Shown: positions 1 to 64,000, counted from the first letter of the stretch. The stretch: DNA of 64,000 bases from an uncultured Thermoleophilia bacterium (GCA_963715985.1 CAVQSP010000010.1:96001-160000), one strand, 5' to 3'. Program-made: numbers and translations. The notes: generated from the sequence alone by a model not told the origin.

Positions 1-471
1 CGGACCGATCTGGTCACGGGCGCCATGAAACCCTCGGAGATCACAGATCTTCTCTCTCTTGAAGTGGAGCGCTGCCAGCGGATGGACCTCTCGCTTGGAC
101 TCATCGAGATGGCCGTGCAGCCCGCCGCCGCAGAGGCGGGCGAGGCGCAGCGGGCGGCAGGCCGGGAGGCCCTTCATACTGTCGGTGCGTGTCTGCAAGG
201 CTGCCTGCGCCGCTACGACGGTATCGGGATGACGGCCGCGGGAGACTTTCTGCTCGTGCTCCCGGACGTCAGCCGGCGCGGCCTCGCCGGCGCGGCGGAG
301 CGCCTGCGCCGCGAGGTGGGCGCGTGTGCACAAGGCCTGGATTGGGTGCAGCCGGTACTCGTCCTCTCGCACTACGACTACGTGGACGCGAGCGCGGCGG
401 AGATGCTGCAGGCTCTCACGCAAAGCCTCGACGAAGCGAGGTCAGTGGGCCAGTCGCTCGCCTGGTCCTGA
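1..471 (+). CDS. GGDEF-domain protein, degenerate active site, 5'-partial
   Basis: Frame open from base 1 (RTDLVTGAM.., like the DxLTG start of GGDEF domains); RRYD I-site followed by AAGDFLLVLP in place of GGDEF. Confidence 0.75.
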   Translation, partial: RTDLVTGAMKPSEITDLLSLEVERCQRMDLSLGLIEMAVQPAAAEAGEAQRAAGREALHTVGACLQGCLRRYDGIGMTAAGDFLLVLPDVSRRGLAGAAERLRREVGACAQGLDWVQPVLVLSHYDYVDASAAEMLQALTQSLDEARSVGQSLAWS

Positions 472-475
472 CGAC

Positions 476-913
476 TCAGGCCTCGCCCTGCTCGCCGAGG
501 GCGTCGGCGGCGCGCCGCACCATCTCGCGCTCGTTGGGGTAGGTCATCAGGCGAAGGGCTTCCCTGAGCCGCACCCAGCGCGCCTCGCTCACTTCGTGGT
601 CGTGGTTGGCGGTGTCGCCGCCGGTGGCGTGCATCAGGAAGTAGTGCACCGTCTTGTGGATCCGGCCACCCTCTTCCCGCGAGTAGAAGGAGTAGTCGAT
701 GGAGCCCAGCTCGGTGTCCACGACGCCGGCGATGCCGGTCTCCTCGGCGACCTCGCGCACGGCGGCCTGCGGCGGCGTCTCGCCGGCCTCGATGCCGCCC
801 TTGGGCAAGCCCCACACGGAGCGTCCCGTCGGGCGGATGAGGCAGATCTGCGTGCCGTCGTCATTGCGCACGACGACGCCGCCGGCAGAGGTCTTCTCGC
901 GTGGTCCGGGCAC
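476..913 (-). CDS. NUDIX hydrolase
   Basis: Nudix box GGIEAGETPPQAAVREVAEETG, SAGGVV at N-terminus; GTG start at 913 inferred. Confidence 0.9.
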   Translation of the reverse strand: MPGPREKTSAGGVVVRNDDGTQICLIRPTGRSVWGLPKGGIEAGETPPQAAVREVAEETGIAGVVDTELGSIDYSFYSREEGGRIHKTVHYFLMHATGGDTANHDHEVSEARWVRLREALRLMTYPNEREMVRRAADALGEQGEA

Positions 914-983
914 GGTCCCTCGTGCTTTCTGGGGAGGGTCAAGGCTGCCTCGTAGTATATCGTTCGGCGGCCGGTGCGGCCTG

Positions 984-989
984 TAGAAT
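984..989 (+). promoter_or_regulatory. -10 element (TAGAAT) of probable leaderless transcript
   Basis: TAGAAT 6 nt upstream of ATG 996, no Shine-Dalgarno sequence before that ATG. Confidence 0.55.
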
Positions 990-995
990 CGTCGG

Positions 996-2339
996 ATGGG
1001 GCGCACCATGGACAGTCTCGCCGCCCTCGGCGAGCCTGAGTTTCGCAAGCTCTTCATCGGGCAGGCGACCTCAGTGGTCGGCTCGATGTTCCGTGTGGTG
1101 GCGCTGCCGTTCGCCGTGCTCGCGATCGGTGGCACGGCCACCGACATCGGCGTCGTGGAGGCCGCCGGCCTGATCCCCCTGGCCGTGCTCGTCCTCGTCG
1201 GCGGCGTGTGGGCTGACCGCCTGCCGCGCCGTACCGTCATGCTCGTCGCCGACGTCGCGCGCACAGTCCTGCAACTCGTCGCCGCGGGGCTGCTCGTGGC
1301 CGGCGTCGCGGAGGTGTGGCAGCTCGCTCTCCTGCAGGTCGGCATGGGCGTGAGCGAAGCCTTCTTCGGCCCCGCTTACACAGGTCTTGTGCCCGAGGTC
1401 GTGAGCTCTCCCCGCCTGCAGCAGGCCAACGCCCTGCAGGGCCTGGTCTCGAGCGGCGCCATCACCCTCGGCGCCACCCTGGCCGGATTGCTGGTGGCGG
1501 CCTTCGGCCCCGGGTGGGCGATCGGCATCGACGCGCTGAGCTACCTGGTCAGCGCGGCCTTTCTGTGGCGGCTGCGGCCGGCCCGGTTCCTGGGGCAGGC
1601 CCGCGGCGGCGCGCCGGCTGCGGCCGGCCCCGGCCACGCCCTGGCCGGCGAGGCTGGTGCCGGCGGCGACGCCGTGTCGGCCGGCCGCCAGGGCTTCTTC
1701 CACGACCTGGCGGCCGGATGGCGCGAGTTCACGAGCCACACATGGATCTGGGTCACCGTCGCCGGCGCCGCCCTGTTCCTGTTCGCCATCGACGGCCCCA
1801 TTCAGGTCCTCGGCCCCATCGTGGCGCGCGATGTGTACGACGGCGCCCGCACCTGGGGCTTCACCTCGGCCGCCATGGGCATCGGCCAGATCGCCGGCGG
1901 TGTGCTCAGCCTGCGCTGGCGGCCGCGGCGGCCGCTGCTCATCATCGCTGCGGGGATGAGCGTGACCGCCCTCCCGGTCGCCTTTCTCGCGCTCGAGGCG
2001 CCGGTGTGGACGCTCTACGTCTCGCTGGCGATCGTCGGCGTGGAGTGGGGCCTCTACGACCCCTTCTGGCTCACCTGCATGCAGCGCGTCGTGGCCCCCG
2101 ACATGATCTCGCGCGTCTCGGCCTACGACTACCTCGGCGTTCTCGCGTTCTACCCGGCAGGGCTGGCGCTCGCCGGTCCGCTGGCCGACGCGTTCGGGCG
2201 CTCCACGGTGCTCTGGGCGGCGGCCGGCACGGCCATCGTGGTGAGCGCCTTCCAGCTGGCCTGGAAGGATATCCGCGCTCCCCACGACATGGGGCCGCCG
2301 CCGGCTGAGAGGGCCGCAGAGACGGCCACGTCCGCCTGA
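996..2339 (+). CDS. MFS transporter (DHA3/macrolide-efflux-like)
   Basis: Many TM segments, GGVWADRLPRR motif A. Confidence 0.9.
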   Translation: MGRTMDSLAALGEPEFRKLFIGQATSVVGSMFRVVALPFAVLAIGGTATDIGVVEAAGLIPLAVLVLVGGVWADRLPRRTVMLVADVARTVLQLVAAGLLVAGVAEVWQLALLQVGMGVSEAFFGPAYTGLVPEVVSSPRLQQANALQGLVSSGAITLGATLAGLLVAAFGPGWAIGIDALSYLVSAAFLWRLRPARFLGQARGGAPAAAGPGHALAGEAGAGGDAVSAGRQGFFHDLAAGWREFTSHTWIWVTVAGAALFLFAIDGPIQVLGPIVARDVYDGARTWGFTSAAMGIGQIAGGVLSLRWRPRRPLLIIAAGMSVTALPVAFLALEAPVWTLYVSLAIVGVEWGLYDPFWLTCMQRVVAPDMISRVSAYDYLGVLAFYPAGLALAGPLADAFGRSTVLWAAAGTAIVVSAFQLAWKDIRAPHDMGPPPAERAAETATSA

Positions 2340-2342
2340 CCG

Positions 2343-2395
2343 CGCCTCGCATGCCTTAGCCCGCCTCGCACGCCTGAGCCCGCCTCGCACGCCCC
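2343..2395. repeat. 19-bp tandem repeat, about 2.8 copies
   Basis: CGCCTCGCATGCCTTAGCC / CGCCTCGCACGCCTGAGCC / CGCCTCGCACGCCCC. Confidence 0.85.
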
Positions 2396-2488
2396 GGCCG
2401 CAGGCATGCGCGCGGAGGCGATTTCAAGCAAGAACACCGTTGCACGTACTTCCGCTTGAAACAGGCGATTCGAACGTGTCTCGCCGCG

Positions 2489-2566
2489 GGGGCTGGGGTC
2501 GCCGGGCCGGAACCGGGGCTGGGCCCGCCGGGCCGCGACCGGGGCTGGGCCCGCCGGGCCGCGACA
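2489..2566. repeat. 26-bp tandem repeat, 3 copies
   Basis: GGGGCTGGGCCCGCCGGGCCGCGACC units starting at 2489, 2515, 2541 with few mismatches. Confidence 0.9.
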
Positions 2567-2602
2567 GGGGCCGCCTGGCCGCGGTTAGCGCCGCCGGCCG
2601 CA

Positions 2603-4429
2603 TTACAGCGCCTGGCCGGTAGCCTCCCACTCGGCGTAGAGGCCGGCGTAGCGCCCGCCCTCCACGACAAGCTGGTCGTGGGTGCCGCGCTCGACCACGC
2701 GGCCGCCGTCGATGACGAGGATCTCGTCGGCGTACCGCACGGTGCTCAGGCGGTGCGCGACGATGACGCTCGTGCGGCCGCTGAAGAGCACCTCCATGGC
2801 GCGCTCGATGCGGCGCTCGCTCTCGGCGTCCACGCTGGACGTGGCCTCGTCGAGGATCAGGATCCTGGGGTCGGCCAGCAGCGCTCGCGCGAAGCTGATG
2901 AGCTGCCGTTGCCCGGTGCTGAGCGCCGACCCGCCCTCCTGCACCTCGGTGTCGTACCCCTCGGGCAGCGATTCGACGAAGTCGTGCACGCCGACGATGC
3001 GGGCGACCCGCTTGACCTCGTCCTCGTCGGCGGAAGGCCGCGCGAAGCGGATGTTGTCCATGACGGAGCCGCTGAACAGGAAGGCCTCCTGCGGCACCAC
3101 GGCGAGCTGCTCGCGCAGCGAGCTCGCAGTGACCTGCCGCAGGTCGTGCCCGTCGATGAGGACCGCCCCTGCCGTAGGGTCGTAGAACCGTGCCAGGAGC
3201 TTGATGACCGTCGACTTGCCGGCGCCCGTGGCGCCGACGAGCGCAACGGTCCTGCCCGCCGGGATCTTCAGGTCGACGTCGTGGAGCACCGGCTTCTGAG
3301 GGTCGTACCCGAAGGTCACGCCACGCAGCTCGACCTCGCCGTGCACGTCCGGCAGGTCGACGGCGTCGGGCGCGTCGAGCATGTCGGGCTCGGTGTCGAG
3401 CACGGTGTAGATCTTCTGCACCGCGGCCATCGACGCCTGGAAGGTGTTGTAGAGCTGGCTGAGCTGCTGCAGCGGGTCGAAGAAGCTGTTCAGATAGCCG
3501 ATGAACGCCACCAGCACGCCGATCTCCAGGGTGTTGCCGCCGATGAGCGTGCCGCCGTACCAGAGGACGATGACTACAGCGGCGGCCGAGAGGAACTCCA
3601 CGAAGGGGAAGTAGAGGCCACTCTGAACGACGGTGCGCATGTTGGCGTCGCGATAGGCGGCGTTGGCGACGTCGAGCTTGTCGTAGTCGCTCTGCTCGCG
3701 ACGGAAGGCCTTGAGCACGCGGATGCCCGAGATGGACTCCTGGAGGTGCGCGCTCACGTCGCCGATCTTGTTGCGCACCTGGGCGTAGGCGCGCGCCGAG
3801 CGGGAGCGGAAGACGAGCGTCCCGCCGATGAGCAGCGGCATGATGGTGAGGGTGGCCAGGGCCAGACGCCAGTCGAGGATGAAGAGGAAGGCGATCGCGC
3901 CGACGAACGTCAGCGAGTTGGTGACGAGCGTCGTGACCCCGTCGGTGACGAGCTGGTCGAGGGCATCGATGTCGTTGGTGAGGCGGCTGACGATCCAGCC
4001 GGTCTTCTGGCGGCTGAAGAAGTCGAGCGAGAGCTTCTGCAAGTGGGCGAAGAGCTGGCGGCGCAAGTCGTAGATGACGTGCTCGCCGACCCAGCTCGTC
4101 AGGTAGGTCTGCAGGTAGCTGGCGCCGAGGTTGACGAGGCTGACGCCGACGAAGGCGACGATGACCCAGGTGAGGACGGTCATGTCCTTGGCGCCGATGC
4201 CCCCGTCGATGGCGACCTTGAGCAGGTAGGGGACGGCGAGGCCGCTCAGCGTGACGGCGATCATCGCGACAACGCTGAAGACGGCGCGGCGCCGGTAGGG
4301 GTAGGCGAGGCGCGCGAGCCGGGCGAGCTTGAGCTCGCGGGCCAGGTGCACGAACGCCCGCCAGCCACGCAGGTCCTCGAGGGCGGCGCCGCTGCCGTGC
4401 GGGCCGGAATGTCGGGACGCGGCAGCCAT
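2603..4429 (-). CDS. ABC exporter, fused TMD-NBD subunit (MdlB-like)
   Basis: Walker A GATGAGKS, LSTGQRQ, ILDEATS; N-terminal TM domain. Confidence 0.95.
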   Translation of the reverse strand: MAAASRHSGPHGSGAALEDLRGWRAFVHLARELKLARLARLAYPYRRRAVFSVVAMIAVTLSGLAVPYLLKVAIDGGIGAKDMTVLTWVIVAFVGVSLVNLGASYLQTYLTSWVGEHVIYDLRRQLFAHLQKLSLDFFSRQKTGWIVSRLTNDIDALDQLVTDGVTTLVTNSLTFVGAIAFLFILDWRLALATLTIMPLLIGGTLVFRSRSARAYAQVRNKIGDVSAHLQESISGIRVLKAFRREQSDYDKLDVANAAYRDANMRTVVQSGLYFPFVEFLSAAAVVIVLWYGGTLIGGNTLEIGVLVAFIGYLNSFFDPLQQLSQLYNTFQASMAAVQKIYTVLDTEPDMLDAPDAVDLPDVHGEVELRGVTFGYDPQKPVLHDVDLKIPAGRTVALVGATGAGKSTVIKLLARFYDPTAGAVLIDGHDLRQVTASSLREQLAVVPQEAFLFSGSVMDNIRFARPSADEDEVKRVARIVGVHDFVESLPEGYDTEVQEGGSALSTGQRQLISFARALLADPRILILDEATSSVDAESERRIERAMEVLFSGRTSVIVAHRLSTVRYADEILVIDGGRVVERGTHDQLVVEGGRYAGLYAEWEATGQAL

Positions 4430-6246
4430 CAGGCGGCGCCTCCCCAGGCGGCCGGGCCGGCTGCGCCGCCGGCCGCCGCCGGCTCCTCGATCTCGACCGC
4501 GTCCAGGTCGCAGTGCCTGGCCTCGGCGTCACCGAACATGTGCGCGTACAGACCGCCGGCGGCAATCAGCTCCTCGTGCGTGCCGCGCTCCTCGATGCGG
4601 CCGTGGTCGAGCACCACCACCTCGTCGGCGAGGGAGATCGTCGAGGGCCGGTGAGCGATGATGAAGGTCGTGCGGCCGCGCATCACTTCCTGGAGCGCGG
4701 CCCTGATCTTGAACTCCGTCTCCACGTCGACGCTGCTGGTGGCGTCGTCGAGGATGAGGATGCGCGGGTCCATGACGAGCGCCCGCGCGATGGCGATGCG
4801 CTGGCGCTGGCCGCCGCTGAGCGTGAAGCCGCGTTCGCCGACGACGGTGTCGTAGCCCTCGGGGAGGGCGGCGATGAAGTCGTCGGCCTGCGCGGCTCGC
4901 GCCGCCGCGCGGACCTCGTCGTCCGTCGCCTGCGGCCGCCCGAAGCGGATGTTCTCGGCGATCGAGGCGCTGAACAGGAAGGGGTCCTGCGTGACGATGC
5001 CGATGTGGCTGCGCAGATCGGCGGTCTGCAGGTCGCGCACGTCCTGACCGTCGATCAGCACGCGACCGGCGCTGGTGTCGTAGAAGCGCGGCACGAGGTT
5101 GGTGAGCGTGGTCTTGCCGCAGCCGGTGTGCCCGACGAGCGCCAGCGTGCGACCGGCCGGGACCTCGAGGCTCACGGCCTCGAGCACCGGCCGGTCCACG
5201 TAGCTGAACCAGACGTCCTCGAAGGTCACGGCGCCGACGGGCGGCCCGCCGTCCGGGCCGCGCAGCGGCCGCGCGCCGGGCCGCTCCGGCATCTCCAGCG
5301 GCGCGTCGAGCACCTCGTACACGCGCTCGCCGCTGGCGATGGCGCGCTGCGCGAGTCCGGTGAGCCAGCCGATGACCTGCGCCGGATAGACGAGCATCAT
5401 CAGGTAGCTGTAGAAGGCCACCAGCGAGCCGAGACTGAGAGAGCCGTCGATCACCTGCCGTCCGCCGTAGTAGAGGAGGAAGGCCACGGCCATGTTGGGG
5501 ATGAAGGCGATCAGGGGGATGTACACGGCCCGCGTGCGCGCCGCCGCCACGCTGGCCTCGAACACCTTGTAGCTGCGGTCGCTGAACTTCTCCAGCTCGT
5601 CGTCCTCGCGGGCGAAGATGCGCACGATGCGCGAGCCCACCACGTTCTCCTCCGCCGCCGCCGTGACGTCGGCGATCTTCTGCTGCACGTCCTTGAGGAT
5701 CGGCTGCAGGCGCCGGCTGAAGCGCACCGTGACGAGCAGCAAGAAGGGCAGGAAGGCCAGCGAGAGCAGCCCCAGGCGCCAGTCCAGCGCCAGCAGGATG
5801 ATCGCCACCGCGACCATCATCACGATGTTGGTGGCGAAGAACACGAGGCCGTACCCGAGGAACATGCGCACGTTCTGCACGTCGCTCATGGCGCGGCTCA
5901 TGAGCTGCCCAGTGGGCCAGCGGTCGAAGTAGCTGAAGGACTGCTTCAGGAGGTGGGACCACATGCGGTTACGCAGGTCGTACTCGATGCCGAGACTCGA
6001 CTTGCCGTTGGCGAGCCGGCGGCCGATGGCGACGACGAAGCGCAGCACGGCGATGCCCAGCAGGGCCAGTCCGTAGGTGACCAGCAGGCCGGTCTCGCCG
6101 CCGACGAGTGCGTTGTTGATGGTGAGCTGGATGATGCGCGGCACCAGCAGGCCGAGGCCCATCTGCGCGAAGGCGAGCGCGAAGCCCACGAAGGTGAGCC
6201 ACTTGTAGTCGCCGAGCAGCCTGAGGATGCGCCAGAAGGTCTTCAT
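4429..6246 (-). CDS. ABC exporter, fused TMD-NBD subunit (MdlA-like, non-canonical Walker B)
   Basis: GHTGCGKT, LSGGQRQ, ILDDATS (D replaces catalytic E); coupled to partner gene. Confidence 0.95.
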   Translation of the reverse strand: MKTFWRILRLLGDYKWLTFVGFALAFAQMGLGLLVPRIIQLTINNALVGGETGLLVTYGLALLGIAVLRFVVAIGRRLANGKSSLGIEYDLRNRMWSHLLKQSFSYFDRWPTGQLMSRAMSDVQNVRMFLGYGLVFFATNIVMMVAVAIILLALDWRLGLLSLAFLPFLLLVTVRFSRRLQPILKDVQQKIADVTAAAEENVVGSRIVRIFAREDDELEKFSDRSYKVFEASVAAARTRAVYIPLIAFIPNMAVAFLLYYGGRQVIDGSLSLGSLVAFYSYLMMLVYPAQVIGWLTGLAQRAIASGERVYEVLDAPLEMPERPGARPLRGPDGGPPVGAVTFEDVWFSYVDRPVLEAVSLEVPAGRTLALVGHTGCGKTTLTNLVPRFYDTSAGRVLIDGQDVRDLQTADLRSHIGIVTQDPFLFSASIAENIRFGRPQATDDEVRAAARAAQADDFIAALPEGYDTVVGERGFTLSGGQRQRIAIARALVMDPRILILDDATSSVDVETEFKIRAALQEVMRGRTTFIIAHRPSTISLADEVVVLDHGRIEERGTHEELIAAGGLYAHMFGDAEARHCDLDAVEIEEPAAAGGAAGPAAWGGAA

Positions 6247-6530
6247 CTGCGCACAAGCTTACCCGGAGGCTAACAGGGAGTCCTGACGGCGAGAGTCCTC
6301 CGGCCGCCGGCCGCGCGGCAGCTTCCCGGCCACCGGGTACACTCGGCGGCACAGTGGGGAGGCTTGGATGACGGACCCGGGCTTCCACGCCGTCCACTAC
6401 CGCTGGGCGTCCGACGGAACGAAGACGGTGAAGAAGGGGGTACAGGGCAAGGTGTGGCGGTCCGGCGGGGCCGAGGTGCGGGCACACGAGAGCGAGCGGA
6501 ACCAGGCGTGACCAACGAACGGGAGCCGAC

Positions 6531-7664
6531 ATGACGGGAGGCAGGGAGAGCGTCGTCGTCATCGGCGCTGGTCTGATGGGCGCTTCGGCGACGCTCGCAC
6601 TCGTGCGTCGCGGCCGCGACGTGGTGACGCTCGAGGCACGGGCCCCCGGGCATCGCGAGGGCAGCTCGCACGGGAGCACGCGTATCGTGCGGCGTTCGTA
6701 CCTGCAGCCGCACTACATCGAGATGACCGCGCGCGCTTCCGAGCTGTGGCGCGAGCTCCAGCAGCTTGCCGGCACGCAGCTGTTGACGATGACCGGCGCG
6801 CTCGAGTACGGACCCGGTCGCGAGCCGCGGCGGTACTGCGAGGCGCTCAGGATGGCCGGCGGGCACTGCGAGCTCGTCGCGGCCGAGGCCGCCCGCGAGC
6901 GCTGGCCGCAGGTGCGTCTCACGGGAGACGTCGCCTACTACCCGGAGGCGGGCGTCATCGATCCGGAGCTCGTCATCTCCGAGATGCTGCGCCTCGCGCG
7001 GGCGCTCGGCGCGCGCGTGGAGCATGAGACGCCGGTGCTCGCTCTCGAAGAGAAGGCCAGTGGCGTCCGTCTCCAAACGGCCGTCGGCCCCATCGACGCC
7101 GACACGGTGGTGGTCGCCGCCGGTCCGTGGCTTGGCCCACTGCTGCGCGGCGTCGTCGACCTGCCGCCGTTGACCGTCACGCAGCAGCAGGTCTTCCACT
7201 TCGCGCCCACGGCGGCGGCGCTCGCCGAGCGGTGGCCGGCGCCGTGGCCCGTCGTCGTGTATGGCGGCGGCGGGACCAACATGTACGCTCTTCCGGGCGG
7301 CCGCGACGGCCTCGTCGAGGGCAACGTGAAGGTCGCCGAACACGCCCCCGGGCCGGTGACGACGGCGAACGGGCGTGACGGGTGCATCGACCCTGCGGGT
7401 CGACAGCGCGTGGTCGACCACGTGCGCGACGCCTGGCCCGGACTCGACCCGGAGCCGGTCGCCGAATACACGTGCCTCTACACATGGACCAAGGACGAGG
7501 ACTTCATCCTCGACCGCTCCGGCTCCATCATCGTCTGCTCGCCCTGCTCCGGTCAGGGCGCGAAGTTCACGCCGCTGATCGGGGAATGGGTCGCGGACCT
7601 CGTCGAAGGCCGGCAGCTGCCCTACAGCGCCTTCCGGCTCGGACGAGCCTCCAGCCTGTCGTGA
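6531..7664 (+). CDS. FAD-dependent oxidoreductase, monomeric sarcosine oxidase/N-methyltryptophan oxidase family
   Basis: GAGLMG, GSSHGSTRIVR, CLYT (covalent-FAD Cys position), CSGQGAKF. Confidence 0.9.
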   Translation: MTGGRESVVVIGAGLMGASATLALVRRGRDVVTLEARAPGHREGSSHGSTRIVRRSYLQPHYIEMTARASELWRELQQLAGTQLLTMTGALEYGPGREPRRYCEALRMAGGHCELVAAEAARERWPQVRLTGDVAYYPEAGVIDPELVISEMLRLARALGARVEHETPVLALEEKASGVRLQTAVGPIDADTVVVAAGPWLGPLLRGVVDLPPLTVTQQQVFHFAPTAAALAERWPAPWPVVVYGGGGTNMYALPGGRDGLVEGNVKVAEHAPGPVTTANGRDGCIDPAGRQRVVDHVRDAWPGLDPEPVAEYTCLYTWTKDEDFILDRSGSIIVCSPCSGQGAKFTPLIGEWVADLVEGRQLPYSAFRLGRASSLS

Positions 7665-7771
7665 CTCCCGCGTCCGACGCCCCGAAACGAGGATGGTGAC
7701 TGCACGCACGTGAAGGACGGCAGGAAGGCGCGTCGCCGGTGGAGGCCGGGGCTGCGATATAGGATGTCCTC

Positions 7772-8734
7772 ATGAATGAGCGACCGTCCGGCGCCACCTT
7801 CCTCGGCGCCCCGCTGGAGCTTGACCCGCGGGTGGTCCCACGCGGCTTCGGCTATCTCGGCGCGCCGTACGTGACCCCCTACGACCCCGGCGTCGCCGAC
7901 CCGCCGTTCTCGGCCGGCGTTGCGCCCGGGGCCGCAGGCTCTTCGGCCTCGGCCCCCGCCGCCGTGCGCGCCGCCTCGTCCGTGTACGTGACGGAGCTCG
8001 ACCACTACGACTTCGACGTCGGGGCGGCCCTCGTCGAGCCCGGTTCGGCGCTTCCGCTCGTGGACTGCGGCGACGTACCCTTCGACGCTGGGGACGCCGA
8101 GGGCAGCGCCCGGGCCATCACGGAGGCCGCGCGCGCCGTGGCCGGCGCGGGAGCCGTACCGCTGGTGGTGGGCGGCGACCACGCGCTGCCGCCGTTCGTG
8201 GTGCGCGGCCTCGACGATCACGAGCCCGTCCACGTGCTGCAGATCGACGCCCACCTCGACTTCCGCGAGGAGGTGGGCGGCGTGCGCGAGGGCTACTCGA
8301 GCTGCATGCGCCGGCTGCGCGACATGCCGAGCGTGGAGACGATCGTGCAGGTCGGCCTGCGCGACGTGGGCAGCGCCCGCCCCGGAGAGGTGGCCGACGC
8401 CCTCGCCGCCGGCAACGTGCTGGTGCGCGCCGAGGAGGTGCACGAGGTCGGCGTGGACCGCGTGGCGGCGCTCTTCCCGGAGCGCGGCCGTGTGTACATC
8501 ACGATCGACGTCGACGGCCTTGATCCGAGCTGCGCGCCGGGCGTGCTGTGGCCGGCGCCGGGCGGCCTCCTGTTCTGGCAGGCCGCTCGGCTCGTGCGTA
8601 CGCTCGCGCGCCGCTGCCGGCTCGCCGGCATGGACGTGTGCGAGCTGGTCCCGGCGCGCGACCCGCAGGGCCTCACGGCCCTGGCCGTCGCGCGCCTGCT
8701 GATGATCGCCGTCGGAGCGGCCCCGCGGCCGTAA
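7772..8734 (+). CDS. Arginase/agmatinase family ureohydrolase
   Basis: GGDH, DAHLD, IDVDGLD metal-binding motifs. Confidence 0.9.
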   Translation: MNERPSGATFLGAPLELDPRVVPRGFGYLGAPYVTPYDPGVADPPFSAGVAPGAAGSSASAPAAVRAASSVYVTELDHYDFDVGAALVEPGSALPLVDCGDVPFDAGDAEGSARAITEAARAVAGAGAVPLVVGGDHALPPFVVRGLDDHEPVHVLQIDAHLDFREEVGGVREGYSSCMRRLRDMPSVETIVQVGLRDVGSARPGEVADALAAGNVLVRAEEVHEVGVDRVAALFPERGRVYITIDVDGLDPSCAPGVLWPAPGGLLFWQAARLVRTLARRCRLAGMDVCELVPARDPQGLTALAVARLLMIAVGAAPRP

Positions 8735-8801
8735 GCCGGCCCGGAGCCGTGCCGCGGCGTCGGAGCCAGAGGCTCTGCCTGCTGCCGGAGGAGGCGCAGT
8801 G

Positions 8802-9932
8802 ATGACCGCGTTGCCGACGTTCAGGCTCGAGGAGTTCCTGGGCCTCTGGGAGTTCAAGGCGCGCTACCACCTCACGGCCTCGGACGCCGAGAGCATGACC
8901 ATCGACGAGCTGCTCTCCCTCGGCGACGACGCCGACCGCGAGGCGTTCATGAGCCTGCCGCTGAGCTACGTCGACACATGGGGCGGCAAAGAGCTTCGCG
9001 AGGCCATCGCCGACACCTACGAGCGCGTGGACGCCGAGCACGTCCTCGTGTTCGCCGGCGCCGAGGAAGCGCTGTTCTGGGCGCTCCAGGATTTCGTCGG
9101 CCCGGGCGACCACGCCATCGTCAGCGTGCCGTGCTACCAGTCGATGGAGACGGTCACGGTGGCTACCGGCGCCGAGGTGACGCCCCTCGTCATGCGCCCG
9201 GAGAACGGGTGGGCCCTGGACATCGCCGAGTTGCACACCCTGCTGCGCCCGAACACGAAGCTGATCGCCGTCAACTATCCCCACAACCCGACGGGCTACG
9301 TGGCCGACGAGGTCGACTTCTGCGAGCTGGCGGCACTGTGCGAAGTCCGCGACATCCGCCTCTTCTGCGACGAGGTCTATCGCGGCGTGGAGCTGGACGA
9401 GCACCTCACGCTCTCGCAGGCCGCCGATCTCTCGGACACCGCCGTGTCCCTCAACGTGGTGTCCAAGTCCTACGGCCTGCCGGGCCTTCGGGTCGGCTGG
9501 CTGGCGTGCCGCGACCGCGAGCTGCTCGAGCGCCTCGAGAAGCGCAAGCACTACACGGCCATCTGCAACGCCGGGCCGGCCGAGTTCCTGGCGACCATCG
9601 CTCTTCGTAACCGCGAGCGCATCTGGCGGCGCAACCGCGACATCATCGCCGCCAACCTGCCGTTGTTCGACGACTTCTTCTCGCGCTGGGCAGAGGTGTT
9701 CGACTGGGAGCCGCCGATGGGAGGCTGCGTCTGCTACCCGCGCTACAAGGGCGGGGACGTGGAGGACTTCTGCAAGCGGCTGCTCGACGAAGAGGGCGTT
9801 CTGGTCCTGCCCGCAAGCATCTACCGCTCGGAGCTCGCCGAGACCCCGACCGACCGCTTCCGCGTCGGCGTCGGCCGGATCGGGGTGGACGAGGGCCTGC
9901 ACGCGTTCGACCGTTTCATGCGCCGAGGGTAG
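8802..9932 (+). CDS. PLP-dependent aminotransferase class I/II
   Basis: NYPHNPTG, DEVY, SKSYGLPGLRVGW. Confidence 0.9.
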   Translation: MTALPTFRLEEFLGLWEFKARYHLTASDAESMTIDELLSLGDDADREAFMSLPLSYVDTWGGKELREAIADTYERVDAEHVLVFAGAEEALFWALQDFVGPGDHAIVSVPCYQSMETVTVATGAEVTPLVMRPENGWALDIAELHTLLRPNTKLIAVNYPHNPTGYVADEVDFCELAALCEVRDIRLFCDEVYRGVELDEHLTLSQAADLSDTAVSLNVVSKSYGLPGLRVGWLACRDRELLERLEKRKHYTAICNAGPAEFLATIALRNRERIWRRNRDIIAANLPLFDDFFSRWAEVFDWEPPMGGCVCYPRYKGGDVEDFCKRLLDEEGVLVLPASIYRSELAETPTDRFRVGVGRIGVDEGLHAFDRFMRRG

Positions 9933-10069
9933 CCGGCCGGACCGAGCCGGGTCTGGCCCGAGTAGTCCCGAAGACGTCACGGCGCGGCGCGTGTCTCGCC
10001 CGACCGCCTCCTGCGTCGGCTTCTGGCAGCGCGCGTACTTGTCCCGCGCGGGCCAAGCGAGCGCTCTGC

Positions 10070-10099
10070 TTGACGGACTTGCGCGCAGCGCCTTATGTT
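10070..10099 (+). promoter_or_regulatory. sigma70-like promoter
   Basis: TTGACG-N18-TATGTT about 170 nt upstream of the MttB-family gene. Confidence 0.4.
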
Positions 10100-10269
10100 C
10101 GGCATCCCAGCCGGCCGGCTGCGCGAACGCCGCGGGGTCGAGGGCGCCGAACGGCTCGCGCGAGCGTCTCGTCGAGGTCGGTGGCCAAGCCGCCACCGGG
10201 GGCGGAGTAGCGGCGCGACCATACGCGCCGCCGGCGGGTCGGCGACCCGATGGAGAGGGGAGTGCATCG

Positions 10270-11679
10270 ATGTCGCAGCGCGCGACGACGACCGTGTGGG
10301 ACGGAGAAGCGTGCGCTCGGGCGCACGCCGCCAGCCGCAGCGTCCTCGAGCGCGCCGGCGTCGAGATCGGCCATCCGGAGGCTCTGGCCCTGCTGGCGGG
10401 GGCCGGCGCGCGCGTCGAAGGCACGCGCGTCTTCATTCCCGGCGCGCTCGTGGACGACGCTCTCGTCTCCGCGCCGTCGTCCTTCGCGATCCCGGGCCGT
10501 GGCCGAGGCGGGATGCAGCTCGAGCAGGGCTGCTCATGGTTTGGCACGGGCCCCGATTGCCTGTATCTGCATGACCCCATCACGGGGACACGGCGGCGCG
10601 CCCGGCTGGACGATATCGTCGCGAGCGCCGACCTCTGCGACAAGCTCGACCAGGTCGACTTCATCATGTCGATGGGCCTGCCCGAAGACGCACCACTCGC
10701 GTCCGAGGACCTGCTGCAGTTCGCAGCCATGCTCGACGGGACGTCCAAGCCCTTGATCGTCTCGACGAGTCACGGCGGCGACGGACTCGAGGCGATGCGC
10801 GAGATGGCGGGCCTGTGCGGCGAGCCGGCGAGCTTCGGCTGCCTCACGATGTCGTCCCCGCCGCTCAGCTTCGACCACGCCGCCATCGACAAGCTCATCG
10901 CCTGCGCCCGCCTGGGCATCCCGGTGATCCTCGCCCCGGCGCCTTCGGCCGGCGCCACCGCGCCGGCGTCCATCTCCTCGGCCATCGTCGTCGGCGACGC
11001 CGAGGTGCTCGCCGGACTCTGCGTGCAGCAACTCGCTCGCCCAGGAGCACCGTTCGTCTACGGCGTCGGCGCCTGTGCGTTCGACATGCGCATGGCGGTC
11101 GACGCCTACGTGATCCCCGAGGCCTTCCTGGCCAACCAGGCGGGCTGCGACCTGGCACGCTCGTACGGCCTGCCGAGCTGGGCCTACGCCGGGCCGTCAG
11201 ACGCCAAGGCGCTCGACGGGCAGTGGGCGGCGGAGGTGGCGATCACGACCCTGCTGGGCGCGCTCTCGGGGGCGACCCTGCTCCACGACCTCGGCTACAT
11301 GGAGTCGGGCATGGCCGGCGCCCAGGAAGCGATCGTGTTCGGCGCCGAGCTCGTCGGCTTCGCGCGCGCCTTCATGCGCGATCTGCCGCTGGACCCAGAG
11401 GCGCTGCAGATCGAGGAGATCGTCGCCGTGGGACCGCGCGGCAACCACTTGGCCCGGCCGTACACCCGCCGGCACCACCGCGACTTCTGGAAGACCGACA
11501 TCCTCGACCATGCGCCCTACGAACGCTGGCAGGCGGCGGGCGGGACGACGCTGCGGGAGCGCGTTCGGCAGCGCACCCGCGACCTGCTGGCCGCCGAGCG
11601 CGCGACGCGGCTTCCCGACCACACTCGGCGGGACTTCGACCGCATCATCTCCGCGGTGGCGGACAGGCGGCAGTCGTAG
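10270..11679 (+). CDS. Trimethylamine methyltransferase (MttB) superfamily protein, non-pyrrolysine
   Basis: APAPSAGATAP, YAGPSDAK (Pro at the usual Pyl position), HDLGYMESG, W+AAGG tail; GGAG RBS. Confidence 0.88.
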   Translation: MSQRATTTVWDGEACARAHAASRSVLERAGVEIGHPEALALLAGAGARVEGTRVFIPGALVDDALVSAPSSFAIPGRGRGGMQLEQGCSWFGTGPDCLYLHDPITGTRRRARLDDIVASADLCDKLDQVDFIMSMGLPEDAPLASEDLLQFAAMLDGTSKPLIVSTSHGGDGLEAMREMAGLCGEPASFGCLTMSSPPLSFDHAAIDKLIACARLGIPVILAPAPSAGATAPASISSAIVVGDAEVLAGLCVQQLARPGAPFVYGVGACAFDMRMAVDAYVIPEAFLANQAGCDLARSYGLPSWAYAGPSDAKALDGQWAAEVAITTLLGALSGATLLHDLGYMESGMAGAQEAIVFGAELVGFARAFMRDLPLDPEALQIEEIVAVGPRGNHLARPYTRRHHRDFWKTDILDHAPYERWQAAGGTTLRERVRQRTRDLLAAERATRLPDHTRRDFDRIISAVADRRQS

Positions 11680-11839
11680 GAGCTCAGGGTCGGCGTGCCG
11701 TGAGCGCCTCGGCCGGCACGCGACCTGCTCGGCGACGAAGCCTGCGAGAAGCCTGCGCGCACACGTCTGGATTCACAGGACGCACGCGTCGCGAAGCACG
11801 CCATCCTACGTTACGGCCCCCTCGAGCTTGCGCGGGAGG

Positions 11840-12026
11840 TCGTTTCGACCACGCCATGCACGACCGCCGGGCGACCGGCGGCGGGACGACGCTCGAGGAG
11901 CGCGTGCGCGCCAAGTCGGCGCTCTTGCGTTCCGGCGCACGTAAGTTCAGTCTCACGGCCATGCAGGAAGAACGCCTCGAGACCATCCTCAGCGAGGATC
12001 TCGCCGGGTGGGACGCACCGCTGTGA
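11840..12026 (+). pseudogene. C-terminal remnant of a second MttB-family gene
   Basis: FDHAMHDRRATGGGTTLEERVRAK resembles LDHAPYERWQAAGGTTLRERVRQR of the upstream gene. Confidence 0.65.
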
Positions 12027-12129
12027 CCTTCGCGGCCTTCGCGGGAGCGTGCCTGCAGCCCGACTCTCGTGCAAGACGGCTCCCTGCGGCGTGCGCGCCG
12101 CCGCCGCCCACGCCGACCCGGTCGGCGGC

Positions 12130-12625
12130 GTGACATCGGGAGCCGTGCCGGGCTTCGTCGCCGCGACGACGTGGCGAGACCTCCCAGCCGACGTGCAGGA
12201 GCGCGCCCGGCTCTGCCTGATCGACGATCTGGGTGCCCTGCTCGCGGGCCTGAGCGCTCCCATAGCGGGCATCACGGCCGGCGTGGCCCGCAGAGTCTGG
12301 GGCGGCGACGAGGCCACCATCTTCTTCGACGGCGCCCGCGCCGGCGCTGCGGGGGCGGCCTTCGCGAACGCGAGCGCCGCCAACGGCACCGACGTCGACG
12401 ACTGCGCTCTGTACACGTGGGGCCACCCCGGAGCGCAGCTCTTCCCCGCCGCCCTGGCGGTGGCCGAGCGCGAGGCCCTGCCCGGGGCAGCGCTGCTCGC
12501 CGGCCTGGTCGTGGGCTACGAGGTGGCGTTCCGCGCCGGTCGCTGCATGCACGACGCGGAAGCCTACTATCGCTCCTGTGGATCCTGGGGGTCGCTGGCC
12601 TGCGCGGCGGCGGTCGCCAACCTCC
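12130..12625 (+). pseudogene. MmgE/PrpD family protein, N-terminal third only
   Basis: AAFANASAANGTDVDD, GHPGA, GYEV motifs; similarity ends at about residue 165. Confidence 0.75.
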
Positions 12626-14449
12626 CTGGCACGCCGGCGTGCGGGCGGCCGTGCGATCCTCTTGCTCGTGCTGATGACGCTCGTGGGGCTCGTGGCCGCG
12701 TCCACTGCGTCCGCCTCGAGCCCTTCAGCCTCCCCCGCCACCGCCACGACGTTCCGCGTCGGCTGGCTGCTCGAGCCCGAGAACCTCAACCCGTTCGTCG
12801 GGCTCCTCGGCCAGGACTACGAGATCTGGCACCTCAACTACGACCTCCTCGTCGGATTCGACACGAAGACCCTGTCGCCGCGCCCGGAGATCGCCACCAG
12901 CTGGAGCATCTCACCGGACGGCAAGACCTGGACCTTCAAGATCCGCGAGGGCGTCAAGTGGCAGGACGGCGAGCCGTTGACAGCCAAGGATGTCGCGTTC
13001 ACGTTCAACTACATCGTCGACAACAACCTGCTGAACCTCGCCATCTACACGGGCGGCATCAACGGCGCCAGGGCGTTGGACGACACGACGTGCGAAGTCA
13101 CCACAGACAAGCCCAAGTCGAACATGCTGGCCATGTTCGTGCCCATCATCCCGGAGCACGTCTGGAGCAAGATCTCCGGCGAGGAGGCCAGCACCACGTA
13201 CGAGAACCCGTTGCCCATCGTCGGATCCGGGCCGTTCCAGGTCGTCGAGTGGCAGAAGAACAAGTACATCCGCCTCGCGGCGAACAAGGACTATTGGGGC
13301 GGCGCCCCAAGGGTGGACCAGGTCATCTTCGAGACCTACAGCAACGCGGACACCATGGTCGCCGACCTCAAGGCGGGCACCCTCGACGCCGCCACCGGAC
13401 TGCCCCAGACGCAGGTGCCGATCCTCGAGAAGACCTCCGGCGTCACCAACCTCAAGGGCACCTTCTTCCGTTTCAATGAGCTCGGCTTCAACTGCTACGA
13501 CTCGCCGGACTCGCAGGGCAACCCGGTACTGCTCGACACCGCCTTCCGCCACGCCCTGAACTGGGCCATCGACCGTCAGAAGATCGTCGACGTCGCCTTC
13601 TTCGGCCAGGCCGACGTCGGCCAGACGCTCATGCCGCCCTACTCGCCCTACCATTGGGAGCCGCCCGCGGACCAGGCGTATACCTTCGACCCCGCCAAGG
13701 CCGAGACGGAGCTCGACGCGGCCGGCTACAAAGACGTCGACGGTGACGGCTTCCGCGAGACCAAGGCCGGCAAGCCGCTCAGCCTGGAGATGCTCGCGAC
13801 CACCGACTCGCCCGAGAGCCAGTCGGCCGGCAAGCTGATCGCCGGCTGGTTCAAGGACGTCGGCCTGAAGATCGTCTACAAGGTCGTCGACTCCGGCGTG
13901 CTCCTGGACGAGCAGTACAACTACGAGGGCGACACATACGCTCCCTCCCACGACATGTACATCTGGTTCTGGACCACCGACATCGATCCCGAGGCGCAGC
14001 TGGGTGTACTGACGCCGATGCAGATCGAGGGCTGGAGCGACACCCTCTGGACGGACCCCGAGTACACGCGACTGTTCAAGCAGCAGGAGCAGACCATCGA
14101 CGTCGAGCAGCGCATCCCCATGGTGCAGCGGATGCAGGAGATCGCGTGGCAGTCGTCTCCGTACGTGGTCTTCGCCTATCCCTTCCAGCTCGAGGCGTAT
14201 CGCAGCGACAAGTGGCAGGGCGTGACCCCGTCGCCGACCGACTACTCCGGGTACGACGGCTCCGCGTTCTACGGCTACATGAACATCGACAGCTACCGCT
14301 TCGTCGAGCCGGCCGCCGTCACCACGGCCACTCAGGAGGCCGGCGCCAACACGACGGTGCTCATGATCGTCGGCATCGTCGCGGCTCTGGTCGTGATCGC
14401 GCTCGAGGGGATCGTGATCCGGCGGCGGACCCGGTCAGTCGAGGGCTGA
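12620..14449 (+). CDS. ABC peptide/nickel-family (family 5) substrate-binding protein with C-terminal TM anchor; start uncertain
   Basis: SPDGKTWTFKIREGVKWQDGEPLTAKDVAFT, GSGPF, RHALNWAIDR; hydrophobic signal-like N-terminus and C-terminal TM followed by RRR. Confidence 0.88.
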   Translation, partial: TSLARRRAGGRAILLLVLMTLVGLVAASTASASSPSASPATATTFRVGWLLEPENLNPFVGLLGQDYEIWHLNYDLLVGFDTKTLSPRPEIATSWSISPDGKTWTFKIREGVKWQDGEPLTAKDVAFTFNYIVDNNLLNLAIYTGGINGARALDDTTCEVTTDKPKSNMLAMFVPIIPEHVWSKISGEEASTTYENPLPIVGSGPFQVVEWQKNKYIRLAANKDYWGGAPRVDQVIFETYSNADTMVADLKAGTLDAATGLPQTQVPILEKTSGVTNLKGTFFRFNELGFNCYDSPDSQGNPVLLDTAFRHALNWAIDRQKIVDVAFFGQADVGQTLMPPYSPYHWEPPADQAYTFDPAKAETELDAAGYKDVDGDGFRETKAGKPLSLEMLATTDSPESQSAGKLIAGWFKDVGLKIVYKVVDSGVLLDEQYNYEGDTYAPSHDMYIWFWTTDIDPEAQLGVLTPMQIEGWSDTLWTDPEYTRLFKQQEQTIDVEQRIPMVQRMQEIAWQSSPYVVFAYPFQLEAYRSDKWQGVTPSPTDYSGYDGSAFYGYMNIDSYRFVEPAAVTTATQEAGANTTVLMIVGIVAALVVIALEGIVIRRRTRSVEG

Positions 14450-14729
14450 CCCGACCGGGTCGGCCGCGAGCTTGGGCGGCGGCGGGGCGAAGCGCCTCGC
14501 CGCCGCCTTTCCATGGTCCTGGAGCCGGCGCGGCGCGTCCGCGGACGCTCCTGACGGCGCCCGCGCGCTCGAGGCGCGCGGGCCGAGTCGTCAACGGCCA
14601 GCGCTCCGCAGGGTGTACACTCTCCTCCTCGTGCGCGCTCCTCTATCCGAAACCGCCCCTCCTCTCGCGATGCCCCCCCACGCATCCGTGGGTCGTCGCC
14701 CGCACGCGGCCGCCTGACCGCGGCCGCGC

Positions 14730-14758
14730 TGTAACTTCCTCGGCCGTGACCGCGTCTA
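14730..14758 (+). promoter_or_regulatory. ECF-sigma-type promoter
   Basis: TGTAAC-N17-CGTCTA about 20 nt upstream of the ECF sigma gene. Confidence 0.6.
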
Positions 14759-14775
14759 ACCTCCACAAGTGGGCT

Positions 14776-15349
14776 TTGCTCCCCGACCCGTCACCCGCCG
14801 ACCTCGCGCGGGCGGCCACCGGCGATGCGGAAGCCTTCACCCTGATCGTGGAGCGCTATCAAGGCATGGTCTACTCGGTGGCGTACAACGTGCTCGGCAA
14901 CCACACGGACGCCGAAGACGCGGCGCAGGAGGCGTTCCTGCGCTGCTACCGCAAGCTGTCGCAGTACCGCAGCGAGGCCACGTTCAGCACCTGGCTGTTC
15001 CGGCTCGCGCTCACGGCGGCTGTGGACTACCGCCGCCGCGAGCGGGCGCGCCCCGAGCCCGTGGAGGTTCCCGGACCTCGCCGGAGAGGTGAGCGAGGTC
15101 CCGGACGGGGTCGACGCCGCCACCATCGTGGCGGCCCTCGCCGACCTGCCCGAGGACTACCGCGTGCCCACCGTGCTCCGCGACGTGTACGGCCTGCCCT
15201 ACCAGGAGATCGCCGAGCTCACCGGGCGGCCGCTCGGCACCGTCAAGGTCATGGTGCACCGCGGCCGCGCCTCTCTGCGGCTCAAGTTGCGCGCCGGCGG
15301 CGTGCGGCAGGGCGCGGATGTCCCGTCTGGTCCCCGAGGAGACGCCTGA
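14776..15349 (+). CDS. ECF RNA polymerase sigma factor (frameshift near 15080)
   Basis: GDAEAF, DAEDAAQEAF, FSTWLFR in one frame; LPEDYR..LPYQEIAE..GTVK..HRGR in the next. Confidence 0.88.
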
Positions 15350-15780
15350 TGGATTGCAGCTACTTCCGCGAGCGCATCAACACCTACGTGGACGGCGAGA
15401 TGGGCTATCTGGAGGTGGCCGAACTGCAGGCGCACCTCAGCTTCTGCCCGGACTGCGCCGCCGAGCTCGCCCAGGTGGGCGAGGCCCGCGGCGCCCTCGC
15501 CGCGTGGGGGCGGCTCGAACTGACCACGCCGCCCGGCTTCGCGGAGCGCGTGATGGCGGCGGTCGAGCTCGAGCCGGTGCCCGGCACGCCCAAGCCACTC
15601 GGCCAGGTCGTCGAGGACGTGCTGCAGAAGCTCGACGACACGCTGGGCAGCATCTCGCTGCCGGGCGGGCGCACCATCCCCGTCAAGAACCTCATCGGCT
15701 GGGGCCTCGCCACGGCCGCCGTCGTCATCGGCATCGAGAGTGGGCGCGGGCGGCGCAACAGGGAGCTGACACCGCTGTGA
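15349..15780 (+). CDS. Zinc-binding (zf-HC2) anti-sigma factor
   Basis: MDC..YVDGE..HLSFCPDC motif; C-terminal hydrophobic segment. Confidence 0.85.
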   Translation: MDCSYFRERINTYVDGEMGYLEVAELQAHLSFCPDCAAELAQVGEARGALAAWGRLELTTPPGFAERVMAAVELEPVPGTPKPLGQVVEDVLQKLDDTLGSISLPGGRTIPVKNLIGWGLATAAVVIGIESGRGRRNRELTPL

Positions 15781-16253
15781 AGCTGGACCGCGCCCAGATA
15801 GAGGCCCTGCTGCCGCACCGCCCGCCGTTTCTGCTCGTCGACGAGGTCGTCGAGGGCGAACCGGGCGTGCGCTGCGTAGCGCTCCGCACGCTCCGCGACG
15901 AGGACTTCTGGTTCGCCGGGCACTTCCCCGGCAACCCCGTGATGCCCGGCGTGCTCATCGTCGAGGCCCTCGCCCAGGCGGCCACCATCGCGGCGGCCAG
16001 CGGGGCGGCCGAGGGCGGCGAGAGCATGGCCGGCAAAGTCGGTCTGTTCGCCGGCATCGACAAGGTGCGCTTCAAGCGCGTCGTCAAGCCGGGTGACACC
16101 ATGCGGCTCGAGGCCGAGATCACGAGCTTCCGCGGGCCGGTGGGCAAGTGCAGCGTCAAGGCGACGGTGGACGGCCAGCTCGCCTGCCGCGGCGAGCTCA
16201 TGTTCGCCATCGTCGACGCCGGCGCCATCGCCGCCGGGGAGGCGAAGCTGTGA
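15777..16253 (+). CDS. fabZ: 3-hydroxyacyl-ACP dehydratase
   Basis: LPHRPPFLLVD, GHFPGNPVMPGVLIVEALAQ. Confidence 0.96.
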   Translation: MKLDRAQIEALLPHRPPFLLVDEVVEGEPGVRCVALRTLRDEDFWFAGHFPGNPVMPGVLIVEALAQAATIAAASGAAEGGESMAGKVGLFAGIDKVRFKRVVKPGDTMRLEAEITSFRGPVGKCSVKATVDGQLACRGELMFAIVDAGAIAAGEAKL

Positions 16254-17257
16254 TCGGGCTCCGCCGCGGCCTGGTCCGCGGGGCCCGCATCTCCGCGCTC
16301 GGCGTGCACGTGCCCGAGCGCGTGCTCACCAACGACGAGATCAGCCAGTTCCTGGACACGTCGGACGAGTGGATCACCACGCGCACCGGCATCCGCGAGC
16401 GCCGCATCGCGCGCGTGGACGAGGCGGCGAGTGACCTCGGCGAAGTCGCCGCCCGGCGCTGTCTGGAGTCGGCCGGCCTGGACGCGGGCGAGCTGGACCT
16501 GGTCATCGTGACCACCATCTCGCCCGACCACATCATGCCGGCCACGGCCTCCATCGTGGCCGACAAGATCGGCGCCGTGAAGGCCGGGGCCTTCGACGTG
16601 CAGGCCGGCTGCACCGGCTTCGTCTACGGCCTCGCCATCGCCACGGCGTTCGTCTCCGCCAACATCTACACCAACGTGCTCGTGCTCGGCGCCGAGGTGC
16701 TCAGCAAGATGGTGGACTGGGAGGACCGCGGCACCTGCGTGCTCTTCGGGGACGGCGCCGGCGCGGTGCTCGTGCAGCCCACCGACAACGGCAGCATCTT
16801 CAGCTTCGACCTCGGTAACGACGGCAGCGGCGCCCCCAACCTGCTGGTGCCGGCCGGCGGCAGCCGCTCGCCGGCCACGTTCGAGACGGTGCGCAATCAC
16901 GAGCACGCCATGCACATGACCGGCAGCGAGGTGTTCAAGTTCGCCACACGGACCGTCGTGGATTCGTGCCAGAAGGTCCTCTCCGACGCCGGCATCGGCG
17001 TGGAGGACGTCGACCTGTTCGTCCCGCACCAGGCCAACATCCGCATCATCGAGTCGGCGTCGCGCCGCCTGGGCATGCGTGAAGGCCAGGTGTTCGCCAA
17101 CCTCGACCGCTACGGCAACACGTCGTGTGCCTCCATCCCCATCTGCCTGCACGAGGCCAGCCAGAACGGCCGTCTGAAGAAGGGCGACACGCTTCTGATG
17201 GCCGGCTTCGGCGCCGGGCTCACGTGGGGCTCGTGCCTGACCAAGTGGGAGCTGTGA
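16250..17257 (+). CDS. fabH: Beta-ketoacyl-ACP synthase III
   Basis: DTSDEWITTRTGI, AGCTGF, PHQAN, GNTS, GFGAGLTWG. Confidence 0.97.
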   Translation: MIGLRRGLVRGARISALGVHVPERVLTNDEISQFLDTSDEWITTRTGIRERRIARVDEAASDLGEVAARRCLESAGLDAGELDLVIVTTISPDHIMPATASIVADKIGAVKAGAFDVQAGCTGFVYGLAIATAFVSANIYTNVLVLGAEVLSKMVDWEDRGTCVLFGDGAGAVLVQPTDNGSIFSFDLGNDGSGAPNLLVPAGGSRSPATFETVRNHEHAMHMTGSEVFKFATRTVVDSCQKVLSDAGIGVEDVDLFVPHQANIRIIESASRRLGMREGQVFANLDRYGNTSCASIPICLHEASQNGRLKKGDTLLMAGFGAGLTWGSCLTKWEL

Positions 17258-17344
17258 GCTTCACGCAGCCGCGCGCAGGCCGGCTTCGCCGCGTTTCGGG
17301 GTAAGCATGGTGTCACGGAGATCCGCAACGTCCCGGAGGACGTC

Positions 17345-18277
17345 ATGAAGAAGCTCGCACTCATGTTCCCAGGTCAGGGGTCGCAGGCAGTCGGAATGGG
17401 CTGTGACCTCTGCGCCGCATATCCGCAGATGCGGGACTCGTACCGCGAGGCATCGGAGGTTCTCGACTTCGACCTCGAGAGCATCTGCGCCGCGGGTCCG
17501 GCCGAGCGGCTCGCACGCACCGACATCACGCAGCCGGCGCTGCTCGCCAACTCCCTCGGCATCTTCCGCATCCTCGCGGACGAGGGGCTGCGCTTCGACG
17601 CCGCCTTCGGTCACAGCGTGGGCGAGTACTCGGCCCTGGTCGCCACCGGCGCGCTCTCGTTCGAGGACGGGCTGCACCTCGTGCGGCGGCGCGGCGAGGA
17701 GATGCTGCGCGCCGCCGATGCGGCGGCGGGCGGCATGGCCGCCGTCATCGGCCTGCCCGACGAGAGCGTGGAAGAGCTGTGCGCCGGCCTGGAGGGCGTG
17801 TGGCCGGCCAATTTCAACAGCCCCGGCCAGGTCGTTGTGAGCGGCACCAGGGCCGGTTTGGACGCTCTGGCCGCCAAGGCCACGGAGGCAGGCGCCCGCA
17901 AGGTCATGCCGCTGGCTGTGAGCGGCGCCTTTCACTCGCCCTTGATGGTGCCGGCCCAGGCGCCGCTGCGCGCCGAGCTCGAGCGCACCCCGTGGAGGAC
18001 TCCGGACCCCGGGTTCTTCTCGGTCAGCAGCGTGGCCTTTGAGACGGGTGACTTCGTCGAGCTGCTCGCCCGGCAGCTCGTCTCGCCGGTGCGTTTCACG
18101 CAGTCGGTGAACACGCTCTACGCAGCAGGGTATGATTCGTTCCTTGAAGTGGGGCCGGGGAGCGTGCTCAGCGGCCTGGTGCGGCGCATCACCCCCGAAG
18201 CATCGGTGGCTCGGGCCTCCGATCTGGACAGCATCGGGGCGCTCCGCGAAGACGCAGACTACTGGGAGGTCGCGTGA
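17345..18277 (+). CDS. fabD: Malonyl-CoA:ACP transacylase
   Basis: FPGQGSQ, GHSVGEY, SGAFHS. Confidence 0.97.
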   Translation: MKKLALMFPGQGSQAVGMGCDLCAAYPQMRDSYREASEVLDFDLESICAAGPAERLARTDITQPALLANSLGIFRILADEGLRFDAAFGHSVGEYSALVATGALSFEDGLHLVRRRGEEMLRAADAAAGGMAAVIGLPDESVEELCAGLEGVWPANFNSPGQVVVSGTRAGLDALAAKATEAGARKVMPLAVSGAFHSPLMVPAQAPLRAELERTPWRTPDPGFFSVSSVAFETGDFVELLARQLVSPVRFTQSVNTLYAAGYDSFLEVGPGSVLSGLVRRITPEASVARASDLDSIGALREDADYWEVA

Positions 18278-19029
18278 GCGTCGAGCTTGACCTGACGGGC
18301 AGCGTGGCGCTGGTCACCGGCGCGGGCCGTGGCATCGGCCGCGCCATCGCACTCAGCCTGGCAGCCGCCGGCGCCGACGTGGCCGTCAACGACTTCGCCG
18401 ACGAGGCGGCCTGTGAGGCCGTGGTCGCCGAGGTCGAGGCGCTCGGTCGCAAGGGCCTCGTCGTCATGGCCGATGTGGCCGACGAGGAGCAGGTCGGCGC
18501 CATGGTCGAGCGCGCCGAGAGCGACCTCGGCCCGCTCTCCATCGTGGTCAACAACGCCGGCATCACGCGCGACAACGTGGTCATGCTGATGGACCCCGGC
18601 GACTTCGACAGCGTCGTGGCCACGCACCTGCGCGGCACCTTCCTCGTCAGCAAGGCGGCGGCGCGCAAGATGTTCCGCCGCCGCGCGGGCTGTATCATCA
18701 ACCTCTCCAGCGTGGTCGGGCGCCGCGGCAACGCGGGGCAGGCCAACTACGCGGCGGCCAAGGCGGGCGTCATCGGCCTCACCAAATCGCTGGCCAAAGA
18801 GCTCGGCGCCCGCGGCGTGCGCGTCAACGCCATCGCGCCCGGCTACATCGACACACCCATGACACAGGCCCTGCCCGAGGAGACACGCAGACTCATCGTG
18901 GACGCCACACCGCTCAAGCAGATCGGCAGCGCCGACGACGTGGCCGGCGCGGTGGTCTATCTGGCTTCCCCGCAGGCGCGCTTCATCACCGGCGTCACGC
19001 TGCCGGTGGATGGCGGGCTGGGCATCTGA
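18274..19029 (+). CDS. fabG: 3-oxoacyl-ACP reductase
   Basis: TGAGRGIG, NNAGITRD, GQANYAAAK. Confidence 0.95.
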   Translation: MSVELDLTGSVALVTGAGRGIGRAIALSLAAAGADVAVNDFADEAACEAVVAEVEALGRKGLVVMADVADEEQVGAMVERAESDLGPLSIVVNNAGITRDNVVMLMDPGDFDSVVATHLRGTFLVSKAAARKMFRRRAGCIINLSSVVGRRGNAGQANYAAAKAGVIGLTKSLAKELGARGVRVNAIAPGYIDTPMTQALPEETRRLIVDATPLKQIGSADDVAGAVVYLASPQARFITGVTLPVDGGLGI

Positions 19030-19054
19030 CGGCGGGGACGCGGACGGTACCTGA

Positions 19055-20299
19055 ATGACAGCAACGCGCAGAGTGGTGGTCACCGGCCTGGGGGTCATCT
19101 CCCCGCTGGGCAACGACGTGGACACGTTCTGGCGGCGGTTGGTGGCCGGCGAGTCCGGCGTGGCGGAGATCACCCGCTTCGACACCTCGGACCAGAAGGT
19201 CCACATCGCCGGCGAGGTCAAGGACTTCGACCCGGAGCAGTACATCGAGAAGCGCACCGTGCGGCGCCTGGACCTCTTCTCGCGCTACGCGGTAGCGGCC
19301 GCAAAGACCGCGGCCGCCGACGCCGACTTCGACCCGCGCGCCGAAGAAGAGCGCGTGGGCGCGGTCATCGGTAGCGGGGTGGGCGGCCTGCAGACGCTGC
19401 AGAGCGAGGTCGAGAAGCTCATCGAGAAGGGCCCGGACCGGGTCAACCCGCTGCTGGTGCCGATGATGATCCCCAACATGGGGGCGGCGCACGTCTCGCT
19501 GGAGCTGGGCACCAAGGGTCCTCTCAGCGCCACCTGTACCGCCTGCGCCGCCGGCTCGGACGCCATCGGGTACGCGTCGCGCATCATCCGTGCGGGCAAC
19601 GCCGAGGTGATGTTCGCCGGCGGCAGCGAGGCACCCATCAGCCCCGTGGGCGTGGGCGGCTTCGCCGCCGCGCGCGCCCTGAGCCTGCGCAACGACGACC
19701 CGGCCGGCGCGTCGCGCCCGTTCGACGCCGGCCGCGACGGCTTCGTGATCGGCGAGGGCGCCGGCTGCCTCGTGCTCGAGGAGCTCGAGCACGCACGCGC
19801 CCGCGGCGCCCGCATCTACGCCGAGCTTGCCGGTGCCGGCATGAGCTCCGACGCCTTCCACATGACGCTGCCCGACGAGAGCGGCGAGTCGCAGGCGCGC
19901 GCCATCCTCTCGGCGCTTGAAGAGGCCGAGATCGATCCTTCGGCCGTGGACTACATCAACGCTCACGGCACGGCCACTGCGGCCGGCGACATCGCCGAGA
20001 CCCGGGCCATCAAGCAGGCCCTGGGCGACCACGCCTACGACGTGCCGATCTCGTCCAACAAGTCCATGATCGGCCACTGCCTGGGCGCCGCCGGCGCCAT
20101 CGAAGCGGTGGCCACCGTCCTCACCATCGTCAACAGTCTGATCCCGCCGACGATCAACCTCACCGATCCGGACCCCGAGTGCGATCTCGACTACGTGCCT
20201 CTGGTGTCGCGGTTCGGGCGGGTCGACGTGGCCGCCAGCAACAGCTTCGGCTTCGGCGGCCACAACGTCGCCCTGGTCTTCAGCCGTCTCGACGGCTGA
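19055..20299 (+). CDS. fabF: Beta-ketoacyl-ACP synthase II
   Basis: RRVVVTGLG, TACAAG, NAHGT, KSMIGH, NSFGFGGHN. Confidence 0.97.
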   Translation: MTATRRVVVTGLGVISPLGNDVDTFWRRLVAGESGVAEITRFDTSDQKVHIAGEVKDFDPEQYIEKRTVRRLDLFSRYAVAAAKTAAADADFDPRAEEERVGAVIGSGVGGLQTLQSEVEKLIEKGPDRVNPLLVPMMIPNMGAAHVSLELGTKGPLSATCTACAAGSDAIGYASRIIRAGNAEVMFAGGSEAPISPVGVGGFAAARALSLRNDDPAGASRPFDAGRDGFVIGEGAGCLVLEELEHARARGARIYAELAGAGMSSDAFHMTLPDESGESQARAILSALEEAEIDPSAVDYINAHGTATAAGDIAETRAIKQALGDHAYDVPISSNKSMIGHCLGAAGAIEAVATVLTIVNSLIPPTINLTDPDPECDLDYVPLVSRFGRVDVAASNSFGFGGHNVALVFSRLDG

Positions 20300-20344
20300 G
20301 GCGGGGTCGTTGGGCTGGCTCGCGCGCGGGGCGGAGTCGACATC

Positions 20345-21346
20345 GTGAACGTCACCGTCGAGATAGAGCGTCGCGACAACGGTCGCTCCAAGCCCGAGTG
20401 GGTGTGCCCCTCCTGCAAGCGGGAGGCGCCCCTCGCGGACGTGCGCGCCAACCTCATGGTGTGCCCGCTCTGCGGCTTCCACCTGCGCCTGGGCGCGCGC
20501 GAGCGCATCGCGCAGCTGGTGGACGAAGGCACGTTCCGCGAGCTGTGGGGCGGCGTGCTCGCCCGCGACCCGCTCAAGTTCGTCGACCTCGAGACGTACC
20601 CCGAGCGCATGCGCGAGGCGCAAGCCAAGACGGGCCTCAACGAGGCCATCGTGGCCGGTACCGCCGCGCTCGACGGCATCTCCTGTGTGATCGCGGTCAT
20701 GGACTTCGGCTTTCTCGGCGGCAGCATGGGCAGCGTGGTCGGCGAGAAGCTCTGGCGCAGCGCGGAGCTGGCGGCCAGCGACGACCTCCCGCTCGTCGCC
20801 GTCTGCAGTTCGGGCGGCGCGCGTATGCAGGAGGGCATCCTGAGCCTCATGCAGATGGCCAAGACCGCCTGCGCCGTGGACCTCATCAACGAGGCCACGT
20901 CGCCGTTCGTCACGATCCTCGCGGACCCGTGCACGGGCGGCGTGGTGGCCAGCTTCGCCACGTTGGCCGACATCTGCATCGCCGAGCCGGGCGCGCGGCT
21001 GTACTTCACCGGCCCGCGCGTCATCGCCGAGACCACGCACGAGGCGCTGCCCGAGGGCTTCGGCAGCGCCGAGCGCAACCTCGAGCTCGGTCATCTGGAC
21101 GCCGTCGTGGCGCGCAAGGACCTGCGCGTCAGGGTCGGCAACTACCTGCGACTGCTGGGGGGAGGTGAGGAACCTGAACGAGCCACCACAGCCACCGGAC
21201 GAACGCGAGGCAAGGGTGGGCTGGCTGCGAGCACGTTTGAGCGAGTTAAAGCTCTTGCAGCGTATGCCCGGCGTCAACCTGTCGGAGGAGATCGACAAGC
21301 TCCAGACGAGGCTGAAGAGCCTCCAGCACGAGAGCCGTCGCAATGA
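20345..21346 (+). CDS. accD: Acetyl-CoA carboxylase carboxyltransferase beta subunit
   Basis: CPSC..CPLC zinc finger, FLGGSMG, SGGARMQEG; tail overlaps accA. Confidence 0.93.
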   Translation: MNVTVEIERRDNGRSKPEWVCPSCKREAPLADVRANLMVCPLCGFHLRLGARERIAQLVDEGTFRELWGGVLARDPLKFVDLETYPERMREAQAKTGLNEAIVAGTAALDGISCVIAVMDFGFLGGSMGSVVGEKLWRSAELAASDDLPLVAVCSSGGARMQEGILSLMQMAKTACAVDLINEATSPFVTILADPCTGGVVASFATLADICIAEPGARLYFTGPRVIAETTHEALPEGFGSAERNLELGHLDAVVARKDLRVRVGNYLRLLGGGEEPERATTATGRTRGKGGLAASTFERVKALAAYARRQPVGGDRQAPDEAEEPPAREPSQ

Positions 21347-22187
21347 CGCCTGGGTGACCGTCGAGATCGCACGGCACAAGGACAGGCCGCGCACGCGCGA
21401 CTACATCGGGTACCTCATCGAGGGCTTCGAGGAGCTTCGCGGCGACCGCCTGCGCGCCGACGACCCCGCCATCGTGGGCGGGCTCGGCTGGTTCGAGGGC
21501 CGCGCCGTGCTCGTGGTCGGCCACCAGAAGGGCCGGACGCTGGACGAGCAGGAGCACCACAGCTGGGGCATGGCCAAGCCTGAGGGCTACCGCAAGGCCC
21601 AGCGGCTGTTCGCGCTCGCCGAACGCCACTTCCTGCCGGTGCTCACGTTCGTGGACACGCCGGGCGCGTACCCGGGCGTGGCCGCGGAAGAGGGCGGCCA
21701 GGCGCGCGCCATCGCGGAGACCATGCTCAAGATGGCGCGCCTCACGGTGCCCGTCGTGGCCACTGTGATCGGCGAGGGCGGCTCCGGCGGCGCCCTGGCG
21801 CTGGCCGTCGCCGACCGTGTGCTCATGCAGGAGAACGCCACATACTCGGTCATCACGCCCGAGGGGTGCGCCGCCATCCTGTGGCGGGACGCGGCCTTCG
21901 CGCCACAGGCCGCGGAATCGCTCAAGCCGACGGCCTCGCAACTGCTGGAGCTCGGCGTGGTGGAGAAGGTCATCGCCGAGCCGCGCGGCGGCGCTCACCA
22001 CAATCCCGAGGCCGCTGCGGCCACGGTGGGCGAGGCCATCACGGCGGCGCTCGAGGAGCTCGCGCCGATCCCGCCGGAGCAGCGCCGCCGCATGCGCCGG
22101 CGCCGCTTCCAGGGCCTCGGCGACTGGGCCGACCCCGAGATGTCGCCGGGCGCCTTCTCCCTCTTCGGGGGCTACGCCGCGCCCTGA
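21165..22187 (+). CDS. accA: Acetyl-CoA carboxylase carboxyltransferase alpha subunit (start uncertain)
   Basis: GHQKGR, PEGYRKA, DTPGAYPG, GEGGSGGALA. Confidence 0.93.
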   Translation: MRNLNEPPQPPDEREARVGWLRARLSELKLLQRMPGVNLSEEIDKLQTRLKSLQHESRRNDAWVTVEIARHKDRPRTRDYIGYLIEGFEELRGDRLRADDPAIVGGLGWFEGRAVLVVGHQKGRTLDEQEHHSWGMAKPEGYRKAQRLFALAERHFLPVLTFVDTPGAYPGVAAEEGGQARAIAETMLKMARLTVPVVATVIGEGGSGGALALAVADRVLMQENATYSVITPEGCAAILWRDAAFAPQAAESLKPTASQLLELGVVEKVIAEPRGGAHHNPEAAAATVGEAITAALEELAPIPPEQRRRMRRRRFQGLGDWADPEMSPGAFSLFGGYAAP

Positions 22188-22331
22188 CGGGCGCCGCCCG
22201 CCCCGCCCCTACCGTCCGCGCGGGCCCGGTGCGCGGCGATCCTCTGCGGCGGCCGGTGCGTCACCTCTGTATCCCCGTCCGCCTACGGCACACCGGCGTC
22301 GACCGCCGGACCGCCGGGTACCTGTAGAGAC

Positions 22332-23240
22332 ATGCCGCCCGTAATCGTCGCCGAGCACCTCCAGAAGCGCTACAAGGACTTCGTCGCGGTCGCCGACGCC
22401 AGCCTCGAGGTCGAGGAGGGTGAGATCTTCGGCCTGCTCGGCTCCAACGGCGCCGGCAAGACCACCACCGTCGAATGTCTGCAAGGCCTGCGCAAAGCCG
22501 ACGGAGGGCGGCTGCGCGTTCTCGGACTGGATCCACTCACCGAGGCCCGCGAGCTGCGCCGCCGCATCGGCTCGCAGCTCCAGAGCTCCGCGCTGCCCGA
22601 CCACGTGCGCGTGTGGGAGGCGTTGGACCTCTTCTCTGCGATCCTCCCCGGCGGCCAGGACTGGCGCGAGGTCATGGAGCAGTGGGGCCTGGCCGACAAG
22701 CGCAAGGCGTCCTTTCACGCTCTCTCCGGCGGGCAGCGCCAGCGGCTGTTCATCGCCCTGGCGCTGGTCAACGGTCCGGAGCTCGTCTTTCTCGACGAGA
22801 TGACGACCGGGCTGGACCCGGCGGCGCGCCGCGTGGCCTGGGAGCTGGTGCGCGAGGTGCGCGACAGGGGGACCACCGTGGTCCTCGTGACCCACTTCAT
22901 GGAGGAGGCCGAGCGCCTCTGCGACCGCATCGCCGTGATGGACGCCGGGCGCATCGTGGCTGAGGGCACACCGGCCCAGCTCACGGCGCAGCACGCCCAG
23001 TACTTGACCGTGGTGTTCTCCACGGACGCGGCGGACGTCGGCTGGCTCGCGGACGTGCCGCACGTCGACAGGGTGGTGCGGCACGGGGCGCGGGTAGAGG
23101 TGCGCGGCACGGGCCCGGTGCTGGCGCACGCCGCCGCCGCCCTCGTCGCTCACGGCATCACGCCGCCCGACCTGCACGTGGAGCTGCCCACGCTCGAGGA
23201 CGTCTTCCTCTCGCTCACCGGCCACGCCATGGAGGAGTGA
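22332..23240 (+). CDS. ABC-2 exporter ATP-binding protein
   Basis: GSNGAGKTT, LSGGQRQR, FLDEMTTGLDP. Confidence 0.93.
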   Translation: MPPVIVAEHLQKRYKDFVAVADASLEVEEGEIFGLLGSNGAGKTTTVECLQGLRKADGGRLRVLGLDPLTEARELRRRIGSQLQSSALPDHVRVWEALDLFSAILPGGQDWREVMEQWGLADKRKASFHALSGGQRQRLFIALALVNGPELVFLDEMTTGLDPAARRVAWELVREVRDRGTTVVLVTHFMEEAERLCDRIAVMDAGRIVAEGTPAQLTAQHAQYLTVVFSTDAADVGWLADVPHVDRVVRHGARVEVRGTGPVLAHAAAALVAHGITPPDLHVELPTLEDVFLSLTGHAMEE

Positions 23241-23986
23241 GCGTGAAGGTCCTGCTCAAACTGGCGTGGCTGGAGATCAAGCTGCTGGCGCGCGAGCCAC
23301 TCACCCTGATGTTCTCGTTCCTCTTCCCCATCCTCGTGCTGGTGCTGCTGGGGGGGATCTTCGGCAACGAGCGCATGGATCACGGCGCCTTTGCCGGCAT
23401 CAAGATGGTGGAATGGTACGTGCCCAGCTACATCGCTCTGGTGGTCGCGTCGATCGGCACGATCTCCCTGCCGGTGCACCTCTCCTCGTACCGGGAGCGC
23501 GGGGTGCTGCGCCGCTTTCGCGCCAGCGGCGTGTCGGAGGCGGCGCTGCTCGGCTCGCAGCTCCTCGTCAGCCTCGGGGTGGCGTTCATCGGCGCCCTCA
23601 TCATCACCGTCCTCGGCATGCTGGCGTACGGCACCGCGGTACCGTCGTCGCCGGGAGCGGTCGGCCTCGCCTACGTGGTCGGCGTGTTCTGCTTCTCGGC
23701 CATCGGCGTGTTGCTCGCCTCGCTGGCGCCGACCGCCCGCGCCGCGCAGTCGATCGGCATGCTCCTGTGGTTCATCATGCTGTTCGTCTCGGGCACGTCG
23801 GCGCCGCTCGACCGGTTGCCCCCGTGGATGCTCACGATCGGCAAGGCGCTGCCCCTCTATCATGTCGTGCTGACGCTGGTGGACCCGTGGATCGGGCGGG
23901 GGTCGAACTGGGCTCAGCTGGGCATCGTGGCGGCCATCGGGGCCGTGGCGGCGCTGGTGAGCCTGCGCCTCTTCCGCTGGGAGTAG
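23237..23986 (+). CDS. ABC-2 exporter permease
   Basis: About six TM segments, YRERGVLRR motif, coupled to ATPase gene. Confidence 0.92.
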   Translation: MSVKVLLKLAWLEIKLLAREPLTLMFSFLFPILVLVLLGGIFGNERMDHGAFAGIKMVEWYVPSYIALVVASIGTISLPVHLSSYRERGVLRRFRASGVSEAALLGSQLLVSLGVAFIGALIITVLGMLAYGTAVPSSPGAVGLAYVVGVFCFSAIGVLLASLAPTARAAQSIGMLLWFIMLFVSGTSAPLDRLPPWMLTIGKALPLYHVVLTLVDPWIGRGSNWAQLGIVAAIGAVAALVSLRLFRWE

Positions 23987-24009
23987 GCCGGCCGAAAGCG
24001 CTTGCGGGC

Positions 24010-24645
24010 TCAGAGCTCCTTGAGCACGGCGCCGAGGCGCTTCTTGACGCCGTGCTGGATGTTGCGCAGCCCGGGCGTGCCGAACAGCCAGATCTGGGCG
24101 ACCGGATCGGCGCCGGCGATCACGCTGCCGCCACCCTCGGCGGGGACCACGGCGATCGGCAGCAGCATGGCCGTGGGCGCCCTTGGGTCCAGCTCGAAGG
24201 CCTTGGCCGCGGCCACCGGCACCGCGACCTGCAGGAGCACGTACTCCTCAGGGAGGCGCTCGTCGATCTCGGGCCCCCTCGTCTGGGCGACGATCGTGAA
24301 GTCGTTGGCCTCGAGGAGCTCGATGAGGCGTGCCAAGGCTGCGCGCGGAGGGACCGAGAGCGTGTGAGAGGTCCGCCAGGCGCCTCTTCTGGCGTGTTCG
24401 GCGGCGTCTTCCGGCACTGGGTACGTCGCGCGGAGGTACTCCATGATCTCCTCCGAGCTCGTGAAGACCTTGTCGCCGTCCTGCAGCATGGGGACGCTGC
24501 TCTGGCCGGAGACGGCGACGACCTCGGGGCGCTTCTCCTTGTCGGCCGAGACGCTCGCGCTGACGTAGGTCAGCTCCAGCTCCGTCATGACCTGCCGCAC
24601 GCGGTGGCAGTCGGGGCACCATTCGAGTTGGTAGAACGTGATCAT
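24010..24645 (-). CDS. Glutaredoxin/GST-N domain fused to DUF302-like domain
   Basis: WCPDC, SGQSSVPML; C-terminal half resembles DUF302. Confidence 0.7.
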   Translation of the reverse strand: MITFYQLEWCPDCHRVRQVMTELELTYVSASVSADKEKRPEVVAVSGQSSVPMLQDGDKVFTSSEEIMEYLRATYPVPEDAAEHARRGAWRTSHTLSVPPRAALARLIELLEANDFTIVAQTRGPEIDERLPEEYVLLQVAVPVAAAKAFELDPRAPTAMLLPIAVVPAEGGGSVIAGADPVAQIWLFGTPGLRNIQHGVKKRLGAVLKEL

Positions 24646-24699
24646 CTGACCTCCGTCAGTGGTGGTTGCGAAGAGCGTGACTGTCGTGCGGGCGCCGGC

Positions 24700-26628
24700 T
24701 CAAGCCAGCGGGCGCCCGAGCGCGGCCGGGTCAGTCACCGGCGCGAGGCACGTGGTGCCGCGGCACACGTAGGCGGCGAGGCCGGGCGGCCCGCCGGCAG
24801 GGCCGGTGATACTGAGAGCCTCGAGGCGGGATGCGTCCGCGGCGTCACCGGGGTCGAGGAGTTGCACAGTGCGCAACGGCCGCGCCGCGGCGAGCGCCGC
24901 GGCGTGCAGGCGCCGGGCGGCAGGGTCGTCGCGGGCGCCGGCTACGACGATGTGGTCGGGCCGGTCGATGTACCGCAGGAGCGCCCTGCCGTAGGCGGCG
25001 GCGGCGACCCCGTACTGCTCGTGGGACGAGACCCAGCCCATCAGGATCTCGAGGGCAGCGTCACGCCACTTGGCTTCGCCGGTGTACGCCTCGAGGCGCA
25101 TGAGGACGTCGGCCATCAGCGCGTTCTCGTCCAGCACCGGTAGCGGTCGGCCCAGCAGGCCGGCGCTGTCGCCGGCCGTCGGGAGGCGGTCGTGCAGGCG
25201 GCCGTCGGGGGCGCGGAGGTGCTCGCCGGCCCAGCCGGCGAGCTCAGCCGCGCCCTCCAGCCACCGCCGCTCGGCGGTGACTTCGTAGGCGTCGAGGAGC
25301 GCGGCCGCGAGCGACGCCTGGTCGGCCAGCAGCGGCGACCCGGGCGCGGGCTGTCCTTCGGCCGTGAGGTAGTGCGCCGCCGCGCCGCCGCGCCGACCGG
25401 TCTCCCAGAGGCGCGCGAGCGCGGCGATCGCAGCATCGCCCAGGTCCTGACGCTGCAGCAGCACGGCGCCGCGCAGCAAGGCCCGCACGGCCAGCGCGTT
25501 CCAGTCGACGATGACTGTGGGATCCACGTACGGCTCCGGCAGTCCGGAGCGTCCCTCGGCGTCCAGAAGATAGTAGCTCTCGTCAGCGTCCTGGCTGCCG
25601 CCGAAGGCCGGCGGGTCGGCCTGCCAGAGGGTGGCGAGGAGGTAGTCGAGCGTGCCGCCGGCCGCGTCTCGGTACAGCACCATCGACCCGAGGCCGGCCG
25701 GCGAGTCGTCGCCGTGTTCGCGCGCCAGGACGGCGGCGTCGAGGTACAGGACTGCGAGCCGCGCGTTGTCCTCCAGCATCTTCTCGTAGTGGGGCACGGA
25801 CCAGTCGCGCCGTGTGGCGTAGCGGAAGAAGCCGCCGGCGACGCCGTCGTAGATGTCGCCGCGGGCCATGCCCTGCAGCGTGGTGCGCACCACTTCGTGC
25901 ACGCGCCCGGCGCTGAGCAGGCCGCTCGTGTGCGGCGCCACGTGCGCGGGTGCGCCGGCGCCGCGCATCTCCGCGTAGGCCAAGGCGAACTCGAACACGT
26001 CCGCCTGCGGGAACTTGGGGTCCGCGCCCAGGCCGCCGTGCACGGGGTCGAAGGAGCGCACCACCTCCAGCGCGATCTCGGCTGGGATGTCGCCGGGCAC
26101 GTCCGGGTCGCCTTCGAAATCGGGCGCCGGCCCGTCGCTGCGGAACGGCGTGGAGCCCAGGTACGCGCGCGCCGCGTCGGCGTCGGCGGCGCGCGCGTGC
26201 TCGGCGGTCTCCAGGGCCAGCAGCGCCACGCGGTTGGCGGCGAAGAAGTCGGTGACTCGCGTCAGGCTCTGCAGCATCTGGTCGGGCGGGATGTACGTGC
26301 CGCCGGTGATCGTGTCGCCGTTGGCGGCCAGGAACGCGGTGGTGGGCCAGCCGCCCATGTTGTACCGGCGGTTCACGTCGGGATGCCGGTCGTTGTCCAC
26401 ACGCACCGGCACGAACCCCTGGTTGATGGCGGTGATGACGCGCTCATCGGAGTAGCTGGTCTCGTCCATGACGTGGCACCAGTGGCACCACACCGCGGAG
26501 AGCGAGAGCAGGATCGGGCGCCCGAGCCGGTGCGCCTCCTTGAAGGCGTCCTCGCTCCAAGGGCGCCAGTGGATCTCGTGGGCCCGGTTGGGGCGCGGCG
26601 AGAAGCGGAAGTCGGTGTCCCCGTCCAT
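24700..26628 (-). CDS. Thioredoxin-domain protein, YyaL/SSP411 (DUF255) family
   Basis: WCHWCHVM, GGWP, PKFP, WSVPHYEKML. Confidence 0.92.
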   Translation of the reverse strand: MDGDTDFRFSPRPNRAHEIHWRPWSEDAFKEAHRLGRPILLSLSAVWCHWCHVMDETSYSDERVITAINQGFVPVRVDNDRHPDVNRRYNMGGWPTTAFLAANGDTITGGTYIPPDQMLQSLTRVTDFFAANRVALLALETAEHARAADADAARAYLGSTPFRSDGPAPDFEGDPDVPGDIPAEIALEVVRSFDPVHGGLGADPKFPQADVFEFALAYAEMRGAGAPAHVAPHTSGLLSAGRVHEVVRTTLQGMARGDIYDGVAGGFFRYATRRDWSVPHYEKMLEDNARLAVLYLDAAVLAREHGDDSPAGLGSMVLYRDAAGGTLDYLLATLWQADPPAFGGSQDADESYYLLDAEGRSGLPEPYVDPTVIVDWNALAVRALLRGAVLLQRQDLGDAAIAALARLWETGRRGGAAAHYLTAEGQPAPGSPLLADQASLAAALLDAYEVTAERRWLEGAAELAGWAGEHLRAPDGRLHDRLPTAGDSAGLLGRPLPVLDENALMADVLMRLEAYTGEAKWRDAALEILMGWVSSHEQYGVAAAAYGRALLRYIDRPDHIVVAGARDDPAARRLHAAALAAARPLRTVQLLDPGDAADASRLEALSITGPAGGPPGLAAYVCRGTTCLAPVTDPAALGRPLA

Positions 26629-26763
26629 GGGCCTGACATTCCCACGCGCACGGCAGGTGAATCGTGGAGCTGCGCTGCCGGCCCCACGGCGGGTCGCGTG
26701 TCCGCCTGCGCCGCCGCCTGTAGCGTGCTCGCCCGCGCGGTGGCGCGATACGATGGTCGCGTC

Positions 26764-27828
26764 ATGGACACACCCATCCCTCTCATCGAGCTCGCGGGCA
26801 CGCACCGCGAGATCGGGCGCCAGATCGGCGAGGAGTCGCGAGACGTCATCGCGCGCGCCCTGGCTCGCTACGAGGTCCGGTTCCCGGTGCTCGCCGGCAT
26901 GACCTTCACAGCGGCCGTCGAGGCGGCGCGCCCATACCTGCGGCCGGCCGAGGAGTACCTGCCCGACGCCGTGGACGAGCTGCGCGGTATCGCCGAGGGC
27001 GCCGGCGTGCCGTTCGAGCAGCTCCTCGCCCTGAACTGCAGCGAGGAGACCACGTGCGCGGCCGACTGGGTGTGGCCGCCGGCGGAAGGCCACTGCACCT
27101 CGTTCGCCTTCGTGGCCGGCGGGCGTACCGTGGCCGGCCACAATGAAGACTGGTACCCGGACGACATCGACGCGCTTGTGGTGCGCCGAACGCGGGTGCG
27201 CGGCGGGGCAGAGTACATCTCCGTGGGCCCCGCCTACTACCTGCCGATCACCGGCGTCACGGCCCGCGGCTTCTCGAGCGCGGCCAACACCGTGTACTGC
27301 CGCGACGAGCGCGTGGGCGTGCCCAACAATGTCGTGCTGGCCGGCGTGCTGGAGGCCGGCGGCCTCGACGACGCCGCGGCGCTCATCGCAGGGGCGGAGC
27401 GGGCGCGCGGCTCCAACCACCTCTTCGCCGACGAGACCGGCCGGATCCTGGACGTGGAGACGTCTGCCACCCGCCTGGCGCGCATGGACGGCGGCGCCTG
27501 CTTCGCGCACACCAACCACTACGTGTCGGCCCAGCTTGCGCCGCAGGACGCGAGCCGGTCGGAGGGGTCGCCCAAACGGCTCGCTCGTGCATACGGATTG
27601 CTGGCCGCCGGACTCGACGCCGGCACGGACCCTGTCGACCTGGCGATGTCCGTGCTCAGGGACCACGCCAACGCGCCCGAGTCCATCTGCGGGCACTGGA
27701 ACGACGCCGACCCGGCGCAGGACCAGTCGGTGACCACGGTGAGCATGGTGTGGGAGCCGGCCGAGCGGCGCGTGCGCGTCGCGGCCGGCCAGCCGTGCGA
27801 GCATGAGTACGTGACCTACGAGCTCTGA
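26764..27828 (+). CDS. C45 family autoproteolytic acyltransferase/peptidase
   Basis: HCTS nucleophile, GHNEDW, HTNHY. Confidence 0.9.
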   Translation: MDTPIPLIELAGTHREIGRQIGEESRDVIARALARYEVRFPVLAGMTFTAAVEAARPYLRPAEEYLPDAVDELRGIAEGAGVPFEQLLALNCSEETTCAADWVWPPAEGHCTSFAFVAGGRTVAGHNEDWYPDDIDALVVRRTRVRGGAEYISVGPAYYLPITGVTARGFSSAANTVYCRDERVGVPNNVVLAGVLEAGGLDDAAALIAGAERARGSNHLFADETGRILDVETSATRLARMDGGACFAHTNHYVSAQLAPQDASRSEGSPKRLARAYGLLAAGLDAGTDPVDLAMSVLRDHANAPESICGHWNDADPAQDQSVTTVSMVWEPAERRVRVAAGQPCEHEYVTYEL

Positions 27829-27879
27829 GCGGCGACCCTGCGGCGCGCCGCTCCATGAGCCAGCTGCGTTGCTGTTCGA

Positions 27880-27897
27880 GCGGCGCGACCGCGCCGC
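27880..27897 (-). promoter_or_regulatory. Candidate bacterial SECIS hairpin (alternatively a terminator)
   Basis: GCGGCGC-GGUC-GCGCCGC beginning 13 nt after in-frame UGA 27913-27911. Confidence 0.45.
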
Positions 27898-27910
27898 AGC
27901 GTCAGCGGCC

Positions 27911-28111
27911 TCAGCCGTAGGACGTGTTGCAGGCCGGCGCCCCGCAGTTGGGGTCCGACAGCGGGCCGTTGCGCAGGTAGCTGCCGAACGACTGCTTGAT
28001 GTCCTTGCTGTTGCACTCGGGGCACTGCTTCTGCTTGGCCTTGATGGCGCCGCGGGTCACCAGCTGGAACTTGTGACCGCAGCTCTTGCAGCTCAGATCG
28101 AAGATGGCCAT
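27911..28111 (-). CDS. FmdB-family zinc-ribbon protein, possibly extended by selenocysteine to 27902
   Basis: MAIFDLSCKSCG...CPECNS; ends SYG-TGA-GGC-CGC-TGA. Confidence 0.85.
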   Translation of the reverse strand: MAIFDLSCKSCGHKFQLVTRGAIKAKQKQCPECNSKDIKQSFGSYLRNGPLSDPNCGAPACNTSYG

Positions 28112-28308
28112 CAGCGGACCCCCACCTCGTCGCGGACGTATGAGAACACGCGGCACACGTCGGTGCAGGCGCGGCAGTCGGTACACAGCTCGTCGTCGAT
28201 GTGCGGTGCGCTGAAGATGTCGTCCTGGACGATCGCACCGACCGGGCAGAAGCGCACGGCGGGGCACGGGTGGTTCTGGGGGCAGGCGTGGACGTTGACG
28301 TCGATCAT
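28111..28308 (-). CDS. Small 4Fe-4S ferredoxin-like protein
   Basis: CPQNHPCPAVRFCPVGAI, CTDCRACTDVC. Confidence 0.85.
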   Translation of the reverse strand: MIDVNVHACPQNHPCPAVRFCPVGAIVQDDIFSAPHIDDELCTDCRACTDVCRVFSYVRDEVGVR

Positions 28309-28327
28309 GCGCTCTCTCCGGTGACGG

Positions 28328-28534
28328 TCAGTTGGCGGTGCTGAAGTGGAGCGCCCGGTAGAGCGGGCAGCATCCGGTGGCGGCGGTGACGAGCAGGACC
28401 GCGCCGAGGGACGCGGACAGCGCGCCGAAGGGCCGGCGATGGGTGGCGCAGGCCACGGCGCCTACGGCGACGAGGGCTGTGCCGGCTCCCGCGCGCACCA
28501 GCCTGTCGGGGGTGCTTTCGTTCTTCTCAAACAT
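28328..28534 (-). CDS. DUF2892/YgaP-like small membrane protein
   Basis: KNESTPDRLVR, two TM segments, GCCPLY. Confidence 0.85.
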   Translation of the reverse strand: MFEKNESTPDRLVRAGAGTALVAVGAVACATHRRPFGALSASLGAVLLVTAATGCCPLYRALHFSTAN

Positions 28535-28862
28535 GTGACTCCTGACTCTCCAGAATGTGGGCCTTGTCTGCCATCTCGCGGCCGACGATCTCGTCGATGA
28601 GCGCGCAGGCCTGCGAGAGGCGCCTGTCGACGACCTCCCACAGCACGCGACCGTCCTGGCGAGAGCGCTTCACGAGGCCCTCCCGCTGCAGCACCGCCAG
28701 GTGCTGTGAGACGTTGGGCCGGCTGACCTCGAGCGCCTCCGCGAGTTCGGTGGGCGTGAGCGGGTCCTCGCACAGCAGATGCATCATCTCGTGGCGTGTA
28801 GGGTTCGCGAGGGCTGCGAACACCGCGGCGTGGATCTCGTAGCGCTGTCGTTCCATACTCAT
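28527..28862 (-). CDS. ArsR/SmtB family regulator
   Basis: FAALANPTR, NVSQHLAVL; Cys in LLC and QAC. Confidence 0.92.
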   Translation of the reverse strand: MSMERQRYEIHAAVFAALANPTRHEMMHLLCEDPLTPTELAEALEVSRPNVSQHLAVLQREGLVKRSRQDGRVLWEVVDRRLSQACALIDEIVGREMADKAHILESQESHV

Positions 28863-28868
28863 GCGGCT

Positions 28869-28896
28869 ATTGTATCCAAGTTTCGCAATTTCGCAA
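28869..28896 (-). promoter_or_regulatory. sigma70-like leaderless promoter overlapping probable operator
   Basis: TTGCGA-N16-TACAAT-N6-ATG; tandem TTTCGCAA repeat at 28881-28896. Confidence 0.65.
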
Positions 28897-28976
28897 CATG
28901 GAAATCTAGTGAGCAGTGAAGTGGCTCCCCCAGAGGGATCCGGAAGACTCCAGAGCACTTCGGAAAGGCGAGAGAC

Positions 28977-29372
28977 ATGGACATGCAGGTCTACTTCCCC
29001 GGCGGCAAGCGCGTGTACGCGGACTACGGCGGGTTCACCATCGAGACCGACCAGCCTGTGCGCGGTGGAGGCGACGGCTCCGCGCCGGCCCCCTTCGATC
29101 TCTTCCTTGCGTCCATCGGGACCTGCGCCGGCATCTACGCGCTCGGCTTCATGCAGCAGCGCGGCATCGACGCGGAGAACGCGAAGCTGACGATGAGCAT
29201 GGCGCGCGACCCCCAGACGGGGATGATCGGCGAGATAGGCATCGAGCTGACGCTCCCCCCCGAGTTCCCTGAGAAGTACCGGGATGCCATCGTGAACGCC
29301 ATGAACCTGTGCGCGGTGAAGAAGCACATCCACAATCCGCCGGAGTTCTCCATCACCACGGTGATGAGCTGA
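28977..29372 (+). CDS. OsmC/Ohr family protein
   Basis: TDQP..GG, PFDLFLASIGTC, second Cys in LCAVKK. Confidence 0.9.
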   Translation: MDMQVYFPGGKRVYADYGGFTIETDQPVRGGGDGSAPAPFDLFLASIGTCAGIYALGFMQQRGIDAENAKLTMSMARDPQTGMIGEIGIELTLPPEFPEKYRDAIVNAMNLCAVKKHIHNPPEFSITTVMS

Positions 29373-29968
29373 TGGCCGACGCGTTCGACCCGACTCACGC
29401 CGGCCGACTGGAGGAACCGGCGCGGCTCGAGGCGCTGCCGCAGGCGGCCGTCGTCTCGCTGCTCCGCCTGAGCGGCGACGAGGTCGTCGTGGACTACGGC
29501 GCCGGCACCGGCGTCTACACGATGGCCGTCGTGGAGGCTGTGCCGCGCGGCCGCGTCATCGCCGTGGAGGCGCTGCCGACGCTTGCGGACAAGCTCCGCG
29601 AGCGGGCAGCGGCCGTGCCGGGAGCGCTCGAGCGCCTGGAGATCGTGACCACCGACGCGAACGCTGTCGCGGCAGCCGACGGCGTCGCCGACCGCATCGT
29701 CATGGTCGACGTGCTCCATCACCTGTTCGACCAGCCGGCGGCGCTCGCCGAAGTGGTGCGGCTGCTGCGCCCGGGCGGGCTGCTCGTTATGGCGGACTGG
29801 GGCGACAAGCCCGCGCCCTGCTCGGCCCGCCCACTCGACCACGTGCTCGGCCTGGCCGCTGTGCGCGACATCGTGCGCGACATGGGCCTCGACGAGCTTG
29901 AGGCGCATGAGCAGGGCGACGGCCTGCCCTACCACCTCACGGTGGTGGCGCGGAAGCCGGCGGACTGA
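29372..29968 (+). CDS. Class I SAM-dependent methyltransferase
   Basis: VVDYGAGTG, VLHH, LRPGG. Confidence 0.88.
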   Translation: MADAFDPTHAGRLEEPARLEALPQAAVVSLLRLSGDEVVVDYGAGTGVYTMAVVEAVPRGRVIAVEALPTLADKLRERAAAVPGALERLEIVTTDANAVAAADGVADRIVMVDVLHHLFDQPAALAEVVRLLRPGGLLVMADWGDKPAPCSARPLDHVLGLAAVRDIVRDMGLDELEAHEQGDGLPYHLTVVARKPAD

Positions 29969-30026
29969 TGCGACGCCGCGGCGGCGGGTCTCCCCCTCGC
30001 CCGCCGCTGCGGCGCTGCTTCACCAG

Positions 30027-30278
30027 CTACACCGTCCTGCGTACGAACAGCCGCAGGTAGCCTGGCCCCTCGAGCGTGCCGAGGAACTCGTTGCCGGTCC
30101 GCTTGGCCCAGGCCGGGATGTCGCTGCCAGCGCCCGCGTCGGTGGCCTGGACCTCCATCACTCCGCCGGCGGAGACGCCGGCGATGGCTTTGCTGGCGGC
30201 CAGGACGGGCACCGGACACAGGGTGCCGCGGCTGTCGACGATCTTCTCGACCGGGATGGTTGTGAGGTCTTCAGTCAT
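30027..30278 (-). CDS. tusA: Sulfur carrier, TusA family (copy 2)
   Basis: DSRGTLCPVP, TD..DIPAW. Confidence 0.92.
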   Translation of the reverse strand: MTEDLTTIPVEKIVDSRGTLCPVPVLAASKAIAGVSAGGVMEVQATDAGAGSDIPAWAKRTGNEFLGTLEGPGYLRLFVRRTV

Positions 30279-30326
30279 GACCCTGCTGTGCGCCATGGCC
30301 GGCATCCTCAAACCAGCGGGCGGACG

Positions 30327-30737
30327 TCAGAACACCTGGACGACGTCCGCCTCCTCACACTTCACGATGTACTCGGCGATGCCGACGATGTCGTCGCAGA
30401 TGTCGACGAAGTCGTCGAGGCCGCCGGCGCCCAGCTCTTTCGGGCCGTGCCGCACACGTCGACTCTGCACCTTGCCGTCCGCGCGCAGCTTGCGCAGGTT
30501 CTCGAGGGGGTCCGGTACCGCGTGCTCGGCCATGCCGGCCCGCATCTCGTCGTGGAGCTCGGGCCGGTCCACGTGTGTGCCGTTCTCGGCGACGTCCTTG
30601 CGGAACGCGTAGGCGCCGCCGAGCAGCAGGTATATATCCACGTCCATGTCCAGGGCCACGGCGCCGCCGGTGACGGTGCTCGTGACGAGGAGCTTCTCCA
30701 GGCTGCCGCTGGCCAGCCCGATCGCCATCTTGCTCAT
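30327..30737 (-). CDS. DsrE/DsrF-like protein (probable compensating frameshifts near 30440-30467)
   Basis: GAVALDMDVDIYLLLGG, DDIVGIAEY; VDVCGTA read in the alternate frame. Confidence 0.8.
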   Translation of the reverse strand: MSKMAIGLASGSLEKLLVTSTVTGGAVALDMDVDIYLLLGGAYAFRKDVAENGTHVDRPELHDEMRAGMAEHAVPDPLENLRKLRADGKVQSRRVRHGPKELGAGGLDDFVDICDDIVGIAEYIVKCEEADVVQVF

Positions 30738-30849
30738 AGTGCCCCCTTTCGGTCCGCCTCCCGGCGGGACGTCGTCAAGCAGCCGACGCCGGCGGCGCCC
30801 CTCGCGGGGCGCCGCCGGCAGACGGTCGAACAGCGCGGTGCGGCGTCCG

Positions 30850-31989
30850 TCACGCGGCCTCGGCTGCCGCCCGGTTCTTGGCCCTCGCCGCGGCTGTCTC
30901 CTCCGCGTGCACCTTCACCGTCGAGAAGTAGATGGCCAGCGGCCGGTAGGCCAGGTGTGCCCACTTGCCGAACGGCACCTCGAGCACCAGCATCGGCACT
31001 ACGCCCATAAGGTGGATGATGTACATCACGTTGGCCGCCTCATCGAGGCCGGAGCGGTGCAGCAGGTTCTGCAGGACGCCCGTGACCGCCACCCAGAGCA
31101 GCAGGTAGAGGAACATCCAGTCGCTCTCGTGCGAGTGCTGGTGCTGGGGGCTGTCCTTCTTGATACGGCCGCGCAGGTTGATGATCACCGCGGCGATCAG
31201 CCCGATCGAGGCCAGGTACCCGAACGCGTGCACCCGCCAGTCGATCGCCGGCCCGGACTGCATCCTGTACAGGAAGAACATGATCAGCACGAGCATGGTC
31301 ACGTAGCTGAGCATCAGCGCCAGATGGATGGCCCACGGACGTTTGCGCTCACACTGGCGCATCTTCATCTGCGTGAAGAAGTGGTACGGCAGCTGGGGCA
31401 GGGCCGCGAGGTACGAGCCGATGCCGGCGCCCGAGCCGCGCATCACGAAGCGCCACATGCGCAGGACGTTGATGCCCAGCAGGATGACCAGGACGATGGC
31501 CATGGTCCAGTCGAAGCGGTGCACGTAGTGGGCGGGCAGGAAGGCGTTCTCGCCGTCGTACACGCTGAAGCTGCCGCCGTTCAGGATGCCGAACAGGATG
31601 AAGCCGACCGCCGTGAGCACCGCCGCGATCACGATGGCGATGATCTCCCAGGCGGGCGAACGGTAGAACAGCCCGCTGAGGCCGCTGAAGTCGTACTTGG
31701 ACGTGAGCCAGCGGCGCATGCTCATCATGGTCTCGCCGGGCTCGGCCTCCTTGGGGCACTGCTCCGAGCACTCGCCGCAGTAGTAGCACATCCACGGCTC
31801 GGTCTGGCTCTTGAGCTTGTCCTCAAGGCCCAGCTGCAGGGCGTGCATCGAGCGCCGCGGGATGATGGTGGACCCTTCCGAGTGCACGCACACCGCGGAG
31901 CAGTTGCCGCAGTTGAAGCACTTGTTGACGCTCTCGCCGCCGTAGGCCTGGAGCTCGTCGGCGAGCCCCGGTTTGATCTGTGTCGCCAT
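30850..31989 (-). CDS. QmoC-like membrane protein (2x[4Fe-4S] HdrC-like domain plus heme-b-type TM domain)
   Basis: CFNCGNCSAVC, CYYCGECSEQCP, several TM helices with His, PFGKWAHLAYRP. Confidence 0.88.
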   Translation of the reverse strand: MATQIKPGLADELQAYGGESVNKCFNCGNCSAVCVHSEGSTIIPRRSMHALQLGLEDKLKSQTEPWMCYYCGECSEQCPKEAEPGETMMSMRRWLTSKYDFSGLSGLFYRSPAWEIIAIVIAAVLTAVGFILFGILNGGSFSVYDGENAFLPAHYVHRFDWTMAIVLVILLGINVLRMWRFVMRGSGAGIGSYLAALPQLPYHFFTQMKMRQCERKRPWAIHLALMLSYVTMLVLIMFFLYRMQSGPAIDWRVHAFGYLASIGLIAAVIINLRGRIKKDSPQHQHSHESDWMFLYLLLWVAVTGVLQNLLHRSGLDEAANVMYIIHLMGVVPMLVLEVPFGKWAHLAYRPLAIYFSTVKVHAEETAAARAKNRAAAEAA

Positions 31990-32000
31990 TGTCTCCCCGC

Positions 32001-32483
32001 CTAGATGAACAGGTTGACGTTGGCCTCGTCGGCGTGACCGAGGTACGCGGCCACGCCTTCGAACTCGACGTCGTCGATCAGCTCCTCCTCCTTGAAACCG
32101 AGGATGTCCATGCTGAGCGTGCAGGCGACGAACTTGACGCCCTGCTCGCGAGCGCTGTCGAACAGTTCCTCGAGCGACATGCCGCCGGCGTCCTTGGTGG
32201 CTCTACGCATCATGGGGCTGCCGGCGCCGGCGAAGTTCATCTTGGAGAGGCCGAGCTTCTTGGTGCCCTTGGGCATCATCTTGCCGAACATCGACTGCAG
32301 AGTGGTCTTCTTGGCGGCGCTCTCGACCTTCTCCGTCTTGCGCAGGATGTTGAGCCCCCAGAAGGTGCAGAAGATGGTGACGTCGTCGCCCATCGCCGCG
32401 GCGCCGTTGGCGATGATCAGGGCGGCCATGACCTTGTCGAAGTCACCGCTGAACAGGATGATCGTCTTCTTGGTGGTGTCCAT
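32001..32483 (-). CDS. DsrE2/DsrF-like sulfur-transfer family protein
   Basis: FSGDFDK, FCTFWGL, LSKMNFAG, VACTLSMD. Confidence 0.92.
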   Translation of the reverse strand: MDTTKKTIILFSGDFDKVMAALIIANGAAAMGDDVTIFCTFWGLNILRKTEKVESAAKKTTLQSMFGKMMPKGTKKLGLSKMNFAGAGSPMMRRATKDAGGMSLEELFDSAREQGVKFVACTLSMDILGFKEEELIDDVEFEGVAAYLGHADEANVNLFI

Positions 32484-32758
32484 CAGGACCCCTCTCTCGG
32501 GACAGCTTGATAGGGGAAGTAACCGTCGTCGTCGACCTCTTTGATCTCGGCGATCCAGCCGTACTTGCGCAGGCCCATCACCCAGAAGGTGACTTCACGC
32601 GTGGGCTTGCCGACGGCCGCGGCGATCTGCGGGATGGTCTGGGGCCCGTCTTCGAGTGCCTTGAGGATGACGGGCCTCATCGCATGTTCGTCGCGGATGA
32701 CCTCGCGCACGGGGCGCAGGGCCGGCGTGGGTGTGGTCTCGGGTGCGGTCGTGCTCAC
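32483..32758 (-). CDS. Small winged-helix protein
   Basis: ILKALEDGPQTIPQIAAAVG..MGLRKYG; start and stop overlap both neighbours. Confidence 0.8.
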   Translation of the reverse strand: MSTTAPETTPTPALRPVREVIRDEHAMRPVILKALEDGPQTIPQIAAAVGKPTREVTFWVMGLRKYGWIAEIKEVDDDGYFPYQAVPREGS

Positions 32759-34491
32759 TGGCACACCACCTCCAGCATGCCGTCGATCATGCTTCGGATC
32801 TGGGCGTCGGTGTAGCCCTGCAGGTCGATGGCGTCGGACGGGCACACCGGGACGCAGCCGCCGCAGCCCTTGCACGCGGTCTTGGAGATCGTCGCGATCT
32901 CCTTGCCGTCGAGCGGGACCCTGGCGATGGCGTCGTACGGGCACGTGGTCTCGCAGGCGCCGCACCAGGTGCACGCGTCGGTGTCCACCGTGGCGACCAG
33001 CGGGTCGAGTTCCGCGAACCCCCGCTTGAGGATGGCGGCGCTCTGCGTGACCGCCGCCAGGCCCGAAGCGACACTCTCGGAGGAGGTGCGCGGCGCCTGG
33101 CAGCAGCCACAGATGTAGGCGCCGTCCACCACGGTCTCCACGGGGCGCAGCTTGGGGTGGATCTCGTTGTAGAAGCCGCTCTGACCGATAGGGAGCTTGA
33201 GGGCCTTGGTGAGGCCCTCGTTCTCGCGCGGCACCATGCCGGTGACGAGCACGACCAGGTCGGCGGTGAGCGCGACCTCCTCGCCTTCGCTCAGGAGGTC
33301 GCGGGCGGTCACGGTGACGCCGCCGCCCGGCGCCTTCTCGACGGCCGGCGGCTCGTCGTCGGGGAACTTGATGAAGGCGGAGCCCTTCTCCAGCGCCTCG
33401 GCGTACAGGAGTTCGTACTTACCGTAGGTGCGGATGTCGCGGTAGAAGTGGTACTGGTGCACCTTGCCGGGCAGGTCGGCGACCATGGTCGCCGTGTGCA
33501 CGGCGGCGGTGCAGCAGTAGCGCGAGCAGTAGGTGTTGCCACCCTCGACGTCCTCTCCCTGACGGGAGCCGACGCAGTAGATGTAGGCGACGGTCTTGAC
33601 CGGGCGGCCGTTGTACTGCAGCGGGCCGCCCTCCTCCACCATCTTCTTGAACTCGGCGATGGTGACCACGCCGTCCAGGCCGTAGCCGAGCTCGCCGTCG
33701 GCGGGCTGGTACGTGTCGGCGCCGGTGGCGATGACGATGGAGCCCACGTCCACGGTGATGGTCTCGAGCTGCTCGCCGTGCTGCACGGCCAGCGTGACCT
33801 CGTAGTTGCCGAAGCTGCCCGCCTTGGCGACCAGCTCGGCCTGCGTGAACACGGTGATGGCGGGGTGGCTGCGCACGGCCTGCTCGAGCTTCGCGATCAG
33901 CTCGAGGCCGTTACGACCGTGCGGGAACATGGTCTTGAACTCGCCCACCCGGCCACCGAGCTTGGCCTCCTTCTCGATGAGGAAGACGGAGAGGCCGACC
34001 TCGGCCAGGCCGAGGGCGGCGCGCAGGCCGGTGATGCCGCCGCCCACCACGAGGCTCTTGGGTGTGGTCTCGACGACGATCGGCTCGAGCGGGTCGGTAA
34101 GGCGCGTGCGGTTGATGCCCGCGCGCACCAGGCGCAGGGCCTTCTCGGTGGCGCCGGCGTGGTCGTCGGTGTGCGTCCACGAGCACTGCTCGCGCACGTT
34201 CACCTGTGTGTACTGGAACGGGTTCATGCCCGCGCGCTTGGCGACGTCGCGGAACGTGAAGGTGTGCAGCTTGGGCGAGCAGGAGGCGATGACGAGCCCG
34301 TCCAGGCCCTGCTCCTGCGCGTCGGCGATGATCTCGCTCTGCGTGGCGTCCGAGCACGTGAACATGGCCGTCTTGGCCACGCTCACGCCCTCCTCCTTCT
34401 CGACGGCGGCGACGACCTCGTCCACATCCACGTGGTCGCCGATGTTGCCGCCGCACTGGCAGACGTAGACGCCGATCTTCCTGGCGCTCAT
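32755..34491 (-). CDS. hdrA: Heterodisulfide reductase subunit A family protein (QmoB-like position)
   Basis: GVYVCQCGGNI, ASCSP, VREQCSW, GGGITG, CVGSR, YCSRYCC, C-terminal 2x[4Fe-4S]. Confidence 0.93.
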   Translation of the reverse strand: MSARKIGVYVCQCGGNIGDHVDVDEVVAAVEKEEGVSVAKTAMFTCSDATQSEIIADAQEQGLDGLVIASCSPKLHTFTFRDVAKRAGMNPFQYTQVNVREQCSWTHTDDHAGATEKALRLVRAGINRTRLTDPLEPIVVETTPKSLVVGGGITGLRAALGLAEVGLSVFLIEKEAKLGGRVGEFKTMFPHGRNGLELIAKLEQAVRSHPAITVFTQAELVAKAGSFGNYEVTLAVQHGEQLETITVDVGSIVIATGADTYQPADGELGYGLDGVVTIAEFKKMVEEGGPLQYNGRPVKTVAYIYCVGSRQGEDVEGGNTYCSRYCCTAAVHTATMVADLPGKVHQYHFYRDIRTYGKYELLYAEALEKGSAFIKFPDDEPPAVEKAPGGGVTVTARDLLSEGEEVALTADLVVLVTGMVPRENEGLTKALKLPIGQSGFYNEIHPKLRPVETVVDGAYICGCCQAPRTSSESVASGLAAVTQSAAILKRGFAELDPLVATVDTDACTWCGACETTCPYDAIARVPLDGKEIATISKTACKGCGGCVPVCPSDAIDLQGYTDAQIRSMIDGMLEVVCQ

Positions 34492-37274
34492 GAGGCCACC
34501 TCCACCATCGCCGGCTCAGAGACCGCGGGGGCTTCCTTGGCTTTGGCCTTCTCGATGTGCGCGGCGGCCTGGGCTACCGCGGCCCCCGCGTGCAGGATGG
34601 AGTCGGGGATGTCCTTCACGCCCGAGGCCGAGCCGGCCACGAACACGCCGGGCAGGTTGGTGCGCCCGGGGTCCAGGTCCTCGTCGGCCTCGCCGACGTA
34701 CATGTACTCGTCGAGGGCAAGCTGACCCTCGTCGAACAGGTGGGCGGCCTCCATGTTGGGGCGCACGCCCACGGCCAGCACGACCATGTCGTACTCGGCC
34801 TCCACGATGCCGCCGTCTCCCTCGATGTCTTCGTAGCGGACGATGAGGTTACCGTTCTCCTTCTCCGTGATCTTCGCCACACGGCCCTTGACGAACATGG
34901 CGCCCATGTCCTTGGCCTGCTGGTAGAACTCGTCATAGCCCTTGCCCACGGCGCGCACGTCCATGTAGTGGACGGTCACGTCGGCCAGCGGCAGGGCGCC
35001 CATCACGAGCTGGTTGTGCTTGACGGAGTACATGCAGCAGATGCGCGAGCACAGCGGGTTGTCCACCTGCGCGTCGCGCGAGCCCGTGCACATGATGTAG
35101 GCGATGCTGTCCGGCACCTTGCCGTCGCCGGGGCGCACCACGCCGTTGAACGGGCGCGTCGGGGCGAGCAGGCGGTCCATCTGCATGCCGGTGATGACGT
35201 TGGCGAACTTGCCGTAGCCGTACTCCGGCTTGGCGTCGGCCGGGAAGAGCGTGAAGCCGGTGGCCAGGACGACGGCGTCCACGTCCACCTCGAGGTCCTC
35301 GCCGCGCATGCTGAAGTCGATGCAGTCGGCCGGACAGGCGTCCACGCAGGCGTGGCACTCGGAGCACACGCCGCAGTCCAGGCAGCGGGCCGAGCCGAGG
35401 AAGGCTTCGTCCTCGGTCATGGGGCCCTCGGTCTCGCCGAAGTCCGTGGGGGAGGCGCTCATCTGGGCGTGGGACTCCAGGGGCTCGCGGCGGTCGTACA
35501 CGTCCTGCCGCCCGAGCACCTTCTTCTTGTCCGCGACCGGGAGCGCCTCGTCGAAGGCGTCCGCGTCCAGGGCCTCGCCCTGGAGGTAGCGGTCGATCAT
35601 GAAGGCGGCGCGGCGGCCTTGGCCGACGGCCGTGGTGATCATCGTAGGGCCGGTGACCACGTCTCCGGCGGCGAAGATGTGCGGCACCGACGTCTGCAGC
35701 GTGTCGGGATCGGCCTTGAGCGTGCGGTTGCCGTTGGTCTCGAGGCCGAACTTCTCGGTGTCGGCGCCCATGCCGGCGGCGACGATGACCACGTCGCACT
35801 CCACCGTCTGCTGCTTGCTCTCGTCGTACTCGGGGGCGAACTTGCCCTCGGGATCGAAGACGCAGGAGCAGACCTTGAGCACGGCGCTCTCGACCCTGCC
35901 GTTGCCGGTGAAATGGTTGACGCCCCAGCCGTCGTGCAGCGTGATGCCCTCGGCCTTGGCCTCCTCGACCTCGAAGTCGTGGGCCGGCATGTCCTCGCAG
36001 CACTCCAGGCTGGCCTGGTGGACGGCTGCGGCGCCGAGGCGGCGCGCCGAGCGCGCCGCGTCGATGGCCACGTTGCCGCCGCCGACCACGAGCACCTTCT
36101 TGCCGGTGAGGTCGACGTTGCGGCCGAGCTTGACGTCGGCGAGGAAGGTGAGGGCGCTCATGACGCCGTCCTTGTCCTCGCCGGGCACGTTCAGCTTCAC
36201 AGCCCGGTGCGTGCCCGTCGCCATGAGGACGGCGTCGAAGCCGCCCGCGGCGAGCTCCGCCGGGTCCTCGACCCTGACGCCGGTCTCGATCTCGACGCCG
36301 ATGGCCGTGACGTTGGAGATGTCGTCGTCGATCACGTCGTTCGGAAGGCGGTAGGCGGGGATGCCGAGGCGGAGCATGCCGCCCGCGGCGGGCGCCGCCT
36401 CGAGGATCTTGACGCCGTAGCCCTTGCGCGCGAGCTGCCAGGCGGCCGTGAGGCCGGCCGGGCCCGAGCCCACCACGGCGACCTTCTTGCCGTTCTGCTC
36501 GGGCTTCTCATGGCCTTGCGGCTCCGCCTGGCCGTACCGCTTGTCGGCGATGAAGCGCTTGAGGCGGCGGATGGGCAGCGGCCCCTCGAGCTCGCCGCGC
36601 GTGCACTCGCCCTCGCAGGGCGCGTAGCAGGCGCGCCCGAGCGAGCCCACGAGCGGCGTCGTCTCGAGCACGAGGTCGAAGGCCTGGTCGTACTCGCCGC
36701 TGCGCACGCGGGCCACGTAGCCGTGCGCCTTGATGCCGGCGGGGCACTCGTAGGTGCAGGGCGACACGCCCTCACGCGTGATCACGGCCTTCTTGGGGAC
36801 CGCCTGCGGAAAGGCGATGAAGGCGGCGCGCCGCGACACCATGTCGGCGTTGAACTCGTCGGGCACGGCCACGTTGCATGCCATCTCGCACTGGCGGCAG
36901 CCGGTGCACGCGGCCTCGTCGATGAACTTGGGGTTCTGGCGCACGGTGGCGTGGTAGCCGCCGTTGCCGTCGGTGCGGATGCCCTCCACCTGGGCGTAGG
37001 TGAGGACGTCGATGTTGGGGTGGTGGATGGTGGCGCCCATCTTGGGGGTGGAGATGCAGCTGGCGCAGTCGAGCGTGGGGAAGACCTTGCTGAGCAGGAT
37101 CATCTTGCCGCCCACGCTGGGCGCCTTCTCGACGACGAGCACCTTGTAGCCCATGTCGCCGAGCTTGAGGGCCGACTCCATCCCGCCGATGCCGCTGCCC
37201 ACCACGAGAGCGTCGTACTTGAGCGGTGCACCTTCGGCGCCCCGCTCGATGGCCCCGCTGCGTTCGCCATTCAT
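34488..37274 (-). CDS. HdrA-family protein with inserted GltD-like NAD(P)H-binding module (HdrL-like)
   Basis: GSGIGG, KVFPTLDCASC, CTGCRQC, LGRACYAPCE, GSGPAG, GGGNVAID, CTGSRD, CSRICC. Confidence 0.9.
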   Translation of the reverse strand: MNGERSGAIERGAEGAPLKYDALVVGSGIGGMESALKLGDMGYKVLVVEKAPSVGGKMILLSKVFPTLDCASCISTPKMGATIHHPNIDVLTYAQVEGIRTDGNGGYHATVRQNPKFIDEAACTGCRQCEMACNVAVPDEFNADMVSRRAAFIAFPQAVPKKAVITREGVSPCTYECPAGIKAHGYVARVRSGEYDQAFDLVLETTPLVGSLGRACYAPCEGECTRGELEGPLPIRRLKRFIADKRYGQAEPQGHEKPEQNGKKVAVVGSGPAGLTAAWQLARKGYGVKILEAAPAAGGMLRLGIPAYRLPNDVIDDDISNVTAIGVEIETGVRVEDPAELAAGGFDAVLMATGTHRAVKLNVPGEDKDGVMSALTFLADVKLGRNVDLTGKKVLVVGGGNVAIDAARSARRLGAAAVHQASLECCEDMPAHDFEVEEAKAEGITLHDGWGVNHFTGNGRVESAVLKVCSCVFDPEGKFAPEYDESKQQTVECDVVIVAAGMGADTEKFGLETNGNRTLKADPDTLQTSVPHIFAAGDVVTGPTMITTAVGQGRRAAFMIDRYLQGEALDADAFDEALPVADKKKVLGRQDVYDRREPLESHAQMSASPTDFGETEGPMTEDEAFLGSARCLDCGVCSECHACVDACPADCIDFSMRGEDLEVDVDAVVLATGFTLFPADAKPEYGYGKFANVITGMQMDRLLAPTRPFNGVVRPGDGKVPDSIAYIMCTGSRDAQVDNPLCSRICCMYSVKHNQLVMGALPLADVTVHYMDVRAVGKGYDEFYQQAKDMGAMFVKGRVAKITEKENGNLIVRYEDIEGDGGIVEAEYDMVVLAVGVRPNMEAAHLFDEGQLALDEYMYVGEADEDLDPGRTNLPGVFVAGSASGVKDIPDSILHAGAAVAQAAAHIEKAKAKEAPAVSEPAMVEVAS

Positions 37275-37708
37275 GCGTCGGCCTTTCGCGACGGACCCAG
37301 GCCCGAGAGGGCCGCGGCGTACTCGTGCATGTAGTTGGTGAAGGGCTCCGCGCACACGGAGCAGACCGCGGCCATGCGCACGCGCTGCGGCTCGTAGCCC
37401 TTCTCGACGAGAAGGTCCTGCGCGGTCTGCATGATGCCGGAGGTGCGCTCCGCGCAGTCCGGCAGGTACGCGCACTCCTCGCCGTCGGCGGCGATGAAGA
37501 CACCGTCGAAGCCCTGCTCCATCGCGTACAGGATCCAGCTGGGCTTCACCGCGCTGGTGCAGGGCAGGTTGATGACCATGACCTTGGGCGAGTAGTGCAT
37601 GTGCGAGCTGCCCGCCAGGTCGATGCCCGGGTCGGAGATGTTGTTGGTGCTGAAGACCAGGATGCGCGGGTCGTAGGCCTGGCCCTCAGATGCCTCGGCC
37701 GCAGCCAT
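37271..37708 (-). CDS. MvhD/FlpD-like iron-sulfur subunit, atypical Cys pattern
   Basis: PRILVF, DLAG, LPCTS, GFDGVFI, ECAY, CSVC. Confidence 0.82.
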   Translation of the reverse strand: MAAAEASEGQAYDPRILVFSTNNISDPGIDLAGSSHMHYSPKVMVINLPCTSAVKPSWILYAMEQGFDGVFIAADGEECAYLPDCAERTSGIMQTAQDLLVEKGYEPQRVRMAAVCSVCAEPFTNYMHEYAAALSGLGPSRKADA

Positions 37709-37710
37709 CG

Positions 37711-37962
37711 TCACTTCATCTTCCTCACGAAGAGGCGCATGTAGCCCGGCTCCTCGACCACGCCGAGGTACTCGTGACCCATCTTCTTGGACCACGCCGG
37801 GAGGTCCTTGGTGGTGCCGCTGTCGGTGGCCTGGACCTCCATGACGCCGCCGACGGAGACGCTGGGGATGCCCTTCTTGGCGGCGAGGATCGGACCGGGG
37901 CACGAGGTTCCGCGCGCGTCCACGATCTTCTCTACCTGGATGGTGCTGAGATCTTCCGACAT
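37711..37962 (-). CDS. tusA: Sulfur carrier, TusA family (copy 1)
   Basis: DARGTSCPGP, DLPAW; AAAGGAG RBS. Confidence 0.93.
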   Translation of the reverse strand: MSEDLSTIQVEKIVDARGTSCPGPILAAKKGIPSVSVGGVMEVQATDSGTTKDLPAWSKKMGHEYLGVVEEPGYMRLFVRKMK

Positions 37963-38102
37963 CGTTCTCTCCTTTGTGTCGCCGGCCCCTCGGCGCGGCT
38001 CTTGGACGCTTGTGCTTGTGCTTTCTTTCGCAAACGACGGGCGCAGGAGGCCCTCGTCTGGTGGTGCCTGTGGTCTGCGGTGGCCTTGCTTCCGGGAGGC
38101 GC

Positions 38103-38549
38103 TTATGCGCTCGCGGCCGGTGCGGCCGGTGCGGCCTGAACGGGTGCGACGGCCGGTCTCGCCGACGCCTCGGCGCCGGCGTCGGCCTCCAGAAGCTCGG
38201 CGGCGTGCAGTGACTCGCCCTGAGCCAGGTGCTGCTCCACCAGCGCCTGACGGATCAGGGCGCACGCCTGGATGAACTTCTGGTTGGTGACGCGGTAGTA
38301 CACGGTCTGGGCTTCCTTGCGGGAGGTGACCAGGCCGCGCTCCTTCAGCACGCGCAGGTGCTGCGACACGTTGTGCACCGAGATGCCGATCTCGGCGGCG
38401 AGGTCGCCGACGCACTTCTCGCCGTCGCCGATGGCGTGCAGGATGGCCTGGCGATGATCGTTGGCCAGCGCCTTACACAACTCGGCGTGCATGTGGTAGA
38501 CGGCCTTCAGATCTGGTGACTGGGTGCTGTCTGTGTCCATGGTCTCCAC
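38103..38549 (-). CDS. ArsR/SmtB family regulator
   Basis: CKALANDHR, NVSQHLRVL, QAC. Confidence 0.92.
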   Translation of the reverse strand: METMDTDSTQSPDLKAVYHMHAELCKALANDHRQAILHAIGDGEKCVGDLAAEIGISVHNVSQHLRVLKERGLVTSRKEAQTVYYRVTNQKFIQACALIRQALVEQHLAQGESLHAAELLEADAGAEASARPAVAPVQAAPAAPAASA

Positions 38550-38572
38550 GAGTTCATGTATTTGCGTACTTG

Positions 38573-38601
38573 CTTATATACGCTACCGGGAAACGGGTCA
38601 A
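38573..38601 (-). promoter_or_regulatory. sigma70-like promoter of the arsR-tusA-hdr operon
   Basis: TTGACC-N17-TATAAG followed by an AT-rich tract (possible operator). Confidence 0.55.
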
Positions 38602-38663
38602 GTGCGGGCATTCACAAGAGCGCCCGGCCGGGGTCCGGCGCAGTCGCGTGGTAAGCTTCGGCC

Positions 38664-39188
38664 ATGAGCGTACTGAGCTTCGAAGGCAAGACGCCGGTCA
38701 TCGGCGAGGGCGGCTGGGTGCACCCTTCGGCCGAGGTCATCGGTGAAGTCACCCTCGGCGCCCGCTGCTGGATCGGCCCGGGCGCCCGCCTGCGCGGCGA
38801 CTACGGCAGCATCGTGTTGGGCGACTGCTGCGCGGTGGAGGACAACTGCGTCGTCCACGCGCGCCCCGGCGAGCGCTGCACCGTCGGCTCGTGGGTCACG
38901 CTGGGCCACGGCTGCGTGGTCCACGGCGTGGCCTTGCTCGGCGACTTCGCCGTGGTCGGCATGAACGCCGTGGTCAGCGACTGGGCCGAGGTCGGCGAGT
39001 GGGGCATGGTCGCCGAGGGCGCCGTGGTGCCGCAGGGCGGCGTGGTGCCGTCCGGCAGGATCGCCGCCGGCATTCCCGCGCGCCTGCTCGAGCGTGCGGT
39101 CGACGACGAGTACCGCGCCGTCTGGCGCGGCTTCAAGGAGACCTACGTGGGCCTGTGCGAGCGGTATCGCACCGGCCTCGGCACCTGA
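38664..39188 (+). CDS. Gamma-carbonic anhydrase family (hexapeptide repeat) protein
   Basis: LRGDYG, EDNCVVH, GHGCVVHG. Confidence 0.92.
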   Translation: MSVLSFEGKTPVIGEGGWVHPSAEVIGEVTLGARCWIGPGARLRGDYGSIVLGDCCAVEDNCVVHARPGERCTVGSWVTLGHGCVVHGVALLGDFAVVGMNAVVSDWAEVGEWGMVAEGAVVPQGGVVPSGRIAAGIPARLLERAVDDEYRAVWRGFKETYVGLCERYRTGLGT

Positions 39189-39200
39189 CCCGGGCCTGAC

Positions 39201-40218
39201 TCAGCCTTGGCGCGGGTCGGCGGGGCCGCGGCCGGCGCCGGAGGCGCTCACGGCGGCGGCGATCTCATCCAGGTCCTCATCGGTGAGCGTCACGCGGGCC
39301 GCCCCGATCCACCCGTCCACCTGCTCCGGGCTGCGGGCACCCACGATCGCGCCGCTGACCCCGGCCCAGCTCGTGACCCAGGCGATCGCCACTGCCGGCA
39401 CCGAGGCGCCGTGGCGCGCGGCGATCGGCCGCAGCGCATCGCGCAGCGCCAGGTTGCGGCCGAGCTGCGGCTCCTTGAACATCGGCGGGCGCCGCCGCCA
39501 GTCGTCCTCGGGGAAGGCGGCCACGCGCGCGGCCGAGAACGTCTCCGTGAGGAGGCCGGAGCCCATGGGGCTGTAGCACAGCACCCCGGTGCCGTGCGCG
39601 CGCGCCCACGGGAGGAGCTCCGCCGCGGTCTCGCGCTGGATGAGCGAGAACGGCGGCTGCAGCGAGTCGACGTGCCCGACGGCCTCGCAGCGCTCGAGCA
39701 GGGCGACGTCGAAGTTGCTGACGCCGATGGCCCGCGCCTTGCCCTCGTCGCGCAGCCTCACCATCTCGGCCCAGGCGTCCTCGATCGGGTTGCCTTCATC
39801 GTCCGGCCAGTGGAGCTGGAAGAGGTCGACGGTGTCCATGCCGAGGCGGCGCAGAGAGTCCTCGATCCCGTGGCGCACCGTGTGCGGCGTGGCGATGCGG
39901 CGGGTCGCTGCCATCGGGTCGGCGTCGTCCCACTCCAGGGCGCACTTGGTGAACACCAGAGGCCGGGCGTCTGCGGGCAGCGCCCGCACGGCCCGGCCCA
40001 CCACCTCTTCCGAATGTCCCAGCCCGTACACAGCCGCGGTGTCGACCCAGGTCACGCCGAGGCCCACGGCGTGGTGGATGGCGGCGACGGACTGGGCGTC
40101 GTCCTGCGGTCCCCAGCCGAACGCCCAGCCGCCCCCGCCGGTGGCCCACGAGCCGAAGCCGACGAAGCTGATCTGGAGACCGGTCGAGCCGAGCGGTCGG
40201 GTGGGGAGGGCGTGTCAT
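39201..40218 (-). CDS. Aldo/keto reductase (frameshift near 5' end)
   Basis: DTAAVYGLGHSEE, DLFQLHWP, IGVSNF, YSPMGSG. Confidence 0.9.
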
Positions 40219-40860
40219 CGTGGATCCTTTCGGCGCGGGTTGCGGCGGCGGCGGGCGGCCGGCGGTCGGCGACGGGGTCAGGCCACGTCGTCGGCGAGTC
40301 GAGTACGCGCAGCGGGCGGCGCTCGACGCAGTCGGTCTCGGTGGAGTACACGGTCGAGCTCCATGAGCGGGCGGCGCGTAGACGTGCACGGTCACGAGAT
40401 CCTCGTCCGATGGTGTTCGCCAGCTGGTGGATGCCGTCGCGGTCCAGGCCGGTGTGCGCTCGCCGCCGTGCACGACCTCCTCGGCGTCCAGCGTCACCGG
40501 CCCGGTGCCAGCGGCCTGCCCGGCGGCGGGCGCGAACAGGCGCGACGTCAGCTCGCCGCGGTGCACGCTGATCGTCGTTGAGCGACCCTGCGTGGTCGTG
40601 GACGGTGGACTCCTGTCCGGGGCGCCAGCAGAGCACCAGGAGCTCGAAGTCGGCGGTGCGGCAGACGAGGTTGCGCGTGTAGCCATCTGCGGCGAAGCGC
40701 AGGGCGGCTCTCGATGAGCTCGTCGGAGAGCTCCAGCCGCTGCGTGAGATGACATGAGGCGCTCGTGGCTGAGCGAGCTCACCGGCTCGCGCCCCATCTC
40801 GATGATGAACTGCTCGAGCGTCAGCTGCGGGCCGAGCTCACGTCCGATATCCCTGTCCAT
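40215..40860 (-). CDS. Cysteine dioxygenase family cupin (multiple frameshifts)
   Basis: YTRNLV, LCWRPGQESTVHDH, IHQLAN, TVHVYAPP spread over three frames. Confidence 0.8.
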
Positions 40861-40934
40861 GGCGCGGGCCTACCCGGGTGCGAGAGTCGCGAAACGGCCC
40901 TATTTGCCGCCCGGATGCGTAGAATGCGGTCGCG

Positions 40935-41453
40935 ATGGATGGCGAACAGTCAGCACGAGGGGGTCTGCCGGCGGGCGTGAGCGCCGGCATCCTCGCTACG
41001 GTCACGATGGACGCAGCCATGGTCGTGGCGGCGCTCCTGGCGCCCGGGACTTTCGCCACCGACAAGGTCGGTCTCGACGTGATCGGCAGGTGGGCAGAGG
41101 GCTTGGCCCGGGGTCGCCTTCGCAGCCCCGACATCGGCGCGGAGCCGGCAGTGCGCGGAGAGGCGGTCCTGGGGCTGGCGACGCACTACCTCACGGGGAT
41201 CGTGCTCACCGAGTGCTACCTGGCTGCCACGCGCCGAGGGCTTCCCTCCGGTGCTGCGAGCGCAGGTGCGTACGGTGTCGCCACGGCGCTCCTGCCTCTC
41301 GGCATCCTCTACCCCTCGCTCGGGTACGGGTGCTGCGCCCGGAAGGTCGATGACCGGCGCCGCGTGGTGTGCGCCATGCTGCTCGGGCACGCGGCCTTCG
41401 GCGCCGGTATCGGGCTGTGGACTGCCCTCCTCCGGCGCCGCATCCGGGTCTGA
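40935..41453 (+). CDS. Membrane protein, DUF2938-like
   Basis: GILATVTMD, IGRW, THYLTG, GHAAFG. Confidence 0.7.
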   Translation: MDGEQSARGGLPAGVSAGILATVTMDAAMVVAALLAPGTFATDKVGLDVIGRWAEGLARGRLRSPDIGAEPAVRGEAVLGLATHYLTGIVLTECYLAATRRGLPSGAASAGAYGVATALLPLGILYPSLGYGCCARKVDDRRRVVCAMLLGHAAFGAGIGLWTALLRRRIRV

Positions 41454-41499
41454 CGGCCGCGTATCCTGCGGCGCGGCGGCCCGCTCCGCGCGCCGCGCC

Positions 41500-42012
41500 T
41501 CACCACACGAACGGGATGAAACGCCGGCGCACCTGTAGCCGGTACGCGGCGTAGCCCCCATAGCGCTGGAGCAGCCAGGTCTCCTCGCGCCGCCGCTTGG
41601 CCTCCAGGAAGACCGCGGCCACGCCCAGCGGCAGCAGCGCGAGTGGCGAAGAGAGCAGAGCCCACCCCAACAGAAGCAGCAGTGCGCCGCCGTACATGGG
41701 GTGACGGACGTGCTCGTAGACGCCCGACCGTCGCAGCGCGCCGTCGTCCACCGGCCTCGGGAACGGCGTGAGCTGCCGCCCGAGGCCGGCGCCGCCGGCA
41801 AGCAGAAGTCCGATCCCGGCCAGGGCGGCGGCGACCCCCGCGGCCGCGAGCCAGGGGCTCGCGGAGGGCGGCCAGGCCGCCCCCATCAGTCCGCAGCCGA
41901 CGGCCGCGACCAGTAGGAGCCCCTGGCCGGCGACCCAGCCTCCGCCGCGGCGGCCGAGCGCTGGGAGCCGGGTGCGTGCGGCGGTCGTCACGCCGCTCGG
42001 ACCGCCGCTCAT
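41500..42012 (-). CDS. Isoprenylcysteine carboxylmethyltransferase/PEMT family membrane protein
   Basis: GVYEHVRHPMY, EE..L..RY..Y..Y, RRFIPFVW. Confidence 0.9.
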   Translation of the reverse strand: MSGGPSGVTTAARTRLPALGRRGGGWVAGQGLLLVAAVGCGLMGAAWPPSASPWLAAAGVAAALAGIGLLLAGGAGLGRQLTPFPRPVDDGALRRSGVYEHVRHPMYGGALLLLLGWALLSSPLALLPLGVAAVFLEAKRRREETWLLQRYGGYAAYRLQVRRRFIPFVW

Positions 42013-42395
42013 CACGCTGCCCCGTTGACCGGCGCGCCGCCGTTGAGGGGCGCCGCGCCCGGCTGCTGCCCCTGATCACCGCGGTGACTCCGTTTCGACA
42101 CGGCGGTCACCAGCACCGTCAGCCCGACTGCAAGCGCGAGGCCGGACCACACGATCGTGTCACTCGTCCATCCCTGCGCGTCGGCGAGCAGCGCCACGCC
42201 GAACGCCGCGCACACGACTCCCAGCGCCGTGAGGCGCCTGGCTGCCGCCATCTCGACCAGCGGCCAGCCGATCACCGCCAGAGGCCACCACCGGCCGATG
42301 GTCTGGGTCGAGTCCACGACCCCGGCGGCGTCCAGCAGGCCGCATACCCCTACGGCCACCAGCACGATCCCCAGCCACACTGATCCCGGTTTCAT
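42012..42395 (-). CDS. LiaF/LiaI-like transmembrane protein
   Basis: Four TM segments, WWPLAVIG motif. Confidence 0.7.
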   Translation of the reverse strand: MKPGSVWLGIVLVAVGVCGLLDAAGVVDSTQTIGRWWPLAVIGWPLVEMAAARRLTALGVVCAAFGVALLADAQGWTSDTIVWSGLALAVGLTVLVTAVSKRSHRGDQGQQPGAAPLNGGAPVNGAA

Positions 42396-42431
42396 TCGAC
42401 GTCATCCTTTCTCTTGCGTGGGACAGTTCGA

Positions 42432-42453
42432 TACTTCGATGAGTATCGAAGTA
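42432..42453. promoter_or_regulatory. Perfect palindromic operator
   Basis: TACTTCGAT-N4-ATCGAAGTA. Confidence 0.75.
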
Positions 42454-42481
42454 CAGGGCGAAAAAAAGGGGCGCCTGGTCT

Positions 42482-42775
42482 TCACGCCGGCGCGCCTCTC
42501 GAGAACGACTCCAGCTCGCGCAGCACCTGCTGGTCGACCCAGCAGTGCAGCCTTTGTCCGCGCTTCTCGCAGGTGATGAGCCCCGAGCTGCGGAGCTCCT
42601 TGACGTGGTGAGACACCGTCGAGAGCGACAACCCGAAGCGTTCGGCGATCTGTGACAGGCTGTCGGAGACTTCGTCGTCGGTGCAGCCCTCACTGGTGCA
42701 GTCGCGCACCAGCTCGAAGATGGCCAGGCGCGTGGGGTCGCCGAGCGCCTTGAACACTTTGGCCATGTCCGTCAT
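42482..42775 (-). CDS. ArsR/SmtB family regulator
   Basis: FKALGDPTRLAI, STVSHHVKEL; four Cys. Confidence 0.92.
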   Translation of the reverse strand: MTDMAKVFKALGDPTRLAIFELVRDCTSEGCTDDEVSDSLSQIAERFGLSLSTVSHHVKELRSSGLITCEKRGQRLHCWVDQQVLRELESFSRGAPA

Positions 42776-42788
42776 GTGAGGTCCTCCG

Positions 42789-42820
42789 ATACTTCGATAC
42801 TTATCGAATAATCGAAGTAT
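42789..42820. promoter_or_regulatory. Second copy of the operator, upstream of arsR
   Basis: ATACTTCGAT-ACTT-ATCGAATA-ATCGAAGTAT. Confidence 0.75.
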
Positions 42821-42942
42821 AGGGCATCGCGTCGCGTTGTCAATACCGAGGGTCGTGCAGCCGTGGCGTCCGTCGGGCCGGCGGGGTAGGCTCCTCGGGG
42901 CAGAGGACGGGGACCCCGATGACCGACGAGGAGGGTGGGAGC

Positions 42943-43295
42943 ATGACGGAGCGACTCATCTCAGCCTGTGGGCTGGTCTGCAGCGAGTGCGACGCGTTCC
43001 TGGCGACCCAGGCCGGCGACGCGGCCGCCATCGAGCGGGTGGCGGCGCAGTGGAGCGAGCAGTTCGGCGCCACCATTCCCGCTGCCGGCGTGTGGTGTGA
43101 CGGCTGCATGACTGGTGGCGAGCGCCGCTGCGGGCACGTGGACGAGTGCAAGATCAGGGCCTGCGTGGTCGGCCGGAGCCTGGCGAACTGCGCCGGTTGC
43201 ACGACTACGTGTGCAGCATGCTCGAGGAGTTCCTCGGGTTCGCCGCGGAGTCGGGCGCGCGGGAGACGCTCGAGTCGCTGCGCACCGGATCGTGA
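42943..43295 (+). CDS. DUF3795-like Cys-rich protein (frameshift near 43200)
   Basis: SACGLVCSEC, CDGC, CKIRAC, NCAGC. Confidence 0.8.
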
Positions 43296-43302
43296 ACCGC
43301 CG

Positions 43303-43899
43303 GTGACGACGTTGGTCGCACTGCTCCGGGCCGTCAACGTCTCCGGACAGAACAGGGTGCCGATGGCGGAGCTGCGCGTCGCGCTCGAGAGCGCAGGTGT
43401 GCGCTCGGCCGAGACGTATGTGCAGAGCGGCAATGTGGTCTTCGATGCGGATGGTGACTCCGCGTCAGCGCAGGCGGCGACCGTGCACGATGCCATCGAG
43501 ACTGCGTTCGGTCACGATGTGGCGGTCATCGCGCTGACCGCGGCGGAACTGGCGGACGTGGCCGGCGGGAATCCGTTCCTGGCGGCCGAGGGGGCTGACA
43601 CGGCCTCGGACGTCGCGTCGGCCGCGGCCGCCCCGGGCGTGGACGCGAAGACCTTGCATGTGACGTTCCTCGAGCGGCCGGTGGAGGAGGCCGCGTTCCG
43701 CGACCTCCAGCTTCCGGTCGCGCCCGGCGAGGCGGCCGCCTTGGCGCCTGGCGGCGGCTGCATCTACCTGCACTTGCCCCACGGCTACGGCGGCACCAGG
43801 CTGAGCAACGCCTGGTTCGAACGCGCGCTCAGGGTCCGCGCCACCACCAGGAACTGGCGCACGGTGCTGGCTCTGGCCGGGATGAGCGCGCGCGACTGA
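43303..43899 (+). CDS. DUF1697 family protein
   Basis: ALLRAVNV, TYVQSGNVVF, ATTRNWRT. Confidence 0.9.
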   Translation: MTTLVALLRAVNVSGQNRVPMAELRVALESAGVRSAETYVQSGNVVFDADGDSASAQAATVHDAIETAFGHDVAVIALTAAELADVAGGNPFLAAEGADTASDVASAAAAPGVDAKTLHVTFLERPVEEAAFRDLQLPVAPGEAAALAPGGGCIYLHLPHGYGGTRLSNAWFERALRVRATTRNWRTVLALAGMSARD

Positions 43900-43920
43900 C
43901 GCGCTCCGCTCGCGCGCGAC

Positions 43921-44300
43921 TCAACCAGCCGTCGCGACCGCGCGCTCCTCATCGCTGAGCGTCGCCAGCCGCTCCAACTCAGCGACGTCGACCCCCACGC
44001 CCTTGGCCACGCGCCGGCCGTACTCGGGGTCGGCCTTGGAGAGGACGGCGCACTGCCGCAGGCGGATGCGCACCTGCGCGTTCACGAGGTGCCCCGCGAC
44101 GTTGCTCACGAGGTGGTCGCGGTCCTCGTCCGTCACCACGTCGCGGTACAGCATCCCGGCCTGCAACATCTTGTCGTTGGACGGGCCGATGCCGGGGACG
44201 AAGTTGCCGGGCTGAACGCGGCCTGGTCGGCCTCCGCGAAGTAGTCCTCCGGGTTCCTGTCCAGTACCAGCCGCCCGAAGGTGAGCGGCGGGTAGACTTG
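43921..44300 (-). pseudogene. Monofunctional catalase remnant with internal deletion
   Basis: [34 protein letters not shown] joined directly to GMLYR..HLVSNVAGHL..KADPEYGRRVA. Confidence 0.85.
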
Positions 44301-44391
44301 CCGTCACGGGCCCAGTCCGATCCACGCAGGGAGCGGAGATGACAGCGACGGCAGAAGCGTCCACAGGCAGCGAGCGACGAGGGCGCCGGCC

Positions 44392-45222
44392 GTGACCGGG
44401 TGGGAGCCTGAGCGGAGCGACTGGGACGCGGCCGACTACGTGGCGCACTCGGCCGCGCAGCAGGCGTGGGCGCGCGAGCTGATCGAGAAGCTGCGGCTGC
44501 GCGGCGACGAGAGCGTGCTGGACATCGGCTGCGGCGACGGTCGCGCCACGGCGATGATCGCCGAGCGGCTGCCTTACGGCAGCGCCCTCGGCATCGACAA
44601 CTCGCCGAGCATGATCGCCAAGGCGCGCGAGCAGTTCCCGCCGGAGGACGGCGGCGGGCGCGGCCGGGCCCGCGAACCTCAGCTTCCGTCTGATGGACGC
44701 GCGGGCTCTGGACCTGCCGCCCGCCTTCGACGTGGCCTTCTCCACGGCCGCGCTGCACTGGATACCGGATCACGTGGCGATCCTGCGCGGCGTGCGCGCA
44801 GCGCTGCGGCCCGGCGGCCGCCTGCTCTTCCAGATGGGCGGCCGCGGCAACATCACGGAGGCGCTCGCCGTGGTGGAGGAGGTCATCGCGCCGCCCGCGC
44901 TGGCGCGGCTTCTTCGCGGGCTTCGTGCCGCCGCACCACTTCTTCGGGCCCGAGGAGTACGAGGTCTGGCTGCCTGCGGCCGGCTTCGAGCTGACGCGCG
45001 TCGAGCTCTTCCCGCGCGACATGCCGCACGCCGGCCGCGCCGCCTTTCTCGGCTGGCTGCGCACCACCTGGTTCACGTACATCGAGCGCGTGCCGCCGGA
45101 GCTGGCTGGCGCGCTTCGTTGACGAGGTCGCGGACACCTACGAGGCCGCGCGTCCGCCGGACGCCGACGGCGTGTACCGCGTGCGGCTGGTGCGGCTCGA
45201 GGTGGAGGCGCGCGCCGTTTGA
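44392..45222 (+). CDS. SAM-dependent methyltransferase, trans-aconitate methyltransferase-like (frameshifted)
   Basis: WDAADY, LDIGCGDG, ALHW, LRPGG. Confidence 0.82.
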
Positions 45223-45284
45223 GAGCCGGGTATCACTCGGCCGCACGGCACCGGCAGTGACGAAGGCGAGGCTGGAGGCAGAAG

Positions 45285-45819
45285 GTGGACGACGCACAGG
45301 TCATCAAGGCGACGGGCAAGTCGCTGGGCGACTGGTTCGCGATCCTCGACGACGGGCTGCGGACGCACGTTGCCCCACAAGGAGCTCGCTCGGCTGCTGC
45401 ACGACGACCTCGGCGTGCCGAGCTGGTGGAGTCAGATGGTGACCGTGGAGTACGAGCGAGAGATCGGCCGTCGCGAGACCGGCCAGTCGGAGAGCGGCGA
45501 GTACACGACCACAGTGAGCAGGACGCTTCCAGGCACCATGGACCAGGCGCTCGATCGCTGGCTCGCGCGGCTGCCGGCGGATGAGCAGAGGGCCGCATTC
45601 GACGGCGTGTCCTTCGCGGCCGAGCCCACCATCAGCCGTACCGAGAAGTGGCGCTACTGGCGCGTCCCACTCGCCGACGGATCCAGGGTGACGGTCTACA
45701 TCTCGGCCAAGCCTGCCGGTGGGGCTGCTCTCTTGGCCGTGGAGACCGCCAAGCTCTCCAGCAGGGACGACATCGCGCGGTGGAAGAGCTTCTGGAAGGC
45801 GTACCTGTCCGAGCTCTGA
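45285..45819 (+). CDS. DUF4287-like hypothetical protein (frameshifted)
   Basis: ATGKSLGDWFAILD, WWSQMVTVEYE; GGAGG RBS. Confidence 0.7.
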
Positions 45820-45856
45820 TCGGGCGCCACCACGACCGAGTCGTTCACACCCCCGG

Positions 45857-46118
45857 TGCCTCCGTCTTCACCGGAGAGGCGCCCAGGGTCAGCCGTGACC
45901 AGCTCTGCCGTGAGGCGGAGGCGCTCGGCCCACGGCCGATGTCGTCGGTCAGCCGCAGGACCAAGGCAGTCGTGGCCTCCGACCCGGACGCCATCAGCGG
46001 CAAGGCACGGAGGGCGCGAGCCTGCGGCGTACCCGTGATCGACTTCGCCGCGAACTTCAGGCTGCGCGACCGCATTCGCGCGGACGCTGTGAGTACGAGG
46101 CCAGGAGGACACCGATGA
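45857..46118 (+). pseudogene. BRCT-domain remnant
   Basis: VFTGE..SR..L, SVSRRT..VVA.D, SGKARRAR..GVPVI; no evident start. Confidence 0.6.
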
Positions 46119-46373
46119 GCGACCCCACGACTTCAGCGGACGATCGGCCGTCCGGCGAGACCGTCACGGACGAGACCGATCAGGAGGCGGCGCCCGACGA
46201 TCCCTCGACGGGGACCGCGTACCTGGGCATGGGCGTCACGATCGGCATCGGCACAGGGATCGGCATCGCTCTCGGCGCGGCGCTGGGCAACGTGGCGCTT
46301 GGGGTCGGCACTTGGCGCCGGGTTGGGGACCGTCGTCGGCGCCATCCTGGAGTCCGGCCGCAAGCGTCACTGA
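46115..46373 (+). CDS. Small Gly-rich membrane protein (frameshift near 46315)
   Basis: AGGAGG RBS; glycine-zipper-like GIGTGIGIALGAALG. Confidence 0.6.
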
Positions 46374-46471
46374 CGGCGAGCACTCTCCCGCTCCTTGACA
46401 GATCGTCTCGTCACGCCCATGATATACCAAGAAACCAGAATCGTTTACAGGTATTACAGGGGAGCATCCGC

Positions 46472-47089
46472 ATGCCGGCGACCAAGGACGAGATCGCGCA
46501 GACCTTCATGGGCCTGGCCGTTCGCTACGGCTTTCGCCGCACGGCGGTGGAGGACGTCGCCAAGGCGCTGCGCATCTCCAAGAAGACCATCTATGAGTAC
46601 TTCCCCAGCAAGGACGCCATGCTCGAGTACGCCCTTGAGCTGGCTGCGATCGAGCAACGCCGGCGCGTCGAGTCGCTGCTCACCGAGACCACGGCGCTCG
46701 GCCGCTCTCTCGAGGTCACGCGCATCGCGCTCGCGGACGCGCGAGCGGGATTCGAGCAGAACCCGCATGTGGAGCTGGCCGAGCCGGCCGAGCTCCAGAC
46801 TCGCGTCAACGACCGTGTGTACGGCCCCATGATCGTCGACCTCCTCGAGCAGGGTGTAGCAGCGGGGGAGTTCGAGGTCGCCGACCTCGACCTGACGAGC
46901 CGGTTCGTGCAGGCGATCGGCATGGAGGCGGTGCGGCAGATCCACGACGATCTCGCGAGTCATCCCGAGGAGGCGACCGTCCAGGCGATACGACGGCTGA
47001 TCACCGGCGGGAGCGGGGCGCCGGAGTCCGGGCCTTCGACCGCGCCGATGCCCGCCACCAAGAAGAGCAAGAAGACAAAGAAGAGATGA
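46472..47089 (+). CDS. TetR/AcrR family regulator
   Basis: ISKKTIYEYFPSKD; TTGACA at 46395 upstream. Confidence 0.9.
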   Translation: MPATKDEIAQTFMGLAVRYGFRRTAVEDVAKALRISKKTIYEYFPSKDAMLEYALELAAIEQRRRVESLLTETTALGRSLEVTRIALADARAGFEQNPHVELAEPAELQTRVNDRVYGPMIVDLLEQGVAAGEFEVADLDLTSRFVQAIGMEAVRQIHDDLASHPEEATVQAIRRLITGGSGAPESGPSTAPMPATKKSKKTKKR

Positions 47090-47102
47090 TGAGGTGAGGA
47101 CG

Positions 47103-47636
47103 ATGACGCAGGTGCTGGTCGCATACGGGACACGGTACGGATCTACGTGCGAGGTCGCTGAGGCGGTGGCCGCAACGCTCGAGGAACAGGGCATCGACTC
47201 GGACGTGAAGAATGCGAGGGAGGTGCACTCGCTGGACGGCTACGACGCCGTCGTGCTCGGCACGCCGCTCTACATGGGCGCGCTGCACAAAGACGTCCGC
47301 GCCCTGCTCGAGAAGAACCGGGAGGCGCTCGAGCGCACGCCGTTCGCGCTCTTCGCGCTCGGGCCGATCAAGGCTGACGACGGCGTCGACGGCTCGCGCG
47401 CGCAGCTCATCGAGGCGCTGGCCAAGCTGCCGGTGCCGACTCCGGCCTCCACGGCCGTCTTCGTCGGCGCCTACGACCCGGCGCGGCTCGGGTTCAAGGA
47501 CAAGATGATCACCGCACTGCCGGCTTCGCCGTTGCACGGCGAGACGGCTCATGATGAGCGGGACTGGGATGCGATCCGTGCGTGGGCGCGAGGGCTGCCC
47601 GCCGGGCTCGAAGCGCTGGTCCCGACGCCCTGGTGA
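47103..47636 (+). CDS. Flavodoxin-domain protein (HemG-like)
   Basis: YGTRYGST, YDAVVLG, RDWDAIRAWA. Confidence 0.88.
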   Translation: MTQVLVAYGTRYGSTCEVAEAVAATLEEQGIDSDVKNAREVHSLDGYDAVVLGTPLYMGALHKDVRALLEKNREALERTPFALFALGPIKADDGVDGSRAQLIEALAKLPVPTPASTAVFVGAYDPARLGFKDKMITALPASPLHGETAHDERDWDAIRAWARGLPAGLEALVPTPW

Positions 47637-47843
47637 GCCCGATCTCCTGAGCTGGATGGTCGGCGAGCGTGAGCACGCTGCCGGGCACCGGCCGAACGTC
47701 ACCCTGGGCGGGTGCGACGGCGGCAGGTACTGTCCGATGACGGCAATCAGTCTCCTGCGCGCCCGCGGCGACGACCACCGAAGGCTCCCATCCGTTCCGC
47801 ATCAATTGTGGCACACTCCAATCAGGATACCGGCTGGATCTGA

Positions 47844-48188
47844 AGCGGAGCACCGACCCTCAAGGTCGTCTTCTACCGCTCTGATGCCGGCAACGAGCCA
47901 GTGCGTGAGTGGCTTCTGGGTCTGAGTCGGGCGGACCGCAAGACGATCGGCCAGGACGTCAAGACGGCGCAGCACGGATGGCCGCTGGGGATGCCGCTCA
48001 TCCGCAAGGTGGCGCCTCGATTGTGGGAAGTGCGGTCGCACATTGCCGACGGCGTGGCAAGGGTGGTATTCACCGTCGACGGGAGTGCGATGGTCTTGCT
48101 CCGCGGCTTCGTCAAGAAGTCCCGGAAGATGCCCGCGGCGGAGCTCAGGACGTCCCAGCAGCGCCTGGCCAGGCTTGATGAGGAGTGA
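47844..48188 (+). CDS. RelE/ParE-family (Gp49/DUF891-like) toxin; native start not evident
   Basis: FYRSDAGNEPVREWL, GWPLGMP, LWEVRS, GFVKKS. Confidence 0.85.
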   Translation, partial: SGAPTLKVVFYRSDAGNEPVREWLLGLSRADRKTIGQDVKTAQHGWPLGMPLIRKVAPRLWEVRSHIADGVARVVFTVDGSAMVLLRGFVKKSRKMPAAELRTSQQRLARLDEE

Positions 48189-48192
48189 CGCG

Positions 48193-48473
48193 ATGAAGCA
48201 ACAGCATCTCGGGGGGGACTTCGACGAGTTCCTGCGGGCAGAGGGCCTCCTTGACGACGCGGAAGCGACGGCAGCGAAGCGGGTGATCGCCTTCCAGATC
48301 GCCGAGGAGATGAGGCGTGCCCGTGTGACCAAGTCGGAGATGGCTACCGCATGAAGACCAGCCGGCCGGCGGTGGATCGCCTGCTCGACCCGAAGAATCG
48401 GTCGGTGACGTTGTCGACGCTGGAGCGCGCTGCCTCGGCGGTCGGCAAGAAGCTCGGGATCGAGCTGATGTGA
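48193..48473 (+). CDS. XRE/HTH antitoxin (frameshift near 48348)
   Basis: HLGGDFDEFL, AKRVIAFQ, MKTSR..DRLLDP..SVTLSTL. Confidence 0.85.
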
Positions 48474-48560
48474 CCACTCCGGTCTGGGCTTGCCTCGCCG
48501 GCGGACCGCTCACCGGCCAGGACTGTTTACTTAGCGCTCACTAATGGTATACTGCTCGCC

Positions 48561-49242
48561 ATGAAAGCCACGACACGCATCAGCAAGGAAGACCGGCGGC
48601 GTGAGATCGTCGAGGCCGCCGTTCGTGAGTTCGCCGTCGGCGGCCTCCGCGGCACGCCGGTGGACGCGATCGCGAAGCAGGTCGGCGTCTCTCAGCCGTA
48701 CCTCTTCCAGCTGTTCGGTACCAAGAAGGCACTCTTCATGGCCGCGGTGCAGCGCACGTTCGAGCGCACCATCGCGGTGTTCCGCACGGCCGCCGCCGAG
48801 GCGGGCGAAGACGCCGGCCCCGACGACATCCTCATGGCGATGGGCACGGCGTACCAGCGCCTGCTCGACGACCGCAGTCTCCTGCTCATGCAGATGCAGG
48901 CGTACGCGGCCTGCGCAGGACCAGGAGATCCGCGACCTCGTGCGCGAGGAGATGCTGCGCCTCGTGGGCTTCGTGCAGTCGGCCTCAGGCGCGCAGGAGA
49001 CAGCCGTGCGCGAGTGGCTCGCCTACGGCATGCTGATGAACGTGGTCGCCGCGATGGATCTCACCGACGTGGACGCCGACTGGGCCCGCATGATGTGCCC
49101 CGTCACCGGCACCGCGCTGGCAGCCATGGCGGTAGACGCCGTCGGCAAGGAGGACGCGCACGAAGTAGACACGGGCCGGGCGTTCGGCTCGCAGGCCGGA
49201 CCCGGCCTCTCTTTTGGTCGTCAGGAAGTAAGCGAGTACTAA
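48561..49242 (+). CDS. TetR/AcrR family regulator (frameshift near 48915; 3' end uncertain)
   Basis: GVSQPYLFQLFGTKKALF; TATACT 7 nt before ATG. Confidence 0.88.
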
Positions 49243-49294
49243 GTCACTACAGTGGCTGGGCAACGAGATCGGCCCCACAGGGCCGGCGAGGGAG

Positions 49295-50755
49295 ATGAGA
49301 GAAATGAGTGCACGAGCCGCAACGTTCTGGACCTTCGTGGTCACCAGCGTCGCCATCTTCATGGTGTCGCTGGACAACCTGGTCGTGACCACCGCGCTGC
49401 CGGTGATCAAGGCCGACCTCGGCGCCTCGCTCTCGGGGCTCGAGTGGACGGTGAACGCGTACACCTTGACGTTCGCCGTCTTGCTCCTCACCGGCGCCGC
49501 GCTGGGCGACCGCTTCGGGCGCAAGCGGATGTTCCTTGTGGGTCTTGCGGTCTTCACCGCCGGTTCCGCGGCGGCCGCCCTCGCGCCGAGCATCGAGTGG
49601 CTCATCGCCGCCCGGGCCCTGCAGGGCGTCGGCGGTGCGATCGTCACCCCACTCACCCTGACCATCCTCTCAGGCGCCGTTCCTCCCGCCCGTCGCGGCA
49701 TGGCGCTCGGCATCTGGGGCGGCATCAGCGGCCTGGCCGTCGCGCTCGGCCCGGTGGTCGGCGGCGCCGTCGTCGAAGGCCTCTCCTGGCAGTGGATCTT
49801 CTGGCTCAACGTCCCCATCGGCGTCGTCCTGCTGCCCATCGCCTGGAGGCGGCTGAGCGAGTCCAAGGGCCCCAACCGCTCGCTCGACCTGCCCGGCCTC
49901 GGCCTGGCCAGCGTCGGCCTGCTCGGCATCGTGTGGGGTCTGGTGCGCGGCAACGAGCACGGCTGGACGAGCCTCGGCGTGGCCGGCCCGATCGCCGCCG
50001 GCATAGTGCTGCTCGGAGCTTTCGTCCTCTGGGAGCGCCGCACGCCGGAGCCGATGGTGCCCCTGCGCTTCTTCCGTAGCCGCGCCTTCTCCGCCGCCAA
50101 CATCACGTCCCTGCTTATGAGCTTCGGGATGTTCGGGTCAATCTTCCTGCTGGCGCAGTTCTTCCAGGTGGTGCAGGGGTACTCGCCGCTCGAGGCCGGG
50201 ATCCGCACCCTGCCCTGGACGGCGATGCCCATCATCGTGGCGCCCATCGCCGGACTGATGAGCGATCGCATCGGCGCCCGTCCGCTCATCGTGGCCGGCA
50301 TGGCCCTGATGGCCGTCGGGCTCGCCTGGATGGCGGTGGTCACCTCCCCGACGGTGGCCTACGCGGAGCTCGTCCCCGCCTTCGTCATGGCCGGCGTCGG
50401 CATGAGCCTCTACTTCGCGCCCGTCGCCAACCTGGTCCTGAGCACCGTGCGGCGCAAGGAAGAGGGCAAGGCCAGCGGCGTGAACAACACCATCCGTGAA
50501 GTCGGCGGCGTGTTCGGTGTGGCCGTGCTGGCGAGCGTGTTCAGCGCCGCCGGGAGCTACCTGAGCCCGCAGGCCTTCGTGGACGGGATGATCCCGGCGA
50601 TCTGGGTCGGCGCGGCGGCGGTGGCGCTGGCGGCCGTGTCGGCCGTCGCGATCCCGCCGCGACAGGACGTGGTGCCCGACTCGGTATCGCTGCTCGAACG
50701 CGGTGAGCGCGGGAGCGACGGCGTCCAGGCGTGCGAACCGGAGGCAGCTGCTTGA
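49295..50755 (+). CDS. MFS efflux permease, DHA2 family
   Basis: LDNLVV, GDRFGRKR, WQWIFWLNVPIG. Confidence 0.93.
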   Translation: MREMSARAATFWTFVVTSVAIFMVSLDNLVVTTALPVIKADLGASLSGLEWTVNAYTLTFAVLLLTGAALGDRFGRKRMFLVGLAVFTAGSAAAALAPSIEWLIAARALQGVGGAIVTPLTLTILSGAVPPARRGMALGIWGGISGLAVALGPVVGGAVVEGLSWQWIFWLNVPIGVVLLPIAWRRLSESKGPNRSLDLPGLGLASVGLLGIVWGLVRGNEHGWTSLGVAGPIAAGIVLLGAFVLWERRTPEPMVPLRFFRSRAFSAANITSLLMSFGMFGSIFLLAQFFQVVQGYSPLEAGIRTLPWTAMPIIVAPIAGLMSDRIGARPLIVAGMALMAVGLAWMAVVTSPTVAYAELVPAFVMAGVGMSLYFAPVANLVLSTVRRKEEGKASGVNNTIREVGGVFGVAVLASVFSAAGSYLSPQAFVDGMIPAIWVGAAAVALAAVSAVAIPPRQDVVPDSVSLLERGERGSDGVQACEPEAAA

Positions 50756-50945
50756 GAGACTGACCCACCGGTGCTGCGGCAGCTCACTCCCCCGCTGCCG
50801 CGCCGGCCCGGACGCCCGTGCACCACCGCATGGGCGTCCGGGCCGGACGTCGTTCTCCGGCCGGCCGACGCAGACTCGGCTGCCGTGGGGCGCGGCCCCG
50901 GCGCGGGCGCCCCTGAGCGAGTCCGTCATCCAGGAGGTACTTGAC

Positions 50946-50960
50946 TAAGTCATTGACTTA
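50946..50960. promoter_or_regulatory. Palindromic operator upstream of marR
   Basis: TAAGTCA-T-TGACTTA in an AT-rich tract. Confidence 0.7.
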
Positions 50961-50976
50961 ATCAATGATATCTTGC

Positions 50977-51492
50977 ATGGATGACGCGACGCTGCGAGAC
51001 GATCCTGAGTCGAGCCCGGCCACGTACGACGAAGGTCTGTTCGAGCACGAGGCCGGTGGTCAGTACCTGCACCTGATGCGCGAGGTGCTGCTCACGTTCC
51101 GGCTGCTCGTGCGGCGGTTGTCGGAAGAGCTGGGCGTCTCCGGTGCGCAGTTGGCGCTGCTGCGTCAGATGGCGCTGGCGGGCGGCCGGTCGACGACGTC
51201 GGCACTCGCACGTGAGCTGGCCGTGGACCCGGCCGCTGTGACGCGGCTGGTCGCTGGGCTCGAACGCCTCGGGCTTCTCGGCCGCGAGCAGGACGAGCGA
51301 GACGGGCGCCGGCGTCCGGTCGTGCTGACGCCCACCGGACGCCGCCTCGTCGTGGACTTCCACGCGTCCTTGCACGAACGCGAGTCGGCACTCGTGGCGG
51401 AGCTGGATGCGGATTCCGTGGAGACGACGATGCGCGTCCTCCAGACGATCAGAAGCATGCTCGAGTCCGGCGCCTCCGGGCGCCCAGCCTGA
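50977..51492 (+). CDS. MarR family regulator
   Basis: AVTRLVAGLE, DGRRR..LTPTGR. Confidence 0.9.
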   Translation: MDDATLRDDPESSPATYDEGLFEHEAGGQYLHLMREVLLTFRLLVRRLSEELGVSGAQLALLRQMALAGGRSTTSALARELAVDPAAVTRLVAGLERLGLLGREQDERDGRRRPVVLTPTGRRLVVDFHASLHERESALVAELDADSVETTMRVLQTIRSMLESGASGRPA

Positions 51493-51515
51493 GCTCGACC
51501 GAGGAGGCTGTCGTG

Positions 51516-51917
51516 ATGGCCCAAGGCGAACATCGAAGCGCACACCCACGGACGGGGATCCCTCACGCCGCGTCGTCCGGCGCCTGGGACAAGCGCTCCT
51601 TCGTGGCGACAGGAGCCCTGCTCTCCGGCTCTGCACTGCCGCTCACCGGGCTGCTCGATCATCTGGTGGGCGGTCCGTCGGCTGAGGCTGCCGTCGGATG
51701 GTCCATCGTGCACACGTCTCTCGGCGCCTTGTTCGCCGCGTTCTGCGTGTGGCACGTCCTCCTGAACCGCAAGGCACTGCTGAGGTATCTGCGTGCGTCG
51801 GCAGCGGGCCATGTGATGCGCGGCCGCGCTGCCCCGTCACGTGAGATGGTGGCGGCGATGGCGCTGGTCGGGGGTGTCCTCGCCGCCACCGTCCTTCACG
51901 CCCTGGTCGGGGGGTGA
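51516..51917 (+). CDS. DUF4405-like membrane protein (His-containing)
   Basis: Three TM segments, VH...WHVLLN. Confidence 0.7.
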   Translation: MAQGEHRSAHPRTGIPHAASSGAWDKRSFVATGALLSGSALPLTGLLDHLVGGPSAEAAVGWSIVHTSLGALFAAFCVWHVLLNRKALLRYLRASAAGHVMRGRAAPSREMVAAMALVGGVLAATVLHALVGG

Positions 51918-52183
51918 TGGCCGTGAAGACGGCGAAGGAACGTGCTCGGCTGCGTCCACCCTCGCACCACCGTCGCGGGGAGACGAAGTTCGTCGCGCTG
52001 GACCGCCGCGCCTGTGAGGCGTGCTGGAAGTGCGTCGACGCGTGCCCCAAGGCTGTGCTCAGACGGGTCGAGGTCGGCCCGCACCGGCACGCGGCCCTGA
52101 GGTCGCCCGACGAGTGCACGGGGTGCCTCGCGTGCGTCAAGGCATGTGAGACCGGCGCGCTCGCGCCCCTCGCCGCCGGGTAG
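51917..52183 (+). CDS. 2x[4Fe-4S] ferredoxin
   Basis: CEACWKCVDACP, CTGCLACVKAC. Confidence 0.88.
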   Translation: MAVKTAKERARLRPPSHHRRGETKFVALDRRACEACWKCVDACPKAVLRRVEVGPHRHAALRSPDECTGCLACVKACETGALAPLAAG

Positions 52184-52252
52184 ATCGCCGCGAGGCGGCG
52201 ATTGGCCACGCCAAGGTGCTTGCGCGTGCACCCATTGGGGCACACTCGGCTC

Positions 52253-53824
52253 ATGACTTCGAACACGACGTCATCCCAGACCCCTGACGCCGCGTCGCAA
52301 GAGCAAGCCGTCGCGACCGGCCCAACCCCAGGCGGCGGCCTGCGCCTGAAGACCGCGGCCGGCAGGTGGGTCATCTTCGCCACGGTGCTGGGTACCGGCA
52401 TCGTGTTTCTGGACGGCACCGTGGTCAACATCGCCCTGCCGACCATCGGCCGGGACTTCGGCGCCAGCCTCGAGACGCTCCAGTGGACGGCCACCGCCTA
52501 CCTGCTCACGCTGTCGGCGCTGATCTTGAGCGGCGGCTCACTGGGCGACCGTCTCGGCCGCCGCCGCATCTTCGTGGTGGGCGCCCTGTGGTTCGCCGCG
52601 GCGTCGCTGCTCTGCGCGCTGGCGCCCACTGCCGGCGTGCTCATCGCGGCGCGCGCCCTGCAGGGTGTCGGCGGCGCGCTGATGACCCCGGGCAGCCTGG
52701 CCATCATCCAGGCCTCGTTTCACCCCGACGATCGTGCGCAGGCCATCGGCCTGTGGTCGGGGCTGAGCGGCGTGGCGCTCGCCATCGGGCCCTTCCTCGG
52801 CGGATGGCTCATCCAGGCGGCGTCGTGGCGCCTGATCTTCCTCATCAATGTGCCGCCGATCGCAGCGGTGGTCTGGGTCGCGCGGCGGCACGTGCCGGAG
52901 ACGCGCGACCCGAACGCCACCGGGCGGATCGACGTGGCCGGATCCGCCCTCGCCGCGCTCGGCTTGGGCGGGCTGATCTACGGGCTCATCGCCGGTCCGA
53001 ACGCCGGCTGGACTTCGCCGGCCGTCCTCGCTGCCCTGATCGGCAGCGTCGTCGTACTGGCCGCGTTCATCGTCCTCGAACTGCGGCGCCCGGACCCGAT
53101 GCTGCCGCTCAGCATGTTCCGGGTGCGGCAGTTCTCCGGCGCCAACCTCACGACGTTCGCCGTGTACGGCGCGCTGGGCGGCGCCCTCTTCCTCGTCCCT
53201 CTGCAGCTGCAGCAGGTGCTCGGCTACTCGCCCCTGGCGTCTGGGGTGGCGCTGCTGCCCGTCACCATCGTCATGCTGCTGCTCTCCGGCCGGGCCGGGA
53301 AGCTGTCTCAGCGGATAGGGCCACGCCTGCCCATGACGGTCGGGCCGATCGTGGCCGGGGCCGGCCTCGCGCTGCTCTCGCGCGTGGGCCCCGGCGCCAC
53401 TTACATGGGCGCGTTCCTGCCCGCCATCATGGTCTTCGCATTCGGCCTGGTGCTCACCGTCGCGCCCCTGACCGCGGCAGTGCTCTCCGCCGCCCCCTCG
53501 GCGCACGCCGGCGTCGCCTCGGCGGTCAACAACGCCGTGGCGCGCGCCGCCGGGCTGATCGCCGTGGCGGCGCTGCCGGCCGCCGCGGGCATCACCGCAT
53601 CGAGCTACACCGACCCGGCGGCCTTCTCCGCCGGCTTCTCCACCGCGGTGCTGATCTCCGGCGGGCTCGCCGCCGTGGGCGGCGTCATCGCGTTCGTCAC
53701 GATCCCGCACCAGGTCGCCGCGCACCGCGGCGGGGCCGTCGAGCCTGCCTCCGCGCCGCCCGAGCCCGCATGCGCGCTCGAGGCACCGCTGCTCACTCCC
53801 GACTGCGCCGGCTGCGAGGCGTGA
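52253..53824 (+). CDS. MFS efflux permease, DHA2 family
   Basis: LDGTVVNIALP, GDRLGRRR, WRLIFLINVP. Confidence 0.93.
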   Translation: MTSNTTSSQTPDAASQEQAVATGPTPGGGLRLKTAAGRWVIFATVLGTGIVFLDGTVVNIALPTIGRDFGASLETLQWTATAYLLTLSALILSGGSLGDRLGRRRIFVVGALWFAAASLLCALAPTAGVLIAARALQGVGGALMTPGSLAIIQASFHPDDRAQAIGLWSGLSGVALAIGPFLGGWLIQAASWRLIFLINVPPIAAVVWVARRHVPETRDPNATGRIDVAGSALAALGLGGLIYGLIAGPNAGWTSPAVLAALIGSVVVLAAFIVLELRRPDPMLPLSMFRVRQFSGANLTTFAVYGALGGALFLVPLQLQQVLGYSPLASGVALLPVTIVMLLLSGRAGKLSQRIGPRLPMTVGPIVAGAGLALLSRVGPGATYMGAFLPAIMVFAFGLVLTVAPLTAAVLSAAPSAHAGVASAVNNAVARAAGLIAVAALPAAAGITASSYTDPAAFSAGFSTAVLISGGLAAVGGVIAFVTIPHQVAAHRGGAVEPASAPPEPACALEAPLLTPDCAGCEA

Positions 53825-54444
53825 GCACCGCCGTCGGCATCCTGCTCTACGACGGCGTCGAGCTCCTCGACCTCGCCGGCCCGTACGAGGTCTTCACCGT
53901 GGCGTCGCGCGTGCGTCTGCTCGCCGATCCGGCCGGCGCTGAGCCCTTCACGACGTTCACTGTGGGCAAAGTGGCTGGCCTCGTGCGCACGCACGCCGGC
54001 CTCCTTGTCGCCGCGCAGCACGGCATCACCGACCACCCCGCCATCGACGTGCTCATCGTCCCCGGCGGCGATGTCGACGACGCCCGTGCGGACGTGGCGC
54101 TCGCTGACTGGATCTCCCGCGTCGCCGCCTCGTCGCAGCTCACCGCGTCGGTGTGCACCGGCGCCTTTCTGCTGGCCGACGCCGGCCTGCTCGACGGGCG
54201 CGCAGCCACCACGCACTGGATGGACGTGGACGACCTTCAGGCGGCCCGCCCTGCGATCCGCGCGCTCAGGGACGTGCGCTGGGTGGACGAGGGGCCGGTC
54301 GTGACCGCGGCCGGCATCTCGGCCGGCGTCGACATGAGCCTGCATCTGGTCGAACGTCTGGCCGGCCGCGAGCTGGCCGTGGAGACGGCTCGCTACATGG
54401 AGTACGTCTGGGACGAGGACCCCAAACGGCCGCACGCGGAGTGA
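53821..54444 (+). CDS. DJ-1/PfpI family protein
   Basis: ELLDLAGP, VPGG, SVCTGA, AGISAGVD. Confidence 0.92.
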   Translation: MSTAVGILLYDGVELLDLAGPYEVFTVASRVRLLADPAGAEPFTTFTVGKVAGLVRTHAGLLVAAQHGITDHPAIDVLIVPGGDVDDARADVALADWISRVAASSQLTASVCTGAFLLADAGLLDGRAATTHWMDVDDLQAARPAIRALRDVRWVDEGPVVTAAGISAGVDMSLHLVERLAGRELAVETARYMEYVWDEDPKRPHAE

Positions 54445-54481
54445 GGCGCCGCCGCCGATCGCGCGACTCGGCGCGGGCCGG

Positions 54482-54901
54482 TCAGTCCGGCAGCGGAGCC
54501 GTGTCCCACTTGGACGGCGCGAACGCCACTCCGGGCTTCGCGCCCACCACGAACATCACGGTGCCGGCCTCGCGCGCCACCACGCCTCTCACGGTGGCCG
54601 GGTCGGGCACGTAGAGGAGCGTCCCGGCCGGGGCGTCGATCTCCGCGCCGTCCACGCGGTAGGTGGCGTGGCCGCTGACGATGAGGAAGAGCTCCTCGTG
54701 GCCCACGCTCGCCTCGTCGTGATCGTGGGTGAGCACGTCGCCGGCCTGGCCGGCACGGGCGATGTTGGTGCCGAACGAGCCGATGCCGAAGTACCGTCGC
54801 ACGGGCTTCCACTCTGTGGTGGGGTGCTCTTCGTCGGGCTCGACGGGCAGGTCATCGATGTGGATCACGCTGTACGCCGCGCGCTGCTGGTCGTCCGTCA
54901 T
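54482..54901 (-). CDS. Cupin-domain protein
   Basis: HDH..GHEELFLIVSG, PAGT; GGAGG RBS. Confidence 0.82.
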   Translation of the reverse strand: MTDDQQRAAYSVIHIDDLPVEPDEEHPTTEWKPVRRYFGIGSFGTNIARAGQAGDVLTHDHDEASVGHEELFLIVSGHATYRVDGAEIDAPAGTLLYVPDPATVRGVVAREAGTVMFVVGAKPGVAFAPSKWDTAPLPD

Positions 54902-55017
54902 GGTGCCTCCAGGAGTCCGGTCACGGGGTACCTCTCCTATCTTGACCGTGGTCAAACGGCAGCTGGCGGGGCTGTCCGCGGGGAATGAGGACTGTGGAAC
55001 ACGGAGAGGAGACCATC

Positions 55018-55570
55018 ATGCCGGCCGGCCCGACAGACGAACTCAAAGAGGAGCACATCCTCGTTCTCATGGTCGTGGAGGCGATGGAGCGGGAGGTGAC
55101 GTCCATCCAGGAGACCGGTCGTGTGCACGCGGACAGGGTCGCGCAGATGATCGACTTCACGAGGAACTTCACCGACGGCTACCACCACTACAAAGAGGAA
55201 CGGGTGCTCTTCCCGGTGCTCGAGGAGCGCAGCCGCGCCGGGGCAGGTCAGGTGAGCGTGCTGCTCAGCGAGCATGACGCAGGACGGGAGTGTGTGAGGG
55301 CTGTCGTCGACAATCTGCCCGAGGGCGAACGAAGACGAGGCGGCGCGCAAGGCGGTGGAAGAGAACCTGGGCCTGTACGCCTTCCTGCTGCGGCTGCACA
55401 TCAACAAGGAGGACACCGTCCTCTTCCCCCTCGCCGACGAGGTGCTCAGCGATCAGGAGTCCGAGATCATGGCCGGGGACTTCGCCCGTGCCGAAGCGGA
55501 GAGCGGCTCCGGCTCCCCCGAGCGCTTCCACGCACTCGCGCACTCGCTGGCGACGCCGCCGCGAGATTGA
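55018..55570 (+). CDS. Hemerythrin/HHE-domain protein (frameshift near 55325)
   Basis: EH, HHYKEERVLFP, EH, HINKEDTVLFP. Confidence 0.87.
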
Positions 55571-55590
55571 ACCGCCGCAGGTGGATCGAC

Positions 55591-55617
55591 GTGAGGTGAG
55601 GCGTGGCCGCACCTCAC
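55591..55617 (+). terminator. Hairpin after the hemerythrin gene
   Basis: GTGAGGTG...CACCTCAC 8-bp stem. Confidence 0.4.
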
Positions 55618-55694
55618 ACCTCCCGGGATGTTTGAGGATGGCGTACGGAGGTACGAGGACGTAACCTGTCCTCAATACCCCCCGGGAGTACCCG

Positions 55695-57368
55695 ATGAGC
55701 GAAGAGCTTTCCTCGACGTCCACCGCCACGGCCGAGGCCGCTCTGGCGGACGCCGAGGAGATGGACCGGGCGACAAACGTGCCCCGCCATCTGACCCTCG
55801 CGCTGGTCGTCATCGCCGCGGCCCAGCTGATGATCGTGCTGGACGCCACGATCGTGAACGTCGCGCTGCCGCACATCCAGCGGGCGCTGGGATTCAGCGG
55901 CACCGGGCTCGAGTGGATCATCACCGCGTACTCTCTGGCCTTCGGCAGCCTGCTGCTGCTCGGCGGCCGGCTGGGCGACATCTACGGCCGCCGCCGCATC
56001 TTCATCATCGGCGTGGTGGTCTTCGCGGTAGCGTCGTTCGTCGGCGGCTTCGCCACCACCGAGTGGTGGCTGCTGGCCTCGCGCGCCGTGCAGGGCGCCG
56101 GCGCGGCGCTCGCCGCTCCGACGGCGCTGGCGCTCATCGCCACGACGTTCCCCATGGGCGCGCCCCGCAACCGGGCCCTCGGCGTGTGGGCCGGCATGGC
56201 CGGCGCCGGCGGCGCCATCGGCCTGCTGCTGGGCGGCATTCTCACCACGTACGTGTCCTGGCGCTGGGTGCTCTTCGTCAACGCGCCCATCGGGCTGACG
56301 GTGGCCATCCTGGCGCCGTTCGCGCTTGTCGGCACGCCGCGGCTGCCGCGCCGCCTGGACATCCCCGGCGTGGTGACCAGCACGGCGGGCCTGGCCTTGC
56401 TGGTGTACGGGCTGACGCACGCCGCTGCCGGCCAGGACGGCGTGTCTCACTGGGCAGACCCCGTCACGCTGGCGGCGCTCGGCGCCGCGGCCGTGCTCCT
56501 CGTCGGCTTCTTCTTCATCGAGCGTCGCGTGCGCGAGCCCGAGCTGCCGCTGCACCTGCTCAAGTCGCGGCGCCGGTCGGGCGCCTACATCATGATGCTC
56601 GTCATCGGCACCGCCATGTTCGCCGTCTTCTTCTTCCTCACGCTCTACGTACAGACGGTGTGGGGGTACAGCGCCGTCAGGGCCGGCGTCGCCTGGCTGC
56701 CGTTCCCCATCAGCCTGATCGCCATCAACATCTTCGTGGCCCGGTATCTGGTGACGCGCGTCGGGGTGCGGCCGCTGCTGCTGGCCGGCCCGCTCTTCGC
56801 CGGGGCCGGCTTCATGCTCCTGTCGCGACTGAGCCCGACCGGCAGCTACTGGACCAATCTGCTCGGTCCCATGCTCGTGCTGGCGCTCGGCATGGGTCTC
56901 ATGTTCGTGCCGCTCACGCTCATGGTGGTCGCCCACGTCCGCCACGACGAGGCCGGCGCCGCCTCGAGCCTGCTCAACATCGGGCAGCAGATCGGAGGCT
57001 CCATCGGCCTCGCCGCCATCGGCACGATCGCCTGGACCTCGGTGGCCAACAGCGTCCGCGACCAGATGGCCACGGCGGCCGCGGCCGGCGCCACGGCGGC
57101 GGGAGGCGCGGCCCCCGCCGCCGGCTCGGCTGCCCAGGGCGCCGCGTCCTTGCCGCAGGCGGTGCTCTTCCACGGCCTTACCGTGGGCTTCTCCACCGGG
57201 CTCGTGATCGCCGGCTGTGTCGCGTTCAGCGGCTTCTTCGTCGCCCTTGTGGCGACGCGGACGCCGGGCCGCTGGCGTCTGTCCTCGGCCCGGTACGACG
57301 TCACTCCGCCGTGCGACGAAGTGCTCGGCACGTGCCTCGCCGAGGTGGCGCTGGAGCCGCAGGCCTGA
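55695..57368 (+). CDS. MFS efflux permease, DHA2 family
   Basis: LDATIVNVALP, GDIYGRRR, WRWVLFVNAPIG. Confidence 0.93.
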   Translation: MSEELSSTSTATAEAALADAEEMDRATNVPRHLTLALVVIAAAQLMIVLDATIVNVALPHIQRALGFSGTGLEWIITAYSLAFGSLLLLGGRLGDIYGRRRIFIIGVVVFAVASFVGGFATTEWWLLASRAVQGAGAALAAPTALALIATTFPMGAPRNRALGVWAGMAGAGGAIGLLLGGILTTYVSWRWVLFVNAPIGLTVAILAPFALVGTPRLPRRLDIPGVVTSTAGLALLVYGLTHAAAGQDGVSHWADPVTLAALGAAAVLLVGFFFIERRVREPELPLHLLKSRRRSGAYIMMLVIGTAMFAVFFFLTLYVQTVWGYSAVRAGVAWLPFPISLIAINIFVARYLVTRVGVRPLLLAGPLFAGAGFMLLSRLSPTGSYWTNLLGPMLVLALGMGLMFVPLTLMVVAHVRHDEAGAASSLLNIGQQIGGSIGLAAIGTIAWTSVANSVRDQMATAAAAGATAAGGAAPAAGSAAQGAASLPQAVLFHGLTVGFSTGLVIAGCVAFSGFFVALVATRTPGRWRLSSARYDVTPPCDEVLGTCLAEVALEPQA

Positions 57369-57528
57369 CCGAGCCGCTCTATCTGGACGATCTCGCCGCC
57401 GCCGGGCGAGCGAGGCCGAGGCGAGATAACAGGACTGTATTGAGTCCGGTATTGGGCACAGACCACGGTATGCAAGTGCCGTGGCCACGACCTCCTCAAG
57501 GCCGCGGCGGAGGCGGGAGGAGGACACC

Positions 57529-58485
57529 GTGAAGATCTTCGTAGCCGGCGCCACAGGTGTGGTGGGCCGCCGGCTTGTGCCTCTGTTGGCGGAGGCCGGC
57601 CACGACGTGGTGGGCCTGAGCCGGAGCGAGAACGGGACGGCCGACCTTGCGGCGCGAGGAGTGCGCGGCGTGGTGGGCGACGTGCTCGACCACGAGCGCA
57701 TGCTGGAGCTGCTCGACGACGAACGGCCGGACGCCGTGGTGTTCCAGGTCAGCGGGCGGCCGCGGATGCTCGGCCCCGGGCGCACACAGGCCCAGTTCGC
57801 GCGCAGCGTGCTGGTGCGTACGGTCGGTGCCCGCAATGTGGCGGAGGCGGCGCGTGCCGCAGGCACGCGCCGCATGATCGCGCAGAGCTACGCGCACATC
57901 TACGCGCCGCAGACGGGCTGGGTGAAGCAGGAGAGCGACCCCCTCGACCTGGATGAGGACGTTCCCTCAGGACGCCGTCGCAACGTGGAGGCCGTGGTCG
58001 CTCTGGAGAGGGCCGTCCGGGAGACGCCGGGCCTGGAAGGCGTCGCCCTCCGGTATGGCACGCTCTACGGACCCGGTACGACGTTCGCGGGCGGCGGCTC
58101 GCTGGCGGGGCAGGTGCGGATCCGCCACTACCCGATCGTGGGCGGCGGGACTGGCTGGACGTCGTTCCTCCACGTCGACGACGCCGCACAGGCGGCCGCG
58201 CTCGCTCTCGATGGCCCGCCCGGCACCTACAACATCTGCGACGACGAGCCGGCAGCGATGCACGTGTGGCTGCCGCGCTATGCCGCAGCGCTCGGGGCGC
58301 CGCCGCCTCGATCCGTACCGGCGCTGGCCGTGCGCGCGTTGGGCCGCGAGCACTTCGCGTTCCGCTCCACCGAGCAGCGCGCCGCCGACAACCGCTGGGC
58401 GCGCGCGCATCTGGGTTTCGCTCCGACGTATCGCACGTGGCGCGAAGGCTTCGCCGCCGATTTGGCGCGGGAGGCCGCCGCGTGA
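57529..58485 (+). CDS. NAD-dependent epimerase/dehydratase family protein
   Basis: GATGVVG, LRYGTLYGPG, HVDDAA. Confidence 0.9.
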   Translation: MKIFVAGATGVVGRRLVPLLAEAGHDVVGLSRSENGTADLAARGVRGVVGDVLDHERMLELLDDERPDAVVFQVSGRPRMLGPGRTQAQFARSVLVRTVGARNVAEAARAAGTRRMIAQSYAHIYAPQTGWVKQESDPLDLDEDVPSGRRRNVEAVVALERAVRETPGLEGVALRYGTLYGPGTTFAGGGSLAGQVRIRHYPIVGGGTGWTSFLHVDDAAQAAALALDGPPGTYNICDDEPAAMHVWLPRYAAALGAPPPRSVPALAVRALGREHFAFRSTEQRAADNRWARAHLGFAPTYRTWREGFAADLAREAAA

Positions 58486-58946
58486 GCGAGTCGGTCTGGG
58501 ACTACCCGCGCCCGCCGCGGGTCGAAGCGAGTACGCGGCGGATCCGCGTGGTGCTCAACGGAGTCACCGTCGCCGACACCACGCGGGCCTTCCGCGTGCT
58601 CGAGACCAGCCACCCGCCCGTCTACTACATCCCGCCGCACGACGTGCGCGGCGAGTACCTGCGGCCGAGCCGCCGCAGCACGTTCTGCGAGTTCAAGGGG
58701 CAGGCGAGCTACTATGGCCTGGAGGTCGGCGGCCGGGTCGTAAAGGACGCCGCCTGGTACTACCCGGACCCGGTCCCGGGGTACGAGGCGATCCGGGACC
58801 ACCTCGCCTTCTACCCCGGCCGCGTGGACGCCTGCTACGTGGACGACGAGCAGGTGGCGCCCCAGGTCGGCGACTTCTACGGCGGCTGGATCACCGCCGA
58901 CATCAGCGGGCCGTTCAAGGGCGGTCCGGGCACGACCGGCTGGTGA
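58482..58946 (+). CDS. DUF427 family protein
   Basis: WDYPRPP, ETSHPP, CEFKG, FYGGW. Confidence 0.9.
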   Translation: MSESVWDYPRPPRVEASTRRIRVVLNGVTVADTTRAFRVLETSHPPVYYIPPHDVRGEYLRPSRRSTFCEFKGQASYYGLEVGGRVVKDAAWYYPDPVPGYEAIRDHLAFYPGRVDACYVDDEQVAPQVGDFYGGWITADISGPFKGGPGTTGW

Positions 58947-58972
58947 GACGCGGGAGGACGAGCGGGAACAGA

Positions 58973-60321
58973 ATGATGGACGACCTGCTGAACGCGACAG
59001 CCGACCGCGCGATCCGCTACCTGAAGGGCCTGGCAGAGCGGCGAGTGGCACCTGACGAGGCGGCGCTGGCGCGGCTCTCACGCTTCGATGAAGGCTTGCC
59101 GGACGAGCCGGACGATCCGCGAGCGGGTCATCGCCCTGCTCGACGATGTCGGCTCTCCGGCCACGACGGCGACGGCGGGCCCGCGCTTCTTCGGCTTCGT
59201 CATCGGGGGTGCGATGCCGGTGACCGTCGCCGCCTCGTGGCTCGCCACGGCCTGGGACCAGAACGCCGGCGCGTTCACCGCCTCGCCCGTCGCGGCGACG
59301 CTTGAACAGGTGGCGCAGCGGTGGCTGGTCGACCTCTTCGGTCTGCCGCAGACGACGGTGGCGGGGTTCGTCACCGGCGCGACGATGGCGAACTTCTCGG
59401 CGCTCGCGGCCGCACGGCACGACGTCCTGGCGCGAGCCGGATGGGACGTCGACGGCCGCGGCCTCGCCGGAGCGCCGCCGCTGACGCGTGGTCGTCGGCG
59501 AGGAGGCGCACCCGTCGTTGCACAAGGCGCTCGGGCTGCTCGGCATCGGCCGCCAGAACGTGGTCCGGGTGCGCGACAGACGGGCAGGGCGCCATGCTCG
59601 CGGACGCGCCTGCCCTACCATCTCCGGCCCCGCCATCGTCTGCACCCAGGCCGGCAACGTGAACACAGGGGCGTTCGATCCGGTGGCGGAGGTGGCAGAG
59701 GTCGCGCACGCGGCCGGTGCCTGGGTCCACGTGGACGGCGCCTTCGGCCTGTGGGCGGCGGCCGCGCCCGGCCGCGCGCACCTCGTCCGCGGCATCGCCG
59801 CCGCCGACTCGTGGGCCACGGACGCGCACAAGTGGCTCAACGTCCCCTACGACAGCGGTCTCGCCTTCGTGCGGGACCCTGAGCCCTTGAGGGCCGCCAT
59901 GGGCGTCACCGCTGCCTACCTGCCCGACAGCATGATGCGCGAGCCGTCCGCGCACTCGCCCGAACTCTCCCGGCGCGCCCGCGGAGTAGAGGTCTGGGCC
60001 GCGCTGCGCGCCCTGGGCCGCTCCGGCGTCGCCGACCTCGTCGAACGCGATTGCCGCCACGCGGCGCGCTTCGCCGAGGGTCTGCGCGCCGCCGGCCACG
60101 AGATCCTCAACGACGTGGTCCTGAACCAGGTGCTGGTCTCGTTCGGCGACGAGGAGACGACCCGCCGCGTGATCGCCGCCATCCAGCAGGACGGCACCTG
60201 CTGGAGCGGAGTCACGGTGTGGCGCGGCCGCACGGCCATGCGCATCAGCGTGTCGGGGTGGTCGACCACCGAGGAGGATGTGGAGCGCAGTCTCGCGGCC
60301 ATGCTCCGCGCGGCGGGGTGA
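58973..60321 (+). CDS. PLP-dependent amino-acid decarboxylase, group II (several frameshifts)
   Basis: PRFFGFVIGG, HVDGAFG, SWATDAHKWL, LNQV. Confidence 0.88.
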
Positions 60322-60363
60322 GCGGGCGAGGCCGAAGGGCCTCGCCGCTTGCCGCTCCGGCTC

Positions 60364-61563
60364 CTACGGCAGCATCCGCGGCGGGTCGCCGGCGCCGCCG
60401 ATCTGCGGCGCCGTGCCGCGCAGCTCGAGCAGCTTCTGCTTGAGGTCGCGCTGCATCTGCGTGAGCTCGCCCTCGGCCACGGCCCTGCGGGCGCGGCCCT
60501 CCGCCTGGATCTGGATCGTCTCCTCCAGCGTGGCGATGAGGTCGGCGTTGACCTTCTGCAGCGTCTCGATGTCCACGACGCCGCGCTCCACCTCGCGCGC
60601 CACCTTGGCGGAGCCGGTCTTGAGCAGCTCGGCGTTCTTGGCCAGCAGCTCGTTGGTCGTGTCCGTGACCTCGCGCTGGAGCTCCACCGCCTTCTGCTGG
60701 CGGTACAGGGTGATGGCGATGACGATCTGGTTCTTCCACAGCGGGATGGTGGTGAGCACGGAGGCCTGGATCTTCTCCACGAGGTTCTGGTCGTTGCCCT
60801 GGATGAGGCGGATCTGCGGCGCCGTCTGCACGGCGATCATGCGCGTCAGCTTGAGGTCGTGGAGGCGGCGTTCGAAGCGCGTCGCCGCCTGCTGCAGGTC
60901 GGTGAGGCGCTGGGCCGCCATGACGTCGCCGGAGGCGGCCACCTCGGCCTCCATGGCCGGGATCTTGACGCGGAAGAGCTCGTCCAGCACCTGCTCGCCG
61001 GCGGCGATGTACACGTCGAGCTGCTTGAGGTAGTCCAGGTTGAGCTCGTACATCTTGTCGAGCACCGTCATGTCCTTGAGCAGGGCCATGCGCGAGCGCT
61101 CGAGGGCGTCGATGATGCGCTCAATGCTGGTGGCGACCTTCTGGTAGCGCGCCGCGAAGCGGTCGAACGTGTTGGCGAAGCGGCCGAAGATGGGGATCCG
61201 GCTCTTGCCCGAGCCGTCGCCGAGCGCGTCTACGTCGATCTCGCGCACCTTCTTCAGCAGGTCGTTGAGCGCCTCGCCGCCGGACCCGGCGTCCTTGTTG
61301 CGTACGTCGCCGAGCAGTGAATCGGCGAAGTTGGCGATGCGGCTCTGGGCGGGCAGGCCGTAGCTGAGCACGCCCTGGGCGTCGGTCACGTCCACCTGGG
61401 CTTTGATCTCGGCGACGCGCGCGAGGTCGGCGGCGTCCAGCGGTCCGGCCACCGGGGCGCTGCCCGCGGCGGTTCCCGCCACGGCGCCGGCGTCGGTTCC
61501 GGCATCGCCTGCGGCCGGCACGATCTCGGGAGTGCCCCCCGCCTTCTGTATCTCGTCGCTCAT
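60364..61563 (-). CDS. telA: Toxic anion resistance protein TelA
   Basis: QTAPQIRLIQ, TIPLWKNQ, ERGVVDIETL. Confidence 0.92.
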   Translation of the reverse strand: MSDEIQKAGGTPEIVPAAGDAGTDAGAVAGTAAGSAPVAGPLDAADLARVAEIKAQVDVTDAQGVLSYGLPAQSRIANFADSLLGDVRNKDAGSGGEALNDLLKKVREIDVDALGDGSGKSRIPIFGRFANTFDRFAARYQKVATSIERIIDALERSRMALLKDMTVLDKMYELNLDYLKQLDVYIAAGEQVLDELFRVKIPAMEAEVAASGDVMAAQRLTDLQQAATRFERRLHDLKLTRMIAVQTAPQIRLIQGNDQNLVEKIQASVLTTIPLWKNQIVIAITLYRQQKAVELQREVTDTTNELLAKNAELLKTGSAKVAREVERGVVDIETLQKVNADLIATLEETIQIQAEGRARRAVAEGELTQMQRDLKQKLLELRGTAPQIGGAGDPPRMLP

Positions 61564-62537
61564 GTCGGCTCCCCGGTCTGGCTGTACATGGTCTCGCTGC
61601 GCGCGGTGCGTTCGAGCAGCTCGATCTCGACGTCGAGGTCGAGGGCCCGGTCTTCGAGCACGCCGGCCAGCTGGCGGTCGAACGCCTGCTGCACCACGCG
61701 CAGCGAGGCTTCGGCGCGGGCGAGCGTCGCCGTGATGTCCGGCGAGGCCGGCCCGCGCTCCGTGAGGTGCACGTAGCCCTCGACGATGCGCTGCGCCGCG
61801 TCGAGGTAGTAGGTGAGAAAGCCGCGCGCCGCGTCCAGCTTGCGCGGTTGCGCCGCGAGCTCGGCGAGGATCTGGTCCGCGGTGCGGCACAGCGCCACCA
61901 CCTCGTCGCGGACCTCCTTCTTGCCGATGGACCCGGCGTGCTCGAGGATGACGTCCACCTGCGCCTTGGCCGGGCGCAGCACGTCGGCCGTGGCCTCGTC
62001 CATGCCCTTGGGCAGCTCCGCCCGCGGCACGCTCGCCGTGAGCGACGGCGGCTGCGGCGGCTTGGGCAGGGTGCGCGGCGGCGCGTCGCCGAACATGATG
62101 GCGCGGTAGTAGGGCCGCAGGTACATGGCGTTGGCCACGCTCGCCACCGACACGAGGAGCTGGAGGGCGACCATCGGCCAGAAGAGCGGCGTGCCGATCG
62201 CGAGGATGGTCAGCACCAGCGGGATCGCGTAGACGAAGCCCAGCAGCGTCCAGGGCAGGTGCCGGGCGCGCACGCCGATGTACACGAACGACAGCCAGTT
62301 CATGAAGCCCAGCGTGAAGGTCCAGCCGACCCACAGCGAGTGGCGCCACCACCAGCGGAAGCGGGTCTTGGCCTTCGCCGGCGGGGGAGGCGGTCCTGTG
62401 ACCGCCGGCGACCCGGCCTGGGGCTTGAGCTGCTGTACCTCGCGCACGGCCGAGGCGGGGTGCCCGTTCTGGCACTCCCCGTAGGGGGTCAGCCAGACCC
62501 ACCGGGCACAGACACTGCAATATCCACCGAGCGGCAT
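61560..62537 (-). CDS. XpaC-like protein with N-terminal Cys/His and TM extension
   Basis: FLTYYLD..IVEGY, LDVEIELL; coupled upstream of telA. Confidence 0.8.
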   Translation of the reverse strand: MPLGGYCSVCARWVWLTPYGECQNGHPASAVREVQQLKPQAGSPAVTGPPPPPAKAKTRFRWWWRHSLWVGWTFTLGFMNWLSFVYIGVRARHLPWTLLGFVYAIPLVLTILAIGTPLFWPMVALQLLVSVASVANAMYLRPYYRAIMFGDAPPRTLPKPPQPPSLTASVPRAELPKGMDEATADVLRPAKAQVDVILEHAGSIGKKEVRDEVVALCRTADQILAELAAQPRKLDAARGFLTYYLDAAQRIVEGYVHLTERGPASPDITATLARAEASLRVVQQAFDRQLAGVLEDRALDLDVEIELLERTARSETMYSQTGEPT

Positions 62538-62761
62538 GTGGCTCCTCGAAACGATGTCGCACTCTGCAGGATAGCCTGCATCGGGCCTGCGCACACATCG
62601 GGGCCGCGGTCGGCGCCGCCGGGCGGCTGCGACGCCACGGCGGGCGACCGCGGCCGCCGCCGGTGGCCGCCTCTCCGCGGCCTGCAACGGCAGGGGCGCA
62701 CGTCTCCGTTGCGTGCTGTACTCTTGGACTTCACCCCGCCATCGAGAGGGAGTCAGCTTCC

Positions 62762-63148
62762 ATGAGCTCCGTGTATGAGAACCGTATCCGTGTCGCCGTG
62801 CCTTCCGAGGCGCCCGGCGGCATCGACGCCGCCCGCTCCGGGCACTTCGGCCGCACTCCGTACTTCACGCTCGTCGACATCGTGGACGGCGACGTCGCCG
62901 GTGTGGACGTGGTGGCCAACCGCCCGCACGAGCACGGCGGCTGCATGTCGCCGGTCGTCACGCTCGGCGAGAACCTCGTGGACGTGGTCATCGTCGCCGG
63001 CATCGGTCACCGACCGCTGCTCGGTTGCCTGCAGTCCGGCATCCGCGTGTTCGCCGGCGAGGACAGGCCGGACGTGCGCAGCGTCGTCAATGCCTTCGTC
63101 GAGATGGAGCTCTCCCCGGTCGGGCCGGACGCCACCTGCCGGCACTGA
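62762..63148 (+). CDS. NifB/NifX family cluster-binding protein
   Basis: HFGRTPYF, HEHGGC, GIG. Confidence 0.85.
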   Translation: MSSVYENRIRVAVPSEAPGGIDAARSGHFGRTPYFTLVDIVDGDVAGVDVVANRPHEHGGCMSPVVTLGENLVDVVIVAGIGHRPLLGCLQSGIRVFAGEDRPDVRSVVNAFVEMELSPVGPDATCRH

Positions 63149-63411
63149 CGGCCGGCGCGGTGGCGCCGCGGCGGCGTAGCCCGTGCCGCGGCGCCCAGCT
63201 CGCTTCGGGACCGCCCTGCTGGCCAACGAACTCGACAAGCCTGAGCTGCGGGCCACCATCAACGCCGTCAAGGGCACTGCGGACAGCTACGACGACGAGA
63301 TCGAGAAGTGCTGGGGCGGGCAGCGGGTGACCGATCGCTGACGTCATTCGCCCCGCCTTGGGGAATACACCCGCTGACCACGACCAACACCAGTCCAGCG
63401 GGGGTCCCACC

Positions 63412-63873
63412 ATGCAGGCACCGCAGCAGATCACACCGTCCGGCCCGGCCGACTACTTCGACGTGCTCACCAAGGCCATCTTCCAGTCAGGCCTCAGCTG
63501 GCAGGTCGTCGAGTCCAAGTGGCCGGGCTTCCTCGAGGCGTTCGACGGGTTCGACCCGGAGACGGTCGCCGCGTACACCGACGACGAAATCGAACGGCTC
63601 GCCGCCGACACGCGCATCGTGCGCAACCGCAAGAAGATCGAGGCGACCGTGACCAACGCCCAGCGCATGGTGGAGCTGGGGCGCGAGGAGGGCGGCTTCG
63701 CCGGCTGGCTGCGCTCCCGCGGCGACTTCGAGCAGACGGTCGCCGCGCTGCGCGGCGAGTTCCGCTTCATGGGCGACATGGGCGCCTACTACTTCCTCTA
63801 CGTGGTGGGCGAGCCGACCCCGACGCACGAGGAGTGGATGAAGACGCATCAGCCGGCGGCGCGCCGCCGGTGA
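63412..63873 (+). CDS. tag: DNA-3-methyladenine glycosylase I family (short form)
   Basis: FQSGLSW, AFDGFD, IVRNRKKIEA. Confidence 0.85.
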   Translation: MQAPQQITPSGPADYFDVLTKAIFQSGLSWQVVESKWPGFLEAFDGFDPETVAAYTDDEIERLAADTRIVRNRKKIEATVTNAQRMVELGREEGGFAGWLRSRGDFEQTVAALRGEFRFMGDMGAYYFLYVVGEPTPTHEEWMKTHQPAARRR

Positions 63874-63897
63874 CACACCGACACCGGGAGGTATCCC

Positions 63898-64000
63898 GTG
63901 AAGACCGGCAAGCCCGACGACACCGACCTCAAGGCGCGGCTCACCGAGCTGCAGTACCAGGTGACCCAGCGCGACGGGACTGAGCCACCGTTCGCCAACG
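63898..64000 (+). CDS. msrB: Methionine sulfoxide reductase B, 3'-partial
   Basis: [16 protein letters not shown]; GGGAGG RBS. Confidence 0.8.

Follow-up and report, generated by a model that had tools for sequence, protein, structure and literature searches.

The locus studied here raises the question of which redox partner is served by an HdrA/QmoC-type complex that is encoded together with TusA and DsrE sulfur carriers. It lies in a stretch of 64,000 nucleotides (the window) from an uncultured Thermoleophilia bacterium. A preliminary description had named ten genes, all on the minus strand, and Pfam and NCBIfam searches together with a check of coordinates and junctions confirmed these identities (Table 1). 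From 38540 down to 30027, the gene order is arsR, tusA, mvhD-like, hdrL, hdrA, a winged-helix gene, dsrE2, qmoC-like, dsrE-like, and tusA2. The start and stop codons had been said largely to overlap. However, we found overlap at only three of the nine junctions (-4, -4, and -1 nt); two gaps measure 2 and 11 nt, and the remainder 48-140 nt.

Table 1. Positions of the operon features in the window
Feature	Position	Strand	Evidence
Likely promoter region	38541-38620	-	TTGACC, 15 nt, TATATA; by eye, ~20-30 nt upstream of start
arsR (ArsR/SmtB-family repressor, first gene)	38103-38540	-	Pfam HTH_5 49.3 bits; NCBIfam HTH_metalloreg 85.7 bits
tusA1 (TusA-family sulfur carrier)	37711-37962	-	PF01206 69.6 bits; 2 nt upstream of mvhD-like
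mvhD-like	37271-37708	-	FlpD 100.8 bits; MvhD 5odc_D alignment E 3.3e-14
hdrL (928 aa)	34488-37274	-	NCBIfam PRK12771 457.7 bits, HdrA2 451.3 bits
hdrA (578 aa)	32755-34491	-	PDB 5odc_A 1.2e-112
Winged-helix gene (65 aa)	32483-32680	-	AlphaFold2 pLDDT 95.2; no Pfam match; no Cys
dsrE2 (DrsE_2-family sulfur transferase)	32001-32483	-	PF13686 203.3 bits
qmoC-like	30850-31989	-	NF038018 186.4 bits vs cut-off 300; HdrC 8rvv_C 1.8e-11
Divergent dsrE-like gene	30327-30737	-	Compensated double frameshift ~30433-30465
tusA2 (second TusA copy)	30027-30278	-	PF01206 60.5 bits

The synteny survey suggested in the preliminary description was made on 56 related loci whose sequence extends 6 kb or more beyond the qmoC-like gene on its upstream side. 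We found tusA at 33 of them, in the order tusA-mvhD-hdrA'/hdrL-hdrA-(winged helix)-qmoC with dsrE2 and/or dsrE, so that tusA and dsrE-family genes are kept beside the homologous hdrA genes. An mvhD homologue is present at all 33 loci; the winged-helix gene is present at 31, dsrE2 at 25, and arsR at 23. By record title, 16 are from Actinomycetota, 7 from Thermodesulfobacteriota, 4 from Elusimicrobiota, 1 from a genome labelled Myxococcota, and 5 from others, including Krumholzibacteria, and the TusA-linked cluster therefore occurs in at least four named phyla. The same order at 33 of 56 loci from several phyla is beyond chance. It is nevertheless a rare cluster, carried by 4 of 401 sampled Actinomycetota genomes (the window's own genome counted).

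The nearest relatives are hydrogenase-linked MvhAG-MvhD-HdrA-HdrA'-QmoC clusters. For instance, L040 and L051 have the order hdrA, canonical mvhD, mvhG, mvhA, hdrA', winged helix, and qmoC, and contig C9 of the own genome carries hdrA, qmoC, hdrA, mvhD, mvhG, and mvhA. Their identity to the window proteins is 39% for HdrA (C9 copy; 40% for L040 over a partial alignment), 38-41% for HdrA', and 59-60% for QmoC, and L040 and L051 share the same winged-helix gene. In the TusA-linked clusters, however, TusA/DsrE replace MvhAG, and the canonical cysteines of MvhD are lost and C[ST]VC is gained. Neither tusA nor dsrE was found near the hydrogenase-linked complexes.

The change in MvhD was followed in 54 homologues. 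The window protein lacks the N-terminal canonical CxxC and has a C-terminal C[ST]VC motif, and only C79, C116, and C119 are invariant among 28 aligned sequences. All of the tusA-adjacent homologues (30/30) lack the canonical CxxCxYxGA and have C[ST]VC. Of the 24 not scored as tusA-adjacent, 20 are canonical; among the remaining four, L023 and L035 come from tusA loci missed by the adjacency filter. The cysteine pattern of MvhD co-varies with tusA. A catalytic role of the MvhD-like protein may be suggested from its gene position and cysteine pattern.

As for the sulfur carriers, the C-P-G-P motif of TusA (C21, P22, G23, and P24) is invariant among 31 aligned sequences, and the tusA1 product scored 46 against the NCBIfam TusA equivalog, below its cut-off of 78. 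The dsrE2 product was also below the cut-off of SulfCarrDsrE2 (86.5 bits, cut-off 210); its cysteine, read by eye within a V-[AI]-C-x-[LM]-S-M stretch, is present in 27/27 intact homologues, and the 28th (L035) is frameshifted. The tusA2 copy is 66.7% identical to tusA1 (tblastn) and was found in the window's genome only, since tblastn gave no second tusA 3' of the qmoC-like gene at any related locus; downstream ORFs were listed for eight relatives. The window dsrE-like gene has no Pfam match. DNA alignment with L010, L014, and L037 revealed a +1 insertion and a -1 deletion ~33 nt apart, which put the conserved cysteine motif out of frame but leave it readable in the shifted frame. Intact relatives match DrsE_2 (3/3) and DsrE (2/3), all below cut-offs, and hhalign (E 0.0035) aligned the conserved cysteine. 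In addition, a PF02635 DsrE gene lies 3' of qmoC or dsrE2 at L064, L065, L073, L079, and L082.

In HdrL, an NfnB/GltD-like NAD(P)H-FAD-2[4Fe-4S] module (residues ~170-640) interrupts the HdrA thioredoxin-reductase-like FAD domain; the flanks match 5odc_A (2.5e-98), and residues 170-567 match 4ylf_B (3.4e-60). The NAD(P)H link proposed earlier, represented by HdrL, is not universal. At L064 and L073, Pfam found an HdrA' of 429-469 aa with a ferredoxin-type insert and no NAD(P)H insert, and the order of tblastn matches indicates the same type at the other Thermodesulfobacteriota and Elusimicrobiota loci. HdrA comprises N-terminal Fe-S, FAD, and C-terminal 2x[4Fe-4S] domains, without an inserted ferredoxin domain or a DCSxC motif, and aligns to 5odc_A in two stretches that skip chain residues ~235-307. 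The comparison of cysteine conservation found no HdrA cysteine specific to the TusA-linked group, and therefore the difference sits in MvhD and the input module. The 65-aa protein is, in its AlphaFold2 model, a stand-alone winged-helix fold; the structure search matched many winged-helix domains equally well, at Z 10-11. T15, P17, and Y57 are invariant in 40 sequences of this protein, which has 326 representatives at E<=1e-10. Its gene lies between hdrA and the qmoC-like gene in both TusA-linked and hydrogenase-linked clusters, including L040 and L051.

The N-terminus of the QmoC-like protein is of the HdrC-like 2x[4Fe-4S] type. Its C-terminal domain is hydrophobic and contains conserved histidines; eight overlapping hydropathy windows above threshold amount to ~5-6 distinct hydrophobic segments. 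Eight cysteines, C213, H222, and H345 are present in 65/65 non-canonical and 30/30 canonical QmoC rows, and H326 in 61/65 and 30/30, respectively. The NF038018 scores are bimodal, with a low mode of 177-207 bits that holds the window protein and a canonical mode of 387-535 bits. In the phylogenetic tree, TusA-linked and hydrogenase-linked forms are not separated (at least three label changes are forced), and therefore the membrane module is generic. On the whole, gene identities and synteny support the earlier proposal of a membrane-anchored complex of the HdrA/QmoC type that is linked to TusA/DsrE carriers.

The arsR start was placed at ATG 38540, with GGAGA 5 nt upstream, or possibly at GTG 38549; a start at 38601 was rejected. 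The promoter scan missed the TTGACC/TATATA pair because the spacer is 15 nt, and the repeat search found no operator repeat upstream of arsR, only a TATATA-centred palindrome. The window ArsR is below the NCBIfam BigR cut-off (49.7 bits, cut-off 155), and its PDB matches are HlyU (6e-13), BigR (2e-9), and SqrR (2e-8). It has no cysteine at the SqrR/BigR sensing positions: His38 stands opposite the first in the HlyU alignment, and Val104 opposite the second by hand extension beyond the alignment end at residue 92-96. Cys25 and Cys96 (numbering from GTG 38549), kept in 17 of 24 unique cluster-linked orthologues, lie away from these positions and are a candidate pair. In the Elusimicrobiota orthologues of the operon, ArsR has the SqrR/BigR-type pair; the Elusimicrobium protein best matches SqrR (1.9e-14), BigR, HlyU, and YgaV, and its alignment includes the two sensing cysteines. 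According to PMC12423496, this pair is the defining mark of sulfane-sulfur-responsive ArsR repressors, and ArsR-type regulators are known for sHdr-type systems. The Thermodesulfobacteriota versions have sigma-54/PAS activators in place of ArsR. Other thiol/redox genes in the window neighbourhood encode a second ArsR, OsmC, a 1034-aa thioredoxin-domain protein, and a glutaredoxin/GST-N protein.

Compared with known systems, the operon resembles QmoABC, the quinone-interacting membrane-bound oxidoreductase that occurs in sulfate reducers and in some sulfur oxidisers, in its two HdrA-like flavoproteins, its MvhD-like module, and its QmoC-type subunit (2x[4Fe-4S] plus membrane domain), with the eight cluster cysteines, C213, H222, H326, and H345 that are common to 30/30 canonical QmoC rows. 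However, it has no aprBA partner, and its QmoC scores under the family cut-off and branches apart from the canonical clade. The operon has tusA and dsrE genes in addition, its HdrL includes an NAD(P)H module, and identity is 35% to canonical QmoA and 27% to canonical QmoB. Furthermore, MvhD is a separate gene, not the domain fused to QmoB in the architecture given in PMC4911364. By description, the window proteins match the 'Type II' Qmo of Neukirchen et al. 2023 (PMC10504309), whose accessible text mentions neither tusA/dsrE linkage nor an atypical MvhD nor HdrL. Full-text searches brought up no published description of the TusA-linked complex, and supplementary figures 11-13 of PMC10504309 may show such neighbourhoods.

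The methanogen MvhADG-HdrABC (PDB 5odc) shares the HdrA core (E 1e-112 to 5odc_A) and an MvhD-family adaptor, but the window system has neither hydrogenase nor HdrBC. DsrMK(JOP) is a membrane quinol-linked complex whose substrate is the DsrC trisulfide, and DsrK has a CCG catalytic domain. That domain is missing here and the subunits are unrelated except for HdrC/HdrE-like elements, so the likeness would be one of concept, a membrane quinol-linked complex with substrate sulfur on a small cysteine-bearing carrier. In the sulfur-oxidising sHdr-LbpA system with its TusA/DsrE sulfur-transferase cascade (Tanabe et al. 2024, PMC11094781), a flavoprotein of the HdrA family is likewise encoded together with carriers of the TusA and DsrE2 types. 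In contrast, the window operon lacks sHdrB/sHdrC (CCG), LbpA, and lipoate-assembly genes, and encodes HdrL and a QmoC membrane anchor. The ferredoxin domains are retained in its HdrA, and sHdrA 6tjr_A aligns to residues 147-488 only.

On balance, we lean slightly towards a membrane-anchored Qmo/Hdr-like flavin and Fe-S complex whose dedicated redox partner would be sulfane sulfur on TusA, delivered through a TusA/DsrE2/DsrE-like relay. Very improbable is an ordinary QmoABC for APS reductase, or sHdr-type sulfur oxidation, with the partners elsewhere or lost in an incomplete assembly. NF038018 does match over the whole QmoC-like length (E 1e-54), TusA with DsrE2 is typical of sHdr clusters (PMC11094781), and the own genome is only 88.8% complete. 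However, the QmoC score (186, cut-off 300) falls in the low mode, and a branch with SH-aLRT 100 has 14 canonical rows on one side and the window protein on the other. In addition, one Desulfosarcinaceae genome, from a sulfate reducer, has both QmoC forms, the canonical ~4 kb from aprA and the tusA-linked copy ~165 kb away. Profile searches of the own genome bore out the earlier statement that the operon has no HdrB, APS reductase, or LbpA partner: the best AprA match reached 38 bits (cut-off 642), DsrA had no match, the window's contig C10 has no CCG domain, and the only GcvH-like gene is on another contig. The 16 HdrB-type CCG matches are on contigs C4, C9, C11, C14, C15, and C17, and the HdrB genes belong to a MetFV-Hdr-type cluster and an hdrCBA-mvhD cluster. 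Among 11 cluster-bearing genomes tested, AprA was above its cut-off in 2, DsrA in 3, and neither in 8. The preliminary description had set against a new complex the case of proteins nested within bona fide Qmo clades with aprAB elsewhere; the QmoC-like protein is outside the canonical clade, and AprA is missing from the own genome and 9 of the 11.

It is rather unlikely that the operon encodes a general NAD(P)H (or ferredoxin):quinone bifurcating/confurcating module, FixABCX/Nfn-like, to which TusA/DsrE2/DsrE are accessory (Fe-S sulfur supply or redox/sulfur sensor) and not substrates. The NfnB-like NAD(P)H module is complete in HdrL, ferredoxin-type clusters are kept in HdrA, and QmoC has lost none of its cluster cysteines and, of its four conserved histidines, keeps three (H326 in 61/65 non-canonical rows). 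Moreover, no recognised sulfur-redox catalytic domain or known disulfide-/persulfide-reducing site (CCG domain, flavoprotein disulfide reductase CxxC) was found in the operon subunits. A class-V aminotransferase of cysteine-desulfurase type lies upstream of tusA at L074, but only at this one of seven annotated loci. The hydrogenase-linked sisters, equally Fe-S-rich, have no nearby tusA/dsrE, and therefore maturation is independent of these genes; tusA is present at 33/33 loci of its class together with the co-varying MvhD pattern, and the NAD(P)H insert is missing at L064 and L073 (Pfam) and, judged from the order of tblastn matches, at the other Thermodesulfobacteriota/Elusimicrobiota loci. 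We also regard as unlikely a reactive-sulfur stress response, in which TusA/DsrE2 would gather sulfane sulfur from low-molecular-weight persulfides/polysulfides for NAD(P)H reduction to H2S without energy conservation, the QmoC-like subunit being an anchor or overflow. The ArsR-family repressor first in the operon at 23/33 TusA-linked loci, the SqrR/BigR cysteine pair in Elusimicrobium, the neighbouring thiol/redox genes, and the patchy, accessory-like distribution are consistent with it. Nevertheless, known NAD(P)H persulfide or polysulfide reductases are single flavoproteins, and a membrane complex of four or five subunits, two of them flavoproteins, goes far beyond the needs of such a reductase; the QmoC quinone module is kept in every version, and Thermodesulfobacteriota use sigma-54/PAS activators, not ArsR. 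This reading overlaps the favoured one, and the main difference is energy coupling.

If sulfane sulfur on TusA is the dedicated partner, the QmoC-like subunit, with its two [4Fe-4S] clusters and its membrane domain of haem-b type, would, by homology, exchange electrons with the quinone pool, and HdrA and HdrL would form the flavin core in the QmoB and QmoA positions, respectively. The NfnB-like insert of HdrL would provide the NAD(P)H site, taken in other phyla by the ferredoxin-type insert. The atypical MvhD-like subunit, encoded directly 3' of tusA, may be the adaptor from sulfur carrier to electron chain, parallel to canonical MvhD for hydrogenase MvhAG in the sister complexes. The 65-aa protein may belong to the HdrA'-QmoC module as a small subunit with a structural or regulatory role, and the ArsR-type repressor would make expression sulfane-sulfur-responsive. 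We favour a reductive direction, in which NAD(P)H and/or quinol, together with a low-potential donor, would supply the electrons. TusA-persulfide would be the terminal acceptor and yield H2S, much as the DsrC trisulfide does for DsrMK; in reverse, sulfide or persulfide oxidation would feed quinone and NAD(P)+. We infer complex formation, substrate, direction of flow, and energy coupling, including bifurcation or confurcation, from these features. The operon would then encode a sulfane-sulfur:quinone (plus NAD(P)H or ferredoxin) oxidoreductase of putative direction and chemistry, and it probably moves electrons among protein-bound sulfur, the quinone pool, and NAD(P)H.

The operon lies on contig C10 of an assembly of 4.35 Mb in 22 contigs (88.8% complete, 7.3% contamination), in a window of about 70% G+C, and the nearest related loci carry uncultured Thermoleophilia labels. 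The spacings between its ten genes, from arsR to tusA2, are 140, 2, -4, -4, 74, -1, 11, 112 and 48 nt. The preliminary description had presented these genes as largely overlapping. The core from tusA1 to the qmoC-like gene is tightly packed, with junctions of 2, -4, -4, 74, -1 and 11 nt, but the overlap was overstated, since only the two junctions of -4 nt and the one of -1 nt overlap.

Genes of the operon and the matches that identify them
Feature	Position	Strand	Evidence or size
Operon, ten genes	30027-38540	minus	Pfam, NCBIfam, coordinates
arsR	first gene of operon	minus	
tusA1	operon	minus	PF01206, 69.6 bits
MvhD-like gene	operon	minus	FlpD, 100.8 bits (Pfam cut-off 22.3)
hdrL	operon	minus	928 aa
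hdrA	operon	minus	578 aa
65-aa gene	operon	minus	no Pfam match
dsrE2	operon	minus	PF13686, 203 bits
qmoC-like gene	operon	minus	379 aa
136-aa dsrE-like gene	operon	minus	no Pfam match
tusA2	last gene of operon	minus	PF01206, 60.5 bits

The HdrA of the operon aligned with methanogen HdrA (5odc_A, E 1.2e-112) over residues 4-234 and 236-573. Three domains are covered: the Fe-S domain at the N-terminus, the FAD domain, and the two-cluster domain at the C-terminus. Residues ~235-307 of the 5odc_A chain are skipped, so that the inserted ferredoxin domain is missing; 'phgrngle' stands where the chain has 'tndcsic'. No cysteine specific to TusA-linked HdrA was found. HdrL retains a DCASC stretch. Its flanks match the HdrA FAD domain (5odc_A, E 2.5e-98), which is split at residues ~170-640 by a module of the NfnB/GltD type with NAD(P)H, FAD and two-cluster parts (4ylf_B, E 3.4e-60). 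In PMC12142623, in line with general usage, HdrL is defined as a fusion of HdrA and an NAD(P)H-binding module that resembles NfnB/GltD, and the window's protein has this composition in both its flanks and its insert.

The N-terminus of the QmoC-like protein resembles HdrC (8rvv_C, E 1.8e-11), and a hydropathy scan gave eight overlapping windows over threshold, corresponding to ~5-6 distinct hydrophobic segments. We found that its eight cluster cysteines, C213, H222 and H345 were kept in all 65 non-canonical and all 30 canonical QmoC rows, and H326 in 61 of the 65 and 30 of the 30. The protein has the architecture of QmoC, in which two CxxCxxCxxxC motifs are combined with a histidine-bearing membrane domain.

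The MvhD-like protein differs from its known counterpart. In the alignment with 5odc_D, STNN replaces CNWC. Furthermore, the canonical N-terminal CxxCxYxGA motif was absent from all 30 tusA-adjacent MvhD homologues, and all 30 had a C-terminal C[ST]VC motif. Among the homologues not classed as tusA-adjacent, 20 of 24 were canonical, and two of the four exceptions were tusA loci missed by the adjacency filter. Only three cysteines are invariant in the alignment of 28 atypical sequences (A4), and four Elusimicrobiota proteins have exactly those three. Canonical MvhD was considered for the window's protein and rejected: though it passes the Pfam FlpD cut-off, the CxxCxYxGA and GCxxGDCHY-type cysteines are not all there. 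As for TusA, the C21-P-G-P stretch is invariant in 31 sequences, and the window's protein combines the PF01206 fold with the Cys-Pro-x-Pro motif; it scores under the cut-off of the NCBIfam E. coli-type TusA equivalog. Complex prediction for MvhD-like protein plus TusA, run on alignments A4 and A3 without controls, yielded no predicted complex, with a score of 0.00 in each of the two runs, and counts neither for nor against a contact.

The partners expected of better known Hdr and Qmo systems were searched for in the same genome, where every absence has to be read against an assembly that is 88.8% complete. The preliminary description had noted an operon without HdrB or APS reductase, and the searches bore this out. 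No operon protein matched the CCG domain, and none of the 16 CCG-domain matches in the genome was on C10. The best AprA match reached 38 bits (cut-off 641.75), there was no DsrA match, and no operon protein had a GCV_H domain, the single GcvH-like gene being on C13. [NiFe]-hydrogenase genes were found on C9, C6 and C19. Annotated CCG matches occurred in two other clusters, on C11 (hdrL/hdrA, mvhD, metV, metF, hdrC/B) and on C9 (hdrC, hdrB, hdrA, mvhD). Across 11 cluster-bearing genomes, AprA was over its cut-off in two and DsrA in three, and eight had neither.

Two side observations concern these other contigs. The C11 locus (L136, 300500-310500) holds another hdrL and hdrA, which share 37% and 36% identity with those of the window. 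After them come a canonical mvhD, genes for MTHFR C-terminal-like and MTHFR proteins and one for a CCG-domain protein, a layout of the MetFV-HdrABC-MvhD type; its hdrL and hdrA appear as one 1523-aa frame, merged by the open-frame call. The hydrogenase large-subunit matches at C6:14696-15862 and C19:8401-9567 are both 443 aa with a best score of 61.7 bits and second scores of 33.1 vs 33.3, and this pair may be a duplicated region or a redundancy in a bin with 7.3% contamination.

Two known systems resemble the operon and have to be weighed against it. The QmoABC complex shares the QmoC subunit, and the window's protein does match the QmoC family NF038018, but at 186.4 bits against a curated cut-off of 300. 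In 61 genomes of the class to which one Desulfosarcinaceae genome belongs, QmoC scores were bimodal, with 60 matches at 387-535 bits and 12 matches at 177-207 bits. That Desulfosarcinaceae genome holds both forms: a canonical QmoC (502 bits) ~4 kb from aprA (964 bits), and a tusA-linked copy (190 bits) ~165 kb away. We then compared phylogenetic positions in a tree of 65 rows, with 15 near-identical rows left out and canonical members defined by score, except for L089, a locus beside aprA. The 14 canonical QmoC rows fell on one side of a branch with an SH-aLRT of 100, and the window's protein on the other. Furthermore, the window's proteins were 35% and 27% identical to the QmoA and QmoB of the Desulfosarcinaceae genome, vs 45% and 39% to the HdrA' (the HdrL counterpart) and HdrA of tusA-linked loci. 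With a score below the cut-off, a place outside the canonical clade and no AprA match over the cut-off in its own, 88.8%-complete genome, the operon was not assigned to canonical QmoABC. The sulfur-oxidizing sHdr system also joins Hdr subunits to sulfur carriers, and it comes with sHdrB1/B2 or sHdrB3 and LbpA. Neither the CCG subunits nor the lipoate-binding protein accompanies the operon, and this assignment was rejected too.

The closest relatives without TusA are hydrogenase-linked clusters. One of them is in the same genome, on C9 (L135, 23000-33000), in the order hdrA, qmoC, hdrA, mvhD, mvhG and mvhA, with a QmoC 59-60% identical to the window's and a canonical mvhD. This type of cluster seems to encode a complex of the HdrA type for H2:quinone (plus ferredoxin?) electron transfer, with QmoC in place of HdrBC. 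Two Acidobacteriota loci (L040 and L051) have hdrA, mvhD, mvhG, mvhA, hdrA', winged helix and qmoC; in the Acidobacteriota versions the additions are the 65-aa winged-helix gene and a sigma-54 activator. These gene orders show that both kinds of cluster have the HdrA/HdrA'/(winged helix)/QmoC base in common and are told apart by their input module. The sisters carry MvhAG with a canonical MvhD on this base, whereas the window carries TusA with an atypical MvhD.

To see how widely the arrangement occurs, species-representative genomes were scanned for QmoC-like proteins, which gave 75 loci, all labelled MAGs, and these were compared by tblastn with the window's proteins. A tusA gene was present in 33 of the 56 loci that extend 6 kb or more beyond the qmoC-like gene on its upstream side. 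All 33 also had an mvhD homologue, 31 the winged-helix gene, 25 dsrE2 and 23 arsR. Thus the sulfur-carrier genes that the preliminary description placed beside hdrA are conserved there in relatives. According to the record labels, the 33 loci comprise 16 from Actinomycetota, seven from Thermodesulfobacteriota, four from Elusimicrobiota, one labelled Myxococcota and five others, including Krumholzibacteria. The cluster is rare within Actinomycetota, an atypical MvhD being found at E<=1e-25 in only 4 of 401 sampled genomes, its own included.

Seven loci were annotated with Pfam, and the core genes were scanned in L073 (Elusimicrobiota) and L064 (Thermodesulfobacteriota). In these two, an HdrA' of 429-469 aa with a ferredoxin-type insert stands in the place of HdrL, and the other loci of both phyla showed the same order by tblastn. 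The NAD(P)H link of the preliminary description would therefore apply to the window, through its HdrL, but is not universal, as L073 and L064 have the ferredoxin-type HdrA'. In five loci, the gene after qmoC or dsrE2 is a DsrE gene of PF02635. In one of the seven annotated loci, from Krumholzibacteria (L074:2490-3950), the gene directly upstream of tusA encodes a class-V aminotransferase of 487 aa that is of the cysteine-desulfurase type. A record labelled Heimdallarchaeota (L055) has a qmoC-like gene of 38% identity with a tusA-like gene ~5 kb downstream, a long tree branch and a different context.

Sulfane-sulfur-sensing ArsR repressors (SqrR/BigR/SoxR/sHdrR/HlyU/YgaV) are defined, according to PMC12423496, by Cys50 and Cys116 in the numbering of H. 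denitrificans sHdrR. The ArsR beside the Elusimicrobium cluster (L073) had SqrR, BigR, HlyU and YgaV as its best matches, with both cysteines aligned residue for residue, and the pair is present in all four Elusimicrobiota loci. The window's ArsR was not accepted as a sensor of this type, for its alignment with HlyU puts His38 at the first of these positions. It has its own Cys25/Cys96 pair at other positions, and 17 of 24 unique loci share this pair. Near the Thermodesulfobacteriota loci there are sigma-54/PAS activators, not ArsR. Control by sulfane sulfur is therefore well grounded for part of the family, but no more than plausible for the window's operon. In the region upstream of arsR and in the arsR-tusA spacer, no inverted or direct repeat was found as a possible operator, except a TATATA-centred palindrome, and a scan for consensus promoters and terminators gave nothing at the operon ends. 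The RNA runs contained only 0.06-0.15 of the sequence words. Near-identical pieces of the window were found among the contigs of the wetland metagenomes, four runs of which were examined.

The upstream flank consists of a hexapeptide-repeat transferase, in divergent orientation, and an aldo/keto reductase. On the downstream side, genes for OsmC and a SAM-methyltransferase form a convergent pair, and further genes encode another ArsR, a thioredoxin-domain protein and a glutaredoxin/GST-N protein. This second arsR (28530-28862, minus) is divergent from the OsmC-like (28977-29369, plus) and SAM-methyltransferase (29309-29965, plus) genes, and its homologue is kept downstream of the cluster in relatives at variable distance. 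The 1034-aa protein with a DUF255/thioredoxin-like domain and the 211-aa glutaredoxin/GST-N protein (24013-27804, minus) form a thiol-redox neighbourhood. Farther off, at 16148-22184 (plus), is a housekeeping block for fatty-acid synthesis, with FabH-, FabD-, FabG- and FabF-like genes and the beta and alpha subunits of acetyl-CoA carboxylase carboxyltransferase.

The smaller proteins of the operon were less easily placed. The 65-aa protein is confidently predicted to be a minimal winged helix (pLDDT 95.2) and has no cysteine. Its best Foldseek match had an E of 1.5e-3, and its VIA Z scores of 10-11 did not separate ArsR, MarR, Z-alpha and FeoC-type domains, which makes it a generic winged helix only; DsrD was not among the VIA and Foldseek matches listed, which excludes nothing. 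In the Atlas it fell into small clusters only, unlabelled or labelled MarR. All 40 homologues compared share T15, P17 and Y57. A search of 1.84 billion representatives found 326 at E<=1e-10, a small but real family. DsrE2 is a DrsE_2-family protein, well over the Pfam cut-off, and not the curated DsrE2 equivalog (NCBIfam SulfCarrDsrE2 NF047629, 86.5 vs a cut-off of 210). The second tusA is 67% identical to tusA1, and a second tusA downstream of the qmoC-like gene had no match in any related locus.

Compared with three relatives, the dsrE-like gene has one extra base and, ~33 nt on, one missing base (30433-30465), so eleven codons are out of frame. The H-[AV]-C-G-T-A-G motif of the relatives can be read in the window only in the shifted frame. 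Over 30404-30605, contigs of the four wetland runs gave a depth of 0-3.3 and no row with an indel. The intact relatives matched DrsE_2 in three of three cases (best E 4.9e-4) and DsrE in two of three, both under the cut-offs. A profile comparison with the PF02635 DsrE proteins of other loci aligned the cysteine in a weak match (E 0.0035, probability 9%), and AlphaFold2 models of the intact relatives, from a 3-row alignment, had a mean pLDDT of 48.4, too poor for a fold search. On these alignments we call the 136-aa gene a putative, divergent DsrE-like gene. In addition, hdrL or other genes are fragmented on the long contigs of L010, L012, L014, L035, L061 and L066, and this points to indel errors in assemblies of this kind.

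Judged by position and homology, TusA-bound sulfur would be the input of the complex, as H2 with MvhAG is in the sisters and APS with AprAB in Qmo. The remodelled MvhD-like protein is likely to be the contact point for this sulfur, to judge by its position and cysteine pattern. Reduction of persulfide to H2S is our first choice of direction, because induction by sulfane sulfur is proposed and there is no oxygen-adding catalyst. By textbook potentials, the reverse, sulfide oxidation feeding quinone and NAD(P)+, is also thermodynamically feasible. Tentatively, and with more doubt than confidence, we propose a new flavin-based, quinone-linked class in which TusA-SSH would take the place of H2/MvhAG, APS/AprAB or heterodisulfide/HdrB. 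Sulfur redox would occur at the three-cysteine MvhD-like site, with no CCG-type HdrB needed. Such a complex might allow cytoplasmic respiration of protein-bound zero-valent sulfur in at least four phyla, mostly without Dsr or Apr, and in reverse might use sulfide directly to produce NAD(P)H or reduced ferredoxin, quinone being the co-acceptor.

Several energy-conserving complexes are built around flavoproteins of the HdrA type. Full-text searches of the literature brought up no account of an HdrA/MvhD/QmoC cluster linked to tusA, and we consider with moderate confidence that the cluster is undescribed. The role of Qmo-like 'type II' versions in organisms without APS reductase is posed as an open question in PMC10504309. 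A TusA/DsrE sulfur relay as the partner would be a concrete answer, and the atypical MvhD is a small subunit in which new sulfur chemistry could be sought. The clusters also show a modular logic, with one HdrA'-winged-helix-QmoC base for either a hydrogenase or a sulfur-carrier input. If the sulfur-relay reading is true, a capacity for sulfur cycling would be added to Thermoleophilia and other Actinomycetota, Elusimicrobiota and Krumholzibacteria, lineages that are not counted as sulfur metabolisers.
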